64,000 nt of DNA, taken from assembly GCA_028716565.1 (NCBI GenBank), contig JAQUPL010000008.1, positions 13,067-77,066 of the forward strand. Direction: 5' to 3'. The notes under the pieces were generated by a model. That model was not told the DNA's origin and searched no databases. It saw only the letters and a list, made by a program, of their open reading frames with translations. Origin of the DNA: Candidatus Omnitrophota bacterium (GTDB lineage: Bacteria > Omnitrophota > Gorgyraeia > Pluralincolimonadales > Pluralincolimonadaceae). Positions 1 through 64,000 of the stretch are shown here, piece after piece; positions within the stretch are counted from its first letter, which is position 1; each line of letters starts with the position of its first letter. A program made the translations under genes and the position numbers.

Positions 1-865
1 GAAAATAATCGATGAAACGGCCCCCGGATGCCAGGCAGTAGCTGAACGCGACCATTTTCTTATCCGTCCGCCATAAGAAAAACTTCGTCTCTTCGGGCAT
101 ATTCCCCGATATGTTCCTGAAAAAATCCACCGGCACTTTCTCGAGCCCCACCTCTTTCCTGCCGAACGTCTGGAGGTATAGGGCGTACGCCTCTTTCAAT
201 TCGTCCTCTTCCAGCCTGCCCTTCACTTCCAGGTCGAACTTGACCTCCTCGTCGATCTTCTTGAACTTCCTCCTCAACCCGCTCCTGGACGCGTAACTTA
301 GCGTCCCGAGGTAGCCGTTAAAATCCCGGAAACGAATATCCATCTCCGTAAAAGGCAGGGACGCGGTCCTGAAAAAACCGTCTTCAAGGCATTTATCGAG
401 GATATCCCTGTACCTGAAGCTGAAATCCTTAAATACGACGACCTTCGCCTTTGCTTCCTTCGCTATCTGTTCCATGCCTTCGCATATGGCCTTGACCACC
501 ACCCCGGGTTCCGCGGCGGCGATCCCTATCCTGCCCTGCCCGTTAGGCAGGCCGCAGATCAGGATCCTCGGATTAAAAATAAAAGGGAAGATATTCTTGA
601 TGCACCTGGCGAACCCCTTGAGCTTTCCGGTAACGCCGAAATCCAGACCGAAATTCATTACGAAGCAGCTGGTCGCCCCGACCGGGATATCCTTGTCATA
701 AACCAGGATGTAAAAGAACGAGAATTGCGGCATCTTCGATTCGTCGAGGGTTTTTAGGAAAAAATAGTTCTCCCCCGCCGCCGGCATAAGTTTATTCCAG
801 TCCCCGACGGGGATCTCTTCGATCTTCCTAGCGATCTTAACATTAAATCCGGATCCCGCCGTCAT
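1..865 (-). CDS. GNAT-fold acetyltransferase, FemAB/BioF2-like (Acetyltransf_6-like); 5' complete, 3' end runs off window start
   Basis: My own translation of the reverse strand gives an uninterrupted frame from ATG at 865..863 to coordinate 1, about 288 aa. No ORF-track entry exists because there is no in-window stop. Motifs resemble FemAB-like GNAT proteins. Confidence 0.45.
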   Translation of the reverse strand, partial: MTAGSGFNVKIARKIEEIPVGDWNKLMPAAGENYFFLKTLDESKMPQFSFFYILVYDKDIPVGATSCFVMNFGLDFGVTGKLKGFARCIKNIFPFIFNPRILICGLPNGQGRIGIAAAEPGVVVKAICEGMEQIAKEAKAKVVVFKDFSFRYRDILDKCLEDGFFRTASLPFTEMDIRFRDFNGYLGTLSYASRSGLRRKFKKIDEEVKFDLEVKGRLEEDELKEAYALYLQTFGRKEVGLEKVPVDFFRNISGNMPEETKFFLWRTDKKMVAFSYCLASGGRFIDYF

Positions 866-876
866 GTCGTATAGCC

Positions 877-1251
877 CTACTTTTTCCCGGCTAAGATATC
901 CTTGACCCGCGCGATGAATTTGTCTTTAGGCGTGGATTTGGATATGTAATCCAGCCCGCCTATCTTCCAGCCGCTTGCCGCGACCTCCTCTTCCCTAACG
1001 AGCGCCGTCAGGAATACCACAGGAATATCCTTTGTTTTGTCATTTTGCGAGAGGGCCTCGTGCACGCGCGTCCCGTCGACCGTCGGCATCATGATATCGA
1101 GGAGGACGAGGGACGGGGACTGTGATACGGCCATGTCGAAACCTTCCTTCGCGTCGCTGGAGGTCAGGACCTCGAAACCCTCCTTCGATAATATCTCCGA
1201 ATAAAGTTTAAGCACCATCGCATCATCGTCTATCATAAGGATCTTCGCCAT
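877..1251 (-). CDS. single-domain response regulator (CheY-like receiver)
   Basis: Receiver-domain motifs are present (MAKILMIDDD ... LLDIMMP ... K). The internal ATG at 1251 is preceded by GGAGG. The track ORF begins at an upstream TTG and overlaps the kinase gene. Confidence 0.8.
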   Translation of the reverse strand: MAKILMIDDDAMVLKLYSEILSKEGFEVLTSSDAKEGFDMAVSQSPSLVLLDIMMPTVDGTRVHEALSQNDKTKDIPVVFLTALVREEEVAASGWKIGGLDYISKSTPKDKFIARVKDILAGKK

Positions 1252-1267
1252 CTTGTACCTCCTCTTC

Positions 1268-2395
1268 TTAACCGGTGTTAAGCGGCAGGGTGAAATAAAA
1301 ACGCGTGCCTTTGCCCTTGCCTTCGCTCTCAAACCACATCTTGCCTCCGTGCAGCTCCACGAATTTCTTGCTTAACGGCATGCCGAGGCCGGTACCCGCG
1401 TATTTACGCGAATATTCGCTGTCGACCTGCTCGAATTCCGAAAATATCTTATGGTTGTCCCTGGCTTCTATGCCTATGCCGGTATCCCAGACGCAGACCA
1501 GGATCTCTCTTTTGTCGGTTTTTTTGGCGTCAATGCCGATCTTACCGCCGTCCGGGGTGAATTTCATCGCGTTTGAGAGAAGGTTGAAGATGACCTGTTT
1601 GATTTTCCTCTCGTCCGCTTTTATTACCCCCACCCCTTCACTGACGTCCGCGGAGAGGGTTATGCCGTGCTTTGTCGCTTTTTCCGATATAAAGATAAAA
1701 CTCTTCTTTAAAAGTTCCTTCAGGTCGAACTCTCCCAGTTCCAGTTCCATCTTCCCGGCTTCGACTTTTGAGAGGTCGAGTATATCGTTTATCAGCGAGA
1801 GCAGGTGCTTTCCGCTCTCCCAGACGTAATCGAGGTATTCTTTCTGTTTATCGGTCAACGGGCCGACGCTCCCGTCTTTCATTAATTCTGAAAAACCTAT
1901 TATCGCGTTAAGCGGCGTCCTTAATTCATGCGACATATTCGCCAAAAACGAGCTCTTCGCCTTATTAGCGCTCTCGGCCGCCTCCTTCGCCCTGACTATC
2001 TCTTGCTCGGCCTCTTTAAGCCTTGTTATATCGTTGCCGATGCAGAGTATCTCCCTGACGAGGCCGTCCTCGTCGAGGATCGACTTATTGGTCCAGGCGA
2101 TCCACACGCGCGTGCCGTTACGCATCACGTTCTCGTTCTCGTTGCTCACGTAGCTCGACGGGTGGAGCGCCATGTCGTCTATCATCGCCTTAAGGTCGCG
2201 GCCCGAGGAATCTGTCGGGGCCACTATCGTACCGACGACATTCTTCCCCAGTATCTCCTCCTGCCTGTACCCAAAAAAATTCTGGGCGAACCTGTTGAAG
2301 TAAGTGACATCGCCCCTCATATCCATGCGCAGGATGATGCTGTTGGCGTTCTCCACGAGTTCGCGGTACTGGATCTCAAGTTCGTCCCGGCTCAT
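1268..2395 (-). CDS. PAS-domain sensor histidine kinase (HisKA + HATPase_c)
   Basis: A PAS region is followed by the H-box MSHELRTPLN and N, G1 and G2 boxes (GTGLGM). 375 aa. Confidence 0.85.
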   Translation of the reverse strand: MSRDELEIQYRELVENANSIILRMDMRGDVTYFNRFAQNFFGYRQEEILGKNVVGTIVAPTDSSGRDLKAMIDDMALHPSSYVSNENENVMRNGTRVWIAWTNKSILDEDGLVREILCIGNDITRLKEAEQEIVRAKEAAESANKAKSSFLANMSHELRTPLNAIIGFSELMKDGSVGPLTDKQKEYLDYVWESGKHLLSLINDILDLSKVEAGKMELELGEFDLKELLKKSFIFISEKATKHGITLSADVSEGVGVIKADERKIKQVIFNLLSNAMKFTPDGGKIGIDAKKTDKREILVCVWDTGIGIEARDNHKIFSEFEQVDSEYSRKYAGTGLGMPLSKKFVELHGGKMWFESEGKGKGTRFYFTLPLNTG

Positions 2396-2769
2396 GAGGA
2401 TAGGTAGTCCTTTATCTTTTTTACCAGCCCTTTCGTGTCGATCGGCTTCGGGACGAAATCGTCGAACCCCGCGGCCCTTATCCTCTCCTCGTCCTCTTTC
2501 ATCACCGACGCGGAGAGCGCTAGGACCCTTACGCGGTCGAGGCGGCGGTCCTCCCTTATCTTTTTATGGACCTCGAACCCGTTCATCTTAGGCATATTGA
2601 TATCGAGGAGGATGATATCCGGGATGGCATTCTTTAAGGTCTCGAGTGCGGCTATGCCGTCACAACAGCTTAACGTATTAAAACCGTTGATCTCGAGGAG
2701 ATCAACGGTAAGTCTCATATTCAGGGGTTCATCCTCTACTATAAGTACCGTCTTCTTATCGTCGGTCAT
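2392..2769 (-). CDS. response regulator receiver protein
   Basis: VLIVEDEP ... LLDINMP motifs. It overlaps the kinase start by 4 nt, which suggests translational coupling. Confidence 0.85.
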   Translation of the reverse strand: MTDDKKTVLIVEDEPLNMRLTVDLLEINGFNTLSCCDGIAALETLKNAIPDIILLDINMPKMNGFEVHKKIREDRRLDRVRVLALSASVMKEDEERIRAAGFDDFVPKPIDTKGLVKKIKDYLSS

Positions 2770-2805
2770 CTTAAGCCAATATGTTAAATCTTTATCACCC
2801 CCGTG

Positions 2806-5800
2806 TCAAGGCGGATAACTGAACGGCAGGCTCTGGAAAGTCACTTCTCCGCCGGAAGACCCCCTGAAAACAAAACCTTTCGGAGGGTGCGCAGTACCCC
2901 AGGCCTTGATCTTCAGGGCGCCGTCCTCTTCCTTTACGGAATAACTGATATTACCGTAAAATGTCGGGAAATTCCCTATCGAGACGCCTTCTTTGTCCGA
3001 TAGCCATTTTTCCGGTAGGCCCGCCCCGAGGACCAGCAAACCGTCATCTTCATACACAAATAAGCTCCTGAACGCATTTATGAATATGGAGGCGACCCAG
3101 GTGTGGGGCAGGTCGCCGACAAACCACGGCCTCCGGTCATCGGCTAATATCCCTTCCGCCCACTGGTTCCAGGCAAGCGGCCTGCGCATCCTCATGAATT
3201 CCTCGAGCATCTTTACGGCCTTATCCCTCTGGTCCGACAGGACGAATACCTGGGCTATCCTGAAGGCATACGGCGAATATGACCATTTTGGCCCGCTCGC
3301 CAGGCTCGGCAGGAATTGCTTCGTCCAGAATATCCCGAAAGTATCGTCAAGGGAAGGCTGCGGCAGGTACTTCGATTCCTCGATCGGCCAGACCGCGATA
3401 GCGGTTGACGGCGCGTCAAGGTCAGCCCTTTCGGCGCAACCTGGTATAAAGTTTATCTTTGCCGACTGCTGCACGGCAACAATAGAATCGTTGACACATT
3501 TTCTGAAATCGGCTGTCTCCTTTTCCGCGCGGCCAGCCAGTTCCTTATCGCCTAAAATATCCGCGATGGATGCGGCGTCTTTCCATCCTTTTATCCCCCA
3601 GAAATCATCCCAATAACTGTGCACGCCCGGCGCAGGGAAATAACCCTCGTGGCTGACCGACCGCGGGAAGAGGCCGTAAAACTTTCTTTTGCCGGGCGGG
3701 CCGTTCTTGTATTCGTCGGTCATCTCTTTCTTCCTCAGCGCCTCGGTAAAATCAAGGACGCGCTTGACGGCAGGTAATTTGCCCTGCAGCCACGTCTTAT
3801 CGCCGGTGAAGAGATAATATTCAAGGACCGAATAGACATACTGCCCCTGGCTGTCGTATTCCTCGAATTCACTCTCCCACGCGGGTTCGGCGGCAGTCTC
3901 GGAGACCATTATAGGCGGGACCTTGCCGTCCGCCTTTATACGGCCGGTAAACCAATCGATATATTCTTTTACTTCCTCCGTGTGCCCCATCCTCATCATT
4001 GCGGCCGAGGCGGAACAGGTATCGCGTATCCACGACTTCTTATAGGCGCCGGAACCGGCCTGCAGCATCGGCCCGTCTTTATTAATTAAAATATATGCCA
4101 GGCTGCTCTTGACGGCATCTGACATCTCTTTATCCGGGATATTTATCTGGACGCGGTCCAGTTTTTCTTCCCAAAACTCTCTCGTTTTCACCTGCATCAC
4201 CTCAAAATCCTTTTCCGGGCCTTTGCTGTTCAATACTTTTAATGCCGCTTCAGCGCCATGAAGGGGTATGATGAAAAAATATTCTTTTTCGTCCTTTGGC
4301 TTGATCCTGAAATCATACTCAAGGACGCCTGATGCGTAGTCAAAAGGATCTTTAATTGACGGCCTGGCGGCTATCGTCCCGGTCTTCAGCGCGTCGACGA
4401 GGCCGTCTTCCATATACGTAGAACCGCCGAACCTGTCCGGGGCCCGAAGAGAGATCAACCGGTCTTTCCCGTCGATCCTCACCGTATGCCTGCCTTTCGT
4501 ATCGTATTCCAGGCTCCTAATCATCGCCATACCGCCGCTCCATTGCCAGGACGGATAGACCTGGAAAGGCCTTATTGTAAGGAACAGTTTCCCCTTTAAT
4601 ACTTTCTCGCTTTTATTTTTCAGCGAATAACGGACACAGGTAAGAGATTCATCCGGCTTGCCGTAGCCGAATGATCTCTGGGAAAAAACCAGATCATTGT
4701 TTTCCCAAATCACCTCCGGCATGGGAAGATAACCTTTTTCGAGGGATTGGGATATCCGGAAGTCATCACGGGTAAGAAGTTTGTTGTCGAGGTAAATGAA
4801 CGGCATCAGGGAGGGGCCCCAATTATACAACTGAAGTTGCCCGTCTTCGCAGAAACAGCTCTCCGCTTTATCCCCTTCTACGCCGATCACGGTCCAGTAG
4901 GCCTGGCGGCCTCCTATCCATTCGGGATAATACTTCCTTTCCGAGGGTCTCGCTTTCATCTGGTAATAACTTTGCGCATCCAGGCGTTTCTTGATCTGCG
5001 GGACCGTGCCTACGTCATGCACGAGGACCATAGGGGGTTTGGATATGCCGCCGCCGCCCCAATCATCGAAGACACGGAAAGTAAAATTATTCTGTTTGCC
5101 CGGTACCAGGTATTTCCCGACGGTCGAGACGGTCAGGGTTTGGTTTACGCTTCCCGGGATCGTCGAGTTCGTGACCCTGGGGCCGTATGAGGCGACGAAT
5201 TGGCCGTTAACGTACAACTCGTAAGCGTCATCTACTCCGCCGGCCATCAGGACGGCCTTGCCGTCATTCCAGTTCCCGGGAATTAAAATATCTTTCTTAT
5301 ACCAGGCGTAACCGTCGTAGCCCGGAAAACCCTGGTCTTCCCAAAACCGCCCTGTCTCGATCTGCTCCCAGCCTCCCGGAGCGCCGGCGGCCGTAAACCA
5401 TTTATCCTTGACCCCGATGTTGCGGGGATCTGTCTTAAAATCCCATTTACCTTCGAGAGGTATGATCTCTCCCTCGTTTATTTTGCCGGAATTATCAACG
5501 CCGGGCCCGATTATGGAAATCTCGAAGAGCGAATATCCCCATTTTGTGGCCCTCTTTTTAAAAACCAGCTTTATATACCTTGCCGCGGTCTTCTCGAAAG
5601 AGATCTCCTCGCTCCCGCCGGCGGCTTTATCCTGCTTATACGCGCTCCTCCACTCTTTACCGTCCGAAGACAACAGTATCTCGTAAGAGGAGGCGTATGC
5701 CGTCTCCCAGAAGAGCGTCAGGCCGGATATTTCTTTGGCCTCCCCGAGGTCTATCTCAAGCCATTCATTGTCGGAAAATTTGCTGCTCCAACGGGTGGCC

Positions 5801-5946
5801 ATATTGCCGTCGAGGAGGTTCTCAGGGCTTAATGCGGCCTCGGATGAGGAAGCCGTTATCTTTATTTCCGAGGAAAAACCGTTGGAAGGAAAAAATAGAA
5901 GGGAGGCCGCCGATAAAATAATGCTGAGTTTTACCCTGATAGCCAT
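2806..5946 (-). CDS. secreted multidomain glycoside hydrolase: signal peptide, F5/8 type C (discoidin) domain, beta-sandwich sugar-binding domain, (alpha/alpha)6-type catalytic region
   Basis: N-terminal signal peptide, then the discoidin motif (ATRWSS ... WLEIDLG). A GH2-like sugar-binding segment follows (WEDQGFPGYDGYAWYKK). The C-terminal half looks like a six-hairpin glycosidase. The exact GH family cannot be assigned by eye. Confidence 0.55.
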   Translation of the reverse strand: MAIRVKLSIILSAASLLFFPSNGFSSEIKITASSSEAALSPENLLDGNMATRWSSKFSDNEWLEIDLGEAKEISGLTLFWETAYASSYEILLSSDGKEWRSAYKQDKAAGGSEEISFEKTAARYIKLVFKKRATKWGYSLFEISIIGPGVDNSGKINEGEIIPLEGKWDFKTDPRNIGVKDKWFTAAGAPGGWEQIETGRFWEDQGFPGYDGYAWYKKDILIPGNWNDGKAVLMAGGVDDAYELYVNGQFVASYGPRVTNSTIPGSVNQTLTVSTVGKYLVPGKQNNFTFRVFDDWGGGGISKPPMVLVHDVGTVPQIKKRLDAQSYYQMKARPSERKYYPEWIGGRQAYWTVIGVEGDKAESCFCEDGQLQLYNWGPSLMPFIYLDNKLLTRDDFRISQSLEKGYLPMPEVIWENNDLVFSQRSFGYGKPDESLTCVRYSLKNKSEKVLKGKLFLTIRPFQVYPSWQWSGGMAMIRSLEYDTKGRHTVRIDGKDRLISLRAPDRFGGSTYMEDGLVDALKTGTIAARPSIKDPFDYASGVLEYDFRIKPKDEKEYFFIIPLHGAEAALKVLNSKGPEKDFEVMQVKTREFWEEKLDRVQINIPDKEMSDAVKSSLAYILINKDGPMLQAGSGAYKKSWIRDTCSASAAMMRMGHTEEVKEYIDWFTGRIKADGKVPPIMVSETAAEPAWESEFEEYDSQGQYVYSVLEYYLFTGDKTWLQGKLPAVKRVLDFTEALRKKEMTDEYKNGPPGKRKFYGLFPRSVSHEGYFPAPGVHSYWDDFWGIKGWKDAASIADILGDKELAGRAEKETADFRKCVNDSIVAVQQSAKINFIPGCAERADLDAPSTAIAVWPIEESKYLPQPSLDDTFGIFWTKQFLPSLASGPKWSYSPYAFRIAQVFVLSDQRDKAVKMLEEFMRMRRPLAWNQWAEGILADDRRPWFVGDLPHTWVASIFINAFRSLFVYEDDGLLVLGAGLPEKWLSDKEGVSIGNFPTFYGNISYSVKEEDGALKIKAWGTAHPPKGFVFRGSSGGEVTFQSLPFSYPP

Positions 5947-5949
5947 GAT

Positions 5950-6918
5950 TTATACCGCTTCCATAGTTGAAGGCGGCTTGGGAGCTATATTATATGTGAC
6001 ACTGACCACACCCGGCACTTCCGCAAGTATGCGGTTTGCCAGCTTCTCCAGCGTGCCGAAAGGCAGCTGCGTCGGGCGCGCCTGGCGCGCGTCGACGCTG
6101 TCCCAGCAGCGTATCTCGATCTGCTGCCCGAATTCCCTCTTATTGTTGCGCATCCCGGTAACGCGGTCGTTATGCAGTATGGCCATATATTGGAACGCCT
6201 TGACAGAGGCCAGCTCCTGCTCGAGGATAACGGTCGCTTTACGCACAAGCTCTATGCGTTCCCTCGTAGCTTCCCCGATCACGCGCGCGGAGAGCGCAGG
6301 CCCGGGGAACGGCATCCGGTTAAAGATCGACGCGGGCAATCCCGCCGTCTCGGCTACCTTACGGACCCCGTCTTTCCTCAACTGCACCAACGGCTCGATT
6401 ATCTTGTATCCGAACGCTTCCTGCGGGTCGATGCCCAGCTGTTCAAAGACATTATGCTGGCGCTTTATCCCGGCAACAGTCTCGTCTATATCGGTAAGTA
6501 TCGTCCCCTGCAAAAGATATTTAGCGCCGCTTTTTTTCACCAGGTCGCCGAATACTTTTTTGTAAAAGGTCTGGGTGATCGCCTCGCGTTTCTCTTCGGG
6601 ATCGGTAATACCCTTGAGCGCGCCAAAAAACGCTTCCTGCGCGTCGATTATCTCCACTTTCACTCCCAGTTTCTTGAAGACCGACGCTATCAGCTCGGGC
6701 TCCCCCTCGCGCATTATCCCGTTATCGATGAAATATGTCTTTAACCTCTCACCCAGCGCCTTGTGGCCGAGCATGGTCACCGCCGAAGAATCAACCCCTC
6801 CGGAAAGCGCGTTGATCGCTATCCCGCTGCCCACCGTGCGTGAGATCTCAGCCGCTTTTTCCTCGATAAATTTTTTTGCGTCCAATTCATTCGCGGTTAT
6901 CTCCTTAACTTCCGGCAT
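5950..6918 (-). CDS. guaA: GMP synthase ATP-pyrophosphatase subunit (GuaA C-terminal / GuaAB-type), standalone
   Basis: PP-loop SGGVDSS and a GMP synthase C-terminal dimerisation region. There is no glutamine amidotransferase domain in the ORF. It overlaps the carB start by 14 nt. Confidence 0.7.
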   Translation of the reverse strand: MPEVKEITANELDAKKFIEEKAAEISRTVGSGIAINALSGGVDSSAVTMLGHKALGERLKTYFIDNGIMREGEPELIASVFKKLGVKVEIIDAQEAFFGALKGITDPEEKREAITQTFYKKVFGDLVKKSGAKYLLQGTILTDIDETVAGIKRQHNVFEQLGIDPQEAFGYKIIEPLVQLRKDGVRKVAETAGLPASIFNRMPFPGPALSARVIGEATRERIELVRKATVILEQELASVKAFQYMAILHNDRVTGMRNNKREFGQQIEIRCWDSVDARQARPTQLPFGTLEKLANRILAEVPGVVSVTYNIAPKPPSTMEAV

Positions 6919-9900
6919 CTGCCCCTCCTTTTATTAATAATTCATGATATTCCTGCAATGACCTCGGCTGGCTTTGTTTATGTTTTACCGAATCGATCCC
7001 GTCGACCGTCGCCTTGGCCGCGGCGATCGTCGTCACATAAGGGATCTTATACTGGATCGCGAGCATGCGGATGTAACTGTCGTCGTGGGCGCTCAACCTT
7101 CCGATAGGAGTATTGATGACAAGGCTTATCTCCCTGTTCCTGATCGCGTCGGCGATATTGGGCCTGCCCTCGTGCATCTTCTTGATAGGCGCCGCCTCCA
7201 CTCCCTTCCCTTTAAGGAAACGGGCGGTATTTTCGGTGGCGAGTATTTTAAAACCCATTTGCGATAATTTCGCGGCGATCGGGAAGAGGTCCTCCTTATC
7301 CGTGTCTGCTACCGTGATAAGTACGTTTCCCTCAGTCGGCAATTTTGTCCCTGCGGCTTCCTGCGCCTTAAAGAACGCCAGGCCGAAGTCCTGGTCGATA
7401 CCCATAACCTCTCCTGTCGCTCGCATCTCCGGGCCCAATACCGGGTCGACTTCAGGGAACATATTAAAAGGGAATACCGCCTCTTTTACGGAGACATACG
7501 GGAGTTTCCTGTGAATAAGCTCGGGAAAATCGGTTAATTTTTTTCCTAACATCAAAAGTGTCGCGATGCGCGCCAGCGGTATGCCGACGGTCTTGGAGAC
7601 GACCGGTACGGTGCGCGAGGCGCGGGGGTTCGCTTCCAATATATATACCTTATCTTCGCAGATCGCGAACTGTATATTGATCAGCCCCCTCACTTTTAAT
7701 TCTTTAGCTATCTTCTTTGTCCATTCGTCGATGGTCTTCAGGTGCTCCGGCTTTATAGTGCGCGACGGGATCGAGCAGGCGGAATCCCCCGAATGTATCC
7801 CGGCGTGTTCTATATGCTCCATCACCGCGGCCGTAAAAATCTCTTGTCCGTCGCAAAGCGCGTCCACTTCGCATTCCGTGGCGTTCTCCAGGAAGCGGTC
7901 GATGAGCATCGGGTGCTCGGGGCTGACCTGGATCGCGTCTTTCGCGTATTTGACCAGCATCTGTTCGTCGTAGATCACTTCCATCCCGCGGCCGCCCAGC
8001 ACAAAAGAGGGCCTGACCATGAGGGGATAGCCGATCTTCTTGGCAACCTTTACCGCCTCTTCCATAGAAAATACCGTCGCGCCGTCCGTCTGCCGGATCC
8101 CCAACTCGATCATCTTCTGCCTGAACAATTCCCTGTCTTCGGCAAAGGCGATGCTTTTCGTGCTCGTGCCGAGGATCCTTACCCCGTTCTCCTCGAGCTC
8201 GGCGGCAATATTGAGCGGCGTCTGACCTCCGAACTGCACGATCGCGCCCTCCGGCTTCTCCTTCTCCCAAATTGCCAATACATCCTCGACGGTCAGCGGC
8301 TCGAAATAAAGCTTGTCGGAAGTGTCATAATCGGTGGAAACGGTCTCGGGGTTGCAATTTATCATGATCGTCTCAATACCTTCATCGCGCAAGGCGAACG
8401 CGGCATGGACGCAGGTATAATCAAACTCGATCCCCTGGCCGATACGGTTCGGCCCGCCACCTAAGATAAGGACCTTCTTTTTGCCGGAGACCGGCACAAG
8501 GTCTTTTCCCGCCGTATAAGTGGAATAATAATATGCCGCCTCTTTCACGCCGCTCACCGGAACAGGTTCAAACCGCGCGTTGCCGGTGACTTTCTTCCTG
8601 CGGGCGCGCACTTCCTTTTCTTTCACCTTGAATATCTTCGCCAGGTATTTATCGCTGAACCCCCACTCCTTGGCTTTCTTTAAGGAAGCGTCGGATAGCC
8701 CGGCCCAGCCGGATTTCAGCATCTCCTCCTCAAACTCCACCATCTCTTTCATTTCCTTGATGAACCACCTGCCGATGTATGTAAGGCCGTAAAGCTCTTC
8801 CACGCTTATGCCTTTCCGCAACGCCTCATACATCAGGAAGGCGCGCTCACTGGATGGATAGGCAAGGCGGGATTTTAATTCAAGTAACGACAAATTATGG
8901 AAATCCCTGGCGAACCCCAATCCATGCCTGCCTATCTCCAGGGAACGTATGGATTTCTGGAACGCCTCCTTGAAATTCTTGGCGATAGACATCACTTCGC
9001 CTACCGCCTTCATCTGCGTCCCCAGCACGTCTTTCGCCTGGCGGAATTTCTCAAAAGCCCAGCGGGCAAATTTGATGACCACATATTCGCCCCACGGCTC
9101 ATATTTTTCCAGCGTTCCCTTCCTCCAGTAAGGTATCTCGTCGAGGTTAAGGCCCGCGGCTAATTTCGTGGATACGCGCGCGATGGGAAAACCCGTCGCC
9201 TTGGAGGCAAGGGCCGAGGAGCGCGAGGTGCGCGGGTTGATCTCGATGACCACCAGCCGGTCATCTTTCAGATTATGCGCGAATTGTATGTTCGTGCCGC
9301 CCACCACCCCGATAGCATCGACTATCCTGTAGGAAAAATCCTGCATCCTCTTCTGGAGTTCCTGCGGGACTGTCATCATGGGTGCGACGCAAAAACTGTC
9401 GCCGGTATGCACTCCCATCGCGTCTATATTCTCGATGAAACAGACCGTGATCTTTTGGTCTATCTCGTCGCGCACGACTTCCAGCTCCAGCTCTTCCCAC
9501 CCGATAACCGCTTCCTCGATCAAGACCTGGTGTATGAGGCTCGCGTTCAGGCCGCGGCGGGATAGGGTACGCAGCTCCTCTTCGTTATAAGCGATGCCGC
9601 CGCCTGTGCCGCCCAATGTGTATGCCGGGCGCACGACGACCGGATACCCCAATTTCTGCGCGATCCTTAATGCATCTTCCTCTGAAAGGCAGATCTCGGA
9701 AGCCGGCACCGGGATACCCAGCTTCTTCATCGTATCCTTGAACGCCTCACGGTCTTCCCCGCGCTCGATGGCATCGGCCTTTACGCCGATTATCTTGACG
9801 TTATACTTATCCAGGACCCCGGCCTTATTCAACGCGGAAGAGAGGTTCAAGCCGGTCTGCCCGCCTAAATTCGGCAGCAGCGCATCCGGCCTCTCCTTGG

Positions 9901-10135
9901 CGATTATCTTGGTCAAACTTTCGACGGTCAAAGGCTCGATATAAGTGTGGTCGGCCATCCCGGGATCGGTCATTATCGTGGCGGGGTTTGAATTTACCAG
10001 GACGATCTCATAACCTTCTTCGCGCAGGGCTTTACACGCCTGGGTCCCGGAATAGTCGAATTCGCAGGCCTGGCCGATGATTATGGGACCGGAGCCGATG
10101 ATCAATACTTTTCTGATGTCTTTGCGTCTTGGCAC
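6905..10135 (-). CDS. carB: carbamoyl-phosphate synthase large subunit
   Basis: 1076 aa with two duplicated ATP-grasp halves plus an MGS-like C-terminal domain. Classic CarB motifs throughout. Confidence 0.95.
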   Translation of the reverse strand: MPRRKDIRKVLIIGSGPIIIGQACEFDYSGTQACKALREEGYEIVLVNSNPATIMTDPGMADHTYIEPLTVESLTKIIAKERPDALLPNLGGQTGLNLSSALNKAGVLDKYNVKIIGVKADAIERGEDREAFKDTMKKLGIPVPASEICLSEEDALRIAQKLGYPVVVRPAYTLGGTGGGIAYNEEELRTLSRRGLNASLIHQVLIEEAVIGWEELELEVVRDEIDQKITVCFIENIDAMGVHTGDSFCVAPMMTVPQELQKRMQDFSYRIVDAIGVVGGTNIQFAHNLKDDRLVVIEINPRTSRSSALASKATGFPIARVSTKLAAGLNLDEIPYWRKGTLEKYEPWGEYVVIKFARWAFEKFRQAKDVLGTQMKAVGEVMSIAKNFKEAFQKSIRSLEIGRHGLGFARDFHNLSLLELKSRLAYPSSERAFLMYEALRKGISVEELYGLTYIGRWFIKEMKEMVEFEEEMLKSGWAGLSDASLKKAKEWGFSDKYLAKIFKVKEKEVRARRKKVTGNARFEPVPVSGVKEAAYYYSTYTAGKDLVPVSGKKKVLILGGGPNRIGQGIEFDYTCVHAAFALRDEGIETIMINCNPETVSTDYDTSDKLYFEPLTVEDVLAIWEKEKPEGAIVQFGGQTPLNIAAELEENGVRILGTSTKSIAFAEDRELFRQKMIELGIRQTDGATVFSMEEAVKVAKKIGYPLMVRPSFVLGGRGMEVIYDEQMLVKYAKDAIQVSPEHPMLIDRFLENATECEVDALCDGQEIFTAAVMEHIEHAGIHSGDSACSIPSRTIKPEHLKTIDEWTKKIAKELKVRGLINIQFAICEDKVYILEANPRASRTVPVVSKTVGIPLARIATLLMLGKKLTDFPELIHRKLPYVSVKEAVFPFNMFPEVDPVLGPEMRATGEVMGIDQDFGLAFFKAQEAAGTKLPTEGNVLITVADTDKEDLFPIAAKLSQMGFKILATENTARFLKGKGVEAAPIKKMHEGRPNIADAIRNREISLVINTPIGRLSAHDDSYIRMLAIQYKIPYVTTIAAAKATVDGIDSVKHKQSQPRSLQEYHELLIKGGADAGS

Positions 10136-10169
10136 GCTAATCTTCTCCGATGGGTGGGTAATTTATAGT

Positions 10170-10210
10170 ATTATAGAGATAATGGCTTGCTATTTCAAGG
10201 ATTTTTGAGG
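10170..10210 (-). promoter_or_regulatory. sigma70-type promoter for carB (TTGAAA-17-TATAAT) with upstream A-tract; short copy of the window-wide repeat motif
   Basis: Minus-strand -10 TATAAT at 10175..10170 and -35 TTGAAA at 10198..10193, with a 17-bp spacer. Upstream is CCCTCAAAAATCC. Confidence 0.6.
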
Positions 10211-10229
10211 GCTGATTTCTTTCCGGTGA

Positions 10230-11471
10230 TCACCTGCGGCGGCCGCGGCGTCTCGGCGCGAAATGATACGATCTCCCCAGGCCTGAAGATTTGTCGAACT
10301 GCTCCTGCGGGATCTCCGGATGTTTCGCGATAGGAAGCGAAGCCCTGATGAGCTTTTCAATGCTCCTGACATCGCTGCTTTGGTCCGGCGTGGCAAAAGA
10401 GATCGCGTGCCCCTTATGGCCTGCCCGGCCCGTGCGTCCGATGCGGTGCACGTAATTCTGCGCGTCGTCCGGCAGGTCGTAATTAATGACCAGCTCGATG
10501 CCGGTGACATCTATGCCCCTAGCGGCTATATCTGTAGCGACGAGCACCTTGTATTTGCCCGACTTGAACCCTCCGAGCGCTTCGCGGCGCTGGCCCAACG
10601 AACGGTCCGAGTGTATCTCGGCCGCGCTGTGCCCCATATCCCTTATCGAGTGAGCGATCTTCCTCGCGTTATGCTTGGTGCGGGAGAATAACAGCACCGC
10701 GCCGTGGTATTGCGCGAGCAGCTTACGGAGAAGCTGTGATTTTGCGTCTTTCCTGACAATGAATAATTCCTGCGTCACATGCTCGGCCGCTGTCCCGGAA
10801 GGCGCGATCTCTATGCTCACAGGGAGTTTCATATACTTGGCGGCTATAACCATAACTTCCCTCGGGATAGTCGCGGAAAAGAGCATCGTCTGCCTTTCCT
10901 TCGGGACAAAACGCAGGATCTTGTCGACCTGCGGCGCAAATCCCATATCGAGCATCCGGTCCGCCTCGTCTAGGACCAGCATCGCGACCCCGCCGAGCGA
11001 TACGTTGCGCTGCTCGACATGGTCGATAAGCCTGCCCGGCGTAGCGATGATCACGCGCGGCCCTTTGCGCAGGGATTGTATCTGCTCGTACATGGAAGCG
11101 CCGCCTATAAGGCATGCCGTCTTTATCCCGAACGGGCGCGCTATCGCCTGGAAGGCCTCGTCGATCTGTATGGCCAATTCTCTCGTAGGGGCCAGCACCA
11201 GGCCCGCCCCCTTCTTCTGCGCAAGAAGCTGTACCATAGGGATGGCGAATGAATGTGTCTTGCCGGTGCCGGTCTGGGCCACGCCGACTATATCCTTGCC
11301 CTGCATCGCTATCGGGATCGCCTTCAGCTGGATCGGCGTTGGCACCTTGAACTTTATCCGTTCGAGGATATCGAGGATCTTAGGCGCGATGCCCAGCCCG
11401 TAAAAACCGTCAGCGGCATGGTTATTGGCCGGTTGCGGCAGGTCCTTATCGTTTATTTTATGCGTCATCAT
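10230..11471 (-). CDS. DEAD-box ATP-dependent RNA helicase with Arg-rich C-terminal tail
   Basis: Motifs Q, I (AQTGTGKT), DEAD and SAT, plus a helicase C domain (HRIGRTGRAG). The preferred start is MMTHK at 11471, preceded by AAGGA. The track ORF extends to 11528. Confidence 0.85.
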   Translation of the reverse strand: MMTHKINDKDLPQPANNHAADGFYGLGIAPKILDILERIKFKVPTPIQLKAIPIAMQGKDIVGVAQTGTGKTHSFAIPMVQLLAQKKGAGLVLAPTRELAIQIDEAFQAIARPFGIKTACLIGGASMYEQIQSLRKGPRVIIATPGRLIDHVEQRNVSLGGVAMLVLDEADRMLDMGFAPQVDKILRFVPKERQTMLFSATIPREVMVIAAKYMKLPVSIEIAPSGTAAEHVTQELFIVRKDAKSQLLRKLLAQYHGAVLLFSRTKHNARKIAHSIRDMGHSAAEIHSDRSLGQRREALGGFKSGKYKVLVATDIAARGIDVTGIELVINYDLPDDAQNYVHRIGRTGRAGHKGHAISFATPDQSSDVRSIEKLIRASLPIAKHPEIPQEQFDKSSGLGRSYHFAPRRRGRRR

Positions 11472-11635
11472 GGCTTTTAGTCCTTTGCCCTTCGTTCTTG
11501 AGGCACCTGTCCGAGGTGGACATGGCAATAACCCTCATGGTTATAGATACTCAAAATCTGCTTACAATGCAGGTATTTACATTTCCTGCCTTTAGATGAA
11601 GTCCTTACTTTTTTGATAAGTACTCCTTGTGTTGA

Positions 11636-13081
11636 TCAAGCCCTGTTAACTACAAACGTCCTTTTAAGCGAATCCATCAGCCTGCCCCTTTTTATCTCCC
11701 TCGCGAAGACGCCGGCAAGCAGGCGGGGTATTACGCAAATAAACGAGATGACCTCTCCGAAGGTCAAAACCCTGTTTTTAAAGGCGCCCTTACAGAATAT
11801 CTTAAAATAGCGCTGGGGGGTGTAGAAAGAGAATTTTATCGTCCTGCCTATATTCTTCAGCGCCGGATAGTCATATGTATCGGAATAAAGCTCTCCCTTT
11901 TCGGTAATATGGTAACCGGGCGTTTTCTCCGCCAACTCCCTTATTGGGGAATACTTCTCTATCCTTAGTTTATTGCAGGTAATAAAATCCAGGCCTAACT
12001 CTTTGGCGAATTCGGGTATGTAGAGCATCTCTTCTTTGCTCTCGCCTATATTGCCGTAGATGAAATAACCGTTATAAAATATCGGGTATTTTGTCAGTAC
12101 CTTAAACGCTTCCCTGACCGTGGCGGAATCAAAACCCTTGTTCAGCTGCGCCAATATGCGATCGTGGGGGGACTCTATCCCGACCAGTAACGCCTTGAAT
12201 CCCGCCTTGACCATCTTGCTTAGAAGGCGGGGATGTTTGAATAACTCGATGCGGGCCTGGGCGATAAAACGTTTCTTTATCTTGCGCTTGATTATCTCAT
12301 CGCATATCTTTTCCGCCCTGCCCGCGTCGGCAAAAAGGTTATCATCGCTGAACAGGACTATCTTGGCGGTTATCCCTTCCAGTTCCCTGATCACCGAGTC
12401 GACGCTGCGCGCCGTATAAGCCCGTCTTTGGCCGAGGGGATTCATGTTGAATGTGCAGAATTTGCAATTGTGGGGACATCCCCTAGCGGAGAGGATCGAG
12501 TCAAACGTCAGGTTCATCATTTCGATCCCGTTCACGGCAAGGCTGTATTTATTATTCCTTAAAGAACGGCGCGGGGCAGGCATATCCTCTATATCCAGCA
12601 GGGGCCTGTTCTTATTGTGGACCACGACGCCTTTTTCCACATAAGAGATACCGAGGATATCTTTCAGGGGCAGGCCCTTGAGTATATCCCGTATCGTCTC
12701 TTCCCCTTCGCCGCGGACGACAATAGTGACATTCGGGCAGATCTTGAAAAATTCATCCGCCATCTCCGTCGCCTTATACCCTCCGACAACCACCGGTATA
12801 TTGGCGGGGAAACGATTAAGGAGCTCGCATATCTCCTTGAACTGACGGTCCCAGCCGATAGTTACGCAGACGATATCGATCTCTTTTGCTATAAAATCCA
12901 GCAGTTTAGCCGGATCGGAGAGCTCTTTTTCGTACCTAAGATCGATGAGCGTCAGCTTCTCAACTAGCCCTTCGGCGCTGCTCGCGACATACTCGAGGCC
13001 GGTCGGAGGGAAGAGTTTCATGACGCTCGTATTGCTGCTTTCGATATAGGGATTCAGGAATAAGGCGTGCTTGTATTTCAC
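11636..13081 (-). CDS. B12-binding domain radical SAM protein (class B rSAM)
   Basis: An N-terminal cobalamin-binding region is followed by the CPHNCKFC radical SAM cluster motif. It has a GTG start. Confidence 0.8.
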   Translation of the reverse strand: MKYKHALFLNPYIESSNTSVMKLFPPTGLEYVASSAEGLVEKLTLIDLRYEKELSDPAKLLDFIAKEIDIVCVTIGWDRQFKEICELLNRFPANIPVVVGGYKATEMADEFFKICPNVTIVVRGEGEETIRDILKGLPLKDILGISYVEKGVVVHNKNRPLLDIEDMPAPRRSLRNNKYSLAVNGIEMMNLTFDSILSARGCPHNCKFCTFNMNPLGQRRAYTARSVDSVIRELEGITAKIVLFSDDNLFADAGRAEKICDEIIKRKIKKRFIAQARIELFKHPRLLSKMVKAGFKALLVGIESPHDRILAQLNKGFDSATVREAFKVLTKYPIFYNGYFIYGNIGESKEEMLYIPEFAKELGLDFITCNKLRIEKYSPIRELAEKTPGYHITEKGELYSDTYDYPALKNIGRTIKFSFYTPQRYFKIFCKGAFKNRVLTFGEVISFICVIPRLLAGVFAREIKRGRLMDSLKRTFVVNRA

Positions 13082-13092
13082 TCGGATATTAT

Positions 13093-13115
13093 AACATAAA
13101 ATACCCCCTTTGGGG
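13093..13115 (-). terminator. intrinsic terminator-like hairpin (GCCCC-AAA-GGGGG followed by a U-rich tract), 20 nt upstream of the rSAM start codon
   Basis: Read on the minus strand from 13116 down to 13093, there is a GCCCC stem half, a 3-nt loop and a GGGGG stem half (the plus-strand complements lie at 13112..13115 and 13104..13108), followed by U-rich UAUUUUAUGUU at 13103..13093. Confidence 0.5.
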
Positions 13116-13137
13116 CATAAATATGGCCGGCGTTCCT

Positions 13138-13293
13138 TTATGCTACAGTGACGTCCTCATTCGGAGCCTTCTCCGGCTCCGCTTTAGCTTCTGCGGCTTT
13201 TTTATCCAGCTTGTGCTGCCTCTTCTCTTCTTTCTTCTTTTTATTCGCCATTTCCCTCTGGTACTTTTTAAATGAATAATTATCTCTTGCCAT
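13138..13293 (-). CDS. small Lys/Glu-rich protein (51 aa), unknown function
   Basis: Internal ATG at 13293 preceded by GGGGAG. The sequence MARDNYSFKKYQREMANKKKKEEKRQ... is highly charged. The track ORF is longer (78 aa). Confidence 0.35.
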   Translation of the reverse strand: MARDNYSFKKYQREMANKKKKEEKRQHKLDKKAAEAKAEPEKAPNEDVTVA

Positions 13294-13645
13294 TATCTCC
13301 CCTTTTCTTTTTTCTTTTTGATTTGACCCGCGAGCATAATACGTCCGCAAACGGCGATAATTTCCCTTTTTCATACGGGAATTCTTTGCAATGGGCCGGC
13401 TTCAAGCCATAATTAACTTTGTGGATAGAACACAACCCTTGCGGAGTAAGGAAAGAGCAGCGGTTATCTTCGTAGCTCGTCCCGACCCTGTATCCGGAAG
13501 GGAAATCCTTATCCTTCTCAAGATGGTAAAAATCCCCTTTTAGCTTAAGGGATAATATTTTTTTAGCCTCTTCCAGGTCTACCCATGCCCCGAAATCACA
13601 ACAGGAATGTTGCTTTTTGCATTTCAGGCAATCGATCTTCTTCAC
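13280..13645 (-). CDS. Cys-rich YkgJ/UPF0153-like putative Fe-S or Zn-binding protein
   Basis: CLKCKKQHSCC plus additional Cys and His residues. 121 aa with a basic C-terminus. Confidence 0.45.
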   Translation of the reverse strand: MKKIDCLKCKKQHSCCDFGAWVDLEEAKKILSLKLKGDFYHLEKDKDFPSGYRVGTSYEDNRCSFLTPQGLCSIHKVNYGLKPAHCKEFPYEKGKLSPFADVLCSRVKSKRKKKRGDNGKR

Positions 13646-13685
13646 TTTTTCCCCTTCAATTATTTACCCGGTTTCGTTATATCCG

Positions 13686-14489
13686 TTACGCGCGCTGCGC
13701 GGGATGGCAATAAAGCAGTTCCCACACTTTTACCCATTTAATAAAATGGACCCACGCGAAGAGGCAGGAAAAGATAAATCCGTATATGCCTTCTTTATAA
13801 CCTTTTTTCTTGACGTAAAATTTCCAAAAAAGCTTTGCCGTCTTTATGCGTATTTGGTACCGGACGTTTTTTTCGTCCCCGAACCGCTTCAGATCGACTA
13901 TTTCTTCCGCCTCAAGGCTCGTATAGCGGTTATGCCGTTCGATGAATTGTGAGAAATTGTCGAAGGGGCGGTGCTCGATCTCGGCGTCGAGTACGCCGAT
14001 CTTACCGTCAACGATAAGCTCGTGGTGGACTTTGCCCTGGTAGCGGGCAAATCCTTTTTTTAAGAAATGAAGGGAATAATGGTACCATCCGCCGTAGCGC
14101 ATGAAGTGCCCCATGAAGAAATTTTTGCGCAGGAACTTATAGGCGGCGAACTCCCCTTCCCGTTCTAAAATACCGGTGATGGCGGCGCGAAGCCCTTCGG
14201 TGACGACCTCATCGGCATCGAGCTGCAGTATCCAGTCTCCCGAAGAATTATCGATGCCGATATTCCTTTCCTGGCCGAAATCCCCCTCAAAACGGTGCTG
14301 GACGACCTTTGCTTTATGCCTCTCGCAGATCTCCACGGTCTTATCCGTGCTGAAACCGTCCACTACCACGATCTCGTCCGCCCAGGCGACGCTTTCCAGG
14401 CATTTCTCTATTTTTTCTTCTTCGTTCTTGGCCAGTATCACTACCGATAACTTTTTGCGCAAGCGCCCCCCTGTTACCTCCTGTCGCAT
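13686..14489 (-). CDS. family 2 glycosyltransferase
   Basis: LSVVILAKNEE ... DGFSTD ... DADE (DxD) signature of GT2. It overlaps the gmd stop. Confidence 0.75.
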   Translation of the reverse strand: MRQEVTGGRLRKKLSVVILAKNEEEKIEKCLESVAWADEIVVVDGFSTDKTVEICERHKAKVVQHRFEGDFGQERNIGIDNSSGDWILQLDADEVVTEGLRAAITGILEREGEFAAYKFLRKNFFMGHFMRYGGWYHYSLHFLKKGFARYQGKVHHELIVDGKIGVLDAEIEHRPFDNFSQFIERHNRYTSLEAEEIVDLKRFGDEKNVRYQIRIKTAKLFWKFYVKKKGYKEGIYGFIFSCLFAWVHFIKWVKVWELLYCHPAQRA

Positions 14490-15460
14490 CCGGCTTTCTT
14501 AAGGTTTAAATCCGAATCTACCATCATCTTGACTAATTCCTTGAACCTTACTTTCGGCTCCCAACCTAATTTCTTCTTCGCTTTAGAATAATCGCCCTTT
14601 AAAATATTGACCTCGGCCGGCCTGTAGAATTTCTTGTCGACCTTTACGTACTTTTTCCAATCGAGCCCGGCATGGCCAAAAGCCAGTTTGGCGAATTCTT
14701 TTATCGAGTGTGTTTCCCCCGTAGCGATGACATAATCGTCCGGCTTATCCTGCTGCAGCATAAGCCACATCGCCTCTATATAATCCCCGGAAAAACCCCA
14801 ATCCCTTTTCGCGTCTAAATTGCCCAGCTTGAGCTCGTCAGCCAATCCGAGCTTGATCTCAGCCACCGCGTTAGTTATCTTGCGCGTGACAAATTCAAAC
14901 CCTCGCCTGGGAGACTCGTGGTTAAAAAGTATGCCGTTACAGGCGAACAAACCATACGCTTCGCGGTAATTACGCGTTAAGTCAAAACCGGCGACCTTGG
15001 ATATTCCGTAGGGAGACCTGGGATGGAACGGTGTATTCTCATTTTGCGGGGTTTCCTCGGCCTTGCCGAACATCTCGCTGGAAGCGGCAAAATAGAACTT
15101 ACAGCGCGGGGCCAATTCCTTGACCGCGGCGAGGATATAATGCGTGCCGTTGATATTCGTATTAATGGTCGAGAACTCATCTTCGAAAGAATAGCTGACA
15201 AAACTTTGGGCCGCCAGATGATAGCACTCGTCGGGCTTCATCTTATGCACGACTTTGAACAGGCTCGCGAAACTTTCAAGAGAGCCGGGATGCAGGGTGA
15301 TCTTCTTCAGGATATGCCTTATCCGCCAAAGCTGGTGTTCGGGATCCTCTAAAGCCACCCTCCTGACGATACCATGGACCTGATAGCCTTTCTTAAGCAA
15401 GAATTCCGTCAGATATGAGCCGTCCTGCCCGTCTATCCCGGTAATAAGCGCTTTCTTCAT
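14474..15460 (-). CDS. gmd: GDP-mannose 4,6-dehydratase
   Basis: ITGIDGQDGSYLTEFLL Rossmann motif and a YxxxK catalytic region. 328 aa, typical Gmd length. Confidence 0.9.
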   Translation of the reverse strand: MKKALITGIDGQDGSYLTEFLLKKGYQVHGIVRRVALEDPEHQLWRIRHILKKITLHPGSLESFASLFKVVHKMKPDECYHLAAQSFVSYSFEDEFSTINTNINGTHYILAAVKELAPRCKFYFAASSEMFGKAEETPQNENTPFHPRSPYGISKVAGFDLTRNYREAYGLFACNGILFNHESPRRGFEFVTRKITNAVAEIKLGLADELKLGNLDAKRDWGFSGDYIEAMWLMLQQDKPDDYVIATGETHSIKEFAKLAFGHAGLDWKKYVKVDKKFYRPAEVNILKGDYSKAKKKLGWEPKVRFKELVKMMVDSDLNLKKAGCDRR

Positions 15461-15489
15461 ATTGTCATTATCTCCTTCGCGGTGGAAAT

Positions 15490-15530
15490 ATTATAAGGGT
15501 AATGTCTTACTATATCAAGGATTTTTGGGT
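15490..15530 (-). promoter_or_regulatory. sigma70-type promoter for gmd (TTGATA-17-TATAAT plus A-tract); short copy of the repeat motif
   Basis: -10 at 15495..15490, -35 at 15518..15513, then CCCAAAAATCC. Confidence 0.6.
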
Positions 15531-16342
15531 ATCGGGGATAACGGCATATCAAGTAATTTTCGCCACTTATCTTCCCACCCTGAATGATGTGTAGTGCCCT
15601 TGACTACCGTAATACTCTCATGTTTATCATCTCCGGTCTTACCGGCAAACGATTTCGCGACAGACGCCGGGATGGTCCTGTCGCCGGAGGCGACAAAATG
15701 GCGCTGTGGAATGGCCCTGATCTTGGCCGCGTAATCTATAGGATTCAGGGACCCGTTAAGCGGGCTTACTTTATTCCAATCACTGACAGCACTCCAATCC
15801 AAATTGCCGGCGATAGTACGTAAGCTTATGACGTCATCACGGCGCGCGGCGACAAGAACGGCCACTGCCCCTCCTCCCGAATACCCGACAAGCGATACCG
15901 ACCGCGCTCCGGCCATATCGCGCAAACGGCTGACCGCGAGATCCATATCTTTTATCACTTCGGGTGAAAAGCGTTTCGCCGTCCAGTATTTCGCGTCACA
16001 CTGCGAGGCGCCCAGGGAAACATATTGTCCGGGGCGCGCGAGATATGCAACATTCGGGGACGGGTCCAATGAAGCCAGCCGCATGACAAGGCGATCCGTC
16101 GGGGTGGGGTCGGAAGACGGGCGCGAACGGGATCTCCATGCCAAGCCGTCTCCCTCGATGTAGATTACGAGCGGCTCCCCCCTCCTGTTTATTGTAATGT
16201 ACGAAAGCAGCGTGAAATTGCGCCCGCGTATAAGATTTTTAGTGAACCCGTTATTTTTTTCCAGGAAAAAGGACTGAGCAGCGCAACCTGTCAGGCAAGA
16301 TACCAAAAACAGGGCCGCTAAAGGCCTTCTTATACTGAACAT
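15515..16342 (-). CDS. alpha/beta-hydrolase (esterase/dienelactone-hydrolase-like) lipoprotein
   Basis: Lipoprotein signal (LVSCLTGC), GYSGGG nucleophile elbow and a C-terminal His. Confidence 0.6.
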   Translation of the reverse strand: MFSIRRPLAALFLVSCLTGCAAQSFFLEKNNGFTKNLIRGRNFTLLSYITINRRGEPLVIYIEGDGLAWRSRSRPSSDPTPTDRLVMRLASLDPSPNVAYLARPGQYVSLGASQCDAKYWTAKRFSPEVIKDMDLAVSRLRDMAGARSVSLVGYSGGGAVAVLVAARRDDVISLRTIAGNLDWSAVSDWNKVSPLNGSLNPIDYAAKIRAIPQRHFVASGDRTIPASVAKSFAGKTGDDKHESITVVKGTTHHSGWEDKWRKLLDMPLSPIPKNP

Positions 16343-16366
16343 AGGATTCCTTGAGGGCAGATAACC

Positions 16367-19300
16367 TTAAAACTTATACCTTACATCGGCCCAACCCGTA
16401 TGGGAGGTATAATCCTGCTTGTACTCGAAGTCGTAGTTGGCGTCGAGGCTCCAGTTGCCTCTCGTCACCAGCGTCAGTTTGCTCCCGACGTTCAGGGAAT
16501 TCTGGGCGGGATCAAACCCGTTAGTGGCGAACGAACCGCCACCTCCGGAGAAGGTCGAAGTCGTTTCCTGTTTATCCCCTATGAAGTCATACAGCCACTT
16601 CGCATGGATCTCGGGGATGACAAAGCCGGATTCAACTTCGAAAGTGTGGTCGAGTTTCATACCAAGCCCTGATTGGAGCATGTCGTAGTCCTGGCTGGTT
16701 ACGCTTAAGTTGAGGGCATCTGCTCCTGTTTCGGTATAGCTCTGCAGGTGCAGGCGGACATATTCTAATGAAGCAACAGGTGTTATGTTGACATTCTTTG
16801 TCTTAAAGGTATAGCCGCCGTCCACTAACACGGCATACTGCTGGCCTCTATAGTTTGAGTCGGCTCTCCTCTGGATGGCGCCTACGGTGATATTTCTCTT
16901 ACCCTTGTATGTGTTATAGGCGAATGAGAAGGCGCCGTTTAAGTAGTAGGGTTTCTCGGCATCTATGTAGCCGCCGTATAAGGTCGTCTGGTAGCTGTTG
17001 ATATTAGTCTTTCCGCTGTTGTCCTTGGAGTTGACGTTGGAGGCCGCGTAGCCGCCGGAGGCGCCGAAGCGGGCTCTATTGTTAAATGCCGGCAGATCGC
17101 CTCCTATGGCCGTCCCCCAGATGGTTGCGCGATAACCGTTACTTAGCCCTCGCGCGTCCTGTCGGACGTATTCGCCGAAGCCCCTGCCCCATGCCTCGAC
17201 GCCGTTAAGCCCCTCGCTTCCGGTGGATACGCCGGTATCGCCGGTGTCTTCGTCATGCGCCCGGGCAAAGAGGTCTTCCAGCCTGTCGGTAGTGGTCGCC
17301 ATGAACTGGTTGATCGCGGTATTGCTGATGTTGGTCACTCCGCTGTCGACGACCGGGGTGACGGTTTCGAGAGATTGCTCGACCTGTGCCGGCGTCATAA
17401 CATCGAGAGCGTCCAGGACGGTGGTCATATCGGCGGACGGATTTGTGACGTTATCGAGAGCGGCGCCGACTGCGGAAGTGTTGGAATTCGTGCCTGAACT
17501 GGAGAAACCGGTACCTGAGCGGTTAACGGTCAAGATCAGGTCGCCGGCTGAGCTTGAACCTATGAATGTATATTTGGAATTAGAGGACGTAATAGTTGCC
17601 GGTACGTTGACACCTGCACCGCCTGCGCCGTCGATTATCTTAAGGGTCGCGTTATTGGGTATGTAACCGCTGACGGTGACATTGACGGTACTTCCGGCAT
17701 CTACAACGGCATCGGCGACGGAGGTAATATTACCGAAAGCAGAGGATGAATTCGCGGTAAGGTCCAATGCCGAACCTGCGTTCTGGGTGTAGATGCCGGG
17801 AACCGAAAGACTGATCGTGCCCACGCTTAAGGTAGCGCTATTTGTAAGGGCTCCCCCGCCTACGGCATTGGCATTAGAGACCTGCAGGGTACCGGTGTTT
17901 ATCTCAGTGAGCCCTGTATAGGTGTTGGCGCCGCTTAAGGTAAGGACGCCTAGACCTTCCTTGATAAATAGGGTCTTATTTGTTCCGCCGTCCTTGATGA
18001 TACCGGAGAATGTCGTTGAAGTAGCGTCTCCCGCTGTCAAGGCCCCGTCTGCCAGTCCTCCGTTAGTTACGGTGCCGTCGCCTGAAAGAGAGCCTATAGT
18101 CTCATCGAAACCGTTTAGATCCAGGTTCGCGCCTGTGGCGACTGAGACCGCAGAACCGATGCCGAAGGCCTGATCCACGGCACCTGCCTTGAGGGTGCCG
18201 GCATTGACTTCCGTCGGGCCGGTGTAGGTGTTAATACCGCTTAAGGTGGTCGTGCCGGTACCGTCTTGCCTGAGGATGCCGGTTCCGGATAACACCGCGG
18301 CCGCATCCAGATTAGTAGTGCGGTTAAATGACAGCGTGGCATTATTCAGAATATTGCTTGCGCCGCTGAAGCCATCGCCGAGTTGCAGCGTGCCCGCGGT
18401 GATCGTTGTAAGCCCGGTATTTGTGAAGGCACCTTTTAAAACAAGGGTGCCTGCGCCGGTCTTGGTTACGGCGCCATTTCCGCCAAGCCCGGTGTCGCCG
18501 CCGGTCATCGTAAGGGTGTTGACGGTTATATCGATTAAGGTTGTCTTGGCGGCATTGATGGTGACATTGCGATCCGTACTGGCGTCAAGGCCGGTGTACC
18601 GCAGGGTGCCGCCGTCTAATACGAGGTTAGCGGCGGCGTTTGTAGCGGCACCGAGATTGCTCGCCTCGCCGCCGTTTCTGATGGTGGCAACACTGACGGT
18701 ACCGCCGCTGATGGTAGTAACTCCGGTGTAGGTATTATTACCTGAAAGGGTCGTGGTACCGCTGCCGGTATGCTGTACGTTTAAGCTGCCGGTGAGAAGA
18801 GGAGCAAAGGCATAAGCCGCGTCAGTATGGTTGAATTTGACGGTCGCCCCGCCGTCGCCTCCGTTTACTTCCGCGGTATTTAAAGTACCGGCAGCCCCGC
18901 CTTCTCCTATATTGAGTGTACCGGTAGAACCGACATCGCTGCCAATTGTAGTTGTTCCTGCGCCGCCCGCGACATTTACCGTACCTCCGTCTGAGATAGT
19001 CAGGTCACCGGTCGCCGCGCCGCCGTTTTGGGTCCTGCCGACATAAAGTCCGTTGGTATCGGTATTGGTCCAGGTGGAATCTGCGCCGGTTACCTTGACG
19101 GTACCGTTACCTCCTGCGTAACCGCTGACATTCCCGGTCGCGTCGCTTACCAAACCGCCGTCGGAAATGGTCAACGAGCCGGTTGCTCCGGAGCCGACAT
19201 ATAGATCGTCGCTGTGGGTCCATTTAGAATTAGCCCCTGTTACCGTGGCTATGCCGGAGGAACCCGCATTGGCACCGACCCATGAGGTAGCGTCGCTCAC

Positions 19301-20755
19301 TTCGCCGCCATTCTGGATTGTCAACTCAGCTTCGCCGTTAGTGCCGACGACCAGGTTGTCGGTTATGGTCCACTTGGAGTCCGCATCCTCAACGGTAACG
19401 GTGCCGTCTCCAGCGGCGTCCTTGCCTATATAACCATTACTGCTGCTTACCGTGCCGCTGTTGCTGATTTCTAATGTGCCTATTGCGGCCTGGCCGACAT
19501 TAACGTCGCCGCTGTTGGTCCATTTAGAATTCGCATCCTCAACGTAAACATGACCCACAGCATTGTTGCCCACATTTGCCCAGGTGTTGCTCACTTCCCC
19601 ACCGTTGGTGATATGTAATTCGCCCGTGCCGTTATCAGCGACGATGAGCTCCTCGCTGCAGGTCCATTTAGAATTCGGGTCGTCAACGGTAGCGATGCCG
19701 TCTCCGGTGGCGTCCTTGCCGATATATCCTTTAGTACTGGTCACGGTTCCGCCGCTGGTGACGGTCAATGTGCCGGTATGGGCTTTGCCGATATTAACTT
19801 CGCTGCTGTTGGTCCAGGTGGAGGTAGAACCATCAACCGTTACGGTACCGTCATCATTGTAACCTATATCTGCGTAGGTATTGCTCATGGCGCCGCCGTT
19901 GGTGATATGTAATTCGCCGGAGTCGTTATTACCGACGGTTAGCGCGGTGCAGTCCACGGTGCCGCCGTCGGAAATAGTCAGCGTGCCGGTGCCGGAATTG
20001 CCGACTAACATGCCGCCGCTGTTGGTCCAGGTGGAATGGTTTCCGAATGAGTCAATGCCGGTAACGGTAACGGTACCGGTTGAGCCAGCTTCACCGCCGA
20101 TATTACCCCAGGTATCGCTTACCAAGCCGCCGTCGGAAATGGTCAACGAGCCGGTGCCGTGGTTGCCGACAAAAATGTCGACGTTGTTGGTCCAGGTGGA
20201 ATCGGTGCCGGTAACGGTTATAGCGCCCTCGGAGGTTGCAAGGTCACCGATAAATGAATGCCGACCGCCCCCGCCGGTTACCGAAAGTGAGCCTCCGCCG
20301 GAGATTACCATTCGGCCCTCGCCTTCGTAGCCGACGGCGAGGCCGCCGCCGACCGACCATACAGTGCCGGCACCGAAAGTGAATGTGCCGGTATCTGTCG
20401 CCCCGTTGTCAAATTTTAGCCATACTCCGTCGGCAGTGTCGCCGCCAAAACCCGTCACCGTGACATCGTTATTGGAGAGGTTGAAGATCGTCTCGAAATT
20501 CAGGGTGGGCAGGGCACCCGCCAATGGGATCGTGCCCGCCGCGCCCGCATCAAACTGGATCGTGCCGGCACCGCTTGCATTCAGACCTGTTATCGCGGTC
20601 CTAAGCGTGCCCGGGTCGAGGGTATCGGCTCTGTTATCAACGGAAAAGGTATCGGCATGGGATGGCGTAATAGAAAAAAACAGGACGGCATAAAAAACAA
20701 GCAGAAAACCAACGGCCCTAAAATGACGGCAAGAAATCTTTTTTTGCGCATGCAT
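16367..20755 (-). CDS. autotransporter outer membrane protein 1: long repetitive beta-helical passenger (autotransporter-associated beta-strand repeats) plus C-terminal beta-barrel translocator
   Basis: Start MHAQKK at 20755 follows AGGAGGGTG, then a signal peptide. About 10 tandem 40-aa repeats follow (TGTLTISDGG..V...W.N). The C-terminal roughly 280 aa form a beta-barrel ending in YKF. Confidence 0.8.
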   Translation of the reverse strand: MHAQKKISCRHFRAVGFLLVFYAVLFFSITPSHADTFSVDNRADTLDPGTLRTAITGLNASGAGTIQFDAGAAGTIPLAGALPTLNFETIFNLSNNDVTVTGFGGDTADGVWLKFDNGATDTGTFTFGAGTVWSVGGGLAVGYEGEGRMVISGGGSLSVTGGGGRHSFIGDLATSEGAITVTGTDSTWTNNVDIFVGNHGTGSLTISDGGLVSDTWGNIGGEAGSTGTVTVTGIDSFGNHSTWTNSGGMLVGNSGTGTLTISDGGTVDCTALTVGNNDSGELHITNGGAMSNTYADIGYNDDGTVTVDGSTSTWTNSSEVNIGKAHTGTLTVTSGGTVTSTKGYIGKDATGDGIATVDDPNSKWTCSEELIVADNGTGELHITNGGEVSNTWANVGNNAVGHVYVEDANSKWTNSGDVNVGQAAIGTLEISNSGTVSSSNGYIGKDAAGDGTVTVEDADSKWTITDNLVVGTNGEAELTIQNGGEVSDATSWVGANAGSSGIATVTGANSKWTHSDDLYVGSGATGSLTISDGGLVSDATGNVSGYAGGNGTVKVTGADSTWTNTDTNGLYVGRTQNGGAATGDLTISDGGTVNVAGGAGTTTIGSDVGSTGTLNIGEGGAAGTLNTAEVNGGDGGATVKFNHTDAAYAFAPLLTGSLNVQHTGSGTTTLSGNNTYTGVTTISGGTVSVATIRNGGEASNLGAATNAAANLVLDGGTLRYTGLDASTDRNVTINAAKTTLIDITVNTLTMTGGDTGLGGNGAVTKTGAGTLVLKGAFTNTGLTTITAGTLQLGDGFSGASNILNNATLSFNRTTNLDAAAVLSGTGILRQDGTGTTTLSGINTYTGPTEVNAGTLKAGAVDQAFGIGSAVSVATGANLDLNGFDETIGSLSGDGTVTNGGLADGALTAGDATSTTFSGIIKDGGTNKTLFIKEGLGVLTLSGANTYTGLTEINTGTLQVSNANAVGGGALTNSATLSVGTISLSVPGIYTQNAGSALDLTANSSSAFGNITSVADAVVDAGSTVNVTVSGYIPNNATLKIIDGAGGAGVNVPATITSSNSKYTFIGSSSAGDLILTVNRSGTGFSSSGTNSNTSAVGAALDNVTNPSADMTTVLDALDVMTPAQVEQSLETVTPVVDSGVTNISNTAINQFMATTTDRLEDLFARAHDEDTGDTGVSTGSEGLNGVEAWGRGFGEYVRQDARGLSNGYRATIWGTAIGGDLPAFNNRARFGASGGYAASNVNSKDNSGKTNINSYQTTLYGGYIDAEKPYYLNGAFSFAYNTYKGKRNITVGAIQRRADSNYRGQQYAVLVDGGYTFKTKNVNITPVASLEYVRLHLQSYTETGADALNLSVTSQDYDMLQSGLGMKLDHTFEVESGFVIPEIHAKWLYDFIGDKQETTSTFSGGGGSFATNGFDPAQNSLNVGSKLTLVTRGNWSLDANYDFEYKQDYTSHTGWADVRYKF

Positions 20756-20783
20756 GGCATCACCCTCCTGCTTATTGGGTATC

Positions 20784-20811
20784 ATTATACTATATATTAA
20801 TATTTTCTCAA
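20784..20811 (-). promoter_or_regulatory. sigma70-type promoter for autotransporter 1 (TTGAGA-16-TATAAT)
   Basis: -10 at 20789..20784 and -35 at 20811..20806, about 25 nt upstream of the RBS. Confidence 0.5.
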
Positions 20812-20877
20812 TAAAATTATGTGAGCACAACAGGCAGGGCGGTTAATTTCATGCGCTTGACAAACAAAAATGGATCC

Positions 20878-23733
20878 CTAGAACTTATACCTTATATCAG
20901 CCCAACCCGTATGGGAGGTGAAATCCTGCTTGTATTCAAAGTCGTAGTTTACATCGAAACTCCAGTTGCCTTTCGTGACCAGGGCGAGCTTTGTCCCTAC
21001 ATTTAAGGAATGTTGTGCGGGATCGAATCCATCGGTGGCGAATGAGCCGCCTCCTCCGGAGAATGTTGAAGTCGTCGCCTGCTTGTCGCCTATGAAGTCA
21101 TAGAGCCAGCGGATGTGGACCTCGGGGGTTAAGATGCCGTAGTTTGACTCGAAGGAACGGTCGAATTTTGCTCCCAGGCCTGACTGAAGCATGTCGTAAT
21201 CCTGGCTTGCCACACTTAGGTTTAAGGCGCCTGCTCCTGTCTCGGTGTAGCTCTGGAGGTGCAGATGCAGGTATTGGAGCGAGGCAACTGGGGTAATGTT
21301 TACTTGTTTGGTTTTGAAGGTATAACCTCCGTCGAATAAGACCGAATACTGCTGGCCGCGATAGCTTGAGTCGGCTCTCCTCTGGATGGCGCCTACGGCG
21401 ATGTTACGCTTGCCCTTGTATGTGTTATAGGCGAATGAGAAGGCCCCGTTTATGTAGAAAGGGTTGTTTGCATCCATGTAGCCGCCGTAGAAGGCCGATT
21501 GATAGCTGTTGATGTAGGTTCTTCCGCTGTTGTCCTTGGAGTTTACGTTAGATGCCGCGTAGCCGCCGGAAGCGCCCATACGGACCTTGTCGTTAAAGGC
21601 TGGGATATCGGCTCCTAAGGCCGTGCCCCAGATGGTGGCGGAATAGCCGTTACTTAGCCCTCTGGGGTCTTGGTGTGCGTATTCACCGAATCCCCTGCCC
21701 CAGGCCTCAAAGCCGCTTGATCCTTTGCTTCCGGTTGAAACGCCGCTCTCCCCTGTTTCTTCATTATGCGCCCGGGCAAAGAACCCTCCCAATCTGTCGG
21801 TAGTGGTCCCGACGAATTGGTTGATGGCGGTATTACTGACGTTAGTCACTCCGCTGTCAACGACCGGGGTCACGGTCGCGAGAGCCTGGCCAGCCGCGGT
21901 TGAGCCCAAGGCATCAAGCGTGTCCAAAACAGTAAGCATATCGCCCGAGGGATTTGAAATATTATCAAGGACCGCGCCTGCGGCGGATGAATTACCGTTA
22001 GTGGCAGTGCCCGCGAAACCGTTGCCTGCGCCGGAACGGATTATAGTCAGGATGAGGTCGCCGTTTGAGCTTGTGCCCGAGAATGAATATTTCGAGTTGT
22101 TGGACGTGATGGTAGTCGGGACATTGACGTTTGTGCCGCCCGGGCCGTCGACCACCTTAAGGGTCGTATTATTAGGCATGTAACCGCCGACAGTGACATT
22201 GACAGCGCTTCCGGTGGCCACAACGGCATTACCTGCAGACGTAACATTACCGAAATTTGAGGAAGAGTTCGCAGTAAGCATCAAGGTGGTTCCCGTGCCC
22301 TGGGAATATATACCTCCGTCGCTTAACGCAACATTCCCGGTGCCCACATCCAGGGCTGCCGTCGTATCGGCTTTCAGGATGAGGTTGCCTGATATCGTAC
22401 CGTTATTCGTCAATGCGGTGGTCCCGCCGTCGAGCTGGATGGCAGCCGTAGTTCCGGTTATCGTCCCGCCGGCATTATTGATAATAACGGTATCGCCGTT
22501 GTCGACCCGGATACCGGTTGCCGGGCCGGAGATCGTCCCCGAATTAGTAAGTTTGTTTATGCCGCTTGTCACGGGCGTGCCGAGCGAAGTATCACCTCTA
22601 AAAAGAATGCCTATGCTCGCGGTATCGGCGAGCCCGAACTTCTTCGAAGTAGTGGCGTCGCCGTTTGTCGTGACGGTACGGCCTGTCCCGACTGTGACAT
22701 CATAGTTCAACGACCAGACAAGGATCCCCTGCCCGCCGGATACGTCGCCTGCCCCGGTAACGTTTATCACATTAGGCGCGGCGGCGGTACGGCTGACGTT
22801 CTTCTGGAAACGGGAACCGGCCCAGAGGGTATCGCACGGCCCGGTCACATCGAAACTCGCGAAACCGTTGCCGTATTGCGAGTCCGCATCCGAGCTGAAA
22901 CTGCCGTTCTTGTTTTTAGTGTATATGTACGAGACGGTCGAATAGATGCCGTAGATATTCGCTGAGGTCCCGCCCAAGGCGATGAATTCGCTCATCCCCT
23001 GGACATCGGCAAGTACTGTCTTGTCGCCGTGTCCCCAGAAATAGGTATACCCCAATTGCCCGAAAGGAAAACGCTTAGTCGGGTCGGCGCCATATGACGC
23101 GTTCCTGAACTGCGTATAGTATGCCTGGAAGTCGGACCAGACTTGATCGTCAGTAATACCGGCAGGCCGGACGAAAGGAAGCAAGTCGCCGTAAGCGTCT
23201 TTTACGCCGGCGTAATCGGCTATATCGGGGTTCTTTGCCGGACGCATTATGGTATTGTTATTCGCGTCCAACGCGAATTCAACTATGGCGTTGTGCGTCC
23301 CGGAATTGTCCATGCCGAGCCCTCGCTCGGTGACCTTTATAAGATCGGAGTTAGTGACCCCGCCGCCTTTGTTATCGTAGAATTTCGTGAAATCGTTGCC
23401 GGTAGTCAGCCATGCGGCATCGGTCGTAGGATTGCCGTGGATCGTATAACCGGCCTGGTCGACATAGTTGCCGCTGTAAAACGAGGCATATGTCGCCGTC
23501 CTGGTGATAAGGTTCCCGCTCGCGTCGTATTGGAGCCCGAACGTGCCGCCGGTATCGGGTATTATAACGATTGAAGCGTCGGCGGCAAGATGACCGGCGG
23601 GAGTAGTGGCATTGCTTATTGCCTGGGTTATGCCATCGCTATAATCATAGGTAGGACTGTCCGCCAAGACAAAGGGCTGTGCGGCGAAAGATAGAAAAAA
23701 TGCAGCTGCGAAAATAAGTAGTTTGCGCGTCAT
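20878..23733 (-). CDS. autotransporter outer membrane protein 2: unique roughly 330-aa N-terminal passenger domain plus beta-strand repeats plus beta-barrel paralogous to autotransporter 1
   Basis: Signal peptide MTRKLLIFAAAFFLSFAAQPFVLA. The C-terminal roughly 450 aa are about 75-80% identical to autotransporter 1 at both protein and DNA level. Ends in YKF. Confidence 0.8.
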   Translation of the reverse strand: MTRKLLIFAAAFFLSFAAQPFVLADSPTYDYSDGITQAISNATTPAGHLAADASIVIIPDTGGTFGLQYDASGNLITRTATYASFYSGNYVDQAGYTIHGNPTTDAAWLTTGNDFTKFYDNKGGGVTNSDLIKVTERGLGMDNSGTHNAIVEFALDANNNTIMRPAKNPDIADYAGVKDAYGDLLPFVRPAGITDDQVWSDFQAYYTQFRNASYGADPTKRFPFGQLGYTYFWGHGDKTVLADVQGMSEFIALGGTSANIYGIYSTVSYIYTKNKNGSFSSDADSQYGNGFASFDVTGPCDTLWAGSRFQKNVSRTAAAPNVINVTGAGDVSGGQGILVWSLNYDVTVGTGRTVTTNGDATTSKKFGLADTASIGILFRGDTSLGTPVTSGINKLTNSGTISGPATGIRVDNGDTVIINNAGGTITGTTAAIQLDGGTTALTNNGTISGNLILKADTTAALDVGTGNVALSDGGIYSQGTGTTLMLTANSSSNFGNVTSAGNAVVATGSAVNVTVGGYMPNNTTLKVVDGPGGTNVNVPTTITSNNSKYSFSGTSSNGDLILTIIRSGAGNGFAGTATNGNSSAAGAVLDNISNPSGDMLTVLDTLDALGSTAAGQALATVTPVVDSGVTNVSNTAINQFVGTTTDRLGGFFARAHNEETGESGVSTGSKGSSGFEAWGRGFGEYAHQDPRGLSNGYSATIWGTALGADIPAFNDKVRMGASGGYAASNVNSKDNSGRTYINSYQSAFYGGYMDANNPFYINGAFSFAYNTYKGKRNIAVGAIQRRADSSYRGQQYSVLFDGGYTFKTKQVNITPVASLQYLHLHLQSYTETGAGALNLSVASQDYDMLQSGLGAKFDRSFESNYGILTPEVHIRWLYDFIGDKQATTSTFSGGGGSFATDGFDPAQHSLNVGTKLALVTKGNWSFDVNYDFEYKQDFTSHTGWADIRYKF

Positions 23734-23826
23734 TAGGTCTCGTTTTCGGGAAAAACCGCGGAAGGGATAGAGATGCGGAAGGAAAAAAAAGTCAGAATGG
23801 AAAGGAATTTTCTCATTTTTGCATTG

Positions 23827-23870
23827 ATTATAGCGGAGATTATTTGTTAAATCAAGGATTTTTGGGGACT
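23827..23870 (-). promoter_or_regulatory. sigma70-type promoter for autotransporter 2 (TTGATT-17-TATAAT plus A-tract); short repeat-motif copy
   Basis: -10 at 23832..23827, -35 at 23855..23850, then CCCCAAAAATCC. Confidence 0.55.
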
Positions 23871-23900
23871 AGGCGGGGATCTCCGTTTTGTCCGGCCGTT

Positions 23901-24581
23901 TTACAGCCCGGAAGAGTGGCTTTGCATCGACATGCTGCATCCGACTGTCCCCTTGATCAGGACAGGCAGGCGGTCCTTGTCTTTGCTGATCCATATTTCG
24001 AACTTGCCGGGCTTGCTGGTGAAGTGATAGGCCGTTATCTTATTGTCATTTACCCTAACGTCTTCGATACCGACCAGCGTAACGGTGAACACTTCTCGAA
24101 GGCGCACGACCATGCTCCACCCTGTGTCAAGGTCATCGACCTGGCGCAGGTAGAAAGGCAGCAACACGGCATTATGGTAGGGGCTGTCGGATTTATATCT
24201 GTATTCGTCGGCAAGTTTATCGTTCATGAATTTCTTGATAACGAGGGAATTTTTTTGAGGGTCATACTCCTCGACGAGGAACTCTTTCGATAACGGCCAA
24301 CTGATATGCCGCTCAACTATCAACGGCAGGCCTGTTTTGGGATCGGCATAGATTTTTTCAAGGTCGCTGAACCCGGTGAGTTCGGTGCGAAAGGTCACAA
24401 GCCAATACTCCCTTCCCTGATAATCTACCAGCCCTATATCCTCGTATTCGGCTCTCCCTGCGGGGCTGACATTGTAGACTATTTTCTCGCCTTGGGATAC
24501 CGCGGCAAAAGCCGCATTGCATAAAATGAGTAACGACACCGCCAACAAAATATTAAATACTCCCTTACCCAACATAGCCAC
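23901..24581 (-). CDS. secreted hypothetical protein (possibly DUF3108-like)
   Basis: N-terminal signal peptide. No recognisable catalytic motifs. Confidence 0.4.
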   Translation of the reverse strand: MAMLGKGVFNILLAVSLLILCNAAFAAVSQGEKIVYNVSPAGRAEYEDIGLVDYQGREYWLVTFRTELTGFSDLEKIYADPKTGLPLIVERHISWPLSKEFLVEEYDPQKNSLVIKKFMNDKLADEYRYKSDSPYHNAVLLPFYLRQVDDLDTGWSMVVRLREVFTVTLVGIEDVRVNDNKITAYHFTSKPGKFEIWISKDKDRLPVLIKGTVGCSMSMQSHSSGL

Positions 24582-24589
24582 GGGCCTTT

Positions 24590-24829
24590 CTAGCCGACAC
24601 AGCGCCTCACCTTAACGAGCTCGACCAATTCTCCCACAGTCTCTACTATCCCGACCTCTTCATCGGATATTTTGATATTATACCTCTCTTCCAGGTCGAT
24701 TGCCAGCCTTACCAAGTCCACGAAATCCATATACAGATCCCCTATCAGCCGGGACCCGGGCGTGATCCTTTCGAGCGGCATTTTTATCTGGTCGTTTATC
24801 AACTCCCTTATCTCTTCGAATAGGCTCAT
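24590..24829 (-). CDS. acyl carrier protein-like protein lacking the conserved phosphopantetheine-attachment Ser (DLYMDFVDL instead of DLGxDSLD)
   Basis: ACP-like length and helix pattern. Its start ATG overlaps the patatin stop as ATGA at 24829..24826. Confidence 0.5.
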   Translation of the reverse strand: MSLFEEIRELINDQIKMPLERITPGSRLIGDLYMDFVDLVRLAIDLEERYNIKISDEEVGIVETVGELVELVKVRRCVG

Positions 24830-25992
24830 TGCATCATTCCCGGAGGAACTTTCTTCCAATCGTATCCCTGTAATGCCTCCTTAAATCCCAAATCAAAAAG
24901 TCCACGCATTTCGATGGGATCGAAAGGTTCCTTCGCTTTGGACACATGGGTCGCCGGTATATAGGCCAGGTTGAAATCCCCCTTGCCCAATTCCGTAAAA
25001 GCATACAACTGATATATATCCCCGACGCCCTGGGCGTTCACCATTGTATCTACCGTGCGCTCCGCAATGGCAGACATCCTGTCCGGGACTTCTTTCCAGA
25101 TCGCGTCCGCATAGCCGTTCCTTATCACGTATATCTTGTACCGCAGGTTGCGGATACCTATCCCCTTCTGTTTCATGGCTTCTTCTATACCCTGGACAGC
25201 ATCATAAAGAAAGAACACCTGCTTCGCTACCCCGCCGTCGACATGCATCTCGTCATACGTCTTATCGCCAACCTGTACCTTTAAATACACCGGAGGAAAA
25301 GCTATCGGGATGGATGCCGATGCCAGTATTACCTTGCGGAATAACATTAGGGCCCTCTCATCGCCTATTGAAGCGATCTTCCCCATATCCCATATTACGA
25401 GACGCTGGGCGTCAAGGTTGGTGGTGCCCACATAAAGCCTGCGGCCCTTGTCATATTCGGAGGCTATTTCCTTTAATAATCGCCCGTCAAAATATTTTTC
25501 GATACGGCGTTTCAGCGGCCTGGGGCTCGCGAAGGAATTCACGAACGGGATGCTTATATTCATGATATCTTTTGTCGAATACTTCGTGTAAAATTCCTCC
25601 AACTCGCCGTCATATTTATTTCCGAGGAAGGCGAAAGGCGCTATGATCGCTCCGGTGCTTATACCGGTAACGACCTTAAAGACCGGCCGTGTCCCGGACT
25701 GTGTCCATCCGCTGAGTAAACCCGCGCCGTATGCGCCGTTAGCGCCCCCGCCCGAAACCGCAAGCATCGAATACGTCGCGCCTATCCCGCCCGCGTCGAC
25801 CAAACCAATCATATCTTTCTTGAAATACTCGGTCGGGACGCCGCTATAGACCCTGATATTGCTCATGCCGGATATGCTGGCATCATTCAGCATCTTTTCC
25901 GGGACGGCATGGCGTACGCTCGCGCAGCCGGATACAAGGAAGATAGCGGCCGTTATTACGCAAAACTGGTTTACCCTTTGGAAGTTTCTCAT
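24826..25992 (-). CDS. patatin-like phospholipase lipoprotein
   Basis: Lipobox (LVSGC), oxyanion GGGANGAYGAG, GISTG (GxSxG) and a DGG catalytic Asp motif. Confidence 0.8.
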   Translation of the reverse strand: MRNFQRVNQFCVITAAIFLVSGCASVRHAVPEKMLNDASISGMSNIRVYSGVPTEYFKKDMIGLVDAGGIGATYSMLAVSGGGANGAYGAGLLSGWTQSGTRPVFKVVTGISTGAIIAPFAFLGNKYDGELEEFYTKYSTKDIMNISIPFVNSFASPRPLKRRIEKYFDGRLLKEIASEYDKGRRLYVGTTNLDAQRLVIWDMGKIASIGDERALMLFRKVILASASIPIAFPPVYLKVQVGDKTYDEMHVDGGVAKQVFFLYDAVQGIEEAMKQKGIGIRNLRYKIYVIRNGYADAIWKEVPDRMSAIAERTVDTMVNAQGVGDIYQLYAFTELGKGDFNLAYIPATHVSKAKEPFDPIEMRGLFDLGFKEALQGYDWKKVPPGMMQ

Positions 25993-27528
25993 TTAATGGA
26001 TCATGACCGTCCCTTTATTCTTGACCTCCCTGAAAATAAACACCAGGAACACGCAAGAGAAAGCGATGATCCCGTAATAGCGGAAACAATCGATATATGA
26101 AAGAAGGGCGGACTGGCGTAATAATTCCCTGTAAAGCAGGCCGTCCGCGAGGCCGGCATACGCCTTCGATACCTGCTGATACAGCTGATTAAAAGGGTTC
26201 AACTGGCCTACAAGTATCGCCTGGTGCGTCTGCGCCATTCGGGAAAGTATCGTCGTCGATACCGCGATGCCGACGCTGCCCCCGATATTCCTCATGAGGT
26301 TAAAAAGCCCGGAGCCGTTTCCAATATCCTTGGCATGCAACGTCCCGAAAGCCACGATCGACAACGGCACAAAGACCATCATCGTGCCAAAACCCAGGAC
26401 AAAAAGCGGGATCACCCTCGAATCCATGGAGATCTGCAGGTTAATATTGCCGAGAGACAGCGCCGCAATCCCGATCATGGCCAGGCCCACGGCCATCAAC
26501 ACCTTATTTTCAAAGTATTTACATAAACGCGAGACTGACAGGGCCCCGGTAAAAGCCCCTATCCCAAGCGGGACCAGTATAAGCCCGCTTAAATAGGCCG
26601 TATACCCCATCATCGTCTGGTAAAAGAGCGGCATGAGCGCCATCACTCCGTACATGATCGAACCGATCATAAAAGCGATTATCATGCCTCCGGTAAGGTT
26701 CCTGTCCTTAAGGATACGCAGATCGACCACCGGATGCTTTACGCGGAATTCCCATAAAATGAACGCGACAAGAGAAATGACGACAATGATCGATGTCCAA
26801 CATATCCAGGACGCCTGGAACCAATCCGCCTCCTGGCCTTTATCAAGAACGAGCTGCAGCGCGCCCAAGCCGATAGCCATCAACGCGAACCCGTAATAAT
26901 CGATGCCGGTCCTGATCTTCCGGATGTACGGCGGGTCTTCAACGAACACCTTAGACATCAGGATGGCGATGATCCCGACAGGCACATTGATGAAGAAGAT
27001 CCACCGCCATGAGAAATTATCGGTAAGCCAACCGCCGAGGACGGGGCCTATAATAGGCGCCACGATGACTCCCATCGCGAAAACCGCCATGGCTGAAGTG
27101 CGCTTCTCCTTCGGAAAACTTTCCAGCAGTATTGCCTGGGAGATCGGCTGGAGGGCCCCTCCTCCTATTCCCTGGAATATCCGGAACAGGACCAATTGAC
27201 TGAGGCTGCCAGCTATGCCGCAAAGGACGGAGGATAGGGTGAACAGGGATATGCAGATAAGAAGCACCCTTTTACGGCCGAAAAAACCGCCAAACCATGC
27301 CGAAGCGGGCAAAATAATCGCATTGGCGACAAGATAACTTGTTAAGACCCAGGTCCCCTCGTGAGTAGTCGCGGAAAGGTTTCCCGCGATCTGCGGCAAA
27401 GCCACATTCGCAATGGAGGTGTCCAGGACTTCCATGGTCGCGGCCAACATGACTGCGATACAGATCAGCCAAGGGTTGCTTTTAGGGCGCCATTCTTCGG
27501 ATTGAATAGCGTTGCTTCCCTTATCCAT
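25993..27528 (-). CDS. MFS drug:H+ antiporter, DHA2 (EmrB/QacA) family, 14 TMS
   Basis: 511 aa with conserved MFS motifs (GGFFGRKR). It follows an HlyD-family gene. Confidence 0.85.
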   Translation of the reverse strand: MDKGSNAIQSEEWRPKSNPWLICIAVMLAATMEVLDTSIANVALPQIAGNLSATTHEGTWVLTSYLVANAIILPASAWFGGFFGRKRVLLICISLFTLSSVLCGIAGSLSQLVLFRIFQGIGGGALQPISQAILLESFPKEKRTSAMAVFAMGVIVAPIIGPVLGGWLTDNFSWRWIFFINVPVGIIAILMSKVFVEDPPYIRKIRTGIDYYGFALMAIGLGALQLVLDKGQEADWFQASWICWTSIIVVISLVAFILWEFRVKHPVVDLRILKDRNLTGGMIIAFMIGSIMYGVMALMPLFYQTMMGYTAYLSGLILVPLGIGAFTGALSVSRLCKYFENKVLMAVGLAMIGIAALSLGNINLQISMDSRVIPLFVLGFGTMMVFVPLSIVAFGTLHAKDIGNGSGLFNLMRNIGGSVGIAVSTTILSRMAQTHQAILVGQLNPFNQLYQQVSKAYAGLADGLLYRELLRQSALLSYIDCFRYYGIIAFSCVFLVFIFREVKNKGTVMIH

Positions 27529-28430
27529 TACCGGACCTTTATCTCGGCAATGACCGACATGCCTACGCCAAGATCATACTTATTGTAGGGTTGGCCGTCA
27601 AAAACGATCTTTACCGGTATGCGCTGGACCACCTTTACAAAATTCCCCGAAGCGTTTTCGGGCGGGAACATGCTGAATTTTGCTCCGGTGCCGCGCTGGA
27701 TACTGTCCACATGGCCCTCGAAGATCTTACCGGGATACGTATCTATCTTTATCCTGACCTCCTGTCCGGGCCTGACATTTTTAAGCTGGGTCTCTTTATA
27801 ATTGGCGATTACCCACATATCATTCGAAACAACCGCCATAAGCCCCTGCCCCGGCTGTATCTGGTTTCCCGCCTCGACGGACCTTTTTGCCACATGGCCG
27901 TCCGAAGGAGCGCATATCTTCGTATATTCCAGGTTGCGCTGCGCGATCTTGAACTGCGCTTCGGCAGCCTCGGCCTGCGCTTTCGCGAGGTTATACGCGG
28001 TAACGGCATTCTCGAACCTCTCCTTCGGGTATACTTCTTCTTTATATAATGCCTCGGCGCGATCCCTGTCGCGAGATGCCTGCTCAAAAGCTACCTTTCG
28101 TATATCCAGGGCCGCCTGTGCCCCGTTCACCCTTAATTCGTAATCTATCGGGTCTATCTCGACCAGGACGTCCCCTTCTTTCACGATGCGGTTATCTTCC
28201 GCATTCACTGTCTTGACCGTCCCCGGGATCTTGGCCGCGATGCTATGGATCCTGCCTTCGATGTATGCGTCATCGGTGGACACGCGGCTGATGCCGCCAA
28301 TGATGAAGAGGATGAATACCACGGCGGCAGCGCCGCCTGCCGCTAAAAATATTCCCAACAATTTCGTCTTCTTAACGTTTTTCAGGTTCATTTTTGTTCT
28401 CCATTGTTTCGTAGATGAGCGCGAGGTCAA
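27528..28430 (-). CDS. HlyD/EmrA-family membrane fusion protein
   Basis: N-terminal TM helix, coiled-coil, and a lipoyl/beta-barrel membrane-fusion-protein architecture. Confidence 0.8.
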   Translation of the reverse strand: MTSRSSTKQWRTKMNLKNVKKTKLLGIFLAAGGAAAVVFILFIIGGISRVSTDDAYIEGRIHSIAAKIPGTVKTVNAEDNRIVKEGDVLVEIDPIDYELRVNGAQAALDIRKVAFEQASRDRDRAEALYKEEVYPKERFENAVTAYNLAKAQAEAAEAQFKIAQRNLEYTKICAPSDGHVAKRSVEAGNQIQPGQGLMAVVSNDMWVIANYKETQLKNVRPGQEVRIKIDTYPGKIFEGHVDSIQRGTGAKFSMFPPENASGNFVKVVQRIPVKIVFDGQPYNKYDLGVGMSVIAEIKVR

Positions 28431-29733
28431 TACCCATCGAATACATAAGTTTTGCGTAATTACGCTTCAGTTCGTAATCCGCGCCGTAATAATTTGTCTG
28501 CGCCCTCGTCTGCAGCGTTATCGCTTCAAGCACATCCGTAGATGTGGCGGCTCCGGCCGTATATTTCACGCGGTATGCGCGGACGTTCTCACCCGCCTGC
28601 TCGAGCGCTTCCGAGGCGACGGAGACCTTTTCGCAGGCATCCTTAAGGCTCAAATGGCTGTTTTCAACCTCGAATTTTATATCCTCGATAAGTTTGTCTT
28701 TTTGTTCTTTTATCTGCTTTTGCAGAGCGCGCTCCTTGAGCAGGTCGGCCCGGGCTGCGCCGCCGTCATACAGGTTCATCTTGACCCCCAGGTTGACCGA
28801 CATGTTGTCTTCGTGCACTTGGTACCTGTTTTTAGTATGGTTATAACCGCCGTCGGCATAAAGAACCGGAAGGTTTTCTACCGCCTTTGCTTTTTCGCTC
28901 GAGACAGACGCTTTTATCCTGCTTTCATAGAAAACTATCTCCGGCCTCTGTTCCTGCGCCGTGATCCAGGCATCCTCTATCTCGGGGAACTGCGGCAACT
29001 GCATATTTATATCCTGCGCGATGAGCTTCTCTCTCAGCGAGAGGGCCAGGATATTATTCAAGCGCGCGGCGGCGACTTCTTTCCCATTGCGTGCCGCTAT
29101 CAATTTCTGCTTCGCGTCGGCAAGCTTGACCTTAGCGGGAAGCAGGTCATTCTTTACTATAACCCCCTGCTCAAACAGATGTTCCATATCTTTAATATAA
29201 GAGGTGAGGCTTTCGACTTCCTTCTCCGCGACATTTATAAACTTCTCCGCTTCCAGCAGGTTGAAGTAAGCCACAACAAACTCCAGCGTAGCTACCCGCT
29301 TGACGCTTTCGCTGCGGGCCTTTACCGCCTCGACCATCTCCTTTGACGCATGGTAGTTAGAGAGGCTCTTGCCGAAGTCGAATAAAGTCTGATAGACATT
29401 GGCCCCGAAGGAATACGGGTTTTGGTCCGAGGTCGGTACCACCATGCCGCCGAATTTCATCTCGGGCTTGTTATTATTGAAGGTCTGCGCAGCGCCTATA
29501 TTAAGGTGCGGCAGCAGCACGGAGCGGGCGATCATCGAGTCCTGGAAAGCCATGTCATTATCAAAGGAAGATATTTTAACCAGGCGGCTGTCCTTTTGCA
29601 CTATCGAAATTCCTTCCTGGATAGTGAGGAGCCTGCCGTCCTTTCCCGCGGCCTGCTCCGCATAGGTAAGGTGGCCCGCACAGGCCACCATGGCGCAAAC
29701 CGCCGCAACCGCAAATACATTCTTAGTTGCCAT
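28372..29733 (-). CDS. TolC-family outer membrane efflux protein
   Basis: Two repeat halves of the OEP family. Start MATKN at 29733 follows AAGGA. The track ORF starts at 29778. Confidence 0.75.
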   Translation of the reverse strand: MATKNVFAVAAVCAMVACAGHLTYAEQAAGKDGRLLTIQEGISIVQKDSRLVKISSFDNDMAFQDSMIARSVLLPHLNIGAAQTFNNNKPEMKFGGMVVPTSDQNPYSFGANVYQTLFDFGKSLSNYHASKEMVEAVKARSESVKRVATLEFVVAYFNLLEAEKFINVAEKEVESLTSYIKDMEHLFEQGVIVKNDLLPAKVKLADAKQKLIAARNGKEVAAARLNNILALSLREKLIAQDINMQLPQFPEIEDAWITAQEQRPEIVFYESRIKASVSSEKAKAVENLPVLYADGGYNHTKNRYQVHEDNMSVNLGVKMNLYDGGAARADLLKERALQKQIKEQKDKLIEDIKFEVENSHLSLKDACEKVSVASEALEQAGENVRAYRVKYTAGAATSTDVLEAITLQTRAQTNYYGADYELKRNYAKLMYSMGIDLALIYETMENKNEPEKR

Positions 29734-29790
29734 ATTTAATCCTTCCCGTCGCATTTGTATGTTTTCTTGAATGAACACTAATATCTTAAT

Positions 29791-29841
29791 ATGAACGTAT
29801 GTTCATTTATGAATGATATCATTCATTTTGGGTTTTGTCAA
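29791..29841 (-). promoter_or_regulatory. efflux operon promoter (TTGACA-17-TATCAT) overlapped by two palindromic operators: TGAATGATATCATTCA (29810-29825) and ATGAACGTATGTTCAT (29791-29806)
   Basis: -35 at 29841..29836 and -10 at 29818..29813. Palindrome 1 covers the -10. Palindrome 2 lies just downstream of the transcription start. Confidence 0.6.
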
Positions 29842-29868
29842 GATGGATATTTCAGGCGGGATTACGTA

Positions 29869-30486
29869 CTATTTATCTTCGGAGATGCCTCTTAACAGGC
29901 ACTTTAATATGACGCCGGACACGCCAACCAGGCTCTTCTTGTTTTTGCTGTTTTCCTTGAACCATTTCAGGACAAAAGATTTCATGATCGAGGTCAATAT
30001 ATCCAGGACTTGTACGGGCTCAAAATCCCTGCTTATGACCCCCTCCTTCTGGCCCTGCTTGACTATATCTTCCATATATTTTTCGAACTTTTGGCCGGCA
30101 GGGGTGTTCCTGATGCTCTTCTCCGCAAGCATCATATCGTCGGATTCCGAAACGAATATGCGGAAGAAGTCCAGGTTCTCCTCGAAATACGCGAGTGATT
30201 CGCGCACGAATACCCCCAGCTTGCCTTTCGAGTCCTTTGCCGATGCCATCTTCTCTTCGACTACAGACAGCATACCCTTTAACTTTTCCGTAAAAAGCGA
30301 CCGGTACAGTTCATCCTTATCCTTGAAATGCAGGTATACAGTGCCTGTCGCGTACTGGGCTTCCTTGGCGATATCCCTTATCGTCGCCTTGTGGTATCCC
30401 TTCAGCGCGAAGATATGCTCTGCAGCCGCGAAGATATCCGACCTCCGTAACTGCCTGTCCCTTTCTCTCCTGTTCAATACAGCCAT
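29869..30486 (-). CDS. TetR/AcrR-family transcriptional repressor
   Basis: TetR N-terminal HTH (ATIRDIAKEAQYATGTVYLHF). The start is set at MAVLN because the operator and promoter occupy the longer-ORF region. Confidence 0.8.
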   Translation of the reverse strand: MAVLNRRERDRQLRRSDIFAAAEHIFALKGYHKATIRDIAKEAQYATGTVYLHFKDKDELYRSLFTEKLKGMLSVVEEKMASAKDSKGKLGVFVRESLAYFEENLDFFRIFVSESDDMMLAEKSIRNTPAGQKFEKYMEDIVKQGQKEGVISRDFEPVQVLDILTSIMKSFVLKWFKENSKNKKSLVGVSGVILKCLLRGISEDK

Positions 30487-30516
30487 TTCGCCTCGTCTAG
30501 AATTGTATCTAATTAA

Positions 30517-30565
30517 TGAACGTATGTTCATAAATTATATACCATCTATTCTCGCCTATGTCAAG
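30517..30565 (-). promoter_or_regulatory. tetR promoter (TTGACA-17-TATATA) with operator ATGAACGTATGTTCAT immediately downstream of the -10 (autoregulation)
   Basis: -35 at 30565..30560, -10 at 30542..30537, operator at 30517..30532. Confidence 0.6.
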
Positions 30566-30749
30566 CCAATTACTTTAACGGCCCCTGAATAAATAAAAAG
30601 GGATTACCGGGGCTTTCTCCTACGCACGCCGGATGCTCTTCAATCAACAGTTACCTTAAAAGCTGTCAATTCCGAGGACCCGGTCCATTCCCCTTTAAGG
30701 CACGCCCTCCTTTTTTGTTAAAACAAAAAACCGGTGCGATTTTCTAGGC

Positions 30750-31574
30750 CTAGAATCTGTATGTTGCTCCGACGCTCATTGCCGTTTCATCCACAAACCT
30801 GCCCTCTACGTTCAATTTAAAGTTTTTCCCGAAATTCCAATCCGCTCCCGTAAATACGCCGATATTACGGTCGGCGTTAAATATTAAATTATCCCACCGC
30901 CTTGAGTCGTTTGGGTTTTTCTGGTCCATCCTGAGATCGGAGTATCTTGCGCCCAGATACGGCGTAAAATCCGCGATCTTTTTGGCGATATAAGGGGCCG
31001 CGTGCCATTCTTGTATCCTGCAGTCGGCATATTTTGCGGTAGTGACTGCCCCTGAAGCCACATTAACGGCGCGAAAATCTAATTCATGGTCTGACGTAAG
31101 ATATTGTGCGTCGCAACCGATAATCCATCCGTCATTTAATTCATAAGCCAATTTAACGCCTCCGCCATAAAGAAAAGAATCTCCTGCCGACAGATCTTCT
31201 TCGACTCTCTTAGTGTCCCCCACGAAAACATCCCCTTTGAGATCGTAATTCGCAACCCCTAGTTTTACATATATATCCATAGCGTTAAATATGCCGTAAG
31301 AAACCTTGCCCGCAACATTGTACCCTCTATTTATCCTGAAATTTACCGGCCTGTCATTATCGTGTCCGGGAGGGCGTGTCGCTTTTTTAAAATCCAGGTC
31401 TCTGCCAAAAACATAGGACCATTCTGCCGTCGCTGCGATCTTCCCCCGCCCCTGAGTCCTCGGGCTTCCCGCGCTGGCAGCCCCGGCAGGGACCGTTGTC
31501 ATAACTACCATTCCTATCAAGACAAATATTGCATATTTCTTCGTATGGTGTGCCATGATTAATATTCTTACCAC
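30750..31574 (-). CDS. outer membrane beta-barrel protein (porin/OmpA-like), signal peptide, C-terminal Phe
   Basis: Signal peptide, alternating amphipathic beta-strands, ends in YRF. Confidence 0.5.
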   Translation of the reverse strand: MVRILIMAHHTKKYAIFVLIGMVVMTTVPAGAASAGSPRTQGRGKIAATAEWSYVFGRDLDFKKATRPPGHDNDRPVNFRINRGYNVAGKVSYGIFNAMDIYVKLGVANYDLKGDVFVGDTKRVEEDLSAGDSFLYGGGVKLAYELNDGWIIGCDAQYLTSDHELDFRAVNVASGAVTTAKYADCRIQEWHAAPYIAKKIADFTPYLGARYSDLRMDQKNPNDSRRWDNLIFNADRNIGVFTGADWNFGKNFKLNVEGRFVDETAMSVGATYRF

Positions 31575-31775
31575 TAATAAGGTATAAAATCAAGGGTAGG
31601 CAGGTTGATATTACGGGGAAAATCTACAACCGGATCGGCGAGTATGGCGCCGGGGCTATGTCCAGCGCACTGGGCATGGGAATTTTAAGATAAAAAATCA
31701 GATTAAAAGCGGTACAAATTTCAACTGGGACAGTCCAATAACATATTCCGCCTCCTTTCTATTTAACTTTTAACT

Positions 31776-32396
31776 CTACTTTAGATTATTTTCTGCAAAA
31801 CTCCAATTGATCAGCTTGTCGAGGACGGCGTTAACGTAATCCGCGCGGCGGTTCTGATAATCCAGGTAGTAAGCGTGTTCCCATACGTCGATGGTCAATA
31901 GCGGCTTCAAGCCCTTAGTCAAAGGTGAATCCGCGTTGCCGGTCTTGGCCACATTAAGCTTATCGCCATCCAGCACAAGCCACGCCCAGCCGCTGCCAAA
32001 TTGAGTAGTCGCCGCGGCCGCCAGTTCCTTCTTGCATGCATCCACGGTCCCGAAAGAAGCCTCGATCTTTGTTTTCAATGCTGCGGGTACTTCGCCGCCA
32101 TTCGGAGTCAAACTATTCCAGTAAAACGCGTGGTTCCACGCTTGCGATGCATTATTGAAGACCGCGGCTTTTTCCGCTTTGCCGGCTGTCGCGGCGATGA
32201 TTTGGTTTAACGCCATACCGGCAAATCCAGTTCCTGCAACCAGCTTGTTCAGATTGTCGACATACCCTTTATGATGCTTGCCATAGTGGAAACTGACCGT
32301 ATTCGCGGAGATCACGGGAGAAAGCGCGTCTTGCGCATATGGTAAAGGCGGCAAAACATGCGCAGTTGCACTTTCAATCTTGTCATTGCTCTCCAT
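31776..32396 (-). CDS. Fe/Mn superoxide dismutase
   Basis: HHxx[17 protein letters not shown] signature. Start MESNDK at 32396 follows AAAGGAGG. The track ORF is N-terminally extended. Confidence 0.9.
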
Positions 32397-32433
32397 TATT
32401 CCTCCTTTGTTAGGGCTACTCTCCTTAGATATA

Positions 32434-32464
32434 AAATGTCCGCCCCTGCTAGAGGCGGACATTT
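32434..32464 (-). terminator. 11-bp-stem hairpin (AAATGTCCGCC / GGCGGACATTT, 9-nt loop) between the SYLF gene stop and the sod RBS
   Basis: Perfect inverted repeat, followed on the minus strand by UAUAUCU and then the SD AAAGGAGG of sod. Confidence 0.45.
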
Positions 32465-32519
32465 GCGCCGATCGCATAAATACCATTTATGATTCTTATC
32501 GTGAGAGCCAATTATATTT

Positions 32520-33080
32520 CTATCTTTGGAGCTTAGTGACCTTCGCGCCGTTCAGGCTAAGGTCATACATCAGCCCTTTCTCGCCGAACACGAACGCGAC
32601 GATCGGCTTGTTGGAAATAGCGCTGCTCATCTGGGTGCCCGCCCCGAGCGCTATGACAGCTACGGATGCGTCAGCGCCGATCTTCCAGCCCTGGCTATCC
32701 CTGAAATTCTTCAAAGCCTCATCGGTCATGAACGCGATTATAATAGTCTTCTTCTGCCCTCCCAGTTGGAATCCTATCGAAGCGGCGGCAGTGCTGTAAT
32801 AACCGGCCGTCTTTCCGTGTATCCTGAGGGCCCCTTCCCCGTATTCTCCGCCTATTCCAATAGCCCCTTTAAAGACTGACGGAAAAATAAGCAGACCCTT
32901 CGCCTTATCTATGACGTCACCGCCTCCTTTTATATCCCGAAGGGTTTTAAGCGATACATCCACTCCTGCATCTATATCCTTTGCGCTTACGGCGTACGAA
33001 TACGTCTCCAGGCAAAACATTACCGCAAAAGCCATGCATAAAACAGCCAACGCTCCCCTTACCATACGCATTTTTTCCAT
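32520..33080 (-). CDS. SYLF (Ysc84/DUF500) lipid-binding domain protein, secreted
   Basis: Signal peptide. GIGGEYGEGAL and FQLGGQ motifs are typical of the SYLF domain. Confidence 0.5.
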   Translation of the reverse strand: MEKMRMVRGALAVLCMAFAVMFCLETYSYAVSAKDIDAGVDVSLKTLRDIKGGGDVIDKAKGLLIFPSVFKGAIGIGGEYGEGALRIHGKTAGYYSTAAASIGFQLGGQKKTIIIAFMTDEALKNFRDSQGWKIGADASVAVIALGAGTQMSSAISNKPIVAFVFGEKGLMYDLSLNGAKVTKLQR

Positions 33081-33241
33081 CTTCGGCTCCTTTCTATTAT
33101 TTTTGGCCGTATTGCTTCAGAACTTCATCTTCGTCTTGACCTATCTCTCCGGATATACGTAATTATAAACGCATAAAAAATATTGGAATTGGCTAATTCA
33201 CCTTTTTATTGACTTTTTTCCACCGAGCACGCCGCGAATCG

Positions 33242-33793
33242 TTACATAGGGGGCAAGGAGCTGAAATCGGCATCATCAAAATAGCAGCACCCCCCTGTCT
33301 TCTTTTTGGCAGCCTGGATCATTACTTTGATCTTTGCTTTAGCGGCGCCTGAGGGCGCAATAACCGCCGGAGTTGATAAAAGCTTCCAAGTGTCGCTGGC
33401 GGCGGTAAGCGGAGGACTCTTTATCGGCTCGCTTATTATGACATTATCAATAGTGCACCATTCTATCTGTATCCACGCTTTAGAATCGCCGGAAATAGGG
33501 TCGCCGGGCTTGCCTAAAACATAGACGCTAGCTTTATACTGCATGCCGGGAATTACATCGACATACTGTTCAAATAATCCATCGCCATAATCCCAAACCC
33601 AAGCCTTTCCGGATTGTTTGCCGCTTCTGTATGTTCCCGTATCATATGTAGAGTCGCCGTACGCACCCCATCCAAGCGGATCAACTTTTTCAAAACCCGG
33701 GTTGACAAGCAAATTACCTTGCTCAGCGAACGAGGACAAACTAACAGAGCTCAAAGCAAGGACAAGAAAATAAATAAGACATGATCTTCTCAT
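33242..33793 (-). CDS. secreted carbohydrate-binding-module-like (CBM4/9-like beta-sandwich) protein, paralog 1, with decayed PEP-CTERM tail
   Basis: Signal peptide plus LLVNPGFE ... YFDDADF. It ends SSLPPM. A frameshifted remnant (GVLGGKKSIKR) of the PEP-CTERM TM/basic tail lies just 3' of the stop. Confidence 0.5.
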   Translation of the reverse strand: MRRSCLIYFLVLALSSVSLSSFAEQGNLLVNPGFEKVDPLGWGAYGDSTYDTGTYRSGKQSGKAWVWDYGDGLFEQYVDVIPGMQYKASVYVLGKPGDPISGDSKAWIQIEWCTIDNVIISEPIKSPPLTAASDTWKLLSTPAVIAPSGAAKAKIKVMIQAAKKKTGGCCYFDDADFSSLPPM

Positions 33794-33825
33794 CCTTCTG
33801 TTCCTCCTTTTATTTAGCTGGTTTT

Positions 33826-33900
33826 ATTATAGGGGTAATGTCTTACTATATCAAGGATTTTCAGGGATCAGGGAGGGATTTACTCGCGGGATTTGAGGCC
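33826..33900 (-). promoter_or_regulatory. repeat-element copy carrying a TTGATA-17-TATAAT promoter for CBM paralog 1
   Basis: -10 at 33831..33826, -35 at 33854..33849. Flanking sequence is homologous to the copies at 36341, 39925 and 61192. Confidence 0.6.
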
Positions 33901-33959
33901 ATTACTAATATAATTTTGGGGCAGGGATCTTGGACCCCTGCCCCATCACTAAACGAAAC

Positions 33960-34550
33960 TTACTTAACTGACTTTTTTCTGCTGAAACCAAACAAACCAG
34001 CCAATCCTGAACCGAGCAAAAGCATACTTGCCGGTTCCGGAACTGCCTGCGCATCAAAGTTAGCATTGTCAAAGTAGACATCATTGCCGCTATGGCTTGT
34101 AGGAGATACCAGAACATAACCCAGCTTTGCCGTCGTGGCACCGTCCGGCGCTACCGTCCACGGAGTTTCAAAGTACGTCCAATCGGTATTCGCGGTTGTA
34201 AGCTTGGCGCTCTCTACGGCCGTTCCCGCGCCATCCCACTGGAACTGTATCCAAGCGCTACCGGTATCTAAACCGGCAGATTTCAGATAGCCGCTTGCCT
34301 TATAGGCAACACCCCCCGTCACATCAACCGTCTGTTCGAACTTCCCATCGGCGTAGTTCCATGACCAAGCATGCGCTGACTGGACGCCGCTCATTTTTAC
34401 CTCTGTAACATAGTTGCTATCACCCCAGTTGCTCCAACCAGTGCCGGTTTCAAACCCAGGGTCGCTGAGCAAGTTAGCGGATACTGTTGACGGCGTTGAG
34501 ATAAGCGCGGCTGCCATGATCACCAAAGTTGCAAAATAGAATTTCTTCAT
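33960..34550 (-). CDS. CBM-like secreted protein paralog 2 with intact PEP-CTERM sorting signal
   Basis: C-terminus VPEPASMLLLGSGLAGLFGFSRKKSVK, that is a PEP motif, a TM helix and a basic tail. Confidence 0.6.
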   Translation of the reverse strand: MKKFYFATLVIMAAALISTPSTVSANLLSDPGFETGTGWSNWGDSNYVTEVKMSGVQSAHAWSWNYADGKFEQTVDVTGGVAYKASGYLKSAGLDTGSAWIQFQWDGAGTAVESAKLTTANTDWTYFETPWTVAPDGATTAKLGYVLVSPTSHSGNDVYFDNANFDAQAVPEPASMLLLGSGLAGLFGFSRKKSVK

Positions 34551-34677
34551 TTAACTATTTCACCTCCTTTCTTTTCTTTTATTCTTGTATGTTTCTGCTC
34601 ACGAGAGCAGAAACATTAAAAAACTATCTCTAATATCCTTCTCTTCGGGAATAAGATCTGTTGCTTACATTAATATA

Positions 34678-35271
34678 TTACGGGACCGTCCGGAAATCGG
34701 CATCGTCAAAATAGCAAGACCCTGGAGTGTTCTTTTGTGCAGCCTGGATCACTACCTTGATCTTTGCTTTAGCGGCGCTTGGGGGCGCAATAGCCGTCGG
34801 AGTCGATAAAATAGCCCAAGTGTCGCTGGCGCCTGCAAGCGGAGAACTCTTTACCGGGTCACCTATTACGGCGTTCTCAGCAGTGAACCATTCTATCTGT
34901 ATCCACGCTTTAGAATCGCCGGAAATAGGGTCGCCGGGTTTGCTTAAAACAGAGACGCTTGCTTTATACTGCGTGCCGGGAATTACATCGACATACTGTT
35001 CAAATAATCCATCGCCATAATCCCAAACCCAAGCTTTTCCGGATTGTATACCGCTCTTATAGGTTTCCGTATCATATGTAGAATCGCCGTACAGATCCCA
35101 TCCAAGAGAATCAGCTTTTTCAAAACCCGGGTTGACAAGCAGGTTACCGCCTTCCGCAGCGAATGAAGACAAGGTGAAGAAAGTCAAGACTAAAACAAGA
35201 ATGCAGCCTACGCACACCCCTTTCATGCTTCCCTTCCTCCTTTTTTGATGCCTATGCTCTCGTGAGCACAA
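34678..35271 (-). CDS. CBM-like secreted protein paralog 3 (no PEP-CTERM tail)
   Basis: About 90% nucleotide identity to paralog 1 over roughly 270 bp. Ends ...DADFRTVP. Confidence 0.5.
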   Translation of the reverse strand: MCSREHRHQKRRKGSMKGVCVGCILVLVLTFFTLSSFAAEGGNLLVNPGFEKADSLGWDLYGDSTYDTETYKSGIQSGKAWVWDYGDGLFEQYVDVIPGTQYKASVSVLSKPGDPISGDSKAWIQIEWFTAENAVIGDPVKSSPLAGASDTWAILSTPTAIAPPSAAKAKIKVVIQAAQKNTPGSCYFDDADFRTVP

Positions 35272-35323
35272 ACATAGGTTACCATATAGGCTTTATAATG
35301 TCAAGCCGATTTTATTGCTTTTT

Positions 35324-36313
35324 TTAGGTTGATTTTCTAATAACAAGTTTTGGCTCAAAAAAACGCGTGTAGTCCTTATTTTTGCCTTGGGGGATGACAT
35401 TTTTGATCAATGTCTCGGCAGCCGCAAAGGCCATATCTTTTACCGGCTGAGAAACCGTAGATAAGGAAGGAGAAAAATTTTCACAGCTCGGTATATTGTC
35501 AAAGCCGATCACAGCTATATCTTTGGGTATATCCCTGCCTGCTTGTTTAATAGCTGACATTGCCGCAAGGGCCATCCTGTCGTTTGCGGCAAAAACAGCG
35601 TCGGGAGGTTCTTTTAATGATAACAGCCTTTCTATGGTCAGTTTCTCATAATTAATATGATTATTATCATCGTTATATTCTATTATTACCTGTTTGTCCG
35701 CCTCTTGTAAAGCTTTTTTGTATCCTTTAAACCTATCTTCGGCATCCACCCAGTTCTTGTGGCCATGAATGAACGCTATCCTCTTGCGGCCGGAATCCAA
35801 TAAATACTTTGTTGCCAGATAGCCTCCCGTAACATTATCGCAGTCGAAAGAAGAAAGATCCTTAAGATGCGAACATAAAAGGACTAAAGGTACTTTTTTA
35901 TCCTGCAATCCAAGCACGTCTTTATAATTGTCTTTTCCGATAGCCGGCAAGATAAAACCTGATACTGATTTATTCAGATATGTATTCAAGCATTCAAAAC
36001 TATTAAATTTATCCTGGGTAAATAACATGACTTGATAGCCTTCTTTCTTGGCGGCTTCACTTACACCTTTGATTATTTCCTGGACATAAGGCTCCATACT
36101 AAAAAGGCCTCCTCCAAAGAAAAGAAGCCCAAGGACGTTTATTTTTCCGGAAAGAAGTCTGGCGGAATGGATATTAGGAGCGTAGGGTTCTTTTTTAAGG
36201 TAATCCAGTACCAAGGCACGGGTTTTTTCCGAAACATATTTGTCTTCCCTTAAGACCCGCGCTACGGTAAACCTTGATACCTTTAATTTTTTTCCTATTT
36301 CCCTAAGGGACAT
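35324..36313 (-). CDS. LacI-family transcriptional regulator
   Basis: N-terminal HTH (KLKVSRFTVARVLR) and a periplasmic-binding-protein-like sugar-binding core. Confidence 0.85.
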   Translation of the reverse strand: MSLREIGKKLKVSRFTVARVLREDKYVSEKTRALVLDYLKKEPYAPNIHSARLLSGKINVLGLLFFGGGLFSMEPYVQEIIKGVSEAAKKEGYQVMLFTQDKFNSFECLNTYLNKSVSGFILPAIGKDNYKDVLGLQDKKVPLVLLCSHLKDLSSFDCDNVTGGYLATKYLLDSGRKRIAFIHGHKNWVDAEDRFKGYKKALQEADKQVIIEYNDDNNHINYEKLTIERLLSLKEPPDAVFAANDRMALAAMSAIKQAGRDIPKDIAVIGFDNIPSCENFSPSLSTVSQPVKDMAFAAAETLIKNVIPQGKNKDYTRFFEPKLVIRKST

Positions 36314-36340
36314 TGAAGCCTTAATCTCTTTCTCTCCTTA

Positions 36341-36385
36341 ATTAGCTGGTTTTATTATAGGTATAATATCTTGCTATATCAAGGA
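36341..36385 (-). promoter_or_regulatory. repeat-element copy carrying a TTGATA-17-TATAAT promoter for the LacI gene
   Basis: -10 at 36359..36354, -35 at 36382..36377. Confidence 0.6.
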
Positions 36386-36388
36386 TTT

Positions 36389-39025
36389 TTAGGGATTAAA
36401 GGCGGCATCTCCCTGCCGCGCCGCATACGCAAAGCGGGCCTGGAGCCGGATGTCGCGGGATGAACTGCCGACGAGGATGTCGAATTCGCCGGGTTCGGCG
36501 ACCCAACCCTTCGCCTCAGCGTCGTAGAACGCGAGGGCTCGCTCGTCCAAACGGAAGATGACCTGCTTCGTTTCGCCCGGGGCCAACTCCACCTTCTCGA
36601 ACCCCTTGAGCTCCTTCACTGGGCGGGGCAGGCGGGACTCGACATCGTGGACGTAGAGTTGCACGACTTCCTTGCCCTTGCGCTTGCCCGTGTTCGTGAT
36701 GTCCACGCGAGCGACAAGGGTCTTGGGGTCCACGTTCAGGTTGCTGTACTTGAATGTCGTGTAGGACAATCCGTGCCCGAACGGGAAAAGGGGTTCCACG
36801 TTCCGAGTGTCGTAGTAACGGTAGCCAACCAGCAGGCCCTCCTTGTACTCGCAGTCCTTATCGTTGTACTGCCCGATTGCGTGGGCAGGACAGTCCTCGA
36901 GCCGCTTGGGAAACGTGATCGGCAGCTTTCCGGAGGGGTTGATGTCACCGAATACGATGTCGGCCACGGTGTTTCCGACTTCCATGCCGGCGTACCACGC
37001 CTGGACCACGCAGGGCACTTTGTCGATCCACGGCATCTCGACGGCGCTGCCGGAGACCAGGAACACGGCGGTGCGCGGATTGGCCGCCGCGACTGCCTCG
37101 ATCAACTCGTTCTGCCGCCCGTGCAGCCGGATGTCGCGACGGTCCTCACCCTCCTTGTCGTACTGATGGTTCTGGCCCGCGAACACCAACACGGCATCGG
37201 CCGCGCGAGCCGCTTTGATCGCCTCGGCAAATTCGACTTCGGGGCCGACGCGGGAGTCCGGCCTAACCCAACCCAGTTTAACCATTGCATCGCCGCTGGA
37301 TTCGTAGTACTCCACCTCGAAGTGGTAGGTCTGGCCCGCGGTCAACTCGATCTTCGCGTCCTTACGTTCCTCGGCATGGTCGGCCCAGTTGTCGATCACC
37401 ACCTTGCCGTTGATCTTCAGCCTTGAACCGTCGTCGCTCGTAAGGCCCAAGTGATAGATCCCGCTGGCAGTCGGCAGGATATCGGCCGTCCACCGCGCGG
37501 AGAAGTTATCCTTGGGTACACCTGCGGCCGGACCCAGATCCTTCCAGTTAAAGTCCATGGCCTTCTCATACCGGATCTCGACCGGCTGACCGTTCAGATT
37601 ACGGTCGTTGAAGTACTCACCCTTCCAACTCCGGATGCCGGACTTGGGATCTGTGGTCTGCACATACGTGTCGCTGATCGCCTCGAAAACCGTGGTGTCG
37701 CCCGTGTCCCGGTAACCCTCCACGTACGTGATCTTAACCATTCCCCCGCCCTTGCGTTTCAGCCCCTCGAGCGGGGTGATCTCATAAAGCGCGCGGATCG
37801 CCGAACTGCCGCCTTGATTCGCATGCTGTATGACAGCGTTCTCGCCGATCACAGCGAGCTTCAGTGTCTTGTTAATGTCGAGCGGCAGGACGCCGTCGTT
37901 CTTCAGCAGCACCATCGCCTCGCCGGCGACATCCCGGACCGCCTGCTGGTTTGCGGCGGTATTGCGCGATCCGGTCTTGCGTGTCGATGGATCAATCATA
38001 CCGGCCCGGATCATGAAGCGGAGGATCCGCCGGACCTTGTCGTCGACGACGCTCTCCGGAATCTCCCCGCGCTCGACGGCCTGCCGAAGGGGATTCGCAA
38101 AGAAGAAGGTGTCGTAGTTGTCCGACGTGCCCATCTCTATATCGAGCCCGTTCACCGCGGCATCGCGCGTGCTGTGCGTTCCGCCCCAGTCCGAAATACA
38201 GACACCGTCGAACCCCCACGCCCCCTTGAGAATGTCGTTCATTAGGTACTTGTTCTCTCCGCACCACTGTCCCCGGAACTTGTTGTAGGAGGTCATTACC
38301 GTCCAGGCACCCGCGCGGACGGCCGCCTCGAACGCCGGCAGGTAAATTTCGCGCAGGGTGCGCTCGTCGGCCACCACGTTGACCCAGCCGCGGTTCCACT
38401 CCTGGTTGTTCAGCGCGTAGTGCTTCACGCACGCCGCCACATCGTTGCTCTGGATGCCGCGCACCACCTCGGACGCCATCTGGCCGACTTGGTACGGGTC
38501 CTCGCCGTAATACTCGAAATTGCGGCCACAGACTGGAGTGCGGACGATGTTGATGCCTGGGCCCAGGAGGATGTCCTTGTTACGATGACGCGCCTCCGCG
38601 CCCAATGTTTCGCCGAATCGGCGTCCCATTTCCCGATTCCAAGTCGACGCCAGCGCAGAGCCGGTCGGGAGATAGGTCACGTAGTCATCCTCCCACCCCG
38701 CAGGCTCCCAGGAGTTGGCGGCGGTTTCGCGCCGTACTCCGTGCGGGCCGTCAGACATCGCCACACGGGGAATCCCCAGCCGTTCGATCCCAGCGGTATT
38801 GAACTTCGAGTTGGCGTGGCAAAGCGAAAGCTTTTCGGCCAGCGACATCTGCTTCAGCAGGTCGTTGATGCGTGTTTCAATTGCCGGCACCGGCGCGAGG
38901 TTCTCAGCTTTGTCAATAGCGGTCGCGGCAACAGCTTGAGTTTCTGATTGAAAACCCTGGAGTCCGCCGCATGATATAGTGAATGTTACCAGAAGTGTGA
39001 CGAAAACGTACTTAAACATATTCAT
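36389..39025 (-). CDS. bglX: GH3 beta-glucosidase with inserted PA14 domain, lipoprotein/secreted
   Basis: GH3 N- and C-terminal domains (catalytic region around SDW), a PA14 segment (YHLGLTSDDGSRLKINGK) and a fibronectin-like C-terminus. Start MNMFKY at 39025 follows AAAGGAG. The gene is visibly more GC-rich than its neighbours. Confidence 0.85.
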   Translation of the reverse strand: MNMFKYVFVTLLVTFTISCGGLQGFQSETQAVAATAIDKAENLAPVPAIETRINDLLKQMSLAEKLSLCHANSKFNTAGIERLGIPRVAMSDGPHGVRRETAANSWEPAGWEDDYVTYLPTGSALASTWNREMGRRFGETLGAEARHRNKDILLGPGINIVRTPVCGRNFEYYGEDPYQVGQMASEVVRGIQSNDVAACVKHYALNNQEWNRGWVNVVADERTLREIYLPAFEAAVRAGAWTVMTSYNKFRGQWCGENKYLMNDILKGAWGFDGVCISDWGGTHSTRDAAVNGLDIEMGTSDNYDTFFFANPLRQAVERGEIPESVVDDKVRRILRFMIRAGMIDPSTRKTGSRNTAANQQAVRDVAGEAMVLLKNDGVLPLDINKTLKLAVIGENAVIQHANQGGSSAIRALYEITPLEGLKRKGGGMVKITYVEGYRDTGDTTVFEAISDTYVQTTDPKSGIRSWKGEYFNDRNLNGQPVEIRYEKAMDFNWKDLGPAAGVPKDNFSARWTADILPTASGIYHLGLTSDDGSRLKINGKVVIDNWADHAEERKDAKIELTAGQTYHFEVEYYESSGDAMVKLGWVRPDSRVGPEVEFAEAIKAARAADAVLVFAGQNHQYDKEGEDRRDIRLHGRQNELIEAVAAANPRTAVFLVSGSAVEMPWIDKVPCVVQAWYAGMEVGNTVADIVFGDINPSGKLPITFPKRLEDCPAHAIGQYNDKDCEYKEGLLVGYRYYDTRNVEPLFPFGHGLSYTTFKYSNLNVDPKTLVARVDITNTGKRKGKEVVQLYVHDVESRLPRPVKELKGFEKVELAPGETKQVIFRLDERALAFYDAEAKGWVAEPGEFDILVGSSSRDIRLQARFAYAARQGDAAFNP

Positions 39026-39089
39026 ACCTTTGCTCCTTTTTATATAGATCATTTAATGATACCTCCTTTTTCATTGTTTCTCCTTATAT

Positions 39090-39135
39090 TGCCCACGTGG
39101 GCAGAGTTTAACACATAATTACCCTTTTTCAAGAT
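39090..39135 (-). promoter_or_regulatory. bglX promoter (TTGAAA-16-TAAACT) followed by a perfect 14-bp LacI-type operator TGCCCACGTGGGCA (39090-39103)
   Basis: The palindrome fits the LacI-family pattern TG....ACGT....CA. It sits at the transcription start, and a LacI gene is adjacent. Confidence 0.55.
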
Positions 39136-39181
39136 AAATTTACCGCTTTTTTTATGGGAATTCTTGGCAAGGTTATACCAA

Positions 39182-39886
39182 TTACACGATTTTTCCAAAA
39201 AGGGCACCCACGGCGGCCGTCAACGCCATTGCTAATGCTCCCCAAAACGTAACGCGAACAGCTGCTCTCGCTATGGGTGCTCCGCCGGCGAATGCCGCCA
39301 GCGCCCCTAACACCGCGAGAAAAACAAGCGTGACCCCAAAAACAACGGGAACCAATTTCGTTCCCGGTACTACAAACACGATGAGAAGCGGCATCGCTGC
39401 GCCGATAGAAAAACTCGCTGCCGATGCCCACGCGGCTTGTAACGGGTGAGCGATGAAATTAAGAGAGATGCCGAGTTCGTCACGGGCGTGTGCCGACAAT
39501 GCGTCATGGGCCATCAATTGCTCGGCGACCTGTTTTGCGAGCGGCGGATCCAGTCCCCGGCCCTCGTAGATTGACGCCAGCTCCCTGTGCTCGTTTTCAT
39601 TATCTACATCGAGTTCCTTGCGCTCGCGCGCCAGGTCTGCTCTTTCGGTATCGGCCTGTGAGCTTACCGATACGTACTCGCCGGCCGCCATTGACATCGC
39701 CCCTGCGACCAAACCGGCGACGCCGGCGACCAATACTGAACCTCTGGACGCGTGAGCTGCAGCTACGCCCACAATGAGGCTTGCGGTCGACACTATCCCA
39801 TCGTTCGCACCCAAAACTGCGGCACGTAACCAACCAATCCGGTACGTACGATGATGTTCCCTATGACTACTTTTGGCCGCAACCAT
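39182..39886 (-). CDS. VIT1/CCC1-family iron/manganese transporter
   Basis: GANDGIVSTASLIVGV motif, two blocks of TM helices, and an acidic middle loop. Confidence 0.75.
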   Translation of the reverse strand: MVAAKSSHREHHRTYRIGWLRAAVLGANDGIVSTASLIVGVAAAHASRGSVLVAGVAGLVAGAMSMAAGEYVSVSSQADTERADLARERKELDVDNENEHRELASIYEGRGLDPPLAKQVAEQLMAHDALSAHARDELGISLNFIAHPLQAAWASAASFSIGAAMPLLIVFVVPGTKLVPVVFGVTLVFLAVLGALAAFAGGAPIARAAVRVTFWGALAMALTAAVGALFGKIV

Positions 39887-39924
39887 TATATCTTCCTTTC
39901 AGCCGAGGGGAAACCTTTCTAATT

Positions 39925-40010
39925 TAGCCGGTTTTATTATAAAGGTAATATTTTACCATATCAAGGATTATTGGGGATCAGGGAGGGATTTCCTTGCGGA
40001 ATTTGAGCAC
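39925..40010 (-). promoter_or_regulatory. repeat-element copy carrying a TTGATA-17-TATAAT promoter for the VIT gene
   Basis: -10 at 39941..39936, -35 at 39964..39959. The right end GGGGATCAGGGAGGGATTTCC is homologous to other copies. Confidence 0.6.
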
Positions 40011-40084
40011 CTTGAGCTTTTATCTGGCGAAATCCTGTGAAGCAGGACGTCCGTTTTGTCCGGGCATCGGCCGATCATTATATC

Positions 40085-40240
40085 TTATTTCTTTTCTTTG
40101 GTCTCCTCTTTTTCTTTATCTTGATTTTTCTTATCTTTCCTAGCGTCAAGATTACCTCTAACTATTACATAGATAAAAAATAATGCTGCAAAGCCCAAAA
40201 GAACATAAACCGGCCAATCTTTTGATAAATTAATTCCCAT
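40085..40240 (-). CDS. small membrane peptide (51 aa: one TM helix plus K/E-rich tail), not in ORF track
   Basis: ATG at 40240 preceded by AAAGGAGG. Sequence MGINLSKDWPVYVLLGFAALFFIYVIVRGNLDARKDKKNQDKEKEETKEKK. Confidence 0.3.
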   Translation of the reverse strand: MGINLSKDWPVYVLLGFAALFFIYVIVRGNLDARKDKKNQDKEKEETKEKK

Positions 40241-40255
40241 AGATAAATACCTCCT

Positions 40256-40390
40256 TTATTTTGATCTTTTCTTTGTCTTCTTCCCTTCTCCGTCAAGACC
40301 TTTTTCAAATATTCTTCTAAAGCAGAAAACCCCCAAGCCTAAAATGAATGTCCAGGAAATAATTAGAAATATCCAACCGCTCGGTTTCAA
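40256..40390 (-). CDS. small membrane peptide (44 aa, TTG start: one TM helix plus basic tail)
   Basis: GGAGGA lies 7 nt upstream of TTG at 40390. Sequence ..KPSGWIFLIISWTFILGLGVFCFRRIFEKGLDGEGKKTKKRSK. The track's longer version overlaps treT and is unlikely to be real. Confidence 0.3.
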   Translation of the reverse strand: MKPSGWIFLIISWTFILGLGVFCFRRIFEKGLDGEGKKTKKRSK

Positions 40391-40410
40391 ATATAGGTCC
40401 TCCTTATTAT

Positions 40411-41622
40411 TTATAAATAAACTATATCCTCCGGATGATATAACGAAAGAAATAATAACATATACTCTTTCAAATGGCGCGTTATCAGAAAATTGTTCCT
40501 TACGTGCTCTTTTCCGTTCTCGCCTAATTTGCGGGCATAATCCGGGCTGCTCAAGAGCTGTTTTACGGCAAAACTCGCCCCTTCGACGGAATGACAAAGT
40601 AGTCCCGAATATTTATGCGTTATCTGCAATGGTATGCCGCCGACGTTGGATGCTACAACCGGTTTCGCTTTCCATAAGGCTTCGGAGACTGTAAGGCCAA
40701 AACCTTCTCTTAAAGATTTCTGCAAGATCACCGCTGAAGCTCTTTGAAGCGCGTTTATTTCAATATCGTTCTGCGCAAGCAAAAGCACATGTATATCTGG
40801 GTCGCCTTTTGCGGCCTCTTTTACTTCAAGCAGAACTTCCGCGCTCTCCGGGTCATCCGAGGCCCCTCCTCCCGCAAGAATTAGCCGGCAATCGGCGTAT
40901 CTCTTTACCTGCCTGTATACCTTTAAAACTCCCAGAGGATCCTTCAACCTGTCAAAACGCGATATCTGCGTGATTATAGGCTTATCTTTCGGAATTTCGT
41001 ATTTATTTAATACCGAATCTATCGTCTCCTGTGAAAGCTCCTTATTTTTGTCGCTTAACGGATCGATCGAGGGAGATATCAGAAATTGCCTTATTGGCAA
41101 TTTCTGGGAGAAGGCCGGAGCTGAAAAGACTGCCGCATCATATTTATCGATATAACCCCTAAGAAATCCCCAGACATCCTGATTCGGCTCGGAGACATCT
41201 ACGTGGCAACGCCAGACCCATTTATTTTCCTTCCTCTTGTCAACCAGGACCACGGGCTGGGGATCGTGAATAAATACGATGTCTCCGTAAGTATCCAGCT
41301 CTTCCATATTCATGCGGCTTGTTTCCAGGAATATATCGAAATCCTTTTTTGAAATTTCCACGTTGACTCCGTGAAGAGCATTGTGGAAATTCTTGGTGAC
41401 CTCGAAAAACTGCTCTCCCCCTTTTATCAGGTCCCACCGCGCGTCTACCCCGAGCTCTTTTAAGAGGGGTATCATCCTGTTCAGTATCTCCGCCACGCCT
41501 CCGCCGACCGAGGTTGAATTGATATTCTGGATCACCTTGCCTCTTAACCTCTCGGCAAGAAGCCTTAGGTCGTCTATTGTCGGCTGTCCCACGATAGGGA
41601 TATATTCGTCTATTTTCCCCAT
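40411..41622 (-). CDS. treT: trehalose glycosyltransferring synthase (TreT-type, GT4)
   Basis: Strong similarity to archaeal and bacterial TreT: NSTSVGGGVAEIL, WRCHVDVS, PSIDPLSDKN, IITQISRFD, DDPES, ILQKSLREGFGLTVSEALWKAKPVV. Confidence 0.8.
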   Translation of the reverse strand: MGKIDEYIPIVGQPTIDDLRLLAERLRGKVIQNINSTSVGGGVAEILNRMIPLLKELGVDARWDLIKGGEQFFEVTKNFHNALHGVNVEISKKDFDIFLETSRMNMEELDTYGDIVFIHDPQPVVLVDKRKENKWVWRCHVDVSEPNQDVWGFLRGYIDKYDAAVFSAPAFSQKLPIRQFLISPSIDPLSDKNKELSQETIDSVLNKYEIPKDKPIITQISRFDRLKDPLGVLKVYRQVKRYADCRLILAGGGASDDPESAEVLLEVKEAAKGDPDIHVLLLAQNDIEINALQRASAVILQKSLREGFGLTVSEALWKAKPVVASNVGGIPLQITHKYSGLLCHSVEGASFAVKQLLSSPDYARKLGENGKEHVRNNFLITRHLKEYMLLFLSLYHPEDIVYL

Positions 41623-41623
41623 A

Positions 41624-42295
41624 TCAGGCCGGCATCCTTCTCTTGATTATCCCGATCACTTTATCCCTTAAACCCTCCAGGGTAAAAGTATAAGGATCAA
41701 GCTGAGATATCTCCCTTGCCATCCGCTCATCGCCGACCGAATTCATTATCCAATTCGAAAAATCGTTCGTATTTTTTTCAAGCCTCAGGCGCGCCTCAAA
41801 GACGTGATAATAAATGGAATCTATGGTTATCTTATCTAAAATATCTATGAAATCCTTCAAATCATACGCTTCATATTTGGTCGGAAGCACGAAGCTTACC
41901 GACTTCACGAAATGGAATTCGTCGCCTTCCCCCGCGAACCTGATCTTTGCCGTCGGGTTCTCGGCCAGATACGACTCGATCACCTCGACCAGCTTCTCCC
42001 TTAAGCTGCGGATAGTATTAAACTGTATGACGTCTATGCTCGCCAGCTTCTCTCCTAACTCATCATCGCCCATTACCTCTGTCACCCAATACGCAAAATC
42101 GTTCGGCGGTTCCGGCGAAAGGTGCTGGTGCTGCTGCAGGAACCTGTGAGTATGGTGATATATGCAGGAACCGTTCACCACTTTCATAAGCTCGAGCAAT
42201 TGCCCTAAGGTCGAGGCCCTCAATCCGGTTAACTCGGAAAGATGCATCCTCGTATAGAATCTAAAGGATTCTCTTGCTTTCCGTATCTCTGCCAT
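41624..42295 (-). CDS. hypothetical protein conserved within the trehalose cluster (223 aa)
   Basis: No recognisable motifs. It is tightly packed between otsB and treT, with a 1-nt gap to treT. Confidence 0.45.
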   Translation of the reverse strand: MAEIRKARESFRFYTRMHLSELTGLRASTLGQLLELMKVVNGSCIYHHTHRFLQQHQHLSPEPPNDFAYWVTEVMGDDELGEKLASIDVIQFNTIRSLREKLVEVIESYLAENPTAKIRFAGEGDEFHFVKSVSFVLPTKYEAYDLKDFIDILDKITIDSIYYHVFEARLRLEKNTNDFSNWIMNSVGDERMAREISQLDPYTFTLEGLRDKVIGIIKRRMPA

Positions 42296-43097
42296 GTTCC
42301 TGTTCCTTCTTTAAACCGTTAACCATCCTTAAGAACTTCAATACATCCTTGTGGCTCTTAAGATAATATTTCGCTTTGGACTTCTTAGGCATGCCTACAA
42401 ATATGGTCAAACTCTTTTTCCTTAAGGCCGAAAAAGCGTCCTCGTCGGTCACGTCATCGCCTATATAAACCGGCAATACCGGATCCCCTCCCGACACGAA
42501 TACCTGCCTTGCGAGAAGCCACATCACAGATCTCCCCTTGTCCCATTCAATGGGAGGCCTTACTTCCAGTATCATCTTCCCGGTATTTATCTTTATCTTA
42601 TTGCCGACCAAATAATATATTATCGCCTCGTGGAACGCCGTTTTGACTAAATGGATATTATCCTCATTTACCAGGCGGTAATGCACGCTTAACGTACAGC
42701 CCTTGTCTTCCAGTATGACGCCTTTTATATGAGCGAGCCTTCTGAGCAGATCGAGTTTTATTTTCCTGACTATCTTTTTAAAGCCCGAGGGGACGACGCT
42801 TTCGAATTTCAATTTAGGCCCTTCGATCTCCAGGCCATGGTTGCCGGAATAGATGATGTTTTTTAAGCCGACGACGCTCTTTATGTCCTTCAATGACCGG
42901 CCGCTGATTACGGCAAGCTTACACCCCCGGTTCTTTGATAATTCATACAATATATCCCTGGCTTCTTTAGAAAGAACTGCTCTATCCGGAGTGTCTGCGA
43001 TGGAGGTCAATGTTCCATCGTAGTCTAAAAAAAGTATAATGCGGCTATTTCTCAGATCTTCCTTTAAATGACCCCAATGATTAAAAAGATACTTCAT
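42261..43097 (-). CDS. otsB: trehalose-6-phosphate phosphatase (HAD superfamily)
   Basis: ILFLDYDGTLT (DxDGT), SGRS and GDDVTDED HAD motifs. Start MKYLF at 43097 overlaps the upstream stop as ATGA. Confidence 0.8.
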   Translation of the reverse strand: MKYLFNHWGHLKEDLRNSRIILFLDYDGTLTSIADTPDRAVLSKEARDILYELSKNRGCKLAVISGRSLKDIKSVVGLKNIIYSGNHGLEIEGPKLKFESVVPSGFKKIVRKIKLDLLRRLAHIKGVILEDKGCTLSVHYRLVNEDNIHLVKTAFHEAIIYYLVGNKIKINTGKMILEVRPPIEWDKGRSVMWLLARQVFVSGGDPVLPVYIGDDVTDEDAFSALRKKSLTIFVGMPKKSKAKYYLKSHKDVLKFLRMVNGLKKEQEHGRDTESKRIL

Positions 43098-44149
43098 ATC
43101 CAGAAAACCGCTAAAAAATATCCCAGCATTAGTATGAGCCCTAAGGGTATCCCTAATCTGGCCCAAGCCCGGCTGGGGATATTTAGCTTTCCCGCTGCGA
43201 TGATATTAGGGATATTCCCGGGGATAAGCATCCCTCCTGAGACCAGCAAGCCCATAAGTATCGCCCGAATATGTCCTATATCCATCTTTGGCGTGATCTC
43301 GGCGGCGGTTAAGGTCGCGTTATCCAGAATAGCCGAAACGATGTTGAGCCAATACAGCCCTTTAGCCGACATCTGGACTACATAGGCGTCTATAATAGGC
43401 TTAAATCCCTTGCCTAAAAAAATCAAAGCCATCACAAAAAGATAAACTTTACCCGCGCGGATAAAAATGTCTTTTACTATCTCCGGCCTGTCTTCGGCTA
43501 AGGTCGTCTTTTCGGAGATTTTGGGTCTTATAAATGTGGCCAAAAAACCCAGGACCAGGATTCCCGGTAAAATATATAATCCCAGTAATTTCACCAAAAA
43601 CCAAAAATCGGCATTAAAAGGGGGCCCTTTCAATTTGGATATAGCGATCGTAGACAAAGGTTCGCCGATCGGAGTGAGGGCGGCTCCCAATCCTATGGAA
43701 AAACAGGCTATGACCACAAAATTAGTTTCGGTCTTTTTGTCAAATTTCATCCCGGTAACCAGTTCCACTAAAACCAAAGAAGCGATGATCGCAGTGATCG
43801 CGCTTGACATGACCCCCAATAATACCACGACCAAAAAGAATACCCATTTAACCCCTATTTGACGGATAACTTTACTAATTGTCGACCGTATGCGGTCCCT
43901 GACATAACGGAAGAGCAACCCGGCCACCAGTACCGCAACGCTGATCTTTATCGGCTCGACCAATGCCTCATAGACCAAATGTTTACTCCACAATTGAGAG
44001 ATCGTCACCGCCGATAAACCCATGACAAAAAGAAAAATCTCTAAATCCCGCTCTATTCTCTTTACCAGGAAAGGCAGGACAAATACCGTTACGATTATCC
44101 CGGCAAGCCCCCACATGATCCAGGCAGATAAGACTATTTTTTCGGTCAA
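43094..44149 (-). CDS. DUF1646-like polytopic membrane protein (predicted cation transporter)
   Basis: About 10 TM helices. The family assignment comes from general resemblance only. Confidence 0.4.
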   Translation of the reverse strand: MTEKIVLSAWIMWGLAGIIVTVFVLPFLVKRIERDLEIFLFVMGLSAVTISQLWSKHLVYEALVEPIKISVAVLVAGLLFRYVRDRIRSTISKVIRQIGVKWVFFLVVVLLGVMSSAITAIIASLVLVELVTGMKFDKKTETNFVVIACFSIGLGAALTPIGEPLSTIAISKLKGPPFNADFWFLVKLLGLYILPGILVLGFLATFIRPKISEKTTLAEDRPEIVKDIFIRAGKVYLFVMALIFLGKGFKPIIDAYVVQMSAKGLYWLNIVSAILDNATLTAAEITPKMDIGHIRAILMGLLVSGGMLIPGNIPNIIAAGKLNIPSRAWARLGIPLGLILMLGYFLAVFWI

Positions 44150-44173
44150 TTTATTCTCCCGGTGCGCCTATTT

Positions 44174-46408
44174 CTAACTTTTTTTCAGCGCCGTCAGTTC
44201 TGTAATTATATTGCCTGCCCAGCGGTACACGTTATTTTCTGTAACTATTTTACGCATGTTTTCCATGCGTTTTTTCCTCTCTTCGGCAGGCATTTCCACC
44301 GCAAATTTTATGGCGTCGGCGAATTCTTCTATAGAATAAGGATTTATCTGGACCGCGTCTGTCAGTTCCCTCGCGGCCCCCGTAAAACGGCTCAGGACCA
44401 AAACGCCGTCCAGATTCTTATTTGAGATAACATATTCCTTTGCTACCAGATTCATCCCGTCATGCAGGGAACTCACGATGCAAACATCCGCTAAAGCATA
44501 ATACGGCTTGATCTCTTCCGGAGAAAAATGCCTCTTTAAGTATATGATCGGTTTCCAGTTCCCGTCATAATGCTTCCAGTTGACTTTCTCGACCGCCTCA
44601 TCTATCTCCGCCATCAGGTCATGGTAGCGCTTTATATGGATCCTGCTTGGAGCTGCCAATTGAAGAAAAACAAACTTACCTTTATATTGAGGATATTTCT
44701 CCAAAAACCTGTCTATGGCGGACATCCTTTCTATTAGTCCCTTCGTGTAGTCGATCCTCTCCACCCCGACAGCGACTATCTTGCCTTCCAGCTCAAATTC
44801 CTTAGATAATTCGTCTATTTCAGCTAAATCCTGCTTAGTAGTCTCACCCATATAAGTATCTACGCTTATCGGGAAGGCGCGGACAAAAGTCTCTTTTCCG
44901 GCCCGTACTATGCTAAATTTTTCCGTGTCAACGCGGGATTCGAGAAGCCTGTTTGCAGTATCGAGAAAATTATTGCAGTGATATTGCACATGAAAACCTA
45001 TCAAATCACAAGCTAACATTCCATCCAGAATTTCTTTTTGATAGGGGCAGGTAGCGAATATCTCGGGATTCGGCCACGGTATATGCCAGAATAGCGCTAC
45101 GGTCGCGTTAGGTTGTTTTTCCTTTATCATCTTAGGAAGAAGCGTAAAATGATAATCCTGAATAAAGACAAGGGGATTTTTCGCGGGCAACTCTTCCAAG
45201 ACGGCGTCGGCAAATTTCTGGTTTACTTCCTTGTACATCTGCCAGTCGGACTCCCGAAATAGGGGCCGAGTATGGGTAATGTGACAAAGCGGCCATAATC
45301 CTTCATTGGAAAAACCATAGTAATAACCCTGCTCTTCCTCTTTTGTCAGCCAGACTCTTTTGAGAATATAACGGTTATCTTCAGGCGGAACGGCTAGTTT
45401 GTTCTTGGAGTTTACAAATTTTCTGTCCGCATTCCCGCTTCCGTGAGCGATCCATGTCCCGCCGCAAGCCTGCAATATGGGGTCTACGGCGGTAACAACG
45501 CCGCTTGCAGGCCTAATACACCTGGTTTCCCCGCTTGTGTCCTCGATGACATGCATATAAGGTTCCCTGTTTGAGACCACGCATAAAGCGTTTTCGCCTA
45601 ACTTGGCAAGGACAACGTTTCGGAGCTTTGCTTCTGTCCACAAATCCTCATTCTCTAAGCGAACTTGAGCTTCACCGGAGATTGTTTTACGCGCGATCCT
45701 TAAACTCAAAGCTATCTGCTCGACTTCACTGGCAAGTTTTCCAAACGCGCCTTTTTCTTTCGTTATCGGATGCTGTTTGTCTATCTCGCCTTTTTGAAAA
45801 AGATGGAACCACTCGGTAAGCTGGAGAACGGGCAAAATAAATATCCGCCTCTGCAGCAACACCATGATTAACGTGATAGATACGACCAAAATTATCAGGG
45901 CAGTGCTTACATGCCTCCATAGCTCCGTCAGCGTCGTAAAAACATACGAGGTATCGTAAACAACCTCTACCACACCCAAAACATTTTTTTCGTCATCCAG
46001 AACAGGAAGGACGTAGCTGTACACGGAATATTCCTTGAATTTTTCCAGCGCTCCGCGGGGATTTTTCGTCTCCAATGCTTCTTTAATATAAGGCTTGTCT
46101 TTCTGTCCCCAATCGGATATCCTGGAGGTGATCGACAATACTTTGCCATCCTTGTCGTAAATCACGCATCCCTGGAGCCTTTCTCTCTTTTGAAAGCTTT
46201 CCGTAAGACGGTTAGTCGATCTTAAGTCGTTGTTGATCAAAACGTACTTTACGGATAATTCGGTGCTTTCGGCAACAGTTTTTGCCTTTCTTTGAAGGTC
46301 ATCCATCAACTTGCCTTCTTCAAAATTAACTTGCACTATGCCGAATACCGTAAAGACCAAGGCAACGATGATCAGGATCGGTAAAATAAACAATAGTATT
46401 CGTCTCAT
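44174..46408 (-). CDS. otsA: membrane sensor-HAMP-OtsA fusion: TM1, roughly 140-aa extracytoplasmic domain, TM2, HAMP-like linker, then alpha,alpha-trehalose-phosphate synthase (GT20)
   Basis: Residues 1-190 carry two hydrophobic helices flanking a periplasmic-type domain. Residues 190-250 form an amphipathic HAMP-like segment. From about residue 330 there are classic OtsA motifs (GFSNEGLWPLCH, FIQDYHFTLLP, LHDGMNLVAKEY). Confidence 0.8.
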   Translation of the reverse strand: MRRILLFILPILIIVALVFTVFGIVQVNFEEGKLMDDLQRKAKTVAESTELSVKYVLINNDLRSTNRLTESFQKRERLQGCVIYDKDGKVLSITSRISDWGQKDKPYIKEALETKNPRGALEKFKEYSVYSYVLPVLDDEKNVLGVVEVVYDTSYVFTTLTELWRHVSTALIILVVSITLIMVLLQRRIFILPVLQLTEWFHLFQKGEIDKQHPITKEKGAFGKLASEVEQIALSLRIARKTISGEAQVRLENEDLWTEAKLRNVVLAKLGENALCVVSNREPYMHVIEDTSGETRCIRPASGVVTAVDPILQACGGTWIAHGSGNADRKFVNSKNKLAVPPEDNRYILKRVWLTKEEEQGYYYGFSNEGLWPLCHITHTRPLFRESDWQMYKEVNQKFADAVLEELPAKNPLVFIQDYHFTLLPKMIKEKQPNATVALFWHIPWPNPEIFATCPYQKEILDGMLACDLIGFHVQYHCNNFLDTANRLLESRVDTEKFSIVRAGKETFVRAFPISVDTYMGETTKQDLAEIDELSKEFELEGKIVAVGVERIDYTKGLIERMSAIDRFLEKYPQYKGKFVFLQLAAPSRIHIKRYHDLMAEIDEAVEKVNWKHYDGNWKPIIYLKRHFSPEEIKPYYALADVCIVSSLHDGMNLVAKEYVISNKNLDGVLVLSRFTGAARELTDAVQINPYSIEEFADAIKFAVEMPAEERKKRMENMRKIVTENNVYRWAGNIITELTALKKS

Positions 46409-46412
46409 ATGA

Positions 46413-47438
46413 TTATCCCTTCATTTCAATGCGTGTCCGCGGTAAACATTCGGGGAAGCGTCGTTGTAAAAACTCCACAAGATTTTCCCTGACTTCACAA
46501 CGTAAGTCCCACATAGCGGGAGAATCCGCTGCGCTCATAAGCGCCCGCAACTCGACTGTTTTGTCAGTTACATTGGTAACCTGCAGCGCATCGACCTTTT
46601 TATCCCACTTTGTGCTGTTTTTGAGAATACGCGTTAATTCATTACGGACTTCTTTCACGGGTACGGTGTAATCGGTATAGATAAGAACAGTTCCCAGTAA
46701 ATCTGCTGAAGTCCGCGTCCAATTCTGAAATGGTTTTTCGAGAAAATATGATATGGGGACTACCAAACGCCTCAGGTCCCAAATACGCACTACCACAAAA
46801 GTGAGGGTAATTTCCTCGATCCAGCCCCATTCATCCTCGATAATGACCACATCATCCAGCCTAATTGGCTGGGCAATGGCTATCTGAATGCCGGCGATGA
46901 GATTCCCCAGCGTTTTTTGCGCGGCAAAACCTATAACTACCCCGACAATTCCTGCCGAGGCCAATATGCTTACACCTATATGCCTGACTTGCGGGAAACT
47001 CATCAGCATAAAGGAAACGGTTAACAAAACTATGACCACGATCATGATATTGGCGATCACGCGCATTTGCGTATGCATACCACGAGCACGCACATTGTCC
47101 CGAACCGTGATATCATAACGGTTCAAAAACGCATCGCGAAGAATATAGACAATCTTAATAGCGACCCAACCAAACAACGCAATAAGCAGGATATAGATAA
47201 AATGGCCGATAAAGCCGCGCGCCTTTTCCGGTAGACGTAATAAAGGGATGACCCCCGCGATACATAAAGCTGGTATCAAAAAACGTAACGGACTTTTGAG
47301 AAGCCCCAGGTTGACCTTAAACAATTTTAAGGAAATAGTATCCCGCCGTTTAATTAAAAATGCAGCAAAAAAATAAATTATACAACCGACAATAAAGCTA
47401 GAGGCTATTAAAATGCCCGAAAACAAATAATCATTCAT
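46413..47438 (-). CDS. small-conductance mechanosensitive channel (MscS family)
   Basis: Three TM helices, then the conserved MscS beta-domain (GNLIAGIQIAIAQPIRLDDVV). Confidence 0.85.
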   Translation of the reverse strand: MNDYLFSGILIASSFIVGCIIYFFAAFLIKRRDTISLKLFKVNLGLLKSPLRFLIPALCIAGVIPLLRLPEKARGFIGHFIYILLIALFGWVAIKIVYILRDAFLNRYDITVRDNVRARGMHTQMRVIANIMIVVIVLLTVSFMLMSFPQVRHIGVSILASAGIVGVVIGFAAQKTLGNLIAGIQIAIAQPIRLDDVVIIEDEWGWIEEITLTFVVVRIWDLRRLVVPISYFLEKPFQNWTRTSADLLGTVLIYTDYTVPVKEVRNELTRILKNSTKWDKKVDALQVTNVTDKTVELRALMSAADSPAMWDLRCEVRENLVEFLQRRFPECLPRTRIEMKG

Positions 47439-47442
47439 GATT

Positions 47443-48897
47443 TTAAATCCTTTCTCGAGTCAGTCTGTCGAGGATCGCACGCAGCGATACCAGCCCGATA
47501 GTCGTCTGTTGGTCGTTTAACGCGTAAGGGATAATAAGCGTATCGCTATGGACCATTGCTCCGCACGAATAGACGACGTTCGGAACATACCCCGAACGAC
47601 TATTATCCTCCCAATGAATAAGCGGTTCGCTCAACCGGCCAATTACACGCGAAGGATCTTCGCGGTCAAGCAGGGCAGCGCTGATCGAATATTGGCGCAT
47701 CGGCCCGACGCCGTGGGTTAGGAGCAGCCACCCGCGGTCGGTCTCTATCGGAGAACCGCAATTCCCTATCTGCACGAACTCCCATGGATATAATGGACTC
47801 ATTAATGGAACGGCCTCATGCCAGAAATGGATATTATCGGAATACATAAGGAAAAGGTTCTCGTTATCGTTCCGGGAAACCATCGCGTAACGGCCATTTA
47901 TCTTGCGCCGGAACAAAGCCATCCCCTTATTGACCGCCGCCCTGCCGTTCAAGGTGATCATTTTAAAACGGATAAAATCTTCCGTCTCCATTATTTGCGG
48001 CAGGATAACCCTGCCGTCATACGCCGTATATGTGGCGTAATATTTCCCGCTTCCATCATCATTCTTAAAATATACGAAACGCGCATCCTCCATACCGTTC
48101 TGCTCGCTTGGAGAAAGCGGGAACAGGACGCGTTCTGAAAGCGGGAACTTCGGATCGAAAGTAGCTTCATAATTACATCGTGCCAGCCACAAGATCTTTT
48201 CGCAGGTAAGTTTGTCTGTCTGGGTTATCGGATGATGGCCTGCAGTGTAATCCCTGACCTTCTCTTCCAGCTGCTCCATGGTAAACTTTTCCGGTAACGG
48301 GTCCGTAATGTATTTTGAGCAGTTATTCTCCAGCCCCATTTCATAGAGTTTTCCGATGAAACACATCTTATCATAAAGAGCGCTCGGTTTCGGTTCGGCG
48401 GTACACGCGAGACCGGAAGTTTTGTCAATCGATACAGTTCCATATTTGTCTATGAGCCCCGAACGGAACACTAATGTAGATATCTGCCCCTCGCCTGTGG
48501 CGCGCAAAGAAATAATAAAACGCAGGGATCCTTCGGAAACCCCGGATTGGTCGGGATGCGCTACAATAGAAGGATTGAAGAGACCCGTTGATTCATATGA
48601 ACGCTCGCCGATGAAGTACGCTCCTATGAGAAGCCTGCGCGTTTTAGAGGGTGCAAAATCGGGAGGCATATATGCGCAGATGACCTCGAACTGGCGCTCA
48701 AGGATAGAATCAAAATTATGGTGTCGCGCTGAAAAATCCCGTACGGTCTTCTTCAATTCTTCTTCCGCGGCGGACTCGTCAAGAGCCATAATGCGCGAGA
48801 CGATCCCCGGGACGCGTGATTGATTCCCTGGAATGTACGGCCTGATGATGACGCGCCCGCTATCAGGGGCGATGACTATACCGGTATTCTTTATCAT
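47443..48897 (-). CDS. two-domain protein: unknown roughly 250-aa N-terminal domain plus GH130-family (beta-propeller glycoside phosphorylase/transferase-like) C-terminal domain
   Basis: C-terminal DARFVYF ... YYATYTAYDG and further GH130-like motifs. Confidence 0.6.
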   Translation of the reverse strand: MIKNTGIVIAPDSGRVIIRPYIPGNQSRVPGIVSRIMALDESAAEEELKKTVRDFSARHHNFDSILERQFEVICAYMPPDFAPSKTRRLLIGAYFIGERSYESTGLFNPSIVAHPDQSGVSEGSLRFIISLRATGEGQISTLVFRSGLIDKYGTVSIDKTSGLACTAEPKPSALYDKMCFIGKLYEMGLENNCSKYITDPLPEKFTMEQLEEKVRDYTAGHHPITQTDKLTCEKILWLARCNYEATFDPKFPLSERVLFPLSPSEQNGMEDARFVYFKNDDGSGKYYATYTAYDGRVILPQIMETEDFIRFKMITLNGRAAVNKGMALFRRKINGRYAMVSRNDNENLFLMYSDNIHFWHEAVPLMSPLYPWEFVQIGNCGSPIETDRGWLLLTHGVGPMRQYSISAALLDREDPSRVIGRLSEPLIHWEDNSRSGYVPNVVYSCGAMVHSDTLIIPYALNDQQTTIGLVSLRAILDRLTRERI

Positions 48898-51173
48898 TCC
48901 TCCAAGGGCTCCTTAAGACTTTCGAGAACATTTTCCATCTCTGTCATCTCGGTCAGGGAAAGAAGAAATGAAAGCGTAGATTCAGCGCCTTGATTGCGGT
49001 TCACCCTGTTAATGTGAAGCCCGTCGCAGCATCCGCCCGTCACCGGGTCATATAGTGAAATGCCGAGATCGTTGCTACCGAGGAACCACTGAAAAACATT
49101 TAAGGCTTCCTCGTACCACATCTTGTCTTTTGTTACGCGATAGGCATCGAGGCATGCCGAAACGGTAGCATAGGCTTCCACCGGTTGCTGGTCAAAGACA
49201 GGCTTGACCCCGCCGCGAATGTATTCGCCATCCGTGCCTACCGGCTGGAAATGGCCGCGGGACGAGGTCTGTACCTTCGTAAGCCAACTTAAAGACTCAA
49301 CCCCGGATCTCAGCATCTCTTCGTTATCGAGATCGTGTCCGCTTAACAAAAGGGCATGGGGTAATTTGGCGTCGCAATACGTCAGGGATGATTCAAACCA
49401 TCGCCATTCCGCATCGCTATTTGCCTTGTAAAGATCGTGAAGCCGAGCAGCGAGTGTCTGCAGGCAGTTGCGTGCGAGCCTGTCCCCGTGAAAACGCTGC
49501 AGATATTCATGTATACCTAGCAATATGAAAGCCCATGCGCGCGGCGAAGTAAACGACACCGAAGGGGCAAGCGCCTTTTCGAATAACTCGACCGACATCT
49601 GGGTAAAACCTTCATTTTTTGACCGCCCGATGCAGGTACCGATAGCCCATATCGCCCTACCGTGGCAATCTTCGCTGGACGTTTCTTCTTTCCAATTTCG
49701 CTGGAAGGTCAGGAAATTCCTGAACCGTACCATGGAGGGATCCCACGCGTATTTGACAAACCCGAGGTAACGGCTCGAGAGATCGTTGATCTTAAGAGGA
49801 TTTATGGTACCGAGGTTCTCAAGCAGGACGGTCAGGATGAGCGCCCGCGCATTGTCGTCTGTGCAATACCCTTCGGAAAAGTTGGGGACATTGAACGTGG
49901 CATGCTGGAAGATCCCGATGGAATCGGTCATCCTTACGAGATGATCTAGCTTGATATCGGGCAATACGGGAACCTGTTGTTCAAGAGGATACATCGTCAC
50001 CTTCTTTTGCGTCGCTGGAGAACGTTTCATTTTTGCTTCTTCAAAGATCGACGTATATTTTGACGCAACATTGCTCCATATCATCTCGCGGCCTAAAAGA
50101 TAGGCATTCTTGCGCATCGTATTACGTTCGTTTTCATTGACGATAAGCCTTGTAACCGCCTGCCCTATCGCTTCCGGATCGTTGAACGGTACAAGAATGC
50201 CCCTGCCGTCGCTGAGCAGTTCGGCGGCATGCCAGTATGGGGTCGAGATTACCGCGTTTCCTACGCCGAACGAATAGGCAAGGGTCCCGGAAACTACCTG
50301 CGCTTCTTCAAAATACGGGGTAATATAAATATCGGCGAGCACGAGCAACTCTTTAAGTTCTTCAGAAGATACGAAACGATTATGAAAAATGACATTACGC
50401 GAGATCTCAAGCTCATCGCAAAGACGTTGTAAAAAAAGCCTGTATGATTCACCCTCGTGTCTTAATAGATTGGGATGCGTAGCGCCGACGACTATGTATA
50501 CGGTGCTCGGACGCTCTTTTATGACTTTGGGAAGTGCGCGCAGGACTACCTCTATCCCCTTGCGCGGAGAAAGCAGCCCAAACGTAAGGAGCACGGTCTT
50601 GCCCTCAACCCCATACTGGTCTTTATAGAAATTCGGGTCGATGAAAGAAACGTCGGGTATCCCGTGCGGGACCAGCCGTATCTTAGATCCGTGTATCTTA
50701 TTTACTGCCTGAAGGATGTCGGCAGCCTTTTGCGTCATTACGACCGCATAATCAGACAGGCCAAGCAATTCATCCATAACGCGTCTCTGGCGCGCGGACG
50801 GATTTTTCAGTACCGTATGCAGGGTCGTTATTATGGGCATCTTCAATTGGCGTAATAAAGCCAATATATAACCGCCTGCGTCGCCTCCAAAAATACCGAA
50901 TTCGTGCTGAAGACAGACAACATCGATGTCGTTGAGGTTGAGGAAATCCGCTGCGGCTTTGTACGAGTCTATATCCTGCTCCTTGATCTCGAAACGTACG
51001 CGTTCCGGATAATCGTAACCTTCCTCGATATCCGTGACAGGTATCGCGAATACCTGGACAGAAGGGTTCAAGGCCGCGAACGCCTCGCAGATATCCGTGG
51101 TAAAAGTCGCGATGCCGCAGCGTCTGGGAAGATAATTTCCTATGAACGCTATCTTTTTGATATCATTGGCCAT
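48894..51173 (-). CDS. GT4-family glycosyltransferase fused to a C-terminal (alpha/alpha)6 glycosidase-like domain
   Basis: The N-terminal roughly 390 aa carry GT4 motifs (E-x7-E region, GGIPE-like). The C-terminal roughly 370 aa form a six-hairpin-like domain. The gene overlaps the GH130 start by 4 nt. Confidence 0.7.
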   Translation of the reverse strand: MANDIKKIAFIGNYLPRRCGIATFTTDICEAFAALNPSVQVFAIPVTDIEEGYDYPERVRFEIKEQDIDSYKAAADFLNLNDIDVVCLQHEFGIFGGDAGGYILALLRQLKMPIITTLHTVLKNPSARQRRVMDELLGLSDYAVVMTQKAADILQAVNKIHGSKIRLVPHGIPDVSFIDPNFYKDQYGVEGKTVLLTFGLLSPRKGIEVVLRALPKVIKERPSTVYIVVGATHPNLLRHEGESYRLFLQRLCDELEISRNVIFHNRFVSSEELKELLVLADIYITPYFEEAQVVSGTLAYSFGVGNAVISTPYWHAAELLSDGRGILVPFNDPEAIGQAVTRLIVNENERNTMRKNAYLLGREMIWSNVASKYTSIFEEAKMKRSPATQKKVTMYPLEQQVPVLPDIKLDHLVRMTDSIGIFQHATFNVPNFSEGYCTDDNARALILTVLLENLGTINPLKINDLSSRYLGFVKYAWDPSMVRFRNFLTFQRNWKEETSSEDCHGRAIWAIGTCIGRSKNEGFTQMSVELFEKALAPSVSFTSPRAWAFILLGIHEYLQRFHGDRLARNCLQTLAARLHDLYKANSDAEWRWFESSLTYCDAKLPHALLLSGHDLDNEEMLRSGVESLSWLTKVQTSSRGHFQPVGTDGEYIRGGVKPVFDQQPVEAYATVSACLDAYRVTKDKMWYEEALNVFQWFLGSNDLGISLYDPVTGGCCDGLHINRVNRNQGAESTLSFLLSLTEMTEMENVLESLKEPLEE

Positions 51174-51237
51174 CTTGTCTATCTCCGGCTACAAATAAAG
51201 AACCATCTGATTTTTCGTCAGATGGCGGCCCGACCAT
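51163..51237 (-). promoter_or_regulatory. leader ORF (24 aa, SD GGAGGA) spanning a terminator-like hairpin (CCATCTGA-7 nt-TCAGATGG plus U-tract, 51193-51225) and ending inside the GT4 start: candidate attenuator
   Basis: Hairpin stem at 51203-51210 and 51218-51225. The U-tract UUCUUUAUUUGU follows on the minus strand, and the GT4 SD GGAGAU and ATG come immediately after. Leader ATG at 51237, stop TGA at 51165..51163. Confidence 0.4.
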
Positions 51238-51354
51238 CAAAAATCCTCCGAAAATATGTTTTCTATTCTCGGACCCTTTTAATTACTTCATAAGTATAAC
51301 ATATTTTTTTTGAAAAACAACCTTTAATCGCGGCGTGGACGGAAGAAATAAAGG

Positions 51355-52698
51355 CTATATTCTCCCCTTGATGATTTTGATTATTCTCAATAACATCCCC
51401 GTAAGACTCTTCCTTCTCGGATGGTATTCAGGATAAAGCTCTTCGATAACCTTCCCCGTTTCCACTTCTATGGATGAGGATTTCTTTACAGCGAGGACTT
51501 GGGACGGGTAAACACTTCTATGGCCGGTCATCAGAAAGCTTATAATACACCCTAGAGTGGCGTAAGGAGCTACGGTGGGCCCAAAGAGTTCGACCGCCAT
51601 AATACTTGCCGCTATAGGCGTATTAGCTGCCCCCGCTAATAGGCTGACCATGCCGATCGCGGCGAAAGTCGCTACATCAAGGCCTAAGAATTTCGCAAAT
51701 ACCACCCCTGCTGCCGAACCGACAAAAAATATCGGCGTAACTATGCCGCCGCTTCCGCCAAAATTAAGCGTAACGCTTGTGAAAATTATCTTTAATATAA
51801 ACGCGTACCAGATAATATTCACCCCTTGCAGGCAGGATTGGATTGTATCCAAGCCGAGGCCGAGATATTGTTTCGAAAATATCAGCGCCAGGACTACAAT
51901 GGCAAAACCGCCGATAAGACCTTTTAACGGCTTCCATACCCTGACCTTATTCGAAAGCTTTTCGGCTAATTTCAATATCTCTATCATGAACGCGGCGCAT
52001 AAGCCGAAAAAGATTCCGGATAAGACTACTTTAATAAAAAATGCGTTGCTGAAGATGGGAATGAGATTTATCTGGCCATGAAAATAAGTTATTCCAAGGG
52101 ACGAGGAAACGTGGTAGCTGATTATTCCTGCTATAAAAGAGGGCAAAAGGACGTCATATAATATACTGCCTACAAAAAGCACTTCGACGCCGAATATAGC
52201 GCCGGCTATGGGTGTGCCAAAAACCGAAGCGAAACCGGCGCTTATGCCGCATATGACCAGTTTTCTCCTGTCTTTGTCGTCAAATCTAAAAATATCCGCG
52301 GCAACGGAGGAAAGCCCGCCTCCTATTTGAGCGCACGGTCCTTCCTTCCCCGCCGAGCCCCCTGCCGCTATAGTAATGATCGTCGTGATAAGCTTGACGG
52401 GGATGACCGCTGCTTTTATCTTTCCTGCGTGCTTATGTACAGCTTCGATAACCTTCTCTGTCCCATGGCCTTCGGCGTCAGGCGCCAGATATTTGATCAT
52501 TAGGGCACTTAAAAACAACGCGAGTGGCAGTATAAGGAAATAATAGTTATACTTCCCGCTAAATGCCGTGCTCCAGTTCAGCATCTTCAAAAACAGGGTC
52601 GTAGACAAGCCGACAATGATCCCTATGAATGTCGCAAGGACGACCCATTTTATGATACTGATAAAAAGGACTGTTTCTTCCGCTAATCTTCTTCTCAA
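51355..52698 (-). CDS. ClC-family chloride channel / H+:Cl- antiporter
   Basis: GSGIP-like, GKEGP and GxFxP-type selectivity motifs. 447 aa with about 10-12 helices. TTG start. Confidence 0.8.
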   Translation of the reverse strand: MRRRLAEETVLFISIIKWVVLATFIGIIVGLSTTLFLKMLNWSTAFSGKYNYYFLILPLALFLSALMIKYLAPDAEGHGTEKVIEAVHKHAGKIKAAVIPVKLITTIITIAAGGSAGKEGPCAQIGGGLSSVAADIFRFDDKDRRKLVICGISAGFASVFGTPIAGAIFGVEVLFVGSILYDVLLPSFIAGIISYHVSSSLGITYFHGQINLIPIFSNAFFIKVVLSGIFFGLCAAFMIEILKLAEKLSNKVRVWKPLKGLIGGFAIVVLALIFSKQYLGLGLDTIQSCLQGVNIIWYAFILKIIFTSVTLNFGGSGGIVTPIFFVGSAAGVVFAKFLGLDVATFAAIGMVSLLAGAANTPIAASIMAVELFGPTVAPYATLGCIISFLMTGHRSVYPSQVLAVKKSSSIEVETGKVIEELYPEYHPRRKSLTGMLLRIIKIIKGRI

Positions 52699-52852
52699 CT
52701 TATCATGCCGCCCTATTTTGCTAATTTATTATTCCAAAAAACATGACCGAACCCCAAACAATACCTAATGCCAAACCGGATACCTCCAAATCTTGCTATG
52801 CCATGGCAATCTTTCTTTCCATTGGCCAAGAAATTCTATATACAGGTATTAA

Positions 52853-52879
52853 TTATAGTCCCGATGCGGGGATTATCAA
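52853..52879 (-). promoter_or_regulatory. TTGATA-16-TATAAT promoter (repeat-motif core) embedded in the 3' end of the thioredoxin-like gene, oriented toward the ClC gene (roughly 150-nt leader)
   Basis: -10 at 52858..52853. The -35 at 52879..52874 overlaps the trx-like stop codon. Confidence 0.45.
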
Positions 52880-53118
52880 GGGAATTTAACCAGGATTTTC
52901 TTTATTTCTTCCTTGCTCAATACCTTGCCAGCTGATACCACAGCACCATCTACCGCCAAAGCAGGTGTCGTCATTACGCCATATTCTACAATCTTTCCGA
53001 TATCTGACATTTTAGAGATCTCTGCGGAAATGTTTAGCTCTTTTACCGCTGCCTCGGCGTTTGCCGTAAGCTGTTTGCACTTCGGACAACCCATGCCTAA
53101 AATTTCTATTTTCATCAT
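52876..53118 (-). CDS. thioredoxin-family small redox protein (redox-active disulfide protein 2-like)
   Basis: 80 aa with a CPKC active site (GMGCPKCK). Confidence 0.7.
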   Translation of the reverse strand: MMKIEILGMGCPKCKQLTANAEAAVKELNISAEISKMSDIGKIVEYGVMTTPALAVDGAVVSAGKVLSKEEIKKILVKFP

Positions 53119-53124
53119 TTCTCC

Positions 53125-54075
53125 TTATTTCAGAATAAGATTAAACAGATACCCCGTAAATATAATTCCTATACCTACAACCGAAGCAAAAATTATAAGC
53201 AACTTCAGCTTCATGGCTTTTCGAAGTATTATAAACTCCGGCAGCGAAAGCGCGGTTACCGCCATCATAAAAGAGAGCGCCGTCCCCATAGCTACGCCTT
53301 TTTCGGTCAATGCACTGACGAGGGGGATAACGCCTGCTGCGTTGGAATAAAGAGGAATACCAATGAGCGTCACCAAAGGCACGGCAAACCAATTTCCCCT
53401 ACCCGCATACTTTGCAAGAAAATCCGCCGGGACATAGCCATGAATCCACGCCCCTAAACCGATGCCAAGAATGACATAGAGCCATATTCTTTTCAAGAGA
53501 TCCCCTGTGTATTCCTTGGCATAAGCGATCCTATCATTAAATGTCACCCCGATTGATTGAGCACAGCACGTTTGCTTTTTATGATCGAAATGTTCAACCA
53601 ACTCTTCGACTTTAAGCTTTCCGATCACTAATCCAGAAAAAATAGCTATAACAAGTCCGCTGCTAATATAGATAAAAGATATTTTCCATCCAAAAAGCCC
53701 CCACAACATAACCAGCGCCACTTCATTGATCATGGGCGAGGCAACTAAAAATGAGAATGTCACTCCCAAAGGAACTCCTGCCTCTACAAAACCCAAGAAT
53801 AAGGGAACTGCGCTACACGAACAAAATGGCGTTACGATCCCTAAAAGTGCCGCAAGTACGTTACCCCAATAACCTTTTTTTTGGCTTAAAATCGCCCGGG
53901 TTTTCTCTGGCGAGAAAAACGTCCGTATGATGGCGACAGCGAAGATAATGACGGTCAATAAGAAGAATATCTTGATCGTGTCATAAAGAAAAAAATTCAG
54001 GGCTTCGGTAAAAAGGGACCCTTGACGCATCTTAAAAATATCATAAACCAGCCGATCAATTATCGGTTTAATCAT
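53125..54075 (-). CDS. DUF318/ArsP-like permease (TPFCSCS motif)
   Basis: Signature TPFCSCSAVP and 8 TM helices. It sits immediately upstream of the thioredoxin-like gene. Confidence 0.75.
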   Translation of the reverse strand: MIKPIIDRLVYDIFKMRQGSLFTEALNFFLYDTIKIFFLLTVIIFAVAIIRTFFSPEKTRAILSQKKGYWGNVLAALLGIVTPFCSCSAVPLFLGFVEAGVPLGVTFSFLVASPMINEVALVMLWGLFGWKISFIYISSGLVIAIFSGLVIGKLKVEELVEHFDHKKQTCCAQSIGVTFNDRIAYAKEYTGDLLKRIWLYVILGIGLGAWIHGYVPADFLAKYAGRGNWFAVPLVTLIGIPLYSNAAGVIPLVSALTEKGVAMGTALSFMMAVTALSLPEFIILRKAMKLKLLIIFASVVGIGIIFTGYLFNLILK

Positions 54076-54084
54076 GGCTAATCC

Positions 54085-54399
54085 TCATCTTCTTTTCTTA
54101 ATAATCTCGCAACAGCCGCCTTCAATGCTTATGGTTTTAATATTCACTAATCCATCAGCTATCTTTCTATGAGCCGAAGTGACAATGCGAGAAAACGTGG
54201 GCCTGGAAATCTTCATTAATTTTGCAGCATCGACCTGCTTCAATCCTTCAAGGCAGGCCAGGCGCACGGCCTCAAACTCATCGAGCGTCAAATAAACGCC
54301 TTCCAGTTTATTTAAGGGTTTACAGAGCGGCTTAAAGCACCTTTCACCCGGAACACATTTTACCCATCTGGTTTTCTTAGGCCTCAAAATAGTCTCCAA
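54085..54399 (-). CDS. DUF134 (UPF0251) family predicted DNA-binding protein, paralog A
   Basis: Shared motifs with the ORF at 62383-62679 (LDE.E..RL.DLEGL.Q..AA..M.ISR.TF..IV.SAHKKIAD.L). TTG start. A start 12 nt downstream with SD GGAGA is also possible. Confidence 0.6.
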   Translation of the reverse strand: METILRPKKTRWVKCVPGERCFKPLCKPLNKLEGVYLTLDEFEAVRLACLEGLKQVDAAKLMKISRPTFSRIVTSAHRKIADGLVNIKTISIEGGCCEIIKKRR

Positions 54400-54402
54400 T
54401 TA

Positions 54403-54451
54403 TTATGAACATATGTTCATAATAATTTTAACATATTATTTTATTTCGTCA
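54403..54451 (-). promoter_or_regulatory. promoter (TTGACG-16-TAAAAT) with 18-bp perfect palindrome TATGAACATATGTTCATA (54404-54421) over the transcription start of the DUF134-permease-trx operon
   Basis: -35 at 54451..54446, -10 at 54429..54424. The palindrome core ATGAAC....GTTCAT matches the TetR operators at 29791 and 30517. Confidence 0.55.
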
Positions 54452-54507
54452 ATGAAAATTTAATAAGAAATTGGATTATACTATATCAAGGATTTTTGGG
54501 ACGTGAC

Positions 54508-55842
54508 CTAGAAATCAAAGCTTGCCTCGAACCCCAGGACCAGGGCATTGTCGACATCGCTTTTGCCGTCGGGATTAATTATATACTGTATATCGGGGGT
54601 GACGTAACACCACGGCCCCAGTTGGAACCTGTGGTCCAGTTCAAGGATCATTTCGTCGGTCTGGCCTTCCAGTTTGTCGCTGAAATGGCCGAGGATGAAA
54701 CAGAAAGCCGTGACATCGCGGTTGCGGTTGGGCGGCAGCCCCTGATAAACAAGGCCTGTGGCTATCTGATAGGTTTGCGGGTTTATGTCATCCTGCGGGG
54801 CCAGCATGCCGGCGCCCCATACCGTGAGCCCTTTAGGCCTGTCAAGCGGCAGGGCCGTCATCTGCGGGTCATGCGGTTTTTTGAGGCTCTCTGACATCTT
54901 CGCGCCCGATCTCAGATGGGACGGGCCTTCATATTCAGGCCACTCGCCTTTGTATATCATCTTGTCCGCCACGAGATAAAATCCGTAATTGCCGTGATTC
55001 CGGATATCAGGATTTGAGAGGTATGTAAAGCTGCTTGACTCATAGTAGCTTCCGAACGATATCCCCCCGGGAGTTATCAGGCCCTCCCTCTCCTGCCCAT
55101 GCCTGTAAGTTATCTGTCCGACGGTAAGATAGCCCTTATCCGTCCTCAAGCTGAAATCAGCTCCGTTTTTATTGGGTTCCGCTACGCTCGGGTCCGCGTC
55201 ATATAAACCGGTGATAACGCTCCAGTCTTTGTTTGGCTGGAAAGTGGCCCTTGTGCCCCATGCGGCAGTGCGATAATGCGGGAAAAAGATGTCGGAAGGG
55301 ATAGCACCCAACCTTCCGTCGACCGCGCTCGTCAGGTAATATTTGAACATCGGCGAGACGGCAAGGATATCTCCGGCAAAAATGCGGCCGGCCTCCAGGT
55401 TGAAAGTATCGTCAAGCACCGACTTCGAAAGTTTGAGCTCGCCGAAGTAGTAGTCGCCGGACGTAAATACCTGCTGCGGGCTGTAGAAAGACCCTATAGG
55501 GACCGTTATATCCCGGCCGCTCGCCAGGAAGTTGCTTACTTTAAGCGACAATCCCTGTATGGAAGCTATCTTCTCGAAATCCAGCACGGCAGCAAGCGAA
55601 ACAAATCCGGAATAATCCGTGGTCTGTTTGAGCCCGCCCGAAGGGTTACCTCCTGTATCCGTGGTGTAGTTCGAGGAAACGCTTATTCCGGATCTTTCTA
55701 GTGAATCGCGAAGGCCTCCCCAATTGCCCGTAGCGGTTTTTTGCGACAACCAGCCGTCGAGCGCCGAAGCGTTTGCGGCGGTTGCCGAAAGGACAAGCAA
55801 CAGTAAGATAACTGCCGCCGCTACTTTTTTATCCGGGATCAC
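54508..55842 (-). CDS. outer membrane porin (OprB-like carbohydrate/substrate-selective porin family)
   Basis: Signal peptide. 444 aa, beta-rich with a C-terminal Phe. Confidence 0.45.
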   Translation of the reverse strand: MIPDKKVAAAVILLLLVLSATAANASALDGWLSQKTATGNWGGLRDSLERSGISVSSNYTTDTGGNPSGGLKQTTDYSGFVSLAAVLDFEKIASIQGLSLKVSNFLASGRDITVPIGSFYSPQQVFTSGDYYFGELKLSKSVLDDTFNLEAGRIFAGDILAVSPMFKYYLTSAVDGRLGAIPSDIFFPHYRTAAWGTRATFQPNKDWSVITGLYDADPSVAEPNKNGADFSLRTDKGYLTVGQITYRHGQEREGLITPGGISFGSYYESSSFTYLSNPDIRNHGNYGFYLVADKMIYKGEWPEYEGPSHLRSGAKMSESLKKPHDPQMTALPLDRPKGLTVWGAGMLAPQDDINPQTYQIATGLVYQGLPPNRNRDVTAFCFILGHFSDKLEGQTDEMILELDHRFQLGPWCYVTPDIQYIINPDGKSDVDNALVLGFEASFDF

Positions 55843-56930
55843 CGTTTGAAATATCCCTTGATCTTAGATACGTCGCCTTTTTCTTTCGCGATCGCGAGCA
55901 TTAAAAGCAGCCGCGCCTTCGCGCCGGTAAGGTCGCCGCCTAATATGGCGCCGTCTTTTTCCATTGTCGCGCCACCGCCCTGGTCCCCGTACATCGGCCA
56001 GACGCCGCTGTGATATACGCTCGTGGTTATGACGACGGGTATGCCTTTTGCCATCGCGTATTTGACGGCTTCATAAACTTTCTCGTTGACATTGCCCGCG
56101 CCGACAGCATCCACCACTATCCCCTTTGAGCCGTGGTCCGCCGCGAAACGCACGAACGAGCCGTCATCGCCGGCAAACGTGCTTAAGAAAGCTACATCCG
56201 GCAATTTATCAGGAAGGGGAAGTTTTTGTTTTGCCGGGGCGACATTATAACGGATGACCTTTCCCATCACTATATAGCCGAGATAGCCCTTCTCTCCGGA
56301 ATCGAAAGTCTGGACATTTGTCGAATTGGTCTTTACCACGTTCCTCGCGGAATTTACATACTGATTAAGGGTAATGGTAACGCCCCAATCTTGCGCTTCT
56401 TTCGAGCATACCTGCGTCACGGCATTGAGTATGTTCGCAGGACCGTCGGGAGAAACGTCGGATGCGTCGCGCATAGCGCCGACAAATGCTACCGGTTTAT
56501 TGCTCTTCAACGTAAGTTCGAGGAAGTACGCCCCCTCGGCCATAGTGTCGGTGCCGTGAGTTACTACCGCTCCCTTGACCTTCGGGTCCGCGAGATGTGC
56601 GTCGACGGTCTTCGAAAGCTGGGCCCAGATCTCGGGCGTCATCTGGGAGCTGTCTATATTGCAGAGGTTGACCACTTCTATATTGGCGACCTTGCCAAGG
56701 CCGGGAACTGCAGCGATGAGGTCTTTGCCTGATACCGCGGGCACAGCGCCGCCGGTCTTCGTGTCTGTCTTTTCAGCTATAGTGCCGCCTGTAGTGACGA
56801 TCACCACCGTCGGCAATTCCGCGTGGCAACGCGCGGCAAAAACCGCCAAAACCGCGATGCAGCAGATCGAAATCGCCGCGTATCTCGCCGTCTTCATGGT
56901 TCCTCCTTTTGTATGCGTCGCCTCGTTCAC
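55839..56930 (-). CDS. ansB: periplasmic type II L-asparaginase
   Basis: Signal peptide. TGGTIAE (catalytic Thr), HGTDTM and further type II asparaginase motifs. Overlaps the porin start by 4 nt. Confidence 0.85.
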   Translation of the reverse strand: MNEATHTKGGTMKTARYAAISICCIAVLAVFAARCHAELPTVVIVTTGGTIAEKTDTKTGGAVPAVSGKDLIAAVPGLGKVANIEVVNLCNIDSSQMTPEIWAQLSKTVDAHLADPKVKGAVVTHGTDTMAEGAYFLELTLKSNKPVAFVGAMRDASDVSPDGPANILNAVTQVCSKEAQDWGVTITLNQYVNSARNVVKTNSTNVQTFDSGEKGYLGYIVMGKVIRYNVAPAKQKLPLPDKLPDVAFLSTFAGDDGSFVRFAADHGSKGIVVDAVGAGNVNEKVYEAVKYAMAKGIPVVITTSVYHSGVWPMYGDQGGGATMEKDGAILGGDLTGAKARLLLMLAIAKEKGDVSKIKGYFKR

Positions 56931-58612
56931 ATCAGGTTTACGATAAGCGTCCCCCAGACTGTCAGGAGGACGTTCGCAAATGCATAAGGGGCTGCATATC
57001 CCAATACGGCCAATGGGCTGCCGGACGCTTCGATGACCACGTTAAGCGAGGCGGTACAGTTATGCGAACCTGTCGCCGCGCCTAATAACAATATCGGATT
57101 CACCTTCAGGACCTTCAGCCCTAAAATCATTACCACGATGATAGGCAGGGTCGTTACAGCGATACCTCCCATGAAAACCGAAAGGCCTGTTGTCTTGATC
57201 GCCTGCAGCGCCTGCGGCCCGGCAGCGACTCCCACACAGGCCACGAAAAGATTCAACCCAAGATCCCCAAGTATCCACTGCGCGCCGCCGGGGATCTGCC
57301 CGAAGGTGGGATGCAGCGACCTGAGCCACCCGCATAAAAGCCCGGCGACAAGGACGCCGCCGCCCGTGCCCAGCGTGATCGGAATGCCTAATATAGGAAC
57401 GACTATAAGCCCTATGAGGGTACCTACTATACAGCCGACAGCCACGGTGACCAGGTCCGTCACGGTAGTAGGCCGCTCGGGGTATCCCAGGAACGCGATA
57501 GTCTTTTCGACATCTTCTTTCGCGCCGGTGATCTGCAGTATATCGCACTTATGCACAACCGTCCCAGGCATGATGGGCAGTTCATGGCCCTGCCTTATAG
57601 CCTTACGCAGGAATACCCCGTGCGCAAGCTTTAATTTTCCGAGCTCCCCCAGCGTTTTGCCCGCTACATTCTTATTCAGGACACAGACATCTATGACCTC
57701 GCCGGTCACGTCGATTACAGTCGCGCGGTCGACTTCCGGCCCTATAAGGTCCCCGGCATTTACCAAACGGGCTGTCGGGCCCATCACCAGCAAAGTATCA
57801 TCGCGCGAGATGACTGTCTCCGGAGTGCTCTCAATGGCCTGGCCGCCTCTCATTATCTTATCTATCGCCGCTCTATTAGGTAAAAGAGACTCGACCTGGG
57901 AAATGCTCTTGCCCACTACCGCTCCGTTCAGGGCCCTGTAAGCCCTCATATCGAGCCGCTGCGTCCACGAGAAAGTCCCCTGGTTCTCCTCATCGGAGCC
58001 GGAACCGCCCATCTGTTCTTCCAGTTTTTTTGCTTCAGCCTTAAGGTCTATCTTGAACAGGACAGGCGCCAATTTAACGAGGACTATCGTACCGGCGGTG
58101 CCGAATATATACGTGATCGCGTATGCGATCGCCATATTGGAATCGAGCGCGTTCTTTTCGTCCGGCGTTACATCGAGGCGTTTGACGGCATCGCCTCCCG
58201 TACCCAGGGCTGCCGAGGTCGTCATCGAACCGGCGAACATGCCCGCGGTAGTGCCCTTGTCAAAATGGGCGGCCTTACCGATGAAGATCGCCGTCGCCAA
58301 CGATGTTATAGCCACTGCGATCGTCAGCCAAAGATAATTCATGCCGTCCTTCTTGAGCGAGCCGAAGAACTGGGGCCCGACCTTGTAACCTACGGTAAAT
58401 ATGAACAGCGCGAAGCTTATGCTCTTCAGGATCGGCGGGATCGTTATGCCGACCTGGCCGACCACGATGGCAGCCAGCAGGATCGAGGCGGTCGAGCCGA
58501 GGGTGAAACCGAAGATTTTGAGCCTCTTTCCCGCAAAATATCCGATGGCAAGCGCCAGGAAGAGCACCAGTTCGGGATTGTTACGCATCGTCTCCAGGAT
58601 ATCATGCACCAT
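56927..58612 (-). CDS. AAE-family (AspT/YidE/YbjL) aspartate:alanine-type exchanger with central tandem TrkA-C (RCK_C) domains
   Basis: Duplicated 5-6 TM halves separated by two RCK_C-like cytoplasmic domains. 561 aa. Overlaps ansB by 4 nt. Confidence 0.8.
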   Translation of the reverse strand: MVHDILETMRNNPELVLFLALAIGYFAGKRLKIFGFTLGSTASILLAAIVVGQVGITIPPILKSISFALFIFTVGYKVGPQFFGSLKKDGMNYLWLTIAVAITSLATAIFIGKAAHFDKGTTAGMFAGSMTTSAALGTGGDAVKRLDVTPDEKNALDSNMAIAYAITYIFGTAGTIVLVKLAPVLFKIDLKAEAKKLEEQMGGSGSDEENQGTFSWTQRLDMRAYRALNGAVVGKSISQVESLLPNRAAIDKIMRGGQAIESTPETVISRDDTLLVMGPTARLVNAGDLIGPEVDRATVIDVTGEVIDVCVLNKNVAGKTLGELGKLKLAHGVFLRKAIRQGHELPIMPGTVVHKCDILQITGAKEDVEKTIAFLGYPERPTTVTDLVTVAVGCIVGTLIGLIVVPILGIPITLGTGGGVLVAGLLCGWLRSLHPTFGQIPGGAQWILGDLGLNLFVACVGVAAGPQALQAIKTTGLSVFMGGIAVTTLPIIVVMILGLKVLKVNPILLLGAATGSHNCTASLNVVIEASGSPLAVLGYAAPYAFANVLLTVWGTLIVNLM

Positions 58613-58621
58613 GCAGGCCTC

Positions 58622-60211
58622 CTACTTTTTGGATTCTTTCCACGTATTGTAATAATCCTCGAGCAGTTCGCTTATGCCTTTGCCGATCTCCGTATAGGCG
58701 CTGTCGTCGAGATTGGCCAGCGACACCCTGATCGACATGTTCGGCGCATCGAAACCGCCGCCGTCCATAAGGACTATCGACTTTTCGTCCGCCAGCCTCC
58801 AAACGAAGTCTATCGGCTCAAAATTCTTGACCAGATAGTCCGCGAAATCCGCGTTATAGCGCGTCTTGGCGAGCTCCGGTATATCGATAGTCGCGTAGTA
58901 ACGGGCGTCGTATTCATCATCCGGGGCTTTTACTCCGACGGCGGAGTAGAGGGCCTCGAAGCGCTTCTTGACGATATCCTGCGCCATCTTCTTGTAATCG
59001 CCCTTCTTGTCCATGAGGCAGTGCAGCGAAAACATCACCATCATCACCTGCTGCGGCGTCGAAAGCCCGGCGGTATGGTGCAGCGCTACCGAACGCGAAT
59101 CGGCGACCATCCGGTCGATCAGTTTCATGTGGTCCGGGCCGAGCTCGACGGTGCAATAACGGGCGTGCAGCTCTTCCTTGTCGTCCGGCGGCAGGGCCGC
59201 TATGCGCTTATCGAAGACATTATCCTCGTGTATGCCTATTACGCCGAGGCGCCATCCGGTCGCCCCGAAATACTTGGAAAAAGAATACACGAGGACCGTG
59301 TTGCGCGGGGCTGCGGCGGCAAGCGACTTGAAACCGTTGACGAACGTGCCGTACACGTCATCGGTAAGTATTATGAGGTCTTTCCTGCGCGTCTCAACCA
59401 ACTCCGTTATCTTATCGAGCGACTTCTGCTGGATGCTGACCGATGTGGGATTGGAGGGATTAACAAGGAAGAACGCCTTGACGGCGGGGTCGGCCAGTTT
59501 TTCAAGCTCCGAGTCCGGATACTGCCAGTCCGAATTCTCGTCCTGTTTCACCTCCAGCTCGATGAGTTCATAGTCGTTGAGCCTGGGTATTTCCAGGTAA
59601 GGCGTGAATATCGGCGTACCGATCGCGATCTTGTCGCCCTTATGTATCAGTTTATTTTCCGACAGGCTCGTAAAGATATAATCCATCGCAGCGGTGCCGC
59701 CTTCCGTGGCGAAGAGGTCGAATTTCCCTATCGGCGCGAGGCCGAACATCTCCTGCTCAAGATATTTGTGCACTATCTTTTCGCAGATCTCGAGCATCCT
59801 GTCGGGCGTGGGATAATGGTCGCCGAGGACGGCGTCCACCATCTCGTTTAAGAAATCATCGCCATCTATCTTCATGACCACGCAGACATAGTCAAATGCC
59901 TGGGCCAGGAACGCGGCGCCGGGCGCGCCGGAATTCTTGGCGAGATAATCCTTGAACCTTTTGGATAGCCCTTCCTTCTGCGCGACCGTCCCAAGGCCGG
60001 GCCTGTGGGGAGAGCGCTGGGATTCTGACAAGGCGAACATGCCGAACTGCAGGAAAGCTTCCCTCGGCGCTATGGCGACCCAGTTCGGGTTGCCCCTTCC
60101 GGCATTCAGCATGATCTTCTCGCGGCGCGTCTCGGCCATGCTGATCAGCTTATTCTTCAGTTCAAACGGGCTCAGGGCTTCATAACCTTTTTCTTCTTCC
60201 GAACGCTGCAT
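58622..60211 (-). CDS. aspD: L-aspartate 4-(beta)-decarboxylase (PLP fold type I, AspD/AsdA)
   Basis: 529 aa aminotransferase-fold protein of the characteristic AsdA length with N-terminal motif NAGRGNPNW. It is adjacent to an AspT-type exchanger, as in the aspD-aspT operons of Tetragenococcus and Pseudomonas. Confidence 0.75.
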   Translation of the reverse strand: MQRSEEEKGYEALSPFELKNKLISMAETRREKIMLNAGRGNPNWVAIAPREAFLQFGMFALSESQRSPHRPGLGTVAQKEGLSKRFKDYLAKNSGAPGAAFLAQAFDYVCVVMKIDGDDFLNEMVDAVLGDHYPTPDRMLEICEKIVHKYLEQEMFGLAPIGKFDLFATEGGTAAMDYIFTSLSENKLIHKGDKIAIGTPIFTPYLEIPRLNDYELIELEVKQDENSDWQYPDSELEKLADPAVKAFFLVNPSNPTSVSIQQKSLDKITELVETRRKDLIILTDDVYGTFVNGFKSLAAAAPRNTVLVYSFSKYFGATGWRLGVIGIHEDNVFDKRIAALPPDDKEELHARYCTVELGPDHMKLIDRMVADSRSVALHHTAGLSTPQQVMMVMFSLHCLMDKKGDYKKMAQDIVKKRFEALYSAVGVKAPDDEYDARYYATIDIPELAKTRYNADFADYLVKNFEPIDFVWRLADEKSIVLMDGGGFDAPNMSIRVSLANLDDSAYTEIGKGISELLEDYYNTWKESKK

Positions 60212-60228
60212 GATGCGCTCCTTTCCAA

Positions 60229-60255
60229 TAAAAAAGCGGCCCGTTTCCGAGCCGC
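60229..60255 (-). terminator. strong intrinsic terminator (GCGGCUCG-GAAA-CGGGCCGC followed by U6) 18 nt upstream of the aspD start codon
   Basis: 8-bp stem with a GNRA tetraloop at 60236..60255, and an A6 run on the plus strand at 60230..60235. Confidence 0.6.
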
Positions 60256-60256
60256 C

Positions 60257-60289
60257 TTAAAATTTATACTTCTTTTTTATCCCCTCCAT
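60257..60289 (-). CDS. 10-aa leader peptide MEGIKKKYKF (candidate attenuation leader)
   Basis: ATG at 60289 preceded by GAGAGGAAG. The UAA stop lies 1 nt before the terminator stem. Confidence 0.35.
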   Translation of the reverse strand: MEGIKKKYKF

Positions 60290-60315
60290 CGCGCTTCCTC
60301 TCTATAAGCGAATTC

Positions 60316-60344
60316 AATATATCTTAAACGTAGAAAATTGTCAA
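60316..60344 (-). promoter_or_regulatory. sigma70-type promoter for the aspD leader (TTGACA-17-TATATT)
   Basis: -35 at 60344..60339, -10 at 60321..60316. Confidence 0.5.
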
Positions 60345-60427
60345 ATTATAATTCGAAAGCGGCGGGCAAGACTAGCGATATTATCGCTAACATTTATTTG
60401 ATTATAGCTGAGAGTGGATATAATTAG

Positions 60428-60464
60428 AGGCCTTGCTTCTTATAAATTTAAAAACAAGGCCTCT
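60428..60464 (-). terminator. 9-bp-stem hairpin (GAGGCCTTG ... CAAGGCCTC) 28 nt downstream of the small membrane protein gene
   Basis: Perfect inverted repeat with a 19-nt AT-rich loop. Confidence 0.35.
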
Positions 60465-60491
60465 TCTTGACAGCTCTAATACAGTTTCTAA

Positions 60492-60803
60492 TTACGCCCC
60501 TGCATACTTTGCTCTCTTACGCTTTCTTGCAGCTACTGCTACCATTACCCCCCATATTAGGAAAATGGACAGGGTCATCGGAACGCCAACCCTCAACATT
60601 TCCGGGAAGACTTCGGTAAGGCCAGCGGTCAGGAATGGCGGATAAAGAACAATTTCTCCGTGGGAGATATGTTCGACTGCTAACATTACCACTCCTCCCC
60701 ACAACATCGAATTTAACCAATTGAAATGGTATTTTTCACTAGCTTTTTTCCCTACAGTAGTTGTCACTATTGCCGCGGCCGCTGGGACAAGAAAACAAGC
60801 CAT
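60492..60803 (-). CDS. small integral membrane protein (103 aa, 3 TM), paralog of the next gene
   Basis: Shared pattern with 60807-61085 (..LWGG.VM.L.EHI.HGE..), hydrophobic helices and a basic C-terminus. Confidence 0.4.
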   Translation of the reverse strand: MACFLVPAAAAIVTTTVGKKASEKYHFNWLNSMLWGGVVMLAVEHISHGEIVLYPPFLTAGLTEVFPEMLRVGVPMTLSIFLIWGVMVAVAARKRKRAKYAGA

Positions 60804-60806
60804 CGG

Positions 60807-61085
60807 TTACCTCCTTTTTAAGTTTGAGATTAGAAGTAAAATTCCCCAGGTCATAAACACAGGCGCCAACATTGCTATTCCTAACATAACACCATTTTTG
60901 ATCATTCCGTCTGTAGTCTTCTCCAAAAACGCTCCGCCTTCATATCCTAATATATGGTCGGTAAGAATCATTGCTGCCGCTCCCCAGAGCATTAAAGCTA
61001 GAAAACCTAACTTGTAATCCTTGGGTAAAACAAACTTACCTAAAGTCGCGCCCGCTGCCGCGATAGAAGTCGTTACTAACCACAT
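60807..61085 (-). CDS. small integral membrane protein (92 aa, 3 TM), paralog
   Basis: See above. It is preceded by the full-length repeat element carrying a promoter. Confidence 0.4.
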   Translation of the reverse strand: MWLVTTSIAAAGATLGKFVLPKDYKLGFLALMLWGAAAMILTDHILGYEGGAFLEKTTDGMIKNGVMLGIAMLAPVFMTWGILLLISNLKRR

Positions 61086-61153
61086 CTCTTGCCTCCTCTC
61101 ATTTTTTTAAACTTCCTTGTCTTATAATAGGACTAAATAACTGATTATATTTT

Positions 61154-61263
61154 GGGGTCCCTCTCCTGTTTCATGAGGGAAACCTCTCTTATTTAGCTGG
61201 TTTTATTATAAAGGTAATATTTTACCATATCAAGGATTATTGGGGATCGGAGAGGGATTCCCC
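61154..61263 (-). repeat. full-length roughly 110-bp repeat element with imperfect terminal inverted repeats (GGGGTCCCTCTCC ... GGAGAGGGATTCCCC) and an internal TTGATA-17-TATAAT promoter (-10 at 61210..61205, -35 at 61233..61228)
   Basis: Homologous to copies at 33826-33900, 36341-36385, 39900-40010 and 63631-63700, plus shorter core copies at 10170, 15490, 23827, 52853 and 54483. Confidence 0.6.
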
Positions 61264-61423
61264 TGCGGAATCGATATTAAACTTTCGCATATTGTGTAAA
61301 AGCGCGTCCCGGTCACCAAAAGTATCAAAAAGCACATCTTGGTTGATTAAAAATGAGACGCCCCACATACGGATAAAACGCTCCCATTTTGTTGAACCAA
61401 CTGCAATAACTTGTACTTGCAAA

Positions 61424-61789
61424 CTAATGGCAACCGTGCTGGGCGCAGGCGTTCTGCGCGGTTATCTCTTCGAGCTCGTTGCCTTTGAATTTCTTGATAA
61501 TATCTGCAACGGTTTCCGCCGATGCCTTATAGGCCTTTATATTGGCTTCGTTTAATTTCTGCACCGCCCTCATTCCCATGCCCTGGCAGACAACCGCATC
61601 GATAGATGACAACCCTATTACGCCTAAAGGATGGCATGTGCCATGTGAATGATGGGCGTTGGTATTGTCAACGGTCTTCGCTTCATCCTTCTCGGTATCG
61701 TAAATGGTAAAATACGGTGCGCTGCCGAAATGCCCGTGGACTTTGGCGTTCAAGCCTTCCTTGCTTTCCGTCGGTATACATATCCTCAT
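61424..61789 (-). CDS. NifB/NifX-like dinitrogenase FeMo-cofactor-binding family protein (PF02579-like)
   Basis: MRICIPTES ... VHGHFGSAPYFTIYD, typical of this small-domain family. Confidence 0.65.
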   Translation of the reverse strand: MRICIPTESKEGLNAKVHGHFGSAPYFTIYDTEKDEAKTVDNTNAHHSHGTCHPLGVIGLSSIDAVVCQGMGMRAVQKLNEANIKAYKASAETVADIIKKFKGNELEEITAQNACAQHGCH

Positions 61790-62382
61790 TTTACTTCTCC
61801 TTTTGTCGCTATCAGGACATACTGACAGCTGTCGTTGTGTTTTATTACGGCCATCCCGGACCTCTTTAACAATGCCACTATTGCGCCCAAAGACAATTTT
61901 GAACGCGGATGCGTATGGCCTTCCATCCCGTGTATCTTTTCCGCTATCCGTTCGCCTTTCCTGTTGAAATCCGTGATCACCAGCTTATTTTTGACCACCC
62001 TGGCCATCTCCTTAAGGCATTTTACTGGAGCTTTCGCGTGATGAAGAAAGTTCACGGAGATTACATTGTCAAATGCCATATCTTTAAATTTTAACCGCTC
62101 CGCGTTCATGATCTTAAGGGTTACCAGCTTATCAATCCCGAGCGCCTTGAGTCTTGACTTAGCGGTTTTCTGGGCTTTCCTGTCTACGTCTATCGAGACC
62201 AGGCTAAAGCCCCTTCTCGCCAAGGCAATAGCCATATGGCCGCTTCCCGTGCCGACCTCTAAAATGCTGCCATTGGCAAATCCGGCTTTTCTTAAAATGA
62301 ACCTCCTTGCTTTAGGGATATCGTAACCGTGCCTCTTAAAAAACTTCAGCCTATCCTGGCTCTGTTTTAATAGATTATCCAT
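61786..62382 (-). CDS. class I SAM-dependent methyltransferase
   Basis: Motif I LEVGTGSGHMAIALARRG, a D-acidic motif II, and a VNFLHH region. Confidence 0.75.
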   Translation of the reverse strand: MDNLLKQSQDRLKFFKRHGYDIPKARRFILRKAGFANGSILEVGTGSGHMAIALARRGFSLVSIDVDRKAQKTAKSRLKALGIDKLVTLKIMNAERLKFKDMAFDNVISVNFLHHAKAPVKCLKEMARVVKNKLVITDFNRKGERIAEKIHGMEGHTHPRSKLSLGAIVALLKRSGMAVIKHNDSCQYVLIATKGEVK

Positions 62383-62679
62383 TTAACCAACCTTCTTTAC
62401 GGAGCCGCCTTCAATCTTTAGCGCCTTGCCGTTCAAAAGGGCATCCGCAATCTTTTTATGCGCTGAATTAACGATATTGCCGAAAGTTTGGCGCGAGATG
62501 TCCATCTTTTTCGCGGCGTCCTCCTGATATAGTCCCTCTAAATCCGCGAGCCTGACCGACTCTAATTCATCCAGAGCAAGATTCACCTCTTCAAGCATAT
62601 CCAAAGGGATGCCGCGGGGTTTGAAGTAATTCGTATCCGGGCTGCATCTTATTCTTCTGCATCTACATGGCCTAGGCAT
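62383..62679 (-). CDS. DUF134 (UPF0251) family predicted DNA-binding protein, paralog B
   Basis: Cys-rich N-terminus (CRCRRIRC) plus the conserved DUF134 core. It abuts the methyltransferase start. Confidence 0.6.
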   Translation of the reverse strand: MPRPCRCRRIRCSPDTNYFKPRGIPLDMLEEVNLALDELESVRLADLEGLYQEDAAKKMDISRQTFGNIVNSAHKKIADALLNGKALKIEGGSVKKVG

Positions 62680-62820
62680 ATACTTTCCTTTCAGTTAGTT
62701 ATTGGCATATGCTATATATTATCATGCCCCGCAGAACTTGTCAAGTCTTTCATTAAAATAAAAAGGCGCTGATACTGTCAGCGCCTGGGACCGTCGGCTA
62801 AATGTTCTGCTGTTATTTTT

Positions 62821-63579
62821 TTACATCAAGATAAGGCTTGTGGCCATTATAGCCATGCCTGTTATTACCCCTAATATAGATACATGATAGCCGTCGCTTT
62901 GGCAGGATAAAGGAAGTAGTTCATCAAAACTGATAAAGACCATGATTCCCGCGACAAACGCAAGCGAGAAAGATAAAACTGTCGGGTTTAAAAACGGCAT
63001 TAACACCAATATCGCTATGACGGCACCGGCAGGCTCCGCGAAACCCGACAGAAAAGAATACCAGAATGCCTTTTTTCTGCTTTTTGTAGCGTAGAAGATC
63101 GGCATAGCAACGGCGATCCCCTCGGGTATGTTATGCAAGGCTATCGCGATGGCTAATGCAACGCCTAACTTAATATTTACCAGGGCGCTTATGAAGACCG
63201 CCATTCCTTCAGGAAAATTATGTATCCCTATGCCTATAGCGGTAAATATTCCTGCGGTCATGAGTTTTTTATCGTGTGTATCCGGCTTTATCCGTTCCGC
63301 GATATATTCGTGAGGGATAAGAAAGTCTAAGAGCATGACCAAGATAATTCCGCCGAAAAACGCGACATTGGCCTTAAGAGCACCTATATTGTTAATGGAT
63401 GATGGCAGGAGCTCGACAAAAGAAACATATATCATTACCCCGCCCGATAATCCCAAGAAAAACTGAAGATAGCTTTTCTTGAAATCCCGGATAAAAAAAG
63501 TAATAAGCGAGCCTACTACCGTAAAAATACCGGCTAAGAAGCTTAATAATAAAGGCAGCCAAATTTTTGTATTATCCAT
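62821..63579 (-). CDS. zupT: ZIP-family zinc transporter
   Basis: HNFPEG and HNIPEG metal-binding motifs, 8 TM helices. Confidence 0.85.
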   Translation of the reverse strand: MDNTKIWLPLLLSFLAGIFTVVGSLITFFIRDFKKSYLQFFLGLSGGVMIYVSFVELLPSSINNIGALKANVAFFGGIILVMLLDFLIPHEYIAERIKPDTHDKKLMTAGIFTAIGIGIHNFPEGMAVFISALVNIKLGVALAIAIALHNIPEGIAVAMPIFYATKSRKKAFWYSFLSGFAEPAGAVIAILVLMPFLNPTVLSFSLAFVAGIMVFISFDELLPLSCQSDGYHVSILGVITGMAIMATSLILM

Positions 63580-63630
63580 ATCCTTTTGAGCCTGTTTACT
63601 TAGAACCGCACGGTATAAGTATTATACCTT

Positions 63631-63700
63631 GGGATCCCTCTCCTATTAGCCGAGGGGAAACCTCTCGCATATGCAGATATGGATTATAGCCCAAATACAG
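63631..63700 (-). promoter_or_regulatory. repeat-element copy with a TTGATA-16-TATAAT promoter for zupT
   Basis: Left terminal repeat GGGATCCCTCTCC at 63631-63643 and the conserved leader TAGCCGAGGGGAAACCTCTC. Confidence 0.55.
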
Positions 63701-63728
63701 GGATTATCAAGGAAATTTAGCCGGTCGA

Positions 63729-64000
63729 TCAAATGGCCAAAAGTTTCTTTGCCAGAGCCGATACGACGAAAGTCATGCCAAAGGCACAAACAATACTTGC
63801 TCCGGTCGGAAGGTCGAAAAAGTAAGAGATAGCCATACCTAACGCACTGACAAAAAACCCCATCCCCCAGCCGAACATCAACCTTATTTTTGCATCATTC
63901 GAGAAGAGAATGGCGCAAGTTGACGGAACAATCAAAAAAGCGAACACTACCAGCACCCCGGCTATTTTGACAGAACTTGTGACAACGAATCCGAAAGATA
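63729..64000 (-). CDS. metal ABC transporter permease (ZnuB/MntB-like), C-terminal part; gene continues past the window end
   Basis: C-terminal TM segments with the YFFDLPTGASIV motif typical of ABC-3 permeases. Open to the window edge. Confidence 0.55.
   Translation of the reverse strand, partial: SFGFVVTSSVKIAGVLVVFAFLIVPSTCAILFSNDAKIRLMFGWGMGFFVSALGMAISYFFDLPTGASIVCAFGMTFVVSALAKKLLAI

Follow-up and report, generated by a model that had tools for sequence, protein, structure and literature searches.

Cycles of decarboxylation and precursor/product antiport are the simplest known route to a proton-motive force, and most of what is known of them comes from Gram-positive bacteria or from work that considered the inner membrane alone. 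How such a cycle might be arranged in a cell with two membranes is the question raised by a locus in the DNA of a Candidatus Omnitrophota bacterium (GCA_028716565.1, JAQUPL010000008.1:13067-77066; the 64,000-nucleotide stretch that was analysed is called the window here). Four genes in the window were originally predicted to encode an aspartate 4-decarboxylase (AspD), an AspT-type exchanger, a type II secreted L-asparaginase and an outer-membrane porin, with the last two extending an aspartate-based pathway to external asparagine. We examined the identity of each gene, the signals ahead of the first and the recurrence of the arrangement in other genomes.

Gene content and organization

The four open reading frames lie closely packed on the minus strand (Table 1), and their existence and identities are borne out by Pfam and NCBIfam. 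The predicted 4-nt overlaps are found at only one of the three junctions, where the asparaginase stop codon and the GTG start of the porin gene share the sequence GTGA; the aspD/aspT junction is a 9-nt gap with an AGGAGG ribosome-binding site, and the aspT/asparaginase junction is a gap of 29 nt. The latter is counted from the ATG at 56897, which is almost certainly the asparaginase start because GGAGG lies 5 nt upstream of it and the NCBI call for a sister genome uses the same start. That genome (GCA_028711645.1, also a Candidatus Omnitrophota MAG) comes from a near-identical strain, differing from the window by 28 SNPs over 15.4 kb. The GTG start at 56930 merely opens the longest open reading frame (55839-56930) and was rejected. 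A gene for a ClC channel lies 1.8 kb downstream of the cluster, a neighbour that is not kept in a related locus (L002).

Table 1. Predicted genes and leader elements of the locus, in window coordinates
Feature	Coordinates	Strand	Remarks
aspD (asdA), PLP-dependent L-aspartate 4-decarboxylase	58622..60211	-	529 aa
aspT, aspartate:alanine antiporter, AAEx family (TC 2.A.81)	56927..58612	-	561 aa
Secreted class-1 (type II-like) L-asparaginase	55839..56897	-	352 aa from ATG 56897
OprB-family outer-membrane porin	54508..55842	-	444 aa
Sigma-70-type promoter-like site, TTGACA-17-TATATT	60316..60344	-	11/12 consensus bases; best match in the region
Candidate short upstream ORF, MEGIKKKYKF	60257..60289	-	Read from sequence; stop codon abuts the hairpin
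Terminator-like hairpin and U-run, candidate attenuator	60230..60258	-	Between promoter and aspD ribosome-binding site

The decarboxylase and the antiporter

We identify the product of the first gene as an aspartate 4-decarboxylase, predicted to convert L-aspartate to L-alanine. It scores 778 bits against NF006755 (cut-off 321) and 732 bits against TIGR03801 (cut-off 435), with the next-best NCBIfam family at 89 bits, and it aligns with the solved AspD structures 3fdd and 2zy2 at about 525 bits. Ordinary aminotransferases, the alternative assignment, reach about 50 bits and were set aside. The catalytic residues are kept: across 127 homologues, the window protein among them, K17, R37, Y134, K315 and R497 show little or no variation. 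K313 (the PLP-binding lysine, K315 in 3fdd), R39, Y133 and R495 of the window protein correspond to K315, R37, Y134 and R497 of that structure, and these four do not vary at all in the set. R487, which is mutated in 2zy5, does not define the family, since glycine stands there in the window protein and in 89 of the 127 homologues.

The second protein has the Pfam layout of its family, two Asp-Al_Ex transmembrane halves around a central pair of TrkA_C (RCK_C) stretches, and its gene adjoins aspD in 54/64 species-level loci. It passes the cut-off of the equivalog model TIGR03802 by just 32 bits (579.4 against 546.95). A place in the YidE/YbjL subfamily was also considered and rejected, as NF003440/PRK04972 (316 bits; cut-off 645) and PRK03818, a "putative transporter" model (214 bits; cut-off 449), which we read as the YbjL- and YidE-type models, both fall far below their cut-offs. 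The match to the Tetragenococcus halophilus AspT structure 8xw5 is 203 bits, and the aspartate-binding residues of that protein are T130, S132, Y167, L431, T496 and S498 (PMC12462496). Four of these six pocket residues are kept in the window protein (T131, S133, Y168 and L453, corresponding to the first four); N518 and T520 occupy the T496 and S498 positions, both of which are variable among 96 aspD-linked homologues. As judged from its sequence, the protein is an AspT-type Asp:Ala antiporter, with predicted electrogenic exchange of Asp(1-) for Ala(0).

The asparaginase and the porin

The original description of the third protein as a type II secreted L-asparaginase stands in its domains, its catalytic residues and its export signal, and requires revision in its subfamily. 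Pfam finds the N- and C-terminal asparaginase domains within 55839-56930 at 197 and 97 bits, and the best solved relative is Campylobacter jejuni AnsB (3nxk, 213 bits). The catalytic residues T12, T89, D90 and K162 are kept, and the TGGT, HGTDT and KT motifs align with those of the C. jejuni and Erwinia AnsB enzymes. A Sec-type signal peptide, judged by eye, is present as MKTARYAAISICCIAVLAVFAARCHA, with a basic n-region, a 17-residue hydrophobic core and C-H-A ahead of ELPTVV; in the alignment, the latter segment falls on the N-terminal residues that are visible in the crystal structure of Erwinia AnsB. Against the type II subfamily model TIGR00520 the protein scores 281 bits, under the cut-off of 314, and for this reason we place it in a divergent clade of predicted class-1 asparaginases rather than with canonical AnsB. 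The whole clade lacks the lid-loop Tyr25 (Gly stands there) and has a lid shorter by 2-3 residues, and it is marked by the motifs TGGTIAE[KR] and AMR[DN]AS and by a YGDxGGG insertion. Tyr25 is present in only 48% of type II asparaginase orthologues (PMC9500103).

The fourth protein agrees with its description as an outer-membrane porin. It matches Pfam OprB (PF04966) at 147 bits over profile positions 1-372 of 372, and its AlphaFold model (pLDDT 89.7) has as its best PDB match Pseudomonas putida OprB (4gey; TM 0.78/0.82, E 9e-36). By eye, it begins with a Sec-type signal peptide ending in ANA before SALDG, and it ends in a C-terminal Phe. Relatives at 48-55% identity adjoin decarboxylase/antiporter pairs of the AdiA type (Arg), the Gad type (Glu) and the pyruvoyl-HDC type (His). 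Outside the Asp systems, 3/5 sampled relatives lie beside such pairs and 2/5 have unrelated neighbours with no decarboxylase beside them. Since the porin clade accompanies pairs of the Arg, Glu and His types and also aspD-aspT pairs without an asparaginase, specificity for asparagine is improbable. The gene neighbourhood favours amino acids or amines over carbohydrate as the permeating molecules; given the two relatives that have no decarboxylase neighbour, the protein may also be a general porin.

A conserved leader with a terminator-like hairpin

The promoter-like site upstream of aspD is the probable starting point of expression, and the hairpin in the leader of approximately 95 nt that follows probably tunes it. 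Promoter, short leader and hairpin are conserved ahead of aspD in seven related loci; in five loci (L002, L128, L089, L090 and L116) the counterpart of the promoter-like site, TTGACT-17-TATACT or TATAAT, lies equally far upstream. The hairpin (11 pairs, 7 of them G-C) is the strongest terminator-like site in our scan and the only consensus structure in the seven related leaders, where it has 12 pairs, 4 of them with compensatory changes; the folding z-score of the leader is -3.2 relative to shuffled sequences. This suggests control of aspD by transcription attenuation. A short open reading frame occurs at the same place in related leaders, with neither the sequence nor the length of its peptide conserved. 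No antiterminator alternative structure was found in the consensus fold of the seven leaders, and an Rfam search of the leader gave no family match.

Recurrence of the four-gene arrangement

An asparaginase gene lies beside aspD-aspT in 11 of the 48 species-level loci with enough flanking sequence, from Omnitrophota, Planctomycetota, Desulfobacterota, Bacteroidota and Burkholderiales, and all of the linked asparaginases that we examined carry signal peptides. Two asparaginase clades fill this slot, canonical AnsB with the lid tyrosine being the one found in Bacteroidota and Burkholderiales. Where a porin gene comes next, its product belongs, in different phyla, to one of three unrelated families: OprB, Porin_O_P (in Chitinophaga and Parapedobacter) or a DcaP-like porin (in L049). 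The complete four-gene cluster is present with different flanks in L002, L006, L091, L116 and L128 and in part in L024, and the same design occurs in cultured Bacteroidota (Parapedobacter tibetensis, L073). In a woesearchaeote, AspD and the same asparaginase clade as in the window are found beside a different antiporter. AspD-AspT is very common in Omnitrophota among the closest database matches; the majority of aspD-aspT loci, however, carry no asparaginase and no porin. This repeated and independent linkage, with two asparaginase clades and three porin families, supports the view that the asparaginase and porin would extend the pathway.

Proposed pathway and alternative explanations

We consider it reasonably probable that the four genes form a single operon whose products run a cycle of asparagine/aspartate decarboxylation, from the outside of a diderm cell inward. 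The OprB-type porin would admit asparagine and aspartate to the periplasm, where the Sec-exported asparaginase would hydrolyse asparagine to aspartate and ammonium. AspT would then take in aspartate(1-) from the periplasm and release alanine(0) from the cytoplasm in exchange, carrying one net negative charge inward, and AspD would convert the aspartate to alanine and CO2 with consumption of a cytoplasmic proton; alanine, CO2 and ammonium would leave, again by way of the porin. The predicted net result is a membrane potential and a pH gradient that could be used for ATP synthesis or for relief of acid stress. For AspD-AspT itself, this mechanism of generating a proton-motive force has been stated, and it drives ATP synthesis in T. 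halophilus (PMC12462496).

It is worth considering what else these genes might do. The purpose of the same pathway might be to resist acid or keep pH constant, not to conserve energy: cytoplasmic protons would be consumed and periplasmic ammonia would buffer the envelope, in the manner of the E. coli Gad, Adi and glutaminase systems. Relatives of the porin stand beside AdiA-type and Gad-type systems, which are classic acid-resistance modules, and ClC, which supports decarboxylase-based acid resistance in E. coli, has a counterpart just downstream of the cluster. We nonetheless think this assignment of role rather unlikely: the sole characterised AspD-AspT system is described as generating proton-motive force and ATP, the ClC neighbour is not kept in L002, and the two roles are in any case not mutually exclusive. 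A question of a different kind is whether the asparaginase-like protein is some other periplasmic amidohydrolase (a glutaminase, for example, or a hydrolase of some other aspartyl amide) that would still supply aspartate or a related substrate. The missing Tyr25, the shorter lid, the clade-specific motifs with their insertion and the score under the TIGR00520 cut-off all lean that way, yet the four catalytic residues are kept, Tyr25 is often missing from type II orthologues, and the same genomic slot holds canonical AnsB in other phyla, so that we regard such an activity as improbable.

More radically, the porin, and perhaps the asparaginase with it, could be neighbours that have no functional tie to AspD-AspT, the one serving the lineage as a general diffusion channel and the other as an enzyme for scavenging nitrogen or carbon. 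In favour of this explanation, both genes are missing from most aspD-aspT loci, two of the five sampled porin relatives keep unrelated company and OprB is nominally a carbohydrate porin. However, the four genes remain together while their flanks change, the asparaginase and porin genes overlap by 4 nt, members of three porin families and two asparaginase clades recur at the same position, and the other three sampled porin relatives lie beside decarboxylase/antiporter pairs of other kinds. Weighing these points, we find chance adjacency very improbable, and the reading that we prefer continues to be a single operon for an asparagine/aspartate decarboxylation cycle that begins outside the cell.

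Beyond this locus, a broader proposal can be advanced tentatively, as one that is possible but doubtful. An OprB-fold porin clade of Omnitrophota and neighbouring phyla might be a dedicated outer-membrane part of Asp, Arg, Glu and His decarboxylation/antiport cycles, the Asp version being extended by a Tyr-less subfamily of periplasmic asparaginases and a new leader attenuator, with the Bacteroidota having built the same four-part design independently from Porin_O_P and canonical AnsB. If this is true, the proton-motive decarboxylation cycles of diderms would be three-compartment machines with an outer-membrane channel of their own. More generally, our observations suggest that diderms repeatedly add two accessories to such cycles: a periplasmic amidase, which widens the fuel from aspartate to asparagine as well, and a co-encoded outer-membrane channel for a high flux of precursor and product. 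In the Omnitrophota, an uncultured group in which small genomes are frequent, AspD-AspT may contribute notably to membrane energy or to the control of pH. The occurrence of the design in the cultured P. tibetensis makes the idea testable, and the clade of secreted asparaginases without the lid tyrosine is possibly of interest to enzymologists.

Comparison with known systems

The AspD-AspT core is a known system, and the added asparaginase and porin, which recur in many lineages, appear to be undescribed. The porin belongs to the same Pfam family as the carbohydrate-selective OprB of P. putida (4gey) and shares its predicted β-barrel (TM 0.78-0.82), although the identity is only 21% and the context of the window protein is amino-acid decarboxylation and antiport rather than sugar uptake. 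With the T. halophilus system (TC 2.A.81; PMC12462496), the locus shares the enzyme and transporter families, the adjacency of their genes, most of the Asp-pocket residues and the inferred electrogenic precursor/product exchange leading to a proton-motive force. It differs in its diderm host, in the added secreted asparaginase and outer-membrane porin, in the leader with a terminator-like hairpin before aspD and in the antiporter itself, which is about 30% identical to that of T. halophilus (a figure estimated from the alignment, not computed) and departs from it at two hairpin-2 positions.

For those C. jejuni strains in which AnsB has a secretion signal, it is established that deamidation takes place in the periplasm and that the aspartate is then taken up (PMC4178425). 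AnsB of strain 81-176 is a Sec-exported class-1 asparaginase that makes periplasmic aspartate for uptake, as is predicted for the window enzyme. In C. jejuni, however, the aspartate is taken up by Dcu/DctA/Peb transporters and passed to aspartase and fumarate respiration, not to a decarboxylase/antiporter cycle. The genes do not form a single operon, no porin is dedicated to the pathway, and it is the window enzyme, not that of C. jejuni, that is without the lid tyrosine. The glutamine-dependent acid resistance of E. coli likewise places an amidase ahead of a decarboxylase/antiporter cycle, with the amide made usable and ammonia released. There, the glutaminase YbaS is cytoplasmic, GadC imports glutamine, GadB is the decarboxylase and no dedicated porin is known to take part, whereas here a periplasmic location is predicted for the amidase, and the antiporter is from another family.

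Predicted four-gene operon and source strain

The stretch 54508-60211 consists of four consecutive open reading frames, all on the minus strand, whose Pfam and NCBIfam identities confirm the originally predicted set of aspartate 4-decarboxylase (AspD), aspartate-alanine exchanger (AspT), asparaginase and porin, with one small correction when the junctions are re-read. The genes had been described as joined by 4-nt overlaps; this holds at the asparaginase/porin junction only, where the porin GTG start overlaps the asparaginase stop as GTGA. A 9-nt spacer with AGGAGG inside it separates aspD from aspT. The asparaginase start is placed at ATG 56897, which has a strong GGAGG 5 nt upstream and is also the start in the NCBI gene call for the sister genome, and therefore 29 nt lie between aspT and the asparaginase gene.

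Features of the operon and its leader
Feature	Coordinates	Strand	Remarks
aspD, 529 aa	58622-60211	-	NF006755 and TIGR03801 above cut-off
aspT, 561 aa	56927-58612	-	two Asp-Al_Ex halves, two TrkA_C stretches, TIGR03802
Asparaginase	55839-56930 (longest ORF); start ATG 56897	-	both asparaginase domains
OprB-family porin	54508-55842	-	whole OprB profile, 147 bits
Promoter-like site, TTGACA-17-TATATT	60344-60316	-	upstream of aspD
Terminator-like hairpin, then U-run	60258-60233	-	strongest such site of the region

AspD is identical to that of GCA_028711645.1, a Candidatus Omnitrophota MAG, and the two contigs differ by 28 SNPs over 15.4 kb, 20 of them packed into a stretch of some 170 bp in the asparaginase gene (56232-56397); the window thus represents a sister strain. 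The cluster, which accounts for most of the 8 amino-acid changes in the asparaginase, might reflect either a recombination tract or a hot spot of diversity. A 100%-identical asparaginase is on record in another Omnitrophota assembly. Exact-match look-ups of the AspD protein and of this asparaginase gave no entry, and the genomic context was read from the sister genome. The G+C content of the operon is 55.1%, against 43-46% in the immediate flanks; the idea of a horizontally acquired island was nonetheless dropped because values of 55-56% occur in other 4-kb stretches of the window and operon-sized (5.7-kb) windows range from 45 to 55.5%.

Identity of the decarboxylase and the antiporter

Pfam assigns the aspD product to a generic aminotransferase fold only. 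The protein scores 778 bits against NF006755, the model for bifunctional aspartate transaminase/aspartate 4-decarboxylase with a cut-off of 321, and 732 bits against TIGR03801 (cut-off 435), with 89 bits for the next family. Its residues 9-524 align at about 525 bits with the solved AspD structures 3fdd and 2zy2-2zy5, whereas the scores of ordinary aminotransferases lie around 50 bits. When 127 homologues taken from the fetched loci are aligned (3fdd numbering), the invariant residues include R37, Y134, the PLP lysine K315, R497, N256 and Y287; K17 occurs in 121 sequences and D285 in 126, and the window enzyme carries all eight. Scores and active-site residues alike place it with the decarboxylases rather than with ordinary aminotransferases. 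R487, which is altered in the 2zy5 mutant, was considered as an AspD-specific marker and discarded because most homologues (89/127), like the window enzyme, have Gly at this position.

AspT exceeds the cut-off of TIGR03802 (aspartate-alanine antiporter) by a modest margin, at 579.4 bits against 546.95, and stays below those of NF003440/PRK04972 (316 bits; cut-off 645) and PRK03818 (214 bits; cut-off 449), which we take to be the YbjL-type and YidE-type models, respectively. Against the solved AspT of T. halophilus it scores 203 bits. The paper describing that structure names six aspartate-contacting residues (PMC12462496), and four of them (T130, S132, Y167 and L431, T. halophilus numbering) are retained in the window and invariant or nearly so among 96 aspD-linked AspT homologues. 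The window protein differs in having Asn at the T496 position and Thr at the S498 position, both of which vary across these homologues. The equivalog score, modest as its margin is, taken together with the four retained pocket residues, argues that the transporter is of the AspT type and does not belong with YidE/YbjL. Residue 132 is Thr at the Q131 position and residue 518 is the Asn at the T496 position, each found in 12 of the 96 homologues; Thr132 and Asn518 may represent a shift in specificity.

A putatively secreted asparaginase and a porin

The closest solved relatives of the asparaginase are tetrameric class-1 enzymes, C. jejuni AnsB first at 213 bits, and the TGGT (nucleophile), HGTDT and KT lysine motifs are present. 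Compared with EcAII, it has Gly in place of Tyr25 and a flexible lid shorter by 2-3 residues, features common to the whole subfamily to which it belongs (clade A), which is further marked by TGGTIAE[KR], AMR[DN]AS and a YGDxGGG insertion. Its score against the type II subfamily model is 281 bits, below the cut-off of 314. Because only 48% of type II orthologues have Tyr25 according to a survey of bacterial asparaginases (PMC9500103), the missing Tyr weakens the type II assignment without excluding it. The N-terminus, MKTARYAAISICCIAVLAVFAARCHA, reads as a Sec signal, and ELPTVV, the predicted mature end, lines up with the N-terminal residues seen in the crystal structure of Erwinia AnsB; the AlphaFold model has a pLDDT of 84.5.

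The porin has a signal peptide and a C-terminal Phe. AlphaFold, given 48 homologues as input, predicts a confident barrel (pLDDT 89.7), and the best PDB match of this model is P. putida OprB (TM 0.78/0.82, identity 21%). About 100 database proteins, mostly from Omnitrophota, are at least 45% identical to it. Among five relatives examined outside AspD contexts, three adjoin other decarboxylase/antiporter pairs. In Auribacterota the pair consists of an arginine decarboxylase of the AdiA type (1264 bits) and a basic amino acid/polyamine antiporter; in the second case a GadC-like permease accompanies a glutamate decarboxylase (663 bits), and in the third a GadC/TyrP-like permease accompanies a pyruvoyl histidine-decarboxylase-like protein. 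The neighbours of the other two are unrelated. Hence a channel that carries amino acids and amines, and that such cycles recruit, is a better reading of the porin than a pore specific for asparagine.

Recurrence of the gene linkage

An AspD alignment search with one genome per species kept 80 loci, and a metagenome scan added 60. Where the flanks suffice, aspT adjoins aspD in 54 of 64 species-level loci and an asparaginase does so in 11 of 48. All 11 linked asparaginases have predicted signal peptides. Clade A accounts for seven of them, from Omnitrophota, Planctomycetota and Desulfobacterota; the other four retain the lid Tyr, are of the canonical AnsB type and come from Chitinophaga, Parapedobacter tibetensis, a Burkholderiales MAG and an unclassified MAG. 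Five fetched loci (L002, L006, L091, L116 and L128) repeat the complete aspD-aspT-asparaginase-OprB cluster and a sixth (L024) repeats part of it, with different genes on the flanks. The gene next after the asparaginase encodes a Porin_O_P porin in two Bacteroidota and a DcaP-like porin in locus L049; in three more loci (L010, L102 and L014) an OprB porin lies just upstream of aspD-aspT, without an asparaginase. The same layout is thus reached convergently with two clades of asparaginase and three unrelated families of porin.

Several variants were also seen. In a Woesearchaeote (DPANN archaeon; L086, 4919-9017), consecutive genes encode a GadC-like APC permease, AspD (704 bits) and an asparaginase of clade A, the same chemistry as in the window but with another antiporter family and no outer membrane. 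In a Burkholderiales MAG (L079, 9605-12580), a second AAEx-family transporter (561 aa) follows the asparaginase beside aspT-aspD. Two betaproteobacterial aspD loci without aspT (L051, 6715-7971; L052, 6681-7973) each encode, just upstream, a roughly 420-aa secreted protein that ends in Phe and has a weak, sub-threshold Porin_O_P match.

Leader and genomic neighbourhood

The terminator-like hairpin lies between the promoter-like site and the aspD ribosome-binding site, a layout shared by seven loci. It is the only consensus structure of the seven leaders, with compensatory changes in 4 of 12 pairs, and this consensus contains no antiterminator. A short ORF, conserved in neither sequence nor length, ends at the hairpin foot in the window and its two closest relatives. 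A known RNA element was rejected, as Rfam gave nothing relevant at E<=1. We regard the leader as a candidate attenuator.

Directly upstream of the operon promoter lie two small membrane ORFs (60492-60803 and 60807-61085, minus strand; 103 and 92 aa), apparently paralogous and with no Pfam match on record; a hairpin follows the first, and both are missing at the equivalent position in L002. DUF134 genes (54085-54399 and 62383-62679, both minus strand) stand on either side of the operon, each first in a small metal or redox module, one with an ArsP permease and Thioredoxin_3 and the other with a methyltransferase and a Nitro_FeMo-Co protein; two similar units thus flank the operon. A perfect 26-nt palindrome, TTATTATGAACATATGTTCATAATAA (54400-54425, minus strand), which closely follows a promoter-like site (54452-54425) and closely precedes a DUF134 gene, resembles the operator of a dimeric regulator. 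Downstream of the porin gene, at a distance of 1.8 kb, is a ClC-type channel gene (51355-52698, minus strand). In E. coli, ClC aids acid-resistance systems that rely on decarboxylases; the gene was rejected as a component here because it is not conserved beside the operon in L002.

Proposed cycle and known systems

Homology and the recurrent, convergent gene linkage support the proposed asparagine/aspartate decarboxylation-antiport cycle. Asparagine and aspartate would enter through the porin, the periplasmic asparaginase would yield aspartate and ammonium, AspT would exchange Asp(1-) for Ala(0), and AspD would make alanine and CO2 with the consumption of one proton. The benefit may be energy or acid protection; either may hold. 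The literature searched, with incomplete coverage, held no earlier description of an aspD-aspT-asparaginase(-porin) cluster, which is weak evidence of novelty, nor of such a system in Omnitrophota. C. jejuni strains with secreted AnsB offer a precedent for the periplasmic asparaginase step (PMC4178425). For the last two steps the known counterpart is T. halophilus, in which AspT exchange and AspD decarboxylation together generate a proton-motive force.

Follow-up and report, generated by a model that had tools for sequence, protein, structure and literature searches.

The window (the whole 64,000-nucleotide stretch of a Candidatus Omnitrophota contig that was analysed here) carries on its minus strand four closely packed genes headed by aspD:

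58622..60211, minus strand: aspD, bifunctional aspartate transaminase/aspartate 4-decarboxylase, 529 aa (NF006755, 778 bits; TIGR03801, 732 bits)
56927..58612, minus strand: aspT, aspartate:alanine antiporter, 561 aa, 10 nt after the end of aspD (TIGR03802, 579 bits; PF06826)
55839..56896, minus strand: asparaginase gene (PF00710, 3.8e-58; PF17763)
54508..55842, minus strand: OprB-family porin gene, with a 4-nt overlap with the asparaginase stop (PF04966, 1e-42)

The first two genes are adjacent on the same strand and score above the cut-offs of the equivalog models for both proteins (NF006755/TIGR03801 and TIGR03802), which identifies them as an aspD–aspT module. A protein 100% identical to the AspD of the window is recorded under the same name in a Candidatus Omnitrophica MAG, and the closest AspD relatives come mostly from Omnitrophota MAGs. 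The asparaginase gene likely starts at the ATG at 56896, 30 nt after aspT, with AAAGGAGG as its Shine–Dalgarno (SD) sequence, and the operon probably ends with the OprB-family porin gene. Because the genes lie on one strand, are closely spaced or overlapping, and have these identities, the operon looks like a complete module for asparagine and aspartate catabolism, in which asparagine is converted to aspartate, aspartate is taken up and decarboxylated, and alanine is exported. The AspD/AspT pair generates enough proton-motive force to drive the synthesis of ATP (PMC9508256). The genes upstream of the operon in the window encode small membrane proteins, a NifX-like protein, a methyltransferase, and a DUF134 protein. 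There is no regulator gene linked to the operon among its neighbours in the window on either side, and no description of leader regulation for aspD or aspT was found in the literature searched.

Directly before aspD, inspection of the minus strand found a promoter, a mini-ORF (sORF), and an intrinsic terminator, made up of the following elements:

60339..60344, minus strand: -35 hexamer TTGACA
60316..60321, minus strand: -10 hexamer TATATT, separated from the -35 hexamer by a 17-nt spacer
60294..60300, minus strand: SD-like purine tract GAGGAAG of the sORF, with its GAGG core 7 nt 5' of the sORF ATG
60257..60289, minus strand: leader sORF of 10 codons plus stop, MEGIKKKYKF (ATG at 60289-60287, TAA at 60259-60257)
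60259..60262, minus strand: U-run UUUU just 5' of the hairpin foot (columns T58, T59, and T61 are 90-100% conserved in alignment A2)
60255-60248 paired with 60243-60236, minus strand: 8-bp core of the terminator hairpin, GCGGCUCG/CGGGCCGC, with a GAAA loop
60233..60258, minus strand: the same hairpin extended to 11 bp by AAG/CUU, taking in the AA of the stop codon
60227..60235, minus strand: terminator U-tract UUUUUUAUU (U6AUU; T85-T90 are invariant in alignment A2)
60218..60223, minus strand: aspD SD AAGGAG, 6 nt 5' of the ATG at 60211

The two promoter hexamers jointly match the consensus at 11 of 12 positions. The TTGACA-17-TATATT site is one of just two with such a match within 5 kb, and promoter-like sites number 7 over those 5 kb against 4.2 +/- 2.6 in shuffles, so the promoter match is not significant by itself. 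Transcription is predicted to start near 60309. The hairpin has the form of an intrinsic terminator, a GC-rich stem-loop followed by a U-tract; it folds with a dG of -19 kcal/mol (z = -5.4), a stability reached by none of 200 shuffles. A single nucleotide, G60256, separates the TAA of the sORF from the core stem, and the U6 run (60235-60230) lies 18 nt from the aspD ATG. The whole cis element spans about 130 bp.

A preliminary description of this DNA had listed much of this arrangement, without naming the strand (minus), and most of it holds. The gene is aspD, as the 778-bit match to NF006755 confirms. The near-consensus promoter, the short ORF with its own SD, the stop 1 nt from an 8-bp stem with a GAAA loop, the U6 run, and the aspD SD and ATG within 18 nt of the terminator are all present. 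The leader of roughly 100 nt agrees with the ~98 nt between the predicted start and the aspD ATG, whereas the terminated RNA would be shorter, at about 80 nt. The assertion that no promoter could fit between terminator and gene is matched by a scan of the window, which found no promoter-like site between the hairpin and the aspD ATG.

For comparison, aspD loci were gathered by searching collections of genomes and metagenomes and by looking up exact protein matches, and their upstream regions were read. Looking for similar leaders before aspD homologs, a step proposed in the preliminary description, yielded 12 homologous leaders in relatives whose AspD is 83-90% identical to that of the window, for a family of 13 (the window, L001, L079, L080, L106, L118, L138, L140, L142, L143, L145, L146, and L147). 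It also yielded two leaders of like layout, L030 and L013, that have no detectable homology to the family, in the sense that the covariance model gives no match at E <= 1. Homology among the family loci starts at the -35 hexamer and is absent farther upstream. A TTGAC[AT]-17-TATAnT promoter occupies the equivalent place in 11 of the 13 leaders, and the sORF ATG lies 26-31 nt 3' of the -10 hexamer.

The alignment shows conservation of the SD-like purines, the ATGGA, a U-run that lies 2-4 nt ahead of the hairpin foot, the hairpin base, the U-tract, and, at the aspD SD, TTGGAAAGGAG, which is kept even in relatives that have no leader. The ATG(GA) columns are invariant or nearly so in alignment A2. 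An SD-like tract (AAGGAA, GAAAGG, or AGAGGAA) precedes the sORF in 11 of 13 leaders; it is missing in L080 and displaced in L001, where it stands 15 nt from the ATG. The distance from the ATG to the hairpin is 32-36 nt in all leaders but one (12/13). The hairpin is conserved as a structure as well, with 96.9% of cells paired over the 13 leaders against 38-68% in slid controls and with compensatory changes in three of its pairs (e.g., GCGGC/GCCGC vs GCGAC/GUCGC).

Promoter, sORF, terminator, and aspD SD therefore form a conserved unit, and aspD transcription that starts at the leader promoter must pass the terminator. The dependence of aspD expression on read-through, stated in the preliminary description, is borne out to this extent. 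The idea that the hairpin merely terminates the upstream gene was ruled out: in L142 and L143 the upstream gene has a terminator of its own, located 5' of the promoter, and the upstream genes vary by locus while the promoter-to-SD module is conserved. A possible promoter between hairpin and aspD was seen in one leader, L145, which has a 130-nt insertion containing TTGACA-17-GATTAT, but the start resulting from this site would fall inside the SD.

The distribution of the leader is narrow. A covariance model built from 12 leaders recovered L147, which was fetched later and was not used in training, at 72 bits, and it found no further copies beyond the aspD leaders in the 64-kb window and 113 of the 148 fetched loci. 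Among 102 surveyed loci with enough upstream sequence, a terminator no more than 45 nt from the aspD start is found solely where AspD is at least 73% identical to that of the window, and it is absent in the ~75 more distant loci. About half of the closest aspD relatives have no leader, and there aspD abuts another gene, with the breakpoint at the SD. The two leaders of like layout occur at loci with 84% and 73% AspD identity. In L030, the SD AAGGAG precedes a 12-aa sORF, MWIRSGAQNESR, with its stop 6 nt before an AU-rich terminator. In L013, the SD GGGGGAG precedes a 32-aa frame that crosses a 14-bp terminator.

With good confidence, we regard the leader as a cis-acting attenuator. A different reading of the same elements would make it a constitutive partial terminator or a separate sRNA gene, giving an abundant ~80-nt RNA, a fixed level of read-through, and low, unregulated aspD expression. 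A promoter followed some 80 nt into its RNA by a terminator is the canonical layout of an sRNA gene, and Hfq-type sRNAs have a 3' module similar to the U-rich stretch, hairpin, and poly-U tail seen here. No sensing element is identifiable in the leader, and in many close relatives the leader is dispensable, aspD simply following another gene. However, the 5' two-thirds of the RNA, where a seed would lie, is poorly conserved save for the SD and ATG; the covariance model finds copies solely upstream of aspD in the window and the loci searched; and the tight, conserved join to the aspD SD speaks for a role in cis. The openness of the ORFs, described below, also speaks against an sRNA or a fixed partial terminator, and we consider this reading unlikely.

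The sORF is conserved in its start and variable in nearly everything else. The peptides and the positions at which their frames end are as follows:

Window: MEGIKKKYKF, frame ends 1 nt before the core stem
L118 and L140: MESQYVKGSF and MESQYVKGNF, frames end at the hairpin foot
L142 and L143: MEEGNRSAV and MEESNRSAV, frames end 6 nt before the hairpin
L145: MESDSSGKI, frame ends 6 nt before the hairpin
L079: MAESAEAH, frame ends 8 nt before the hairpin
L001: MDVK, frame ends 8 nt before the hairpin
L080: 15 aa, frame ends inside the hairpin
L138, L106, L146, and L147: 31-40 aa, frames end past the terminator and in some cases overlap with the start of aspD

The peptide, its length (4-40 aa), the reading frame, the Lys run, and the position of the stop (0-8 nt before the hairpin, inside it, or past it) are not conserved. 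No residue past Met-Glu is common to the peptides, and the conserved U-run is read in different frames in different leaders. In the near-identical pairs L118/L140 and L142/L143, all substitutions are non-synonymous. Conservation of the leader ORF, which the preliminary description had proposed as a check, thus extends to the ATG and the SD-like tract but not to peptide, length, or frame; neither MEGIKKKYKF nor the stop 1 nt from the stem is conserved. The suggestion that the three consecutive Lys codons modulate ribosome speed is without comparative support, because the Lys run occurs in the window alone.

What the sORFs share is an open frame that reaches the hairpin. All 15 (the 13 homologous ones together with L030 and L013) meet no stop until at most 8 nt before the hairpin foot, despite indels that shift the frame. 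In composition-preserving shuffles the p value for such openness is 0.31-0.71 per leader, and the naive product over 13 lineages, with near-identical pairs counted once, is about 1e-4, a figure weakened by the 8-nt threshold, which was picked after the data were seen, and by the relatedness of the sequences. Judged from this pattern, selection appears to keep a translatable frame that would bring a ribosome to the hairpin, not a given peptide.

These observations bear directly on the possibility that the peptide itself is the sensor, its KKK run tuning ribosome speed or the ribosome stalling on Asp, Asn, or Lys, by codon sensing or in the manner of TnaC and SpeFL. The sORF of the window does contain four Lys codons and an in-frame A_AAA_AAG heptamer. 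Decarboxylase/antiporter operons under a sensory leader peptide also exist, as in speFL-speF-potE. However, with peptide, length, and frame free to vary and KKK confined to the window, no conserved stalling peptide of the kind expected of a sensory arrest peptide was found. In frame 0, 33% of the codons belong to the Asp family (D, N, K, T, M, and I), fewer than in frames 1 and 2 (44% and 41%), and amino-acid-specific sensing was rejected on this lack of enrichment together with the absence of any common residue beyond Met-Glu. In addition, there is no antiterminator for a stalled ribosome to release, and the stop-to-terminator distance is 0-8 nt as opposed to the >20 nt of the classical amino-acid biosynthesis attenuators compared in one study (PMC4824070). 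A role for the peptide as sensor is very improbable. A -1 frameshift at the A_AAA_AAG heptamer was likewise rejected: the heptamer lies in the correct frame in the window, but it is not conserved and the hairpin is 16 nt off.

The RNA upstream of the terminator was searched for structure. RNAalifold on 12 leaders yields the terminator alone, and no conserved antiterminator was found in this set. Until the 3' arm of the hairpin is made, the RNA folds weakly (-2.6 to -11 kcal/mol) and in ways that do not agree among leaders, which argues against both an antiterminator of the trp type and an aptamer. Neither of the two hallmarks of a classical leader-peptide attenuator, a conserved cluster of regulatory codons and mutually exclusive hairpins, was found in the leaders. 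Over 58000-62000, no Rfam family (E <= 10) reached its gathering score; the matches were at chance level, with Phe_leader as the best overlapping one at 21.9 bits against 55 (E = 2.3) and idnO at 25 against 100.

A small metabolite riboswitch, for aspartate as an example, with the terminator as its expression platform would account for a terminator-bearing 5' leader ahead of a metabolic operon. It would have to be built from just ~50 nt of poorly conserved, purine-rich RNA. Upstream of the hairpin, nothing is conserved except the SD/ATG and the U-run, with no conserved helix or aptamer, and the Phe_leader score remains far from its threshold. A riboswitch is hardly credible on these grounds, even less so than a sensory peptide.

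A trans-acting factor is a more substantial alternative. An antiterminator protein, a small RNA, or a factor acting at the level of NusA or NusG could control the terminator in answer to Asp or Asn by binding the purine-rich GAUGGAAGAAG region, or the U-run and the hairpin foot, in which case the sORF would be incidental. The best-conserved positions outside the terminator are in fact a short purine-rich block at the ATG and the U-run, the peptide is unconstrained (the two near-identical pairs differ only non-synonymously), and induction by the substrate is the logic expected of a catabolic operon. However, the window has no regulator gene linked to the operon, and neither a repeated binding motif nor a dual-hairpin target of the ANTAR type was seen in the leader. 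A GGA in the hairpin loop, as might be bound by a CsrA-like protein, occurs in the window and L145; judged by eye it is not conserved, and this candidate was rejected. A trans-acting factor also leaves two things unexplained: why all 15 frames stay open to the hairpin, and why a strong SD/ATG is paired with a terminator in the non-homologous L030 and L013 leaders. Overall, control by such a factor is improbable, though less so than either of the sensory readings above.

The preferred reading, held tentatively and at somewhat less than even confidence, is a transcription attenuator in which a translating ribosome masks the 5' arm of the terminator. Transcription would start at the conserved sigma-70-type promoter and meet a strong intrinsic terminator about 80 nt on, which ends 18 nt before the aspD ATG. 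A ribosome would initiate at the conserved SD/ATG, which lies 32-36 nt 5' of the hairpin, and track RNA polymerase closely. Standing at a stop codon at the hairpin foot, or reading through the hairpin, it would keep the 5' arm within its mRNA channel; the masked hairpin could not form and the operon would be transcribed. If the mini-ORF is not translated, or is translated too late, the hairpin would form and transcription would stop. The operon would be OFF by default and switched ON by efficient, tightly coupled translation, and the peptide would have no role of its own. In this scheme the antiterminator would be the ribosome itself, with no alternative RNA structure competing.

Two features of the leaders correspond to this scheme: all 15 have an ORF whose start is followed by a frame that reaches or crosses the hairpin, and none shows a competing RNA antiterminator. 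Translation of the sORF and masking of the hairpin are both deduced from this layout. In the preliminary description, a ribosome terminating at the leader stop was proposed to occlude the 5' arm. The conserved start, the SD-like tract, and frames open to within 8 nt of the hairpin agree with occlusion, while the stop position, on which that proposal was built, is not conserved.

Work in E. coli provides a quantitative basis for occlusion by a ribosome. A terminator placed 5 bp after a stop codon falls from ~90% to <10% efficiency, removing translation by deleting the RBS restores the efficiency of a stop-proximal terminator, and the effect fades by ~27-30 nt (PMC4824070). The aspD leaders, with stop distances of 0-8 nt and frames that read through, fall in the regime of direct occlusion. 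The same study also sets a requirement, since translation lowered the efficiency of a terminator 30 bp downstream of an AUG by just ~10%, the reason being that the ribosome cannot catch the polymerase without a programmed pause (PMC4824070). Ribosome occlusion in the aspD leader would therefore require a polymerase pause. The U-run at 60259-60262 is the sole candidate pause element; a pause at this conserved run before the hairpin may let the ribosome catch up.

Several observations count against occlusion by the ribosome. L080 lacks an SD and L001 has one that stands 15 nt from the ATG, and about half of the closest aspD relatives manage without the leader. With the stop 6-8 nt short of the hairpin, as in five leaders, a ribosome terminating there would cover just the first few bases of the stem.

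The signal read by a ribosome-dependent attenuator would probably be translation capacity, amino-acid sufficiency, or the NTP level, and not a specific amino acid. A default-OFF logic would make sense where Asp and Asn are consumed to yield energy. A further version, for which we see only a slim chance, is a "reverse" attenuator that senses the energy or translation state: a pause at the U-run when NTPs are low, or plentiful aminoacyl-tRNA that keeps the pioneer ribosome in pace, would allow masking of the terminator and so turn ON the Asn/Asp operon that generates proton-motive force.

Among known systems, the closest in layout are the E. coli pyrBI and pyrE (rph-pyrE) attenuators. In these, as in the aspD leaders, an ORF ends just before or crosses an intrinsic terminator directly ahead of the structural gene, no RNA antiterminator competes, and a U-rich stretch lies ahead of the hairpin. 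Read-through in pyrBI and pyrE needs a ribosome tightly coupled to RNA polymerase, and the pyrE attenuator depends on this close transcription–translation coupling (PMC11148124, PMC4824070). Unlike them, the aspD leader has no sequence homology to these attenuators and no pyrimidine logic, and its operon is catabolic and energy yielding. Its ORF of 4-40 codons is far shorter than rph, its stop position varies among relatives, and in place of their UTP-sensitive pausing there is just the candidate U-run.

The ampC attenuator of E. coli, described by Jaurin and Normark in 1981, reportedly has a translated element of minimal length where the hairpin of its leader terminator begins, and binding of a ribosome there would lower termination and so tie expression to ribosome availability and growth rate. 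While ampC is said to use a minimal start-stop element, the aspD leader has an ORF of about 10 codons.

Classical amino-acid attenuators are more distant. Like the trp, his, phe, leu, thr, and ilv leaders, the aspD leader has a mini-ORF with its own SD close to the promoter and, between this ORF and the operon, an intrinsic terminator. Unlike them, it has no runs of regulatory codons and no antiterminator or pause hairpins, and its logic would be reversed, with efficient translation turning the operon ON. The spacing differs too: in the classical attenuators compared, the terminator lies >20 nt from the leader stop and so avoids the ribosome effect, as opposed to 0-8 nt here (PMC4824070).

The B. 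subtilis bmrCD and yxjB/tlrB leaders also combine an ORF with a terminator. A T-rich, NusG-dependent pause reportedly synchronises ribosome and polymerase there (PMC4191407, PMC6851288), and a drug-stalled ribosome remodels alternative RNA structures. The aspD leader lacks such alternative structures and is not linked to a resistance gene. TnaC and SpeFL also have a mini-ORF before a substrate-catabolising operon that includes an antiporter, but those peptides are conserved in sequence and act on Rho-dependent termination, whereas the aspD leader peptide is not conserved and its terminator is intrinsic.

Another candidate set of promoter, SD, sORF, and hairpin with U-run was seen within the window (51203-51320), upstream of a glycosyltransferase gene. 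This hints that terminator occlusion driven by mini-ORFs may be used more widely in this Omnitrophota organism, and perhaps across the phylum. We know of no gene-regulatory elements from Omnitrophota.

The aspD leaders are an undescribed sequence family of a mechanistically known kind, and the leader is a fresh example of a known regulatory principle and not a new kind of regulator. Its importance is limited to that extent, since pyrBI, pyrE, and ampC already exemplify the principle. For annotation, the lesson is that a conserved mini-ORF may encode no meaningful peptide. If confirmed, the leader would be a natural instance of the effect of stop-codon-to-terminator distance that was measured synthetically in E. 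coli, and it would mean that an energy-yielding amino-acid catabolic operon in these bacteria is tied to transcription–translation coupling by a compact cis-regulator.

Unrelated insertions, 50-130 nt long, interrupt three of the homologous aspD leaders; each sits exactly where the terminator U-tract (TTTTTTATT) meets the SD of aspD. They occupy the following positions in the fetched aspD loci.

L145, 463-574: leader insertion
L106, 1439-1500: leader insertion
L146, 952-1000: leader insertion

The L145 insertion contains the motif TTGACA-17-GATTAT. In relatives that have no leader (L003, L141, L144 and others), foreign upstream genes likewise join right at TTGGAAAGGAG. These sequences suggest that a mobile aspDT cassette has a boundary here that is prone to recombination.

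In L139, an aspD relative with 90% identity, the 3' arm and the U-tract (ATTGCCGCTTTTTTT) are preserved within positions 30-145, on a contig that stops short of any expected promoter position. The 5' partner of the retained arm is ~45 nt distant, which makes for a long-loop structure that folds poorly (z = -0.06). The structure is either a decayed terminator or an interrupted one.

Within the window's own leader sORF, A_AAA_AAG at 60272-60278 (minus strand) has the frame required of a -1 slippery heptamer of the dnaX type, and GGAGGGG lies just 5' of it. A role in -1 frameshifting was considered; the heptamer is probably coincidental, since no relative conserves it and it stands 16 nt from the leader hairpin.

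Two inverted repeats lie farther upstream. The first, a perfect 7-bp repeat (TAGCGAT-ATT-ATCGCTA, 60373-60389) centered ~70 nt upstream of the predicted leader start, might serve as an operator or as a site for an activator. A loose resemblance to it is seen in L079 (AGATAA-A-TTATCT), and none of the other aspD leaders conserves the repeat. The second is a 9-bp GC-rich repeat (GAGGCCTTG...CAAGGCCTC, 60422-60463) with a 19-nt AT-rich loop, situated between the aspD promoter and the upstream ORF for a 103-aa membrane protein; neither strand offers it a good U-tract.

A second leader with the same layout as that of aspD is found upstream of a glycosyltransferase gene, at 51173-51320 on the minus strand.

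48894-51173, minus: glycosyltransferase, 759 aa
within 51173-51320, minus: leader promoter TTGTTT-17-TATACT
within 51173-51320, minus: leader SD GGAGG
ATG 51236, minus: leader sORF, 24 codons, MVGPPSDEKSDGSLFVAGDRQDGQ
51226-51203, minus: leader hairpin, 9 bp, then UUCUUUAUUU

The sORF includes a Pro-Pro motif; its frame runs through the hairpin (-12.2 kcal/mol, z = -2.6), and its end overlaps the glycosyltransferase start (ATGGCCAATGA).

At 13081-13140 (minus strand), a hairpin (UAUGCCCC-AAA-GGGGGUA) plus UUUUAUGUU lies 3' of a 78-aa Lys/Glu-rich ORF. TATAAT follows directly. A 481-aa ORF opens with GTG ~8 nt later, and its transcript could be leaderless or carry a very short leader.

In L020 and L085, the ORF directly upstream of aspD has a C-terminal end that, read by eye, looks asparaginase-like. 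In the window, two further genes come after aspD-aspT.

within 54508-56930, minus: asparaginase (PF00710/PF17763), likely ATG 56896, SD AAAGGAGG
within 54508-56930, minus: OprB-family porin, 4-nt overlap with the asparaginase gene

The pair appears to continue the aspD-aspT operon, which, so extended, would form a complete module for Asn/Asp uptake and catabolism.

What the first reader, a model, noticed from the sequence alone, without database searches (positions are those of the whole stretch)
61154..61263. Family of promoter-bearing repeat elements (roughly 60-110 bp) with MITE-like inverted termini driving many minus-strand genes
At least 5 long copies lie at 33826-33900, 36341-36385, 39900-40010, 61154-61263 and 63631-63700. 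Short core copies lie at 10170-10210, 15490-15530, 23827-23870, 52853-52879 and 54483-54500. All share CCCCAAAAATCC-TTGATA-17 bp-TATAAT-AAAACCAGCTAA. The long ones additionally share a roughly 30-nt transcribed leader (GAGAGGTTTCCCCTCGGCTAA) and an upstream GGGGATCAGGGAGGGATT block. The copy at 61154-61263 is bounded by imperfect inverted repeats (GGGGTCCCTCTCC / GGAGAGGGATTCCCC). Homology that extends beyond the -35 and -10 hexamers argues for dissemination of a portable promoter cassette rather than convergent promoter evolution. The conserved leader may bind a common post-transcriptional regulator.
Basis: seen in the sequence. Interest (0 to 1): 0.7.

Follow-up and report, generated by a model that had tools for sequence, protein, structure and literature searches.

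The report
Dispersed modular promoter cassette in Omnitrophota
About ten intergenic regions of this uncultivated Omnitrophota genome carry copies of one homologous promoter-plus-leader cassette, which appears to have been copied and reshuffled by recombination, not by transposition.

Summary
Seven complete promoters, a truncated fragment and a -10 remnant on the minus strand share homology far beyond the hexamers: CCCCAAAAATCC-TTGATA-17 nt-TATAAT, often followed by AAAACCAGCTAAAT. Two more promoters belong to a second subfamily. No shuffle of the window reproduces these matches. Related copies occur in many Omnitrophota MAGs, always upstream of functionally unrelated genes and pointing towards them.

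The element is larger and more modular than reported. Its modules are a standard terminator, a CGGACA-N-CGGACA block, a GAGGAAATCCCTCTC block, the core promoter, a GAGAGGTTTCCCCTC...GAGAGGGACCCC leader, and sometimes a second hairpin plus a terminator.

Modules are gained and lost independently at orthologous sites. The copy at 61154-61263 is a recent acquisition. In nine loci from relatives its downstream genes sit in a nikR(-oprB) operon with no element. It shares a 50-nt identical run with the copy at about 39900-40010.

The MITE reading is not supported. I found no target-site duplications, no terminal inverted repeats at the true ends and no clean empty sites. The "inverted termini" are two internal modules.

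Best reading: a mobile-promoter-like family of sigma-70-type cassettes, spread and reshuffled by recombination. Leader function is unresolved, because covariation is inconclusive.

The parts
61146..61312 (-). Copy 61, the fullest unit in the window. It has a degenerate CGGAC block (about 61312-61275), the U1 block GGGGAATCCCTCTCCGATCCCC (61263-61242) and the A-tract AATAATCC (61241-61234). The -35 TTGATA is at 61233-61228 and the -10 TATAAT at 61210-61205. The predicted start of transcription is about 61198. The leader arms are GGTTTCCCTC (61184-61175) and GAGAGGGACC (61165-61156). It drives the 92-aa and 103-aa membrane protein genes (61085-60492).
39895..40063 (-). Copy 39. It has U2 CCGGACAAAACGGAC (40063-40049), an extra block AGGATTTCGCC..GGTGCT, and U1. 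The -35 is at 39964-39959 and the -10 at 39941-39936. The leader is cut off inside the hairpin loop, where its purine run serves as the Shine-Dalgarno site of the VIT1 gene (ATG at 39886).
33807..33896 (-). Copy 33. It has U1 plus the core (-35 at 33854-33849, -10 at 33831-33826) plus AAAACCAGCTAAAT, followed directly by the Shine-Dalgarno site, with no leader hairpin. It drives a 183-aa secreted protein gene. An orthologous copy is present in L025 (94% identical).
36325..36396 (-). Copy 36. Core only (-35 at 36382-36377, -10 at 36359-36354) plus the AAAACCAGCTAA block. The stop codon of the upstream GH3 gene lies inside the TAATCCC part of the element. It drives a LacI-family regulator gene.
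63625..63722 (-). Copy 63. A subfamily-2 promoter (TTGATA at 63710-63705, 16-nt spacer, TATAAT at 63688-63683) joined to the family leader (63672-63625). It drives a ZIP metal transporter gene.
   Evidence: (D16)
52838..52891 (-). Copy 52. A subfamily-2 promoter (TTGATA at 52879-52874, TATAAT at 52857-52852) upstream of a CLC channel gene.
   Evidence: (D16)
23820..23898 (-). Copy 23. It has a U2 remnant (CCGGACAAAACGGAG) plus a core with a diverged spacer (-35 TTGATT at 23855-23850, -10 at 23832-23827). It drives an autotransporter gene. Orthologous copies are present in L175 and L043.
15483..15541 (-). Copy 15. Core only (-35 at 15518-15513, -10 at 15495-15490). The stop codon of the upstream ORF is the TGA inside TTGATA. 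It drives the GDP-mannose dehydratase operon. The orthologous copy in L175 is about 95% identical.
10166..10226 (-). Copy 10. Core only (-35 TTGAAA at 10198-10193, -10 at 10175-10170), lying between the DEAD helicase gene and carB. It is orthologous in L175. In more distant relatives carB sits inside operons with 21-35 nt gaps and no element.
54479..54501 (-). Fragment 54. CCCAAAAATCCTTGATATAGTA, truncated in the spacer. It lies between the oprB stop codon and the DUF134 gene's own promoter, at a synteny breakpoint relative to L018.
13657..13681 (-). Remnant 13. TATAACGAAACCGGGTAAATAATTG, the -10/+1 part of the element, abutting the stop codon of the GT2 gene. The same gene has a full core in L025, and a core plus leader in L160, L065 and L181.
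32437..32461 (-). The standard terminator module TGTCCGCC-N9-GGCGGACA(TTTT), after the Ysc84-like gene. In relatives the same hairpin forms the 5' end of complete units.

Best explanation
The sites are members of one homologous family of sigma-70-type promoter cassettes. They serve as general-purpose promoters for unrelated genes in a clade of Candidatus Omnitrophota.

A complete unit is about 165-270 nt and is built from modules. In order, these are:
- a standard intrinsic terminator, ATGTCCGCC..GGCGGACATTTT;
- AGTTACGCCATTTCCAGYCAAAAAWT;
- a direct repeat, CCGGACA-N3-CGGACAAAT;
- GCGAGGAAATCCCTCTCTAATCCCC;
- an A-tract abutting the -35 hexamer;
- TTGATA-17 nt-TATAAT;
- a short 5' untranslated region, AAAACCAGCTAAAT;
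- then either a Shine-Dalgarno site directly, or a leader GAGAGGTTTCCCCTC-loop-GAGAGGGACCCC.

Shown: the sequence homology; the position and orientation next to genes; the independent presence or absence of modules at orthologous sites; one recent acquisition (copy 61); and synteny breaks at or inside units.

Inferred: RNA polymerase with the housekeeping sigma factor starts transcription about 7 nt after TATAAT (about 61198 in copy 61). The terminator module insulates the unit from upstream transcription. The family spreads and is reshuffled by homologous or illegitimate recombination (segmental copying, gene conversion) between dispersed co-oriented copies, not by a transposase. This would give relocated genes a ready-made promoter.
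For: Homology beyond the hexamers:
- Pattern matches are far above chance.
- The consensus and information profile over 79 positions come from 30 copies.
- Family members use TTGATA, whereas the other good promoters in the window use TTGACA/TTGACG.

Promoter role:
- Family or subfamily sites are the only 11-12/12 matches to TTGATA (or TTGACA)/TATAAT, and they fall in 9 of 26 intergenic gaps; a tenth gap holds only the truncated fragment 54.
- For 26 of 33 copies an automatic scan found a same-strand ORF with a Shine-Dalgarno-like site within about 320 nt downstream. No copy was seen pointing away from the adjacent gene.

Not a single regulon: downstream genes are heterogeneous. They include carB, GDP-mannose dehydratase, an autotransporter, LacI, VIT1, ZIP and CLC, plus proteins read by eye, not scanned, as catalase-peroxidase-, P-type ATPase- and pyruvate kinase-like, and proteins with signal-peptide-like N-termini.

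Distribution:
- 33 core copies in 168 kb of close relatives.
- 44 unit matches in total, some of them reverse-strand self-matches or second pieces of the same copy.
- The same architecture, with a diverged core, in distant relatives L166, L171 and L172.

Modularity: the ortholog set of gene w13280-13645 shows a remnant, a core only, a core plus leader, and a core plus leader plus extra sequence.

Recent acquisition:
- In nine loci from relatives the 92/103-aa gene pair follows nikR-oprB, or nikR alone, with 21-102 nt gaps and no element. This includes L174, which is 93.6% identical at the nucleotide level.
- In the window the pair follows the NifX-like gene plus the unit.
- Copies 61 and 39 share 50 identical bases in a row and are 93% identical over 95 nt (D8, 84).

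Paralogs versus orthologs: non-orthologous copies in different genomes reach 91-94% identity. The copies at the orthologous position w39/L012_1292 are 73% identical, against 81% (BLAST; by eye about 85-90%) for the upstream flank. The pair w23/L043_4085 is 65% (ungapped), against 82%.

Vertical stability: copies 10, 15 and 23 are orthologous in L175, at roughly 88-95% identity (estimated by eye), like their flanks.

Synteny breaks at units.
Against: - No transcription data exist, so promoter activity and start sites are inferred from sequence only.
- No whole genome of the source was available. The density (about one unit per 6-7 kb) comes from this window and a few unbiased loci.
- Recombination as the spreading mechanism is inferred from ragged boundaries and mosaicism. 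No recombination intermediate was seen.
- The strong conservation of U2, U1 and the leader across distant relatives suggests these modules are bound by specific factors. This explanation leaves that unspecified.
- Nearly all genes lie on one strand, so co-orientation of the units with genes is weak evidence by itself.
Confidence: 0.6

Rival explanations
1. A non-autonomous transposon (MITE, Correia-like). The unit is bounded by terminal inverted repeats, inserts with a target-site duplication, and is mobilised in trans by a transposase encoded elsewhere.
For: - A 9-nt perfect inverted repeat flanks the promoter of copy 61.
- Many relatives carry both arms.
- The element is small, non-coding, multi-copy and intergenic.
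- Copy 61 is absent from the corresponding place in relatives.
- Correia elements also carry sigma-70-like promoters (PMC10969869).
Against: - The inverted-repeat arms are internal, not terminal. Homology continues 50-150 nt beyond the upstream arm.
- The arms occur independently. Copies 33 and 39 lack the downstream arm. Copy 63 and L160_3088 lack the upstream arm.
- No direct repeats flank any copy.
- All presence/absence cases involve changed flanks or truncated units.
- No transposase or integrase is encoded in the window.
- All 33 core copies (nhmmer) lie upstream of, and point towards, the adjacent genes. None was found inside a gene body or in reverse orientation, although a few overlap the last codons of the upstream ORF.
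Confidence: 0.08
2. A regulon signature. The conserved blocks are binding sites for a global transcription factor: the CGGACA direct repeat, the GAGG..CCTC palindromes at about -70 and +15, and the GTAA-N4-TTAC motif in the spacer. The leader would be the target of an RNA-binding regulator. Similarity would then be maintained by selection for common regulation, not by copying.
For: - U2, U1 and the leader are the best-conserved parts in distant relatives, while the core spacer diverges.
- AATCC recurs at 10-11 nt intervals upstream of the -35 hexamer.
- Several downstream genes are metal-related or envelope-related. These include VIT1, ZIP, the pair from the nikR operon, an EamA gene next to nikR, and a MipA gene close to fur.
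Against: - Downstream genes overall are functionally heterogeneous.
- Orthologous genes gain and lose the modules freely.
- The spacer palindrome shows no correlated changes (read by eye).
- Selection on binding sites alone does not explain 50-nt identical runs, or the conservation of non-site positions in 91-94% identical paralogs.
- This explanation is not exclusive of copying.
Confidence: 0.17
3. The core entity is a small RNA or cis-acting leader RNA. A conserved RNA of about 115 nt (hairpin 1, hairpin 2, terminator) has a promoter and first hairpin that were co-opted as mRNA leaders. The hairpin would act as an attenuator, a stabiliser or a Shine-Dalgarno/anti-Shine-Dalgarno switch.
For: - Promoter-hairpin-hairpin-terminator loci exist in L018, L012 and L036, and in diverged form in L166. 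Their folding z-scores are -2.8 to -4.0.
- These copies are the closest to the family consensus.
- In L172 the hairpin is followed directly by T8.
- A covariance model finds 23 leaders in 335 kb.
- The leader contains two GAGAGG motifs and one CCCCTC motif, which could pair in alternative ways (sequence).
Against: - The leader hairpin alone folds no better than shuffled sequence (z -1.2 to -1.4).
- RNAalifold gives -2 kcal/mol with no compensatory pair.
- The proposed 9-pair stem is 88-89% paired but does not beat the shuffles. Three compensatory cells are reached by 42-48 of 500 shuffles.
- There is no Rfam family.
- Most window copies lack the leader altogether.
Confidence: 0.12
4. An invertible promoter (phase-variable inverton). 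A site-specific recombinase flips the roughly 80-nt promoter segment between the CCCTCTC and GAGAGGG repeats.
For: Inverted repeats flank the -35/-10 region in copy 61 and in many relatives.
Against: - All copies, in the window and in about 20 independent assemblies, are in the same orientation relative to U2, the leader and the downstream gene. The only reverse-strand matches are weak self-matches caused by the repeat symmetry.
- The segment is very short for recombinase synapsis (own knowledge).
- No recombinase gene is present in the window.
- Many functional-looking copies lack one arm.
Confidence: 0.03

Closest known systems
Putative mobile promoters (PMPs; Matus-Garcia, Nijveen & van Passel 2012, PMC3488235)
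   Same: Both are homologous stretches of at least 50 nt and at least 80% identity, immediately upstream of non-homologous genes and with non-homologous upstream neighbours. Both are found within a genome and shared between related genomes. Neither is explained by known IS elements or riboswitches.
   Different: PMP is a descriptive category with no defined anatomy. Here the unit has a resolved modular architecture (terminator, upstream blocks, promoter, leader). It has a high local density of about one per 6-7 kb. Its architecture is conserved in distant members of the phylum. Omnitrophota genomes did not turn up in any paper on this topic in my searches.
Correia repeat-enclosed elements (Neisseria MITEs) and other promoter-bearing MITEs (PMC10969869)
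   Same: Both are small, abundant intergenic repeats that supply sigma-70-like promoters to adjacent genes and can add a hairpin to the 5' untranslated region.
   Different: Correia elements have true terminal inverted repeats and behave as transposon-like insertions. The present units have no terminal repeats, no duplications and no clean empty sites. Their promoter is single, central and always co-oriented with the gene.
Mosaic intergenic repeats (BIME/REP of enterobacteria; SPRITE terminator-like repeats of pneumococcus)
   Same: Both are intergenic and are built from a small vocabulary of short motifs combined in variable arrangements. Both include a repeated 'standard' terminator hairpin.
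   Different: BIME, REP and SPRITE mostly lie downstream of genes and do not carry a consensus promoter (own knowledge). No REP-type palindrome or RAYT gene was examined here.

Membership tests
Sigma-70-type bacterial promoter | -35 and -10 hexamers close to TTGACA/TATAAT, 16-18 nt apart | tested here: met
   TTGATA-17-TATAAT scores 11-12 of 12 in copies 10, 15, 23, 33, 36, 39 and 61. Copies 52 and 63 have a 16-nt spacer.
Sigma-70-type bacterial promoter | Located upstream of a gene, pointing towards it, within a plausible 5' untranslated region | tested here: met
   For 26 of 33 copies an automatic scan found a same-strand ORF with a Shine-Dalgarno-like site within about 320 nt. No copy points away from the adjacent gene. 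All window copies lie in intergenic gaps.
Sigma-70-type bacterial promoter | Experimentally mapped transcription start | not testable with these tools
   No transcriptome data are available.
Putative mobile promoter (PMC3488235) | Upstream regions align over more than 50 nt at 80% identity or better | tested here: met
   Copies 39 and 61 are 93% identical over 95 nt. Copies 33 and 36 are 85% identical over 72 nt.
Putative mobile promoter (PMC3488235) | Downstream and upstream coding sequences are not homologous | tested here: met
   Pfam assignments of the flanking genes all differ.
MITE | Terminal inverted repeats at the ends of the element | tested here: not met
   The only inverted repeat is internal (U1 against the leader). 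It is missing from most window copies. Homology runs beyond it.
MITE | Target-site duplication flanking the insertion | tested here: not met
   No direct repeats were seen by eye at the borders of any copy.
MITE | Precise empty sites in related genomes | tested here: not met
   Presence/absence differences always come with changed flanks or truncated units.
MITE | Parent IS element with the same ends, encoding a transposase | not testable with these tools
   None is present in the 64-kb window. The rest of the genome was not available.
Invertible promoter (inverton) | Both orientations of the promoter segment observed | tested here: not met
   All copies, in the window and in about 20 assemblies, have one orientation.
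Any Rfam cis-regulatory or sRNA family | Covariance-model match at the gathering score | tested here: not met
   There is no match at the element, in the window or in eight relatives' loci. Permissive scans give only noise.
Structured leader RNA (new family) | Base pairs supported by compensatory changes | tested here: inconclusive
   88-89% of cells are paired. Three compensatory cells are matched by 42-48 of 500 shuffles.

The most novel reading that the evidence does not exclude
Omnitrophota carry a standardised, recombination-portable 'terminator-promoter-leader' expression cassette. Its master copy would be a conserved gene for a small RNA of about 115 nt. Recombination between the dispersed, co-oriented cassettes would shuffle gene blocks while always leaving each block with a working promoter. 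The conserved CGGACA and GAGAGG/CCTCTC blocks would be read by dedicated DNA-binding or RNA-binding factors that give genome-wide control.
Probability: 0.18. Interest if true: 0.65.

Novelty: new variant of a known kind. Interest (0 to 1): 0.45.

Why it matters
Nothing is known experimentally about transcription signals in Omnitrophota, a widespread uncultivated phylum. This family offers three things.

- It gives a concrete, testable promoter, 5' untranslated region and terminator vocabulary for annotation and for heterologous expression.
- It is an unusually clear natural example of promoter reuse. A gene pair that left a nikR operon acquired a copy of a resident promoter.
- It may explain the heavy gene-order shuffling seen between genomes that are about 90% identical.

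If the conserved flanking blocks prove to be factor-binding sites, they would define a large regulatory network in these organisms.

Tried and rejected
- **Rfam.** I scanned the window, the element and eight relatives' loci at gathering and permissive thresholds. Nothing matched at the element.
- **Viral contigs.** Neither the leader nor the core was found, so there is no phage link.
- **DNA-uptake-sequence idea for CGGACA.** The hexamer is not over-represented in the window: 26 copies against about 31 expected.
- **Palindromic operator in the spacer.** The bases flanking TAA..TTA do not co-vary across 30 copies (read by eye).
- **Concerted evolution within genomes as a general rule.** Mean identity is 0.64 between same-genome pairs and 0.62 between different-genome pairs. 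Only the 39/61 pair stands out.
- **Pairing of U1 with the leader across the promoter.** RNAalifold predicts it, but the columns are invariant, so it is uninformative.
- **Small ORF in the leader.** An ATG is present in copy 61 only and is not conserved (sequence).
- **Search for a clean empty site.** I used three protein searches and 11 contig look-ups. I found only rearrangement-associated differences.

Full report
**1. The observation**

On the minus strand of the window, the sequence at 61154-61263 contains TTGATA (61233-61228), a 17-nt spacer and TATAAT (61210-61205). Upstream lies GGGGAATCCCTCTCCGATCCCCAATAATCC. Downstream lies AAAACCAGCTAAATAAGAGAGGTTTCCCTCATGAAACAGGAGAGGGACCCC.

The shared sequence is far beyond chance:
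- A 44-nt degenerate core pattern finds 4 sites, against 0 in 100 shuffles.
- TATAATAAAACCRGCTAA finds 5, against 0.12 expected.
- AATCCTTGATA finds 9, against 1.35 expected.
- The repeat finder independently returns families of 72, 57, 95 and 26 nt.

Some details need correcting:
- Sites 52 and 63 are a second promoter subfamily.
- Site 54 is a truncated fragment.
- A further -10/+1 remnant lies at 13664-13681.

**2. Genomic setting**

The window is an ordinary chromosomal stretch of a diderm bacterium. Almost all genes are on the minus strand. The genes downstream of the copies are unrelated to each other. They are carB, GDP-mannose dehydratase, an autotransporter, a small secreted protein, a LacI regulator, VIT1, a CLC channel, a 92/103-aa membrane protein pair and a ZIP transporter. 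No transposase or integrase is encoded in the window.

I surveyed 26 intergenic gaps. Family or subfamily sites are the only 11-12/12 matches to TTGATA (or TTGACA)/TATAAT, and they fall in nine gaps. A tenth gap holds only the truncated fragment 54. The remaining good promoters use TTGACA or TTGACG, not TTGATA. This argues for shared descent rather than convergence on the consensus.

**3. Relatives**

A pattern scan of species-representative genomes found the same extended element in eleven Candidatus Omnitrophota MAGs, one of them binned as Chloroflexi. The metagenome scan added eight members.

Several of these genomes are 87-91% identical to the window in coding DNA, but their gene order is heavily rearranged.

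A profile of the core finds 33 copies in 168 kb of such DNA. A profile of the whole unit gives 44 matches, some of them reverse-strand self-matches or second pieces of the same copy. For 26 of the 33 core copies, an automatic scan finds a same-strand ORF with a Shine-Dalgarno-like site within about 320 nt downstream. No copy points away from the adjacent gene.

Downstream genes in relatives are again heterogeneous. Read by eye, not scanned, they include catalase-peroxidase-, P-type ATPase- and pyruvate kinase-like proteins, TPR-like proteins and many proteins with signal-peptide-like N-termini. A single functional regulon is therefore unlikely.

**4. Anatomy**

Aligning complete units shows a modular structure. 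In order, the modules are:
- a repeated 'standard' terminator, ATGTCCGCC-N5-9-GGCGGACATTTT;
- AGTTACGCCATTTCCAGYCAAAAAWT;
- CCGGACA-N3-CGGACAAAT (U2);
- an optional 45-nt block;
- GCGAGGAAATCCCTCTCTAATCCCC (U1);
- the A-tract and core promoter;
- AAAACCAGCTAAAT;
- then either the Shine-Dalgarno site directly, or the leader GAGAGGTTTCCCCTC-loop-GAGAGGGACCCC.

In L018, L012 and L036, and in diverged form in L166, the leader is followed by a second CTCTCC/GGAGAG hairpin and an intrinsic terminator. The result looks like an sRNA of about 115 nt.

More distant relatives are only 77-82% identical even in conserved genes. They lack the clade-specific core, but they keep the same architecture with a diverged -35/spacer (L166, L171, L172).

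Unit density is about one per 6-7 kb in the window and in its closest relative, L175. In the distant genomes it is roughly one per 20-50 kb.

**5. Is it a MITE?**

However, its arms are U1 and the 3' half of the leader. Both are internal modules that occur independently. Copies 33 and 39 lack the downstream arm. Copy 63 and L160_3088 lack the upstream arm.

Homology continues well beyond the upstream arm. I saw no flanking direct repeats.

The defining features of a MITE were therefore tested and not met: terminal inverted repeats, a target-site duplication and clean empty sites (as described in PMC10969869). An inverton is also unsupported, because every copy, in the window and in about 20 assemblies, has the same orientation.

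**6. Evidence on how it spreads**

(a) *Gene w13280-13645.* This gene has only the -10/+1 remnant in the window and in L175, abutting the stop codon of a glycosyltransferase gene. It has a core without leader in L025. It has a core plus leader in L160 and L181, and a core plus leader plus about 110 nt in L065. Modules are therefore gained and lost independently.

(b) *The 92/103-aa pair downstream of copy 61.* In nine loci from relatives this pair follows nikR-oprB, or nikR alone, with gaps of 21-102 nt and no element. This includes L174, which is 93.6% identical at the nucleotide level. In the window, homology to those loci stops at the Shine-Dalgarno site. Copy 61 is thus a recent acquisition that accompanied relocation of the genes.

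(c) *Copies 61 and 39.* They share 50 identical bases in a row and are 93% identical over 95 nt. Their spacer variant, TGGTAAAATATTACCTT, was seen in no other copy. This indicates recent copying or conversion within this lineage.

(d) *The spacer downstream of the NifX-like gene.* It carries a different unit variant and a different downstream gene in three genomes. A 22/24-nt relic lies after the unit in the window, but right after the stop codon in L178.

(e) *Fragment 54 and copy 39.* Both lie at synteny breakpoints.

(f) *Paralogs versus orthologs.* Non-orthologous copies in different genomes reach 91-94% identity. The copies at the orthologous position w39/L012_1292 are 73% identical, against 81% (BLAST; by eye about 85-90%) for the upstream flank. 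The pair w23/L043_4085 is 65% (ungapped), against 82% for its flanks. Other orthologous copies (10, 15 and 23 against L175) simply track their flanks, at roughly 88-95% by eye.

Taken together, these results fit a family that is mostly inherited vertically, with occasional segmental copying and exchange between copies. The breakpoints are ragged. This is the pattern expected from homologous or illegitimate recombination, and not from transposition. The mechanism itself is inferred, not observed.

**7. The leader**

No Rfam family matches.

A stem of 9-11 pairs can form, but the hairpin alone folds no better than shuffled sequence (z -1.2 to -1.4). RNAalifold finds no compensatory pair. My stem is 88-89% paired, but it does not exceed the shuffles. 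Three compensatory cells are matched by 42-48 of 500 shuffles.

The conservation is therefore at the sequence level. The motifs are two GAGAGG, one CCCCTC, and a CCTCTC in U1. Their function is open. They could be a protein-binding site, a stabiliser, an attenuator (T-runs follow the hairpin in a few copies) or a Shine-Dalgarno/anti-Shine-Dalgarno switch.

**8. Comparison with known systems**

The family meets the operational definition of putative mobile promoters (PMC3488235): alignments of more than 50 nt at 80% identity or better, upstream of non-homologous genes, with non-homologous upstream neighbours.

It works like the promoter-bearing Correia elements of Neisseria, but it fails the MITE membership tests. 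Its mosaic make-up and its standard terminator recall BIME/REP and SPRITE repeats.

I found no paper describing such elements, or promoters in general, in Omnitrophota.

**9. Verdict**

The 'portable promoter' idea is supported in spirit. The MITE anatomy is not supported.

This is a new variant of a known kind. It is of moderate interest, mainly as the first defined transcription-signal vocabulary for Omnitrophota and as a clear natural case of promoter reuse linked to gene-order shuffling.

Noticed in passing
window 51220-51276 (-): An nhaA-I riboswitch (Rfam RF03057, 53 bits against a gathering score of 37). It lies upstream of a cluster of glycosyltransferase, GH130, MscS, trehalose-phosphate synthase, DUF1646, trehalose phosphatase, DUF5752 and TreT genes. 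This is an ion-sensing RNA in front of osmolyte genes rather than a cation transporter.
   Followed up: no
window 40403-47465: A block of about 7 kb (MscS, trehalose-P synthase, DUF1646, phosphatase, DUF5752, TreT) is absent from relatives L012 and L041/L181. There the GH130 gene is followed directly by the small ORFs seen at 40087-40402.
   Followed up: partly
window 60492-61085; loci L164-L174: The 92-aa and 103-aa membrane protein pair is highly conserved (425 homologues). In nine loci from relatives it is the tail of a nikR-oprB operon, or follows nikR alone, suggesting a role in nickel or metal uptake. In the window the pair is detached from that operon.
   Followed up: yes
window 54405-54460 (-); L018 about 560-620: The DUF134 gene has its own TTGACG-16 nt-TAAAAT promoter, followed by a perfect 16-nt palindrome ATGAACATATGTTCAT. 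A slightly different, equally palindromic version (ATGCACATATGTGCAT) occupies the same place in a relative. It is likely an autoregulatory operator.
   Followed up: no
window 32437-32461; L018, L043 (two copies), L070, L106, L166, L171, L172: The same terminator hairpin, TGTCCRCC-N-GGYGGACA followed by T's, recurs after unrelated genes in many genomes. It is a dispersed 'standard terminator' and also forms the 5' end of complete units.
   Followed up: partly
L018 about 975-1094 (-), L012 4512-4630 (+), L036 about 2265-2378 (-), L166 about 5640-5790 (+): A conserved sRNA-like locus consisting of the family promoter, two hairpins, an intrinsic terminator and then GTTAAAGNCTTAGGGC (diverged in L036 and L166). 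The three loci folded (L018, L012, L036) have z-scores of -2.8 to -4.0. There is no Rfam match. It is absent from the window.
   Followed up: partly
window 16367-20830 (-): A 1487-aa autotransporter-like gene with internal repeats of 150-300 nt, paralogous to the neighbouring 951-aa autotransporter. It is absent from the closest relative, L175.
   Followed up: no
window 60233-60344 (-): A TTGACA-17-TATATT promoter is followed by a strong terminator-like hairpin (11 pairs plus a T-run), about 20 nt before the start of a 529-aa aminotransferase-domain gene. It may be an attenuator or an unrecognised leader.
   Followed up: no
window 33263-33562 and 34693-34992: Two paralogous genes for small proteins (183 and 197 aa; the 183-aa one has a signal-peptide-like N-terminus) are 86% identical over 300 nt and flank a PEP-CTERM protein gene. 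Relative L043 carries three copies in a different order.
   Followed up: no
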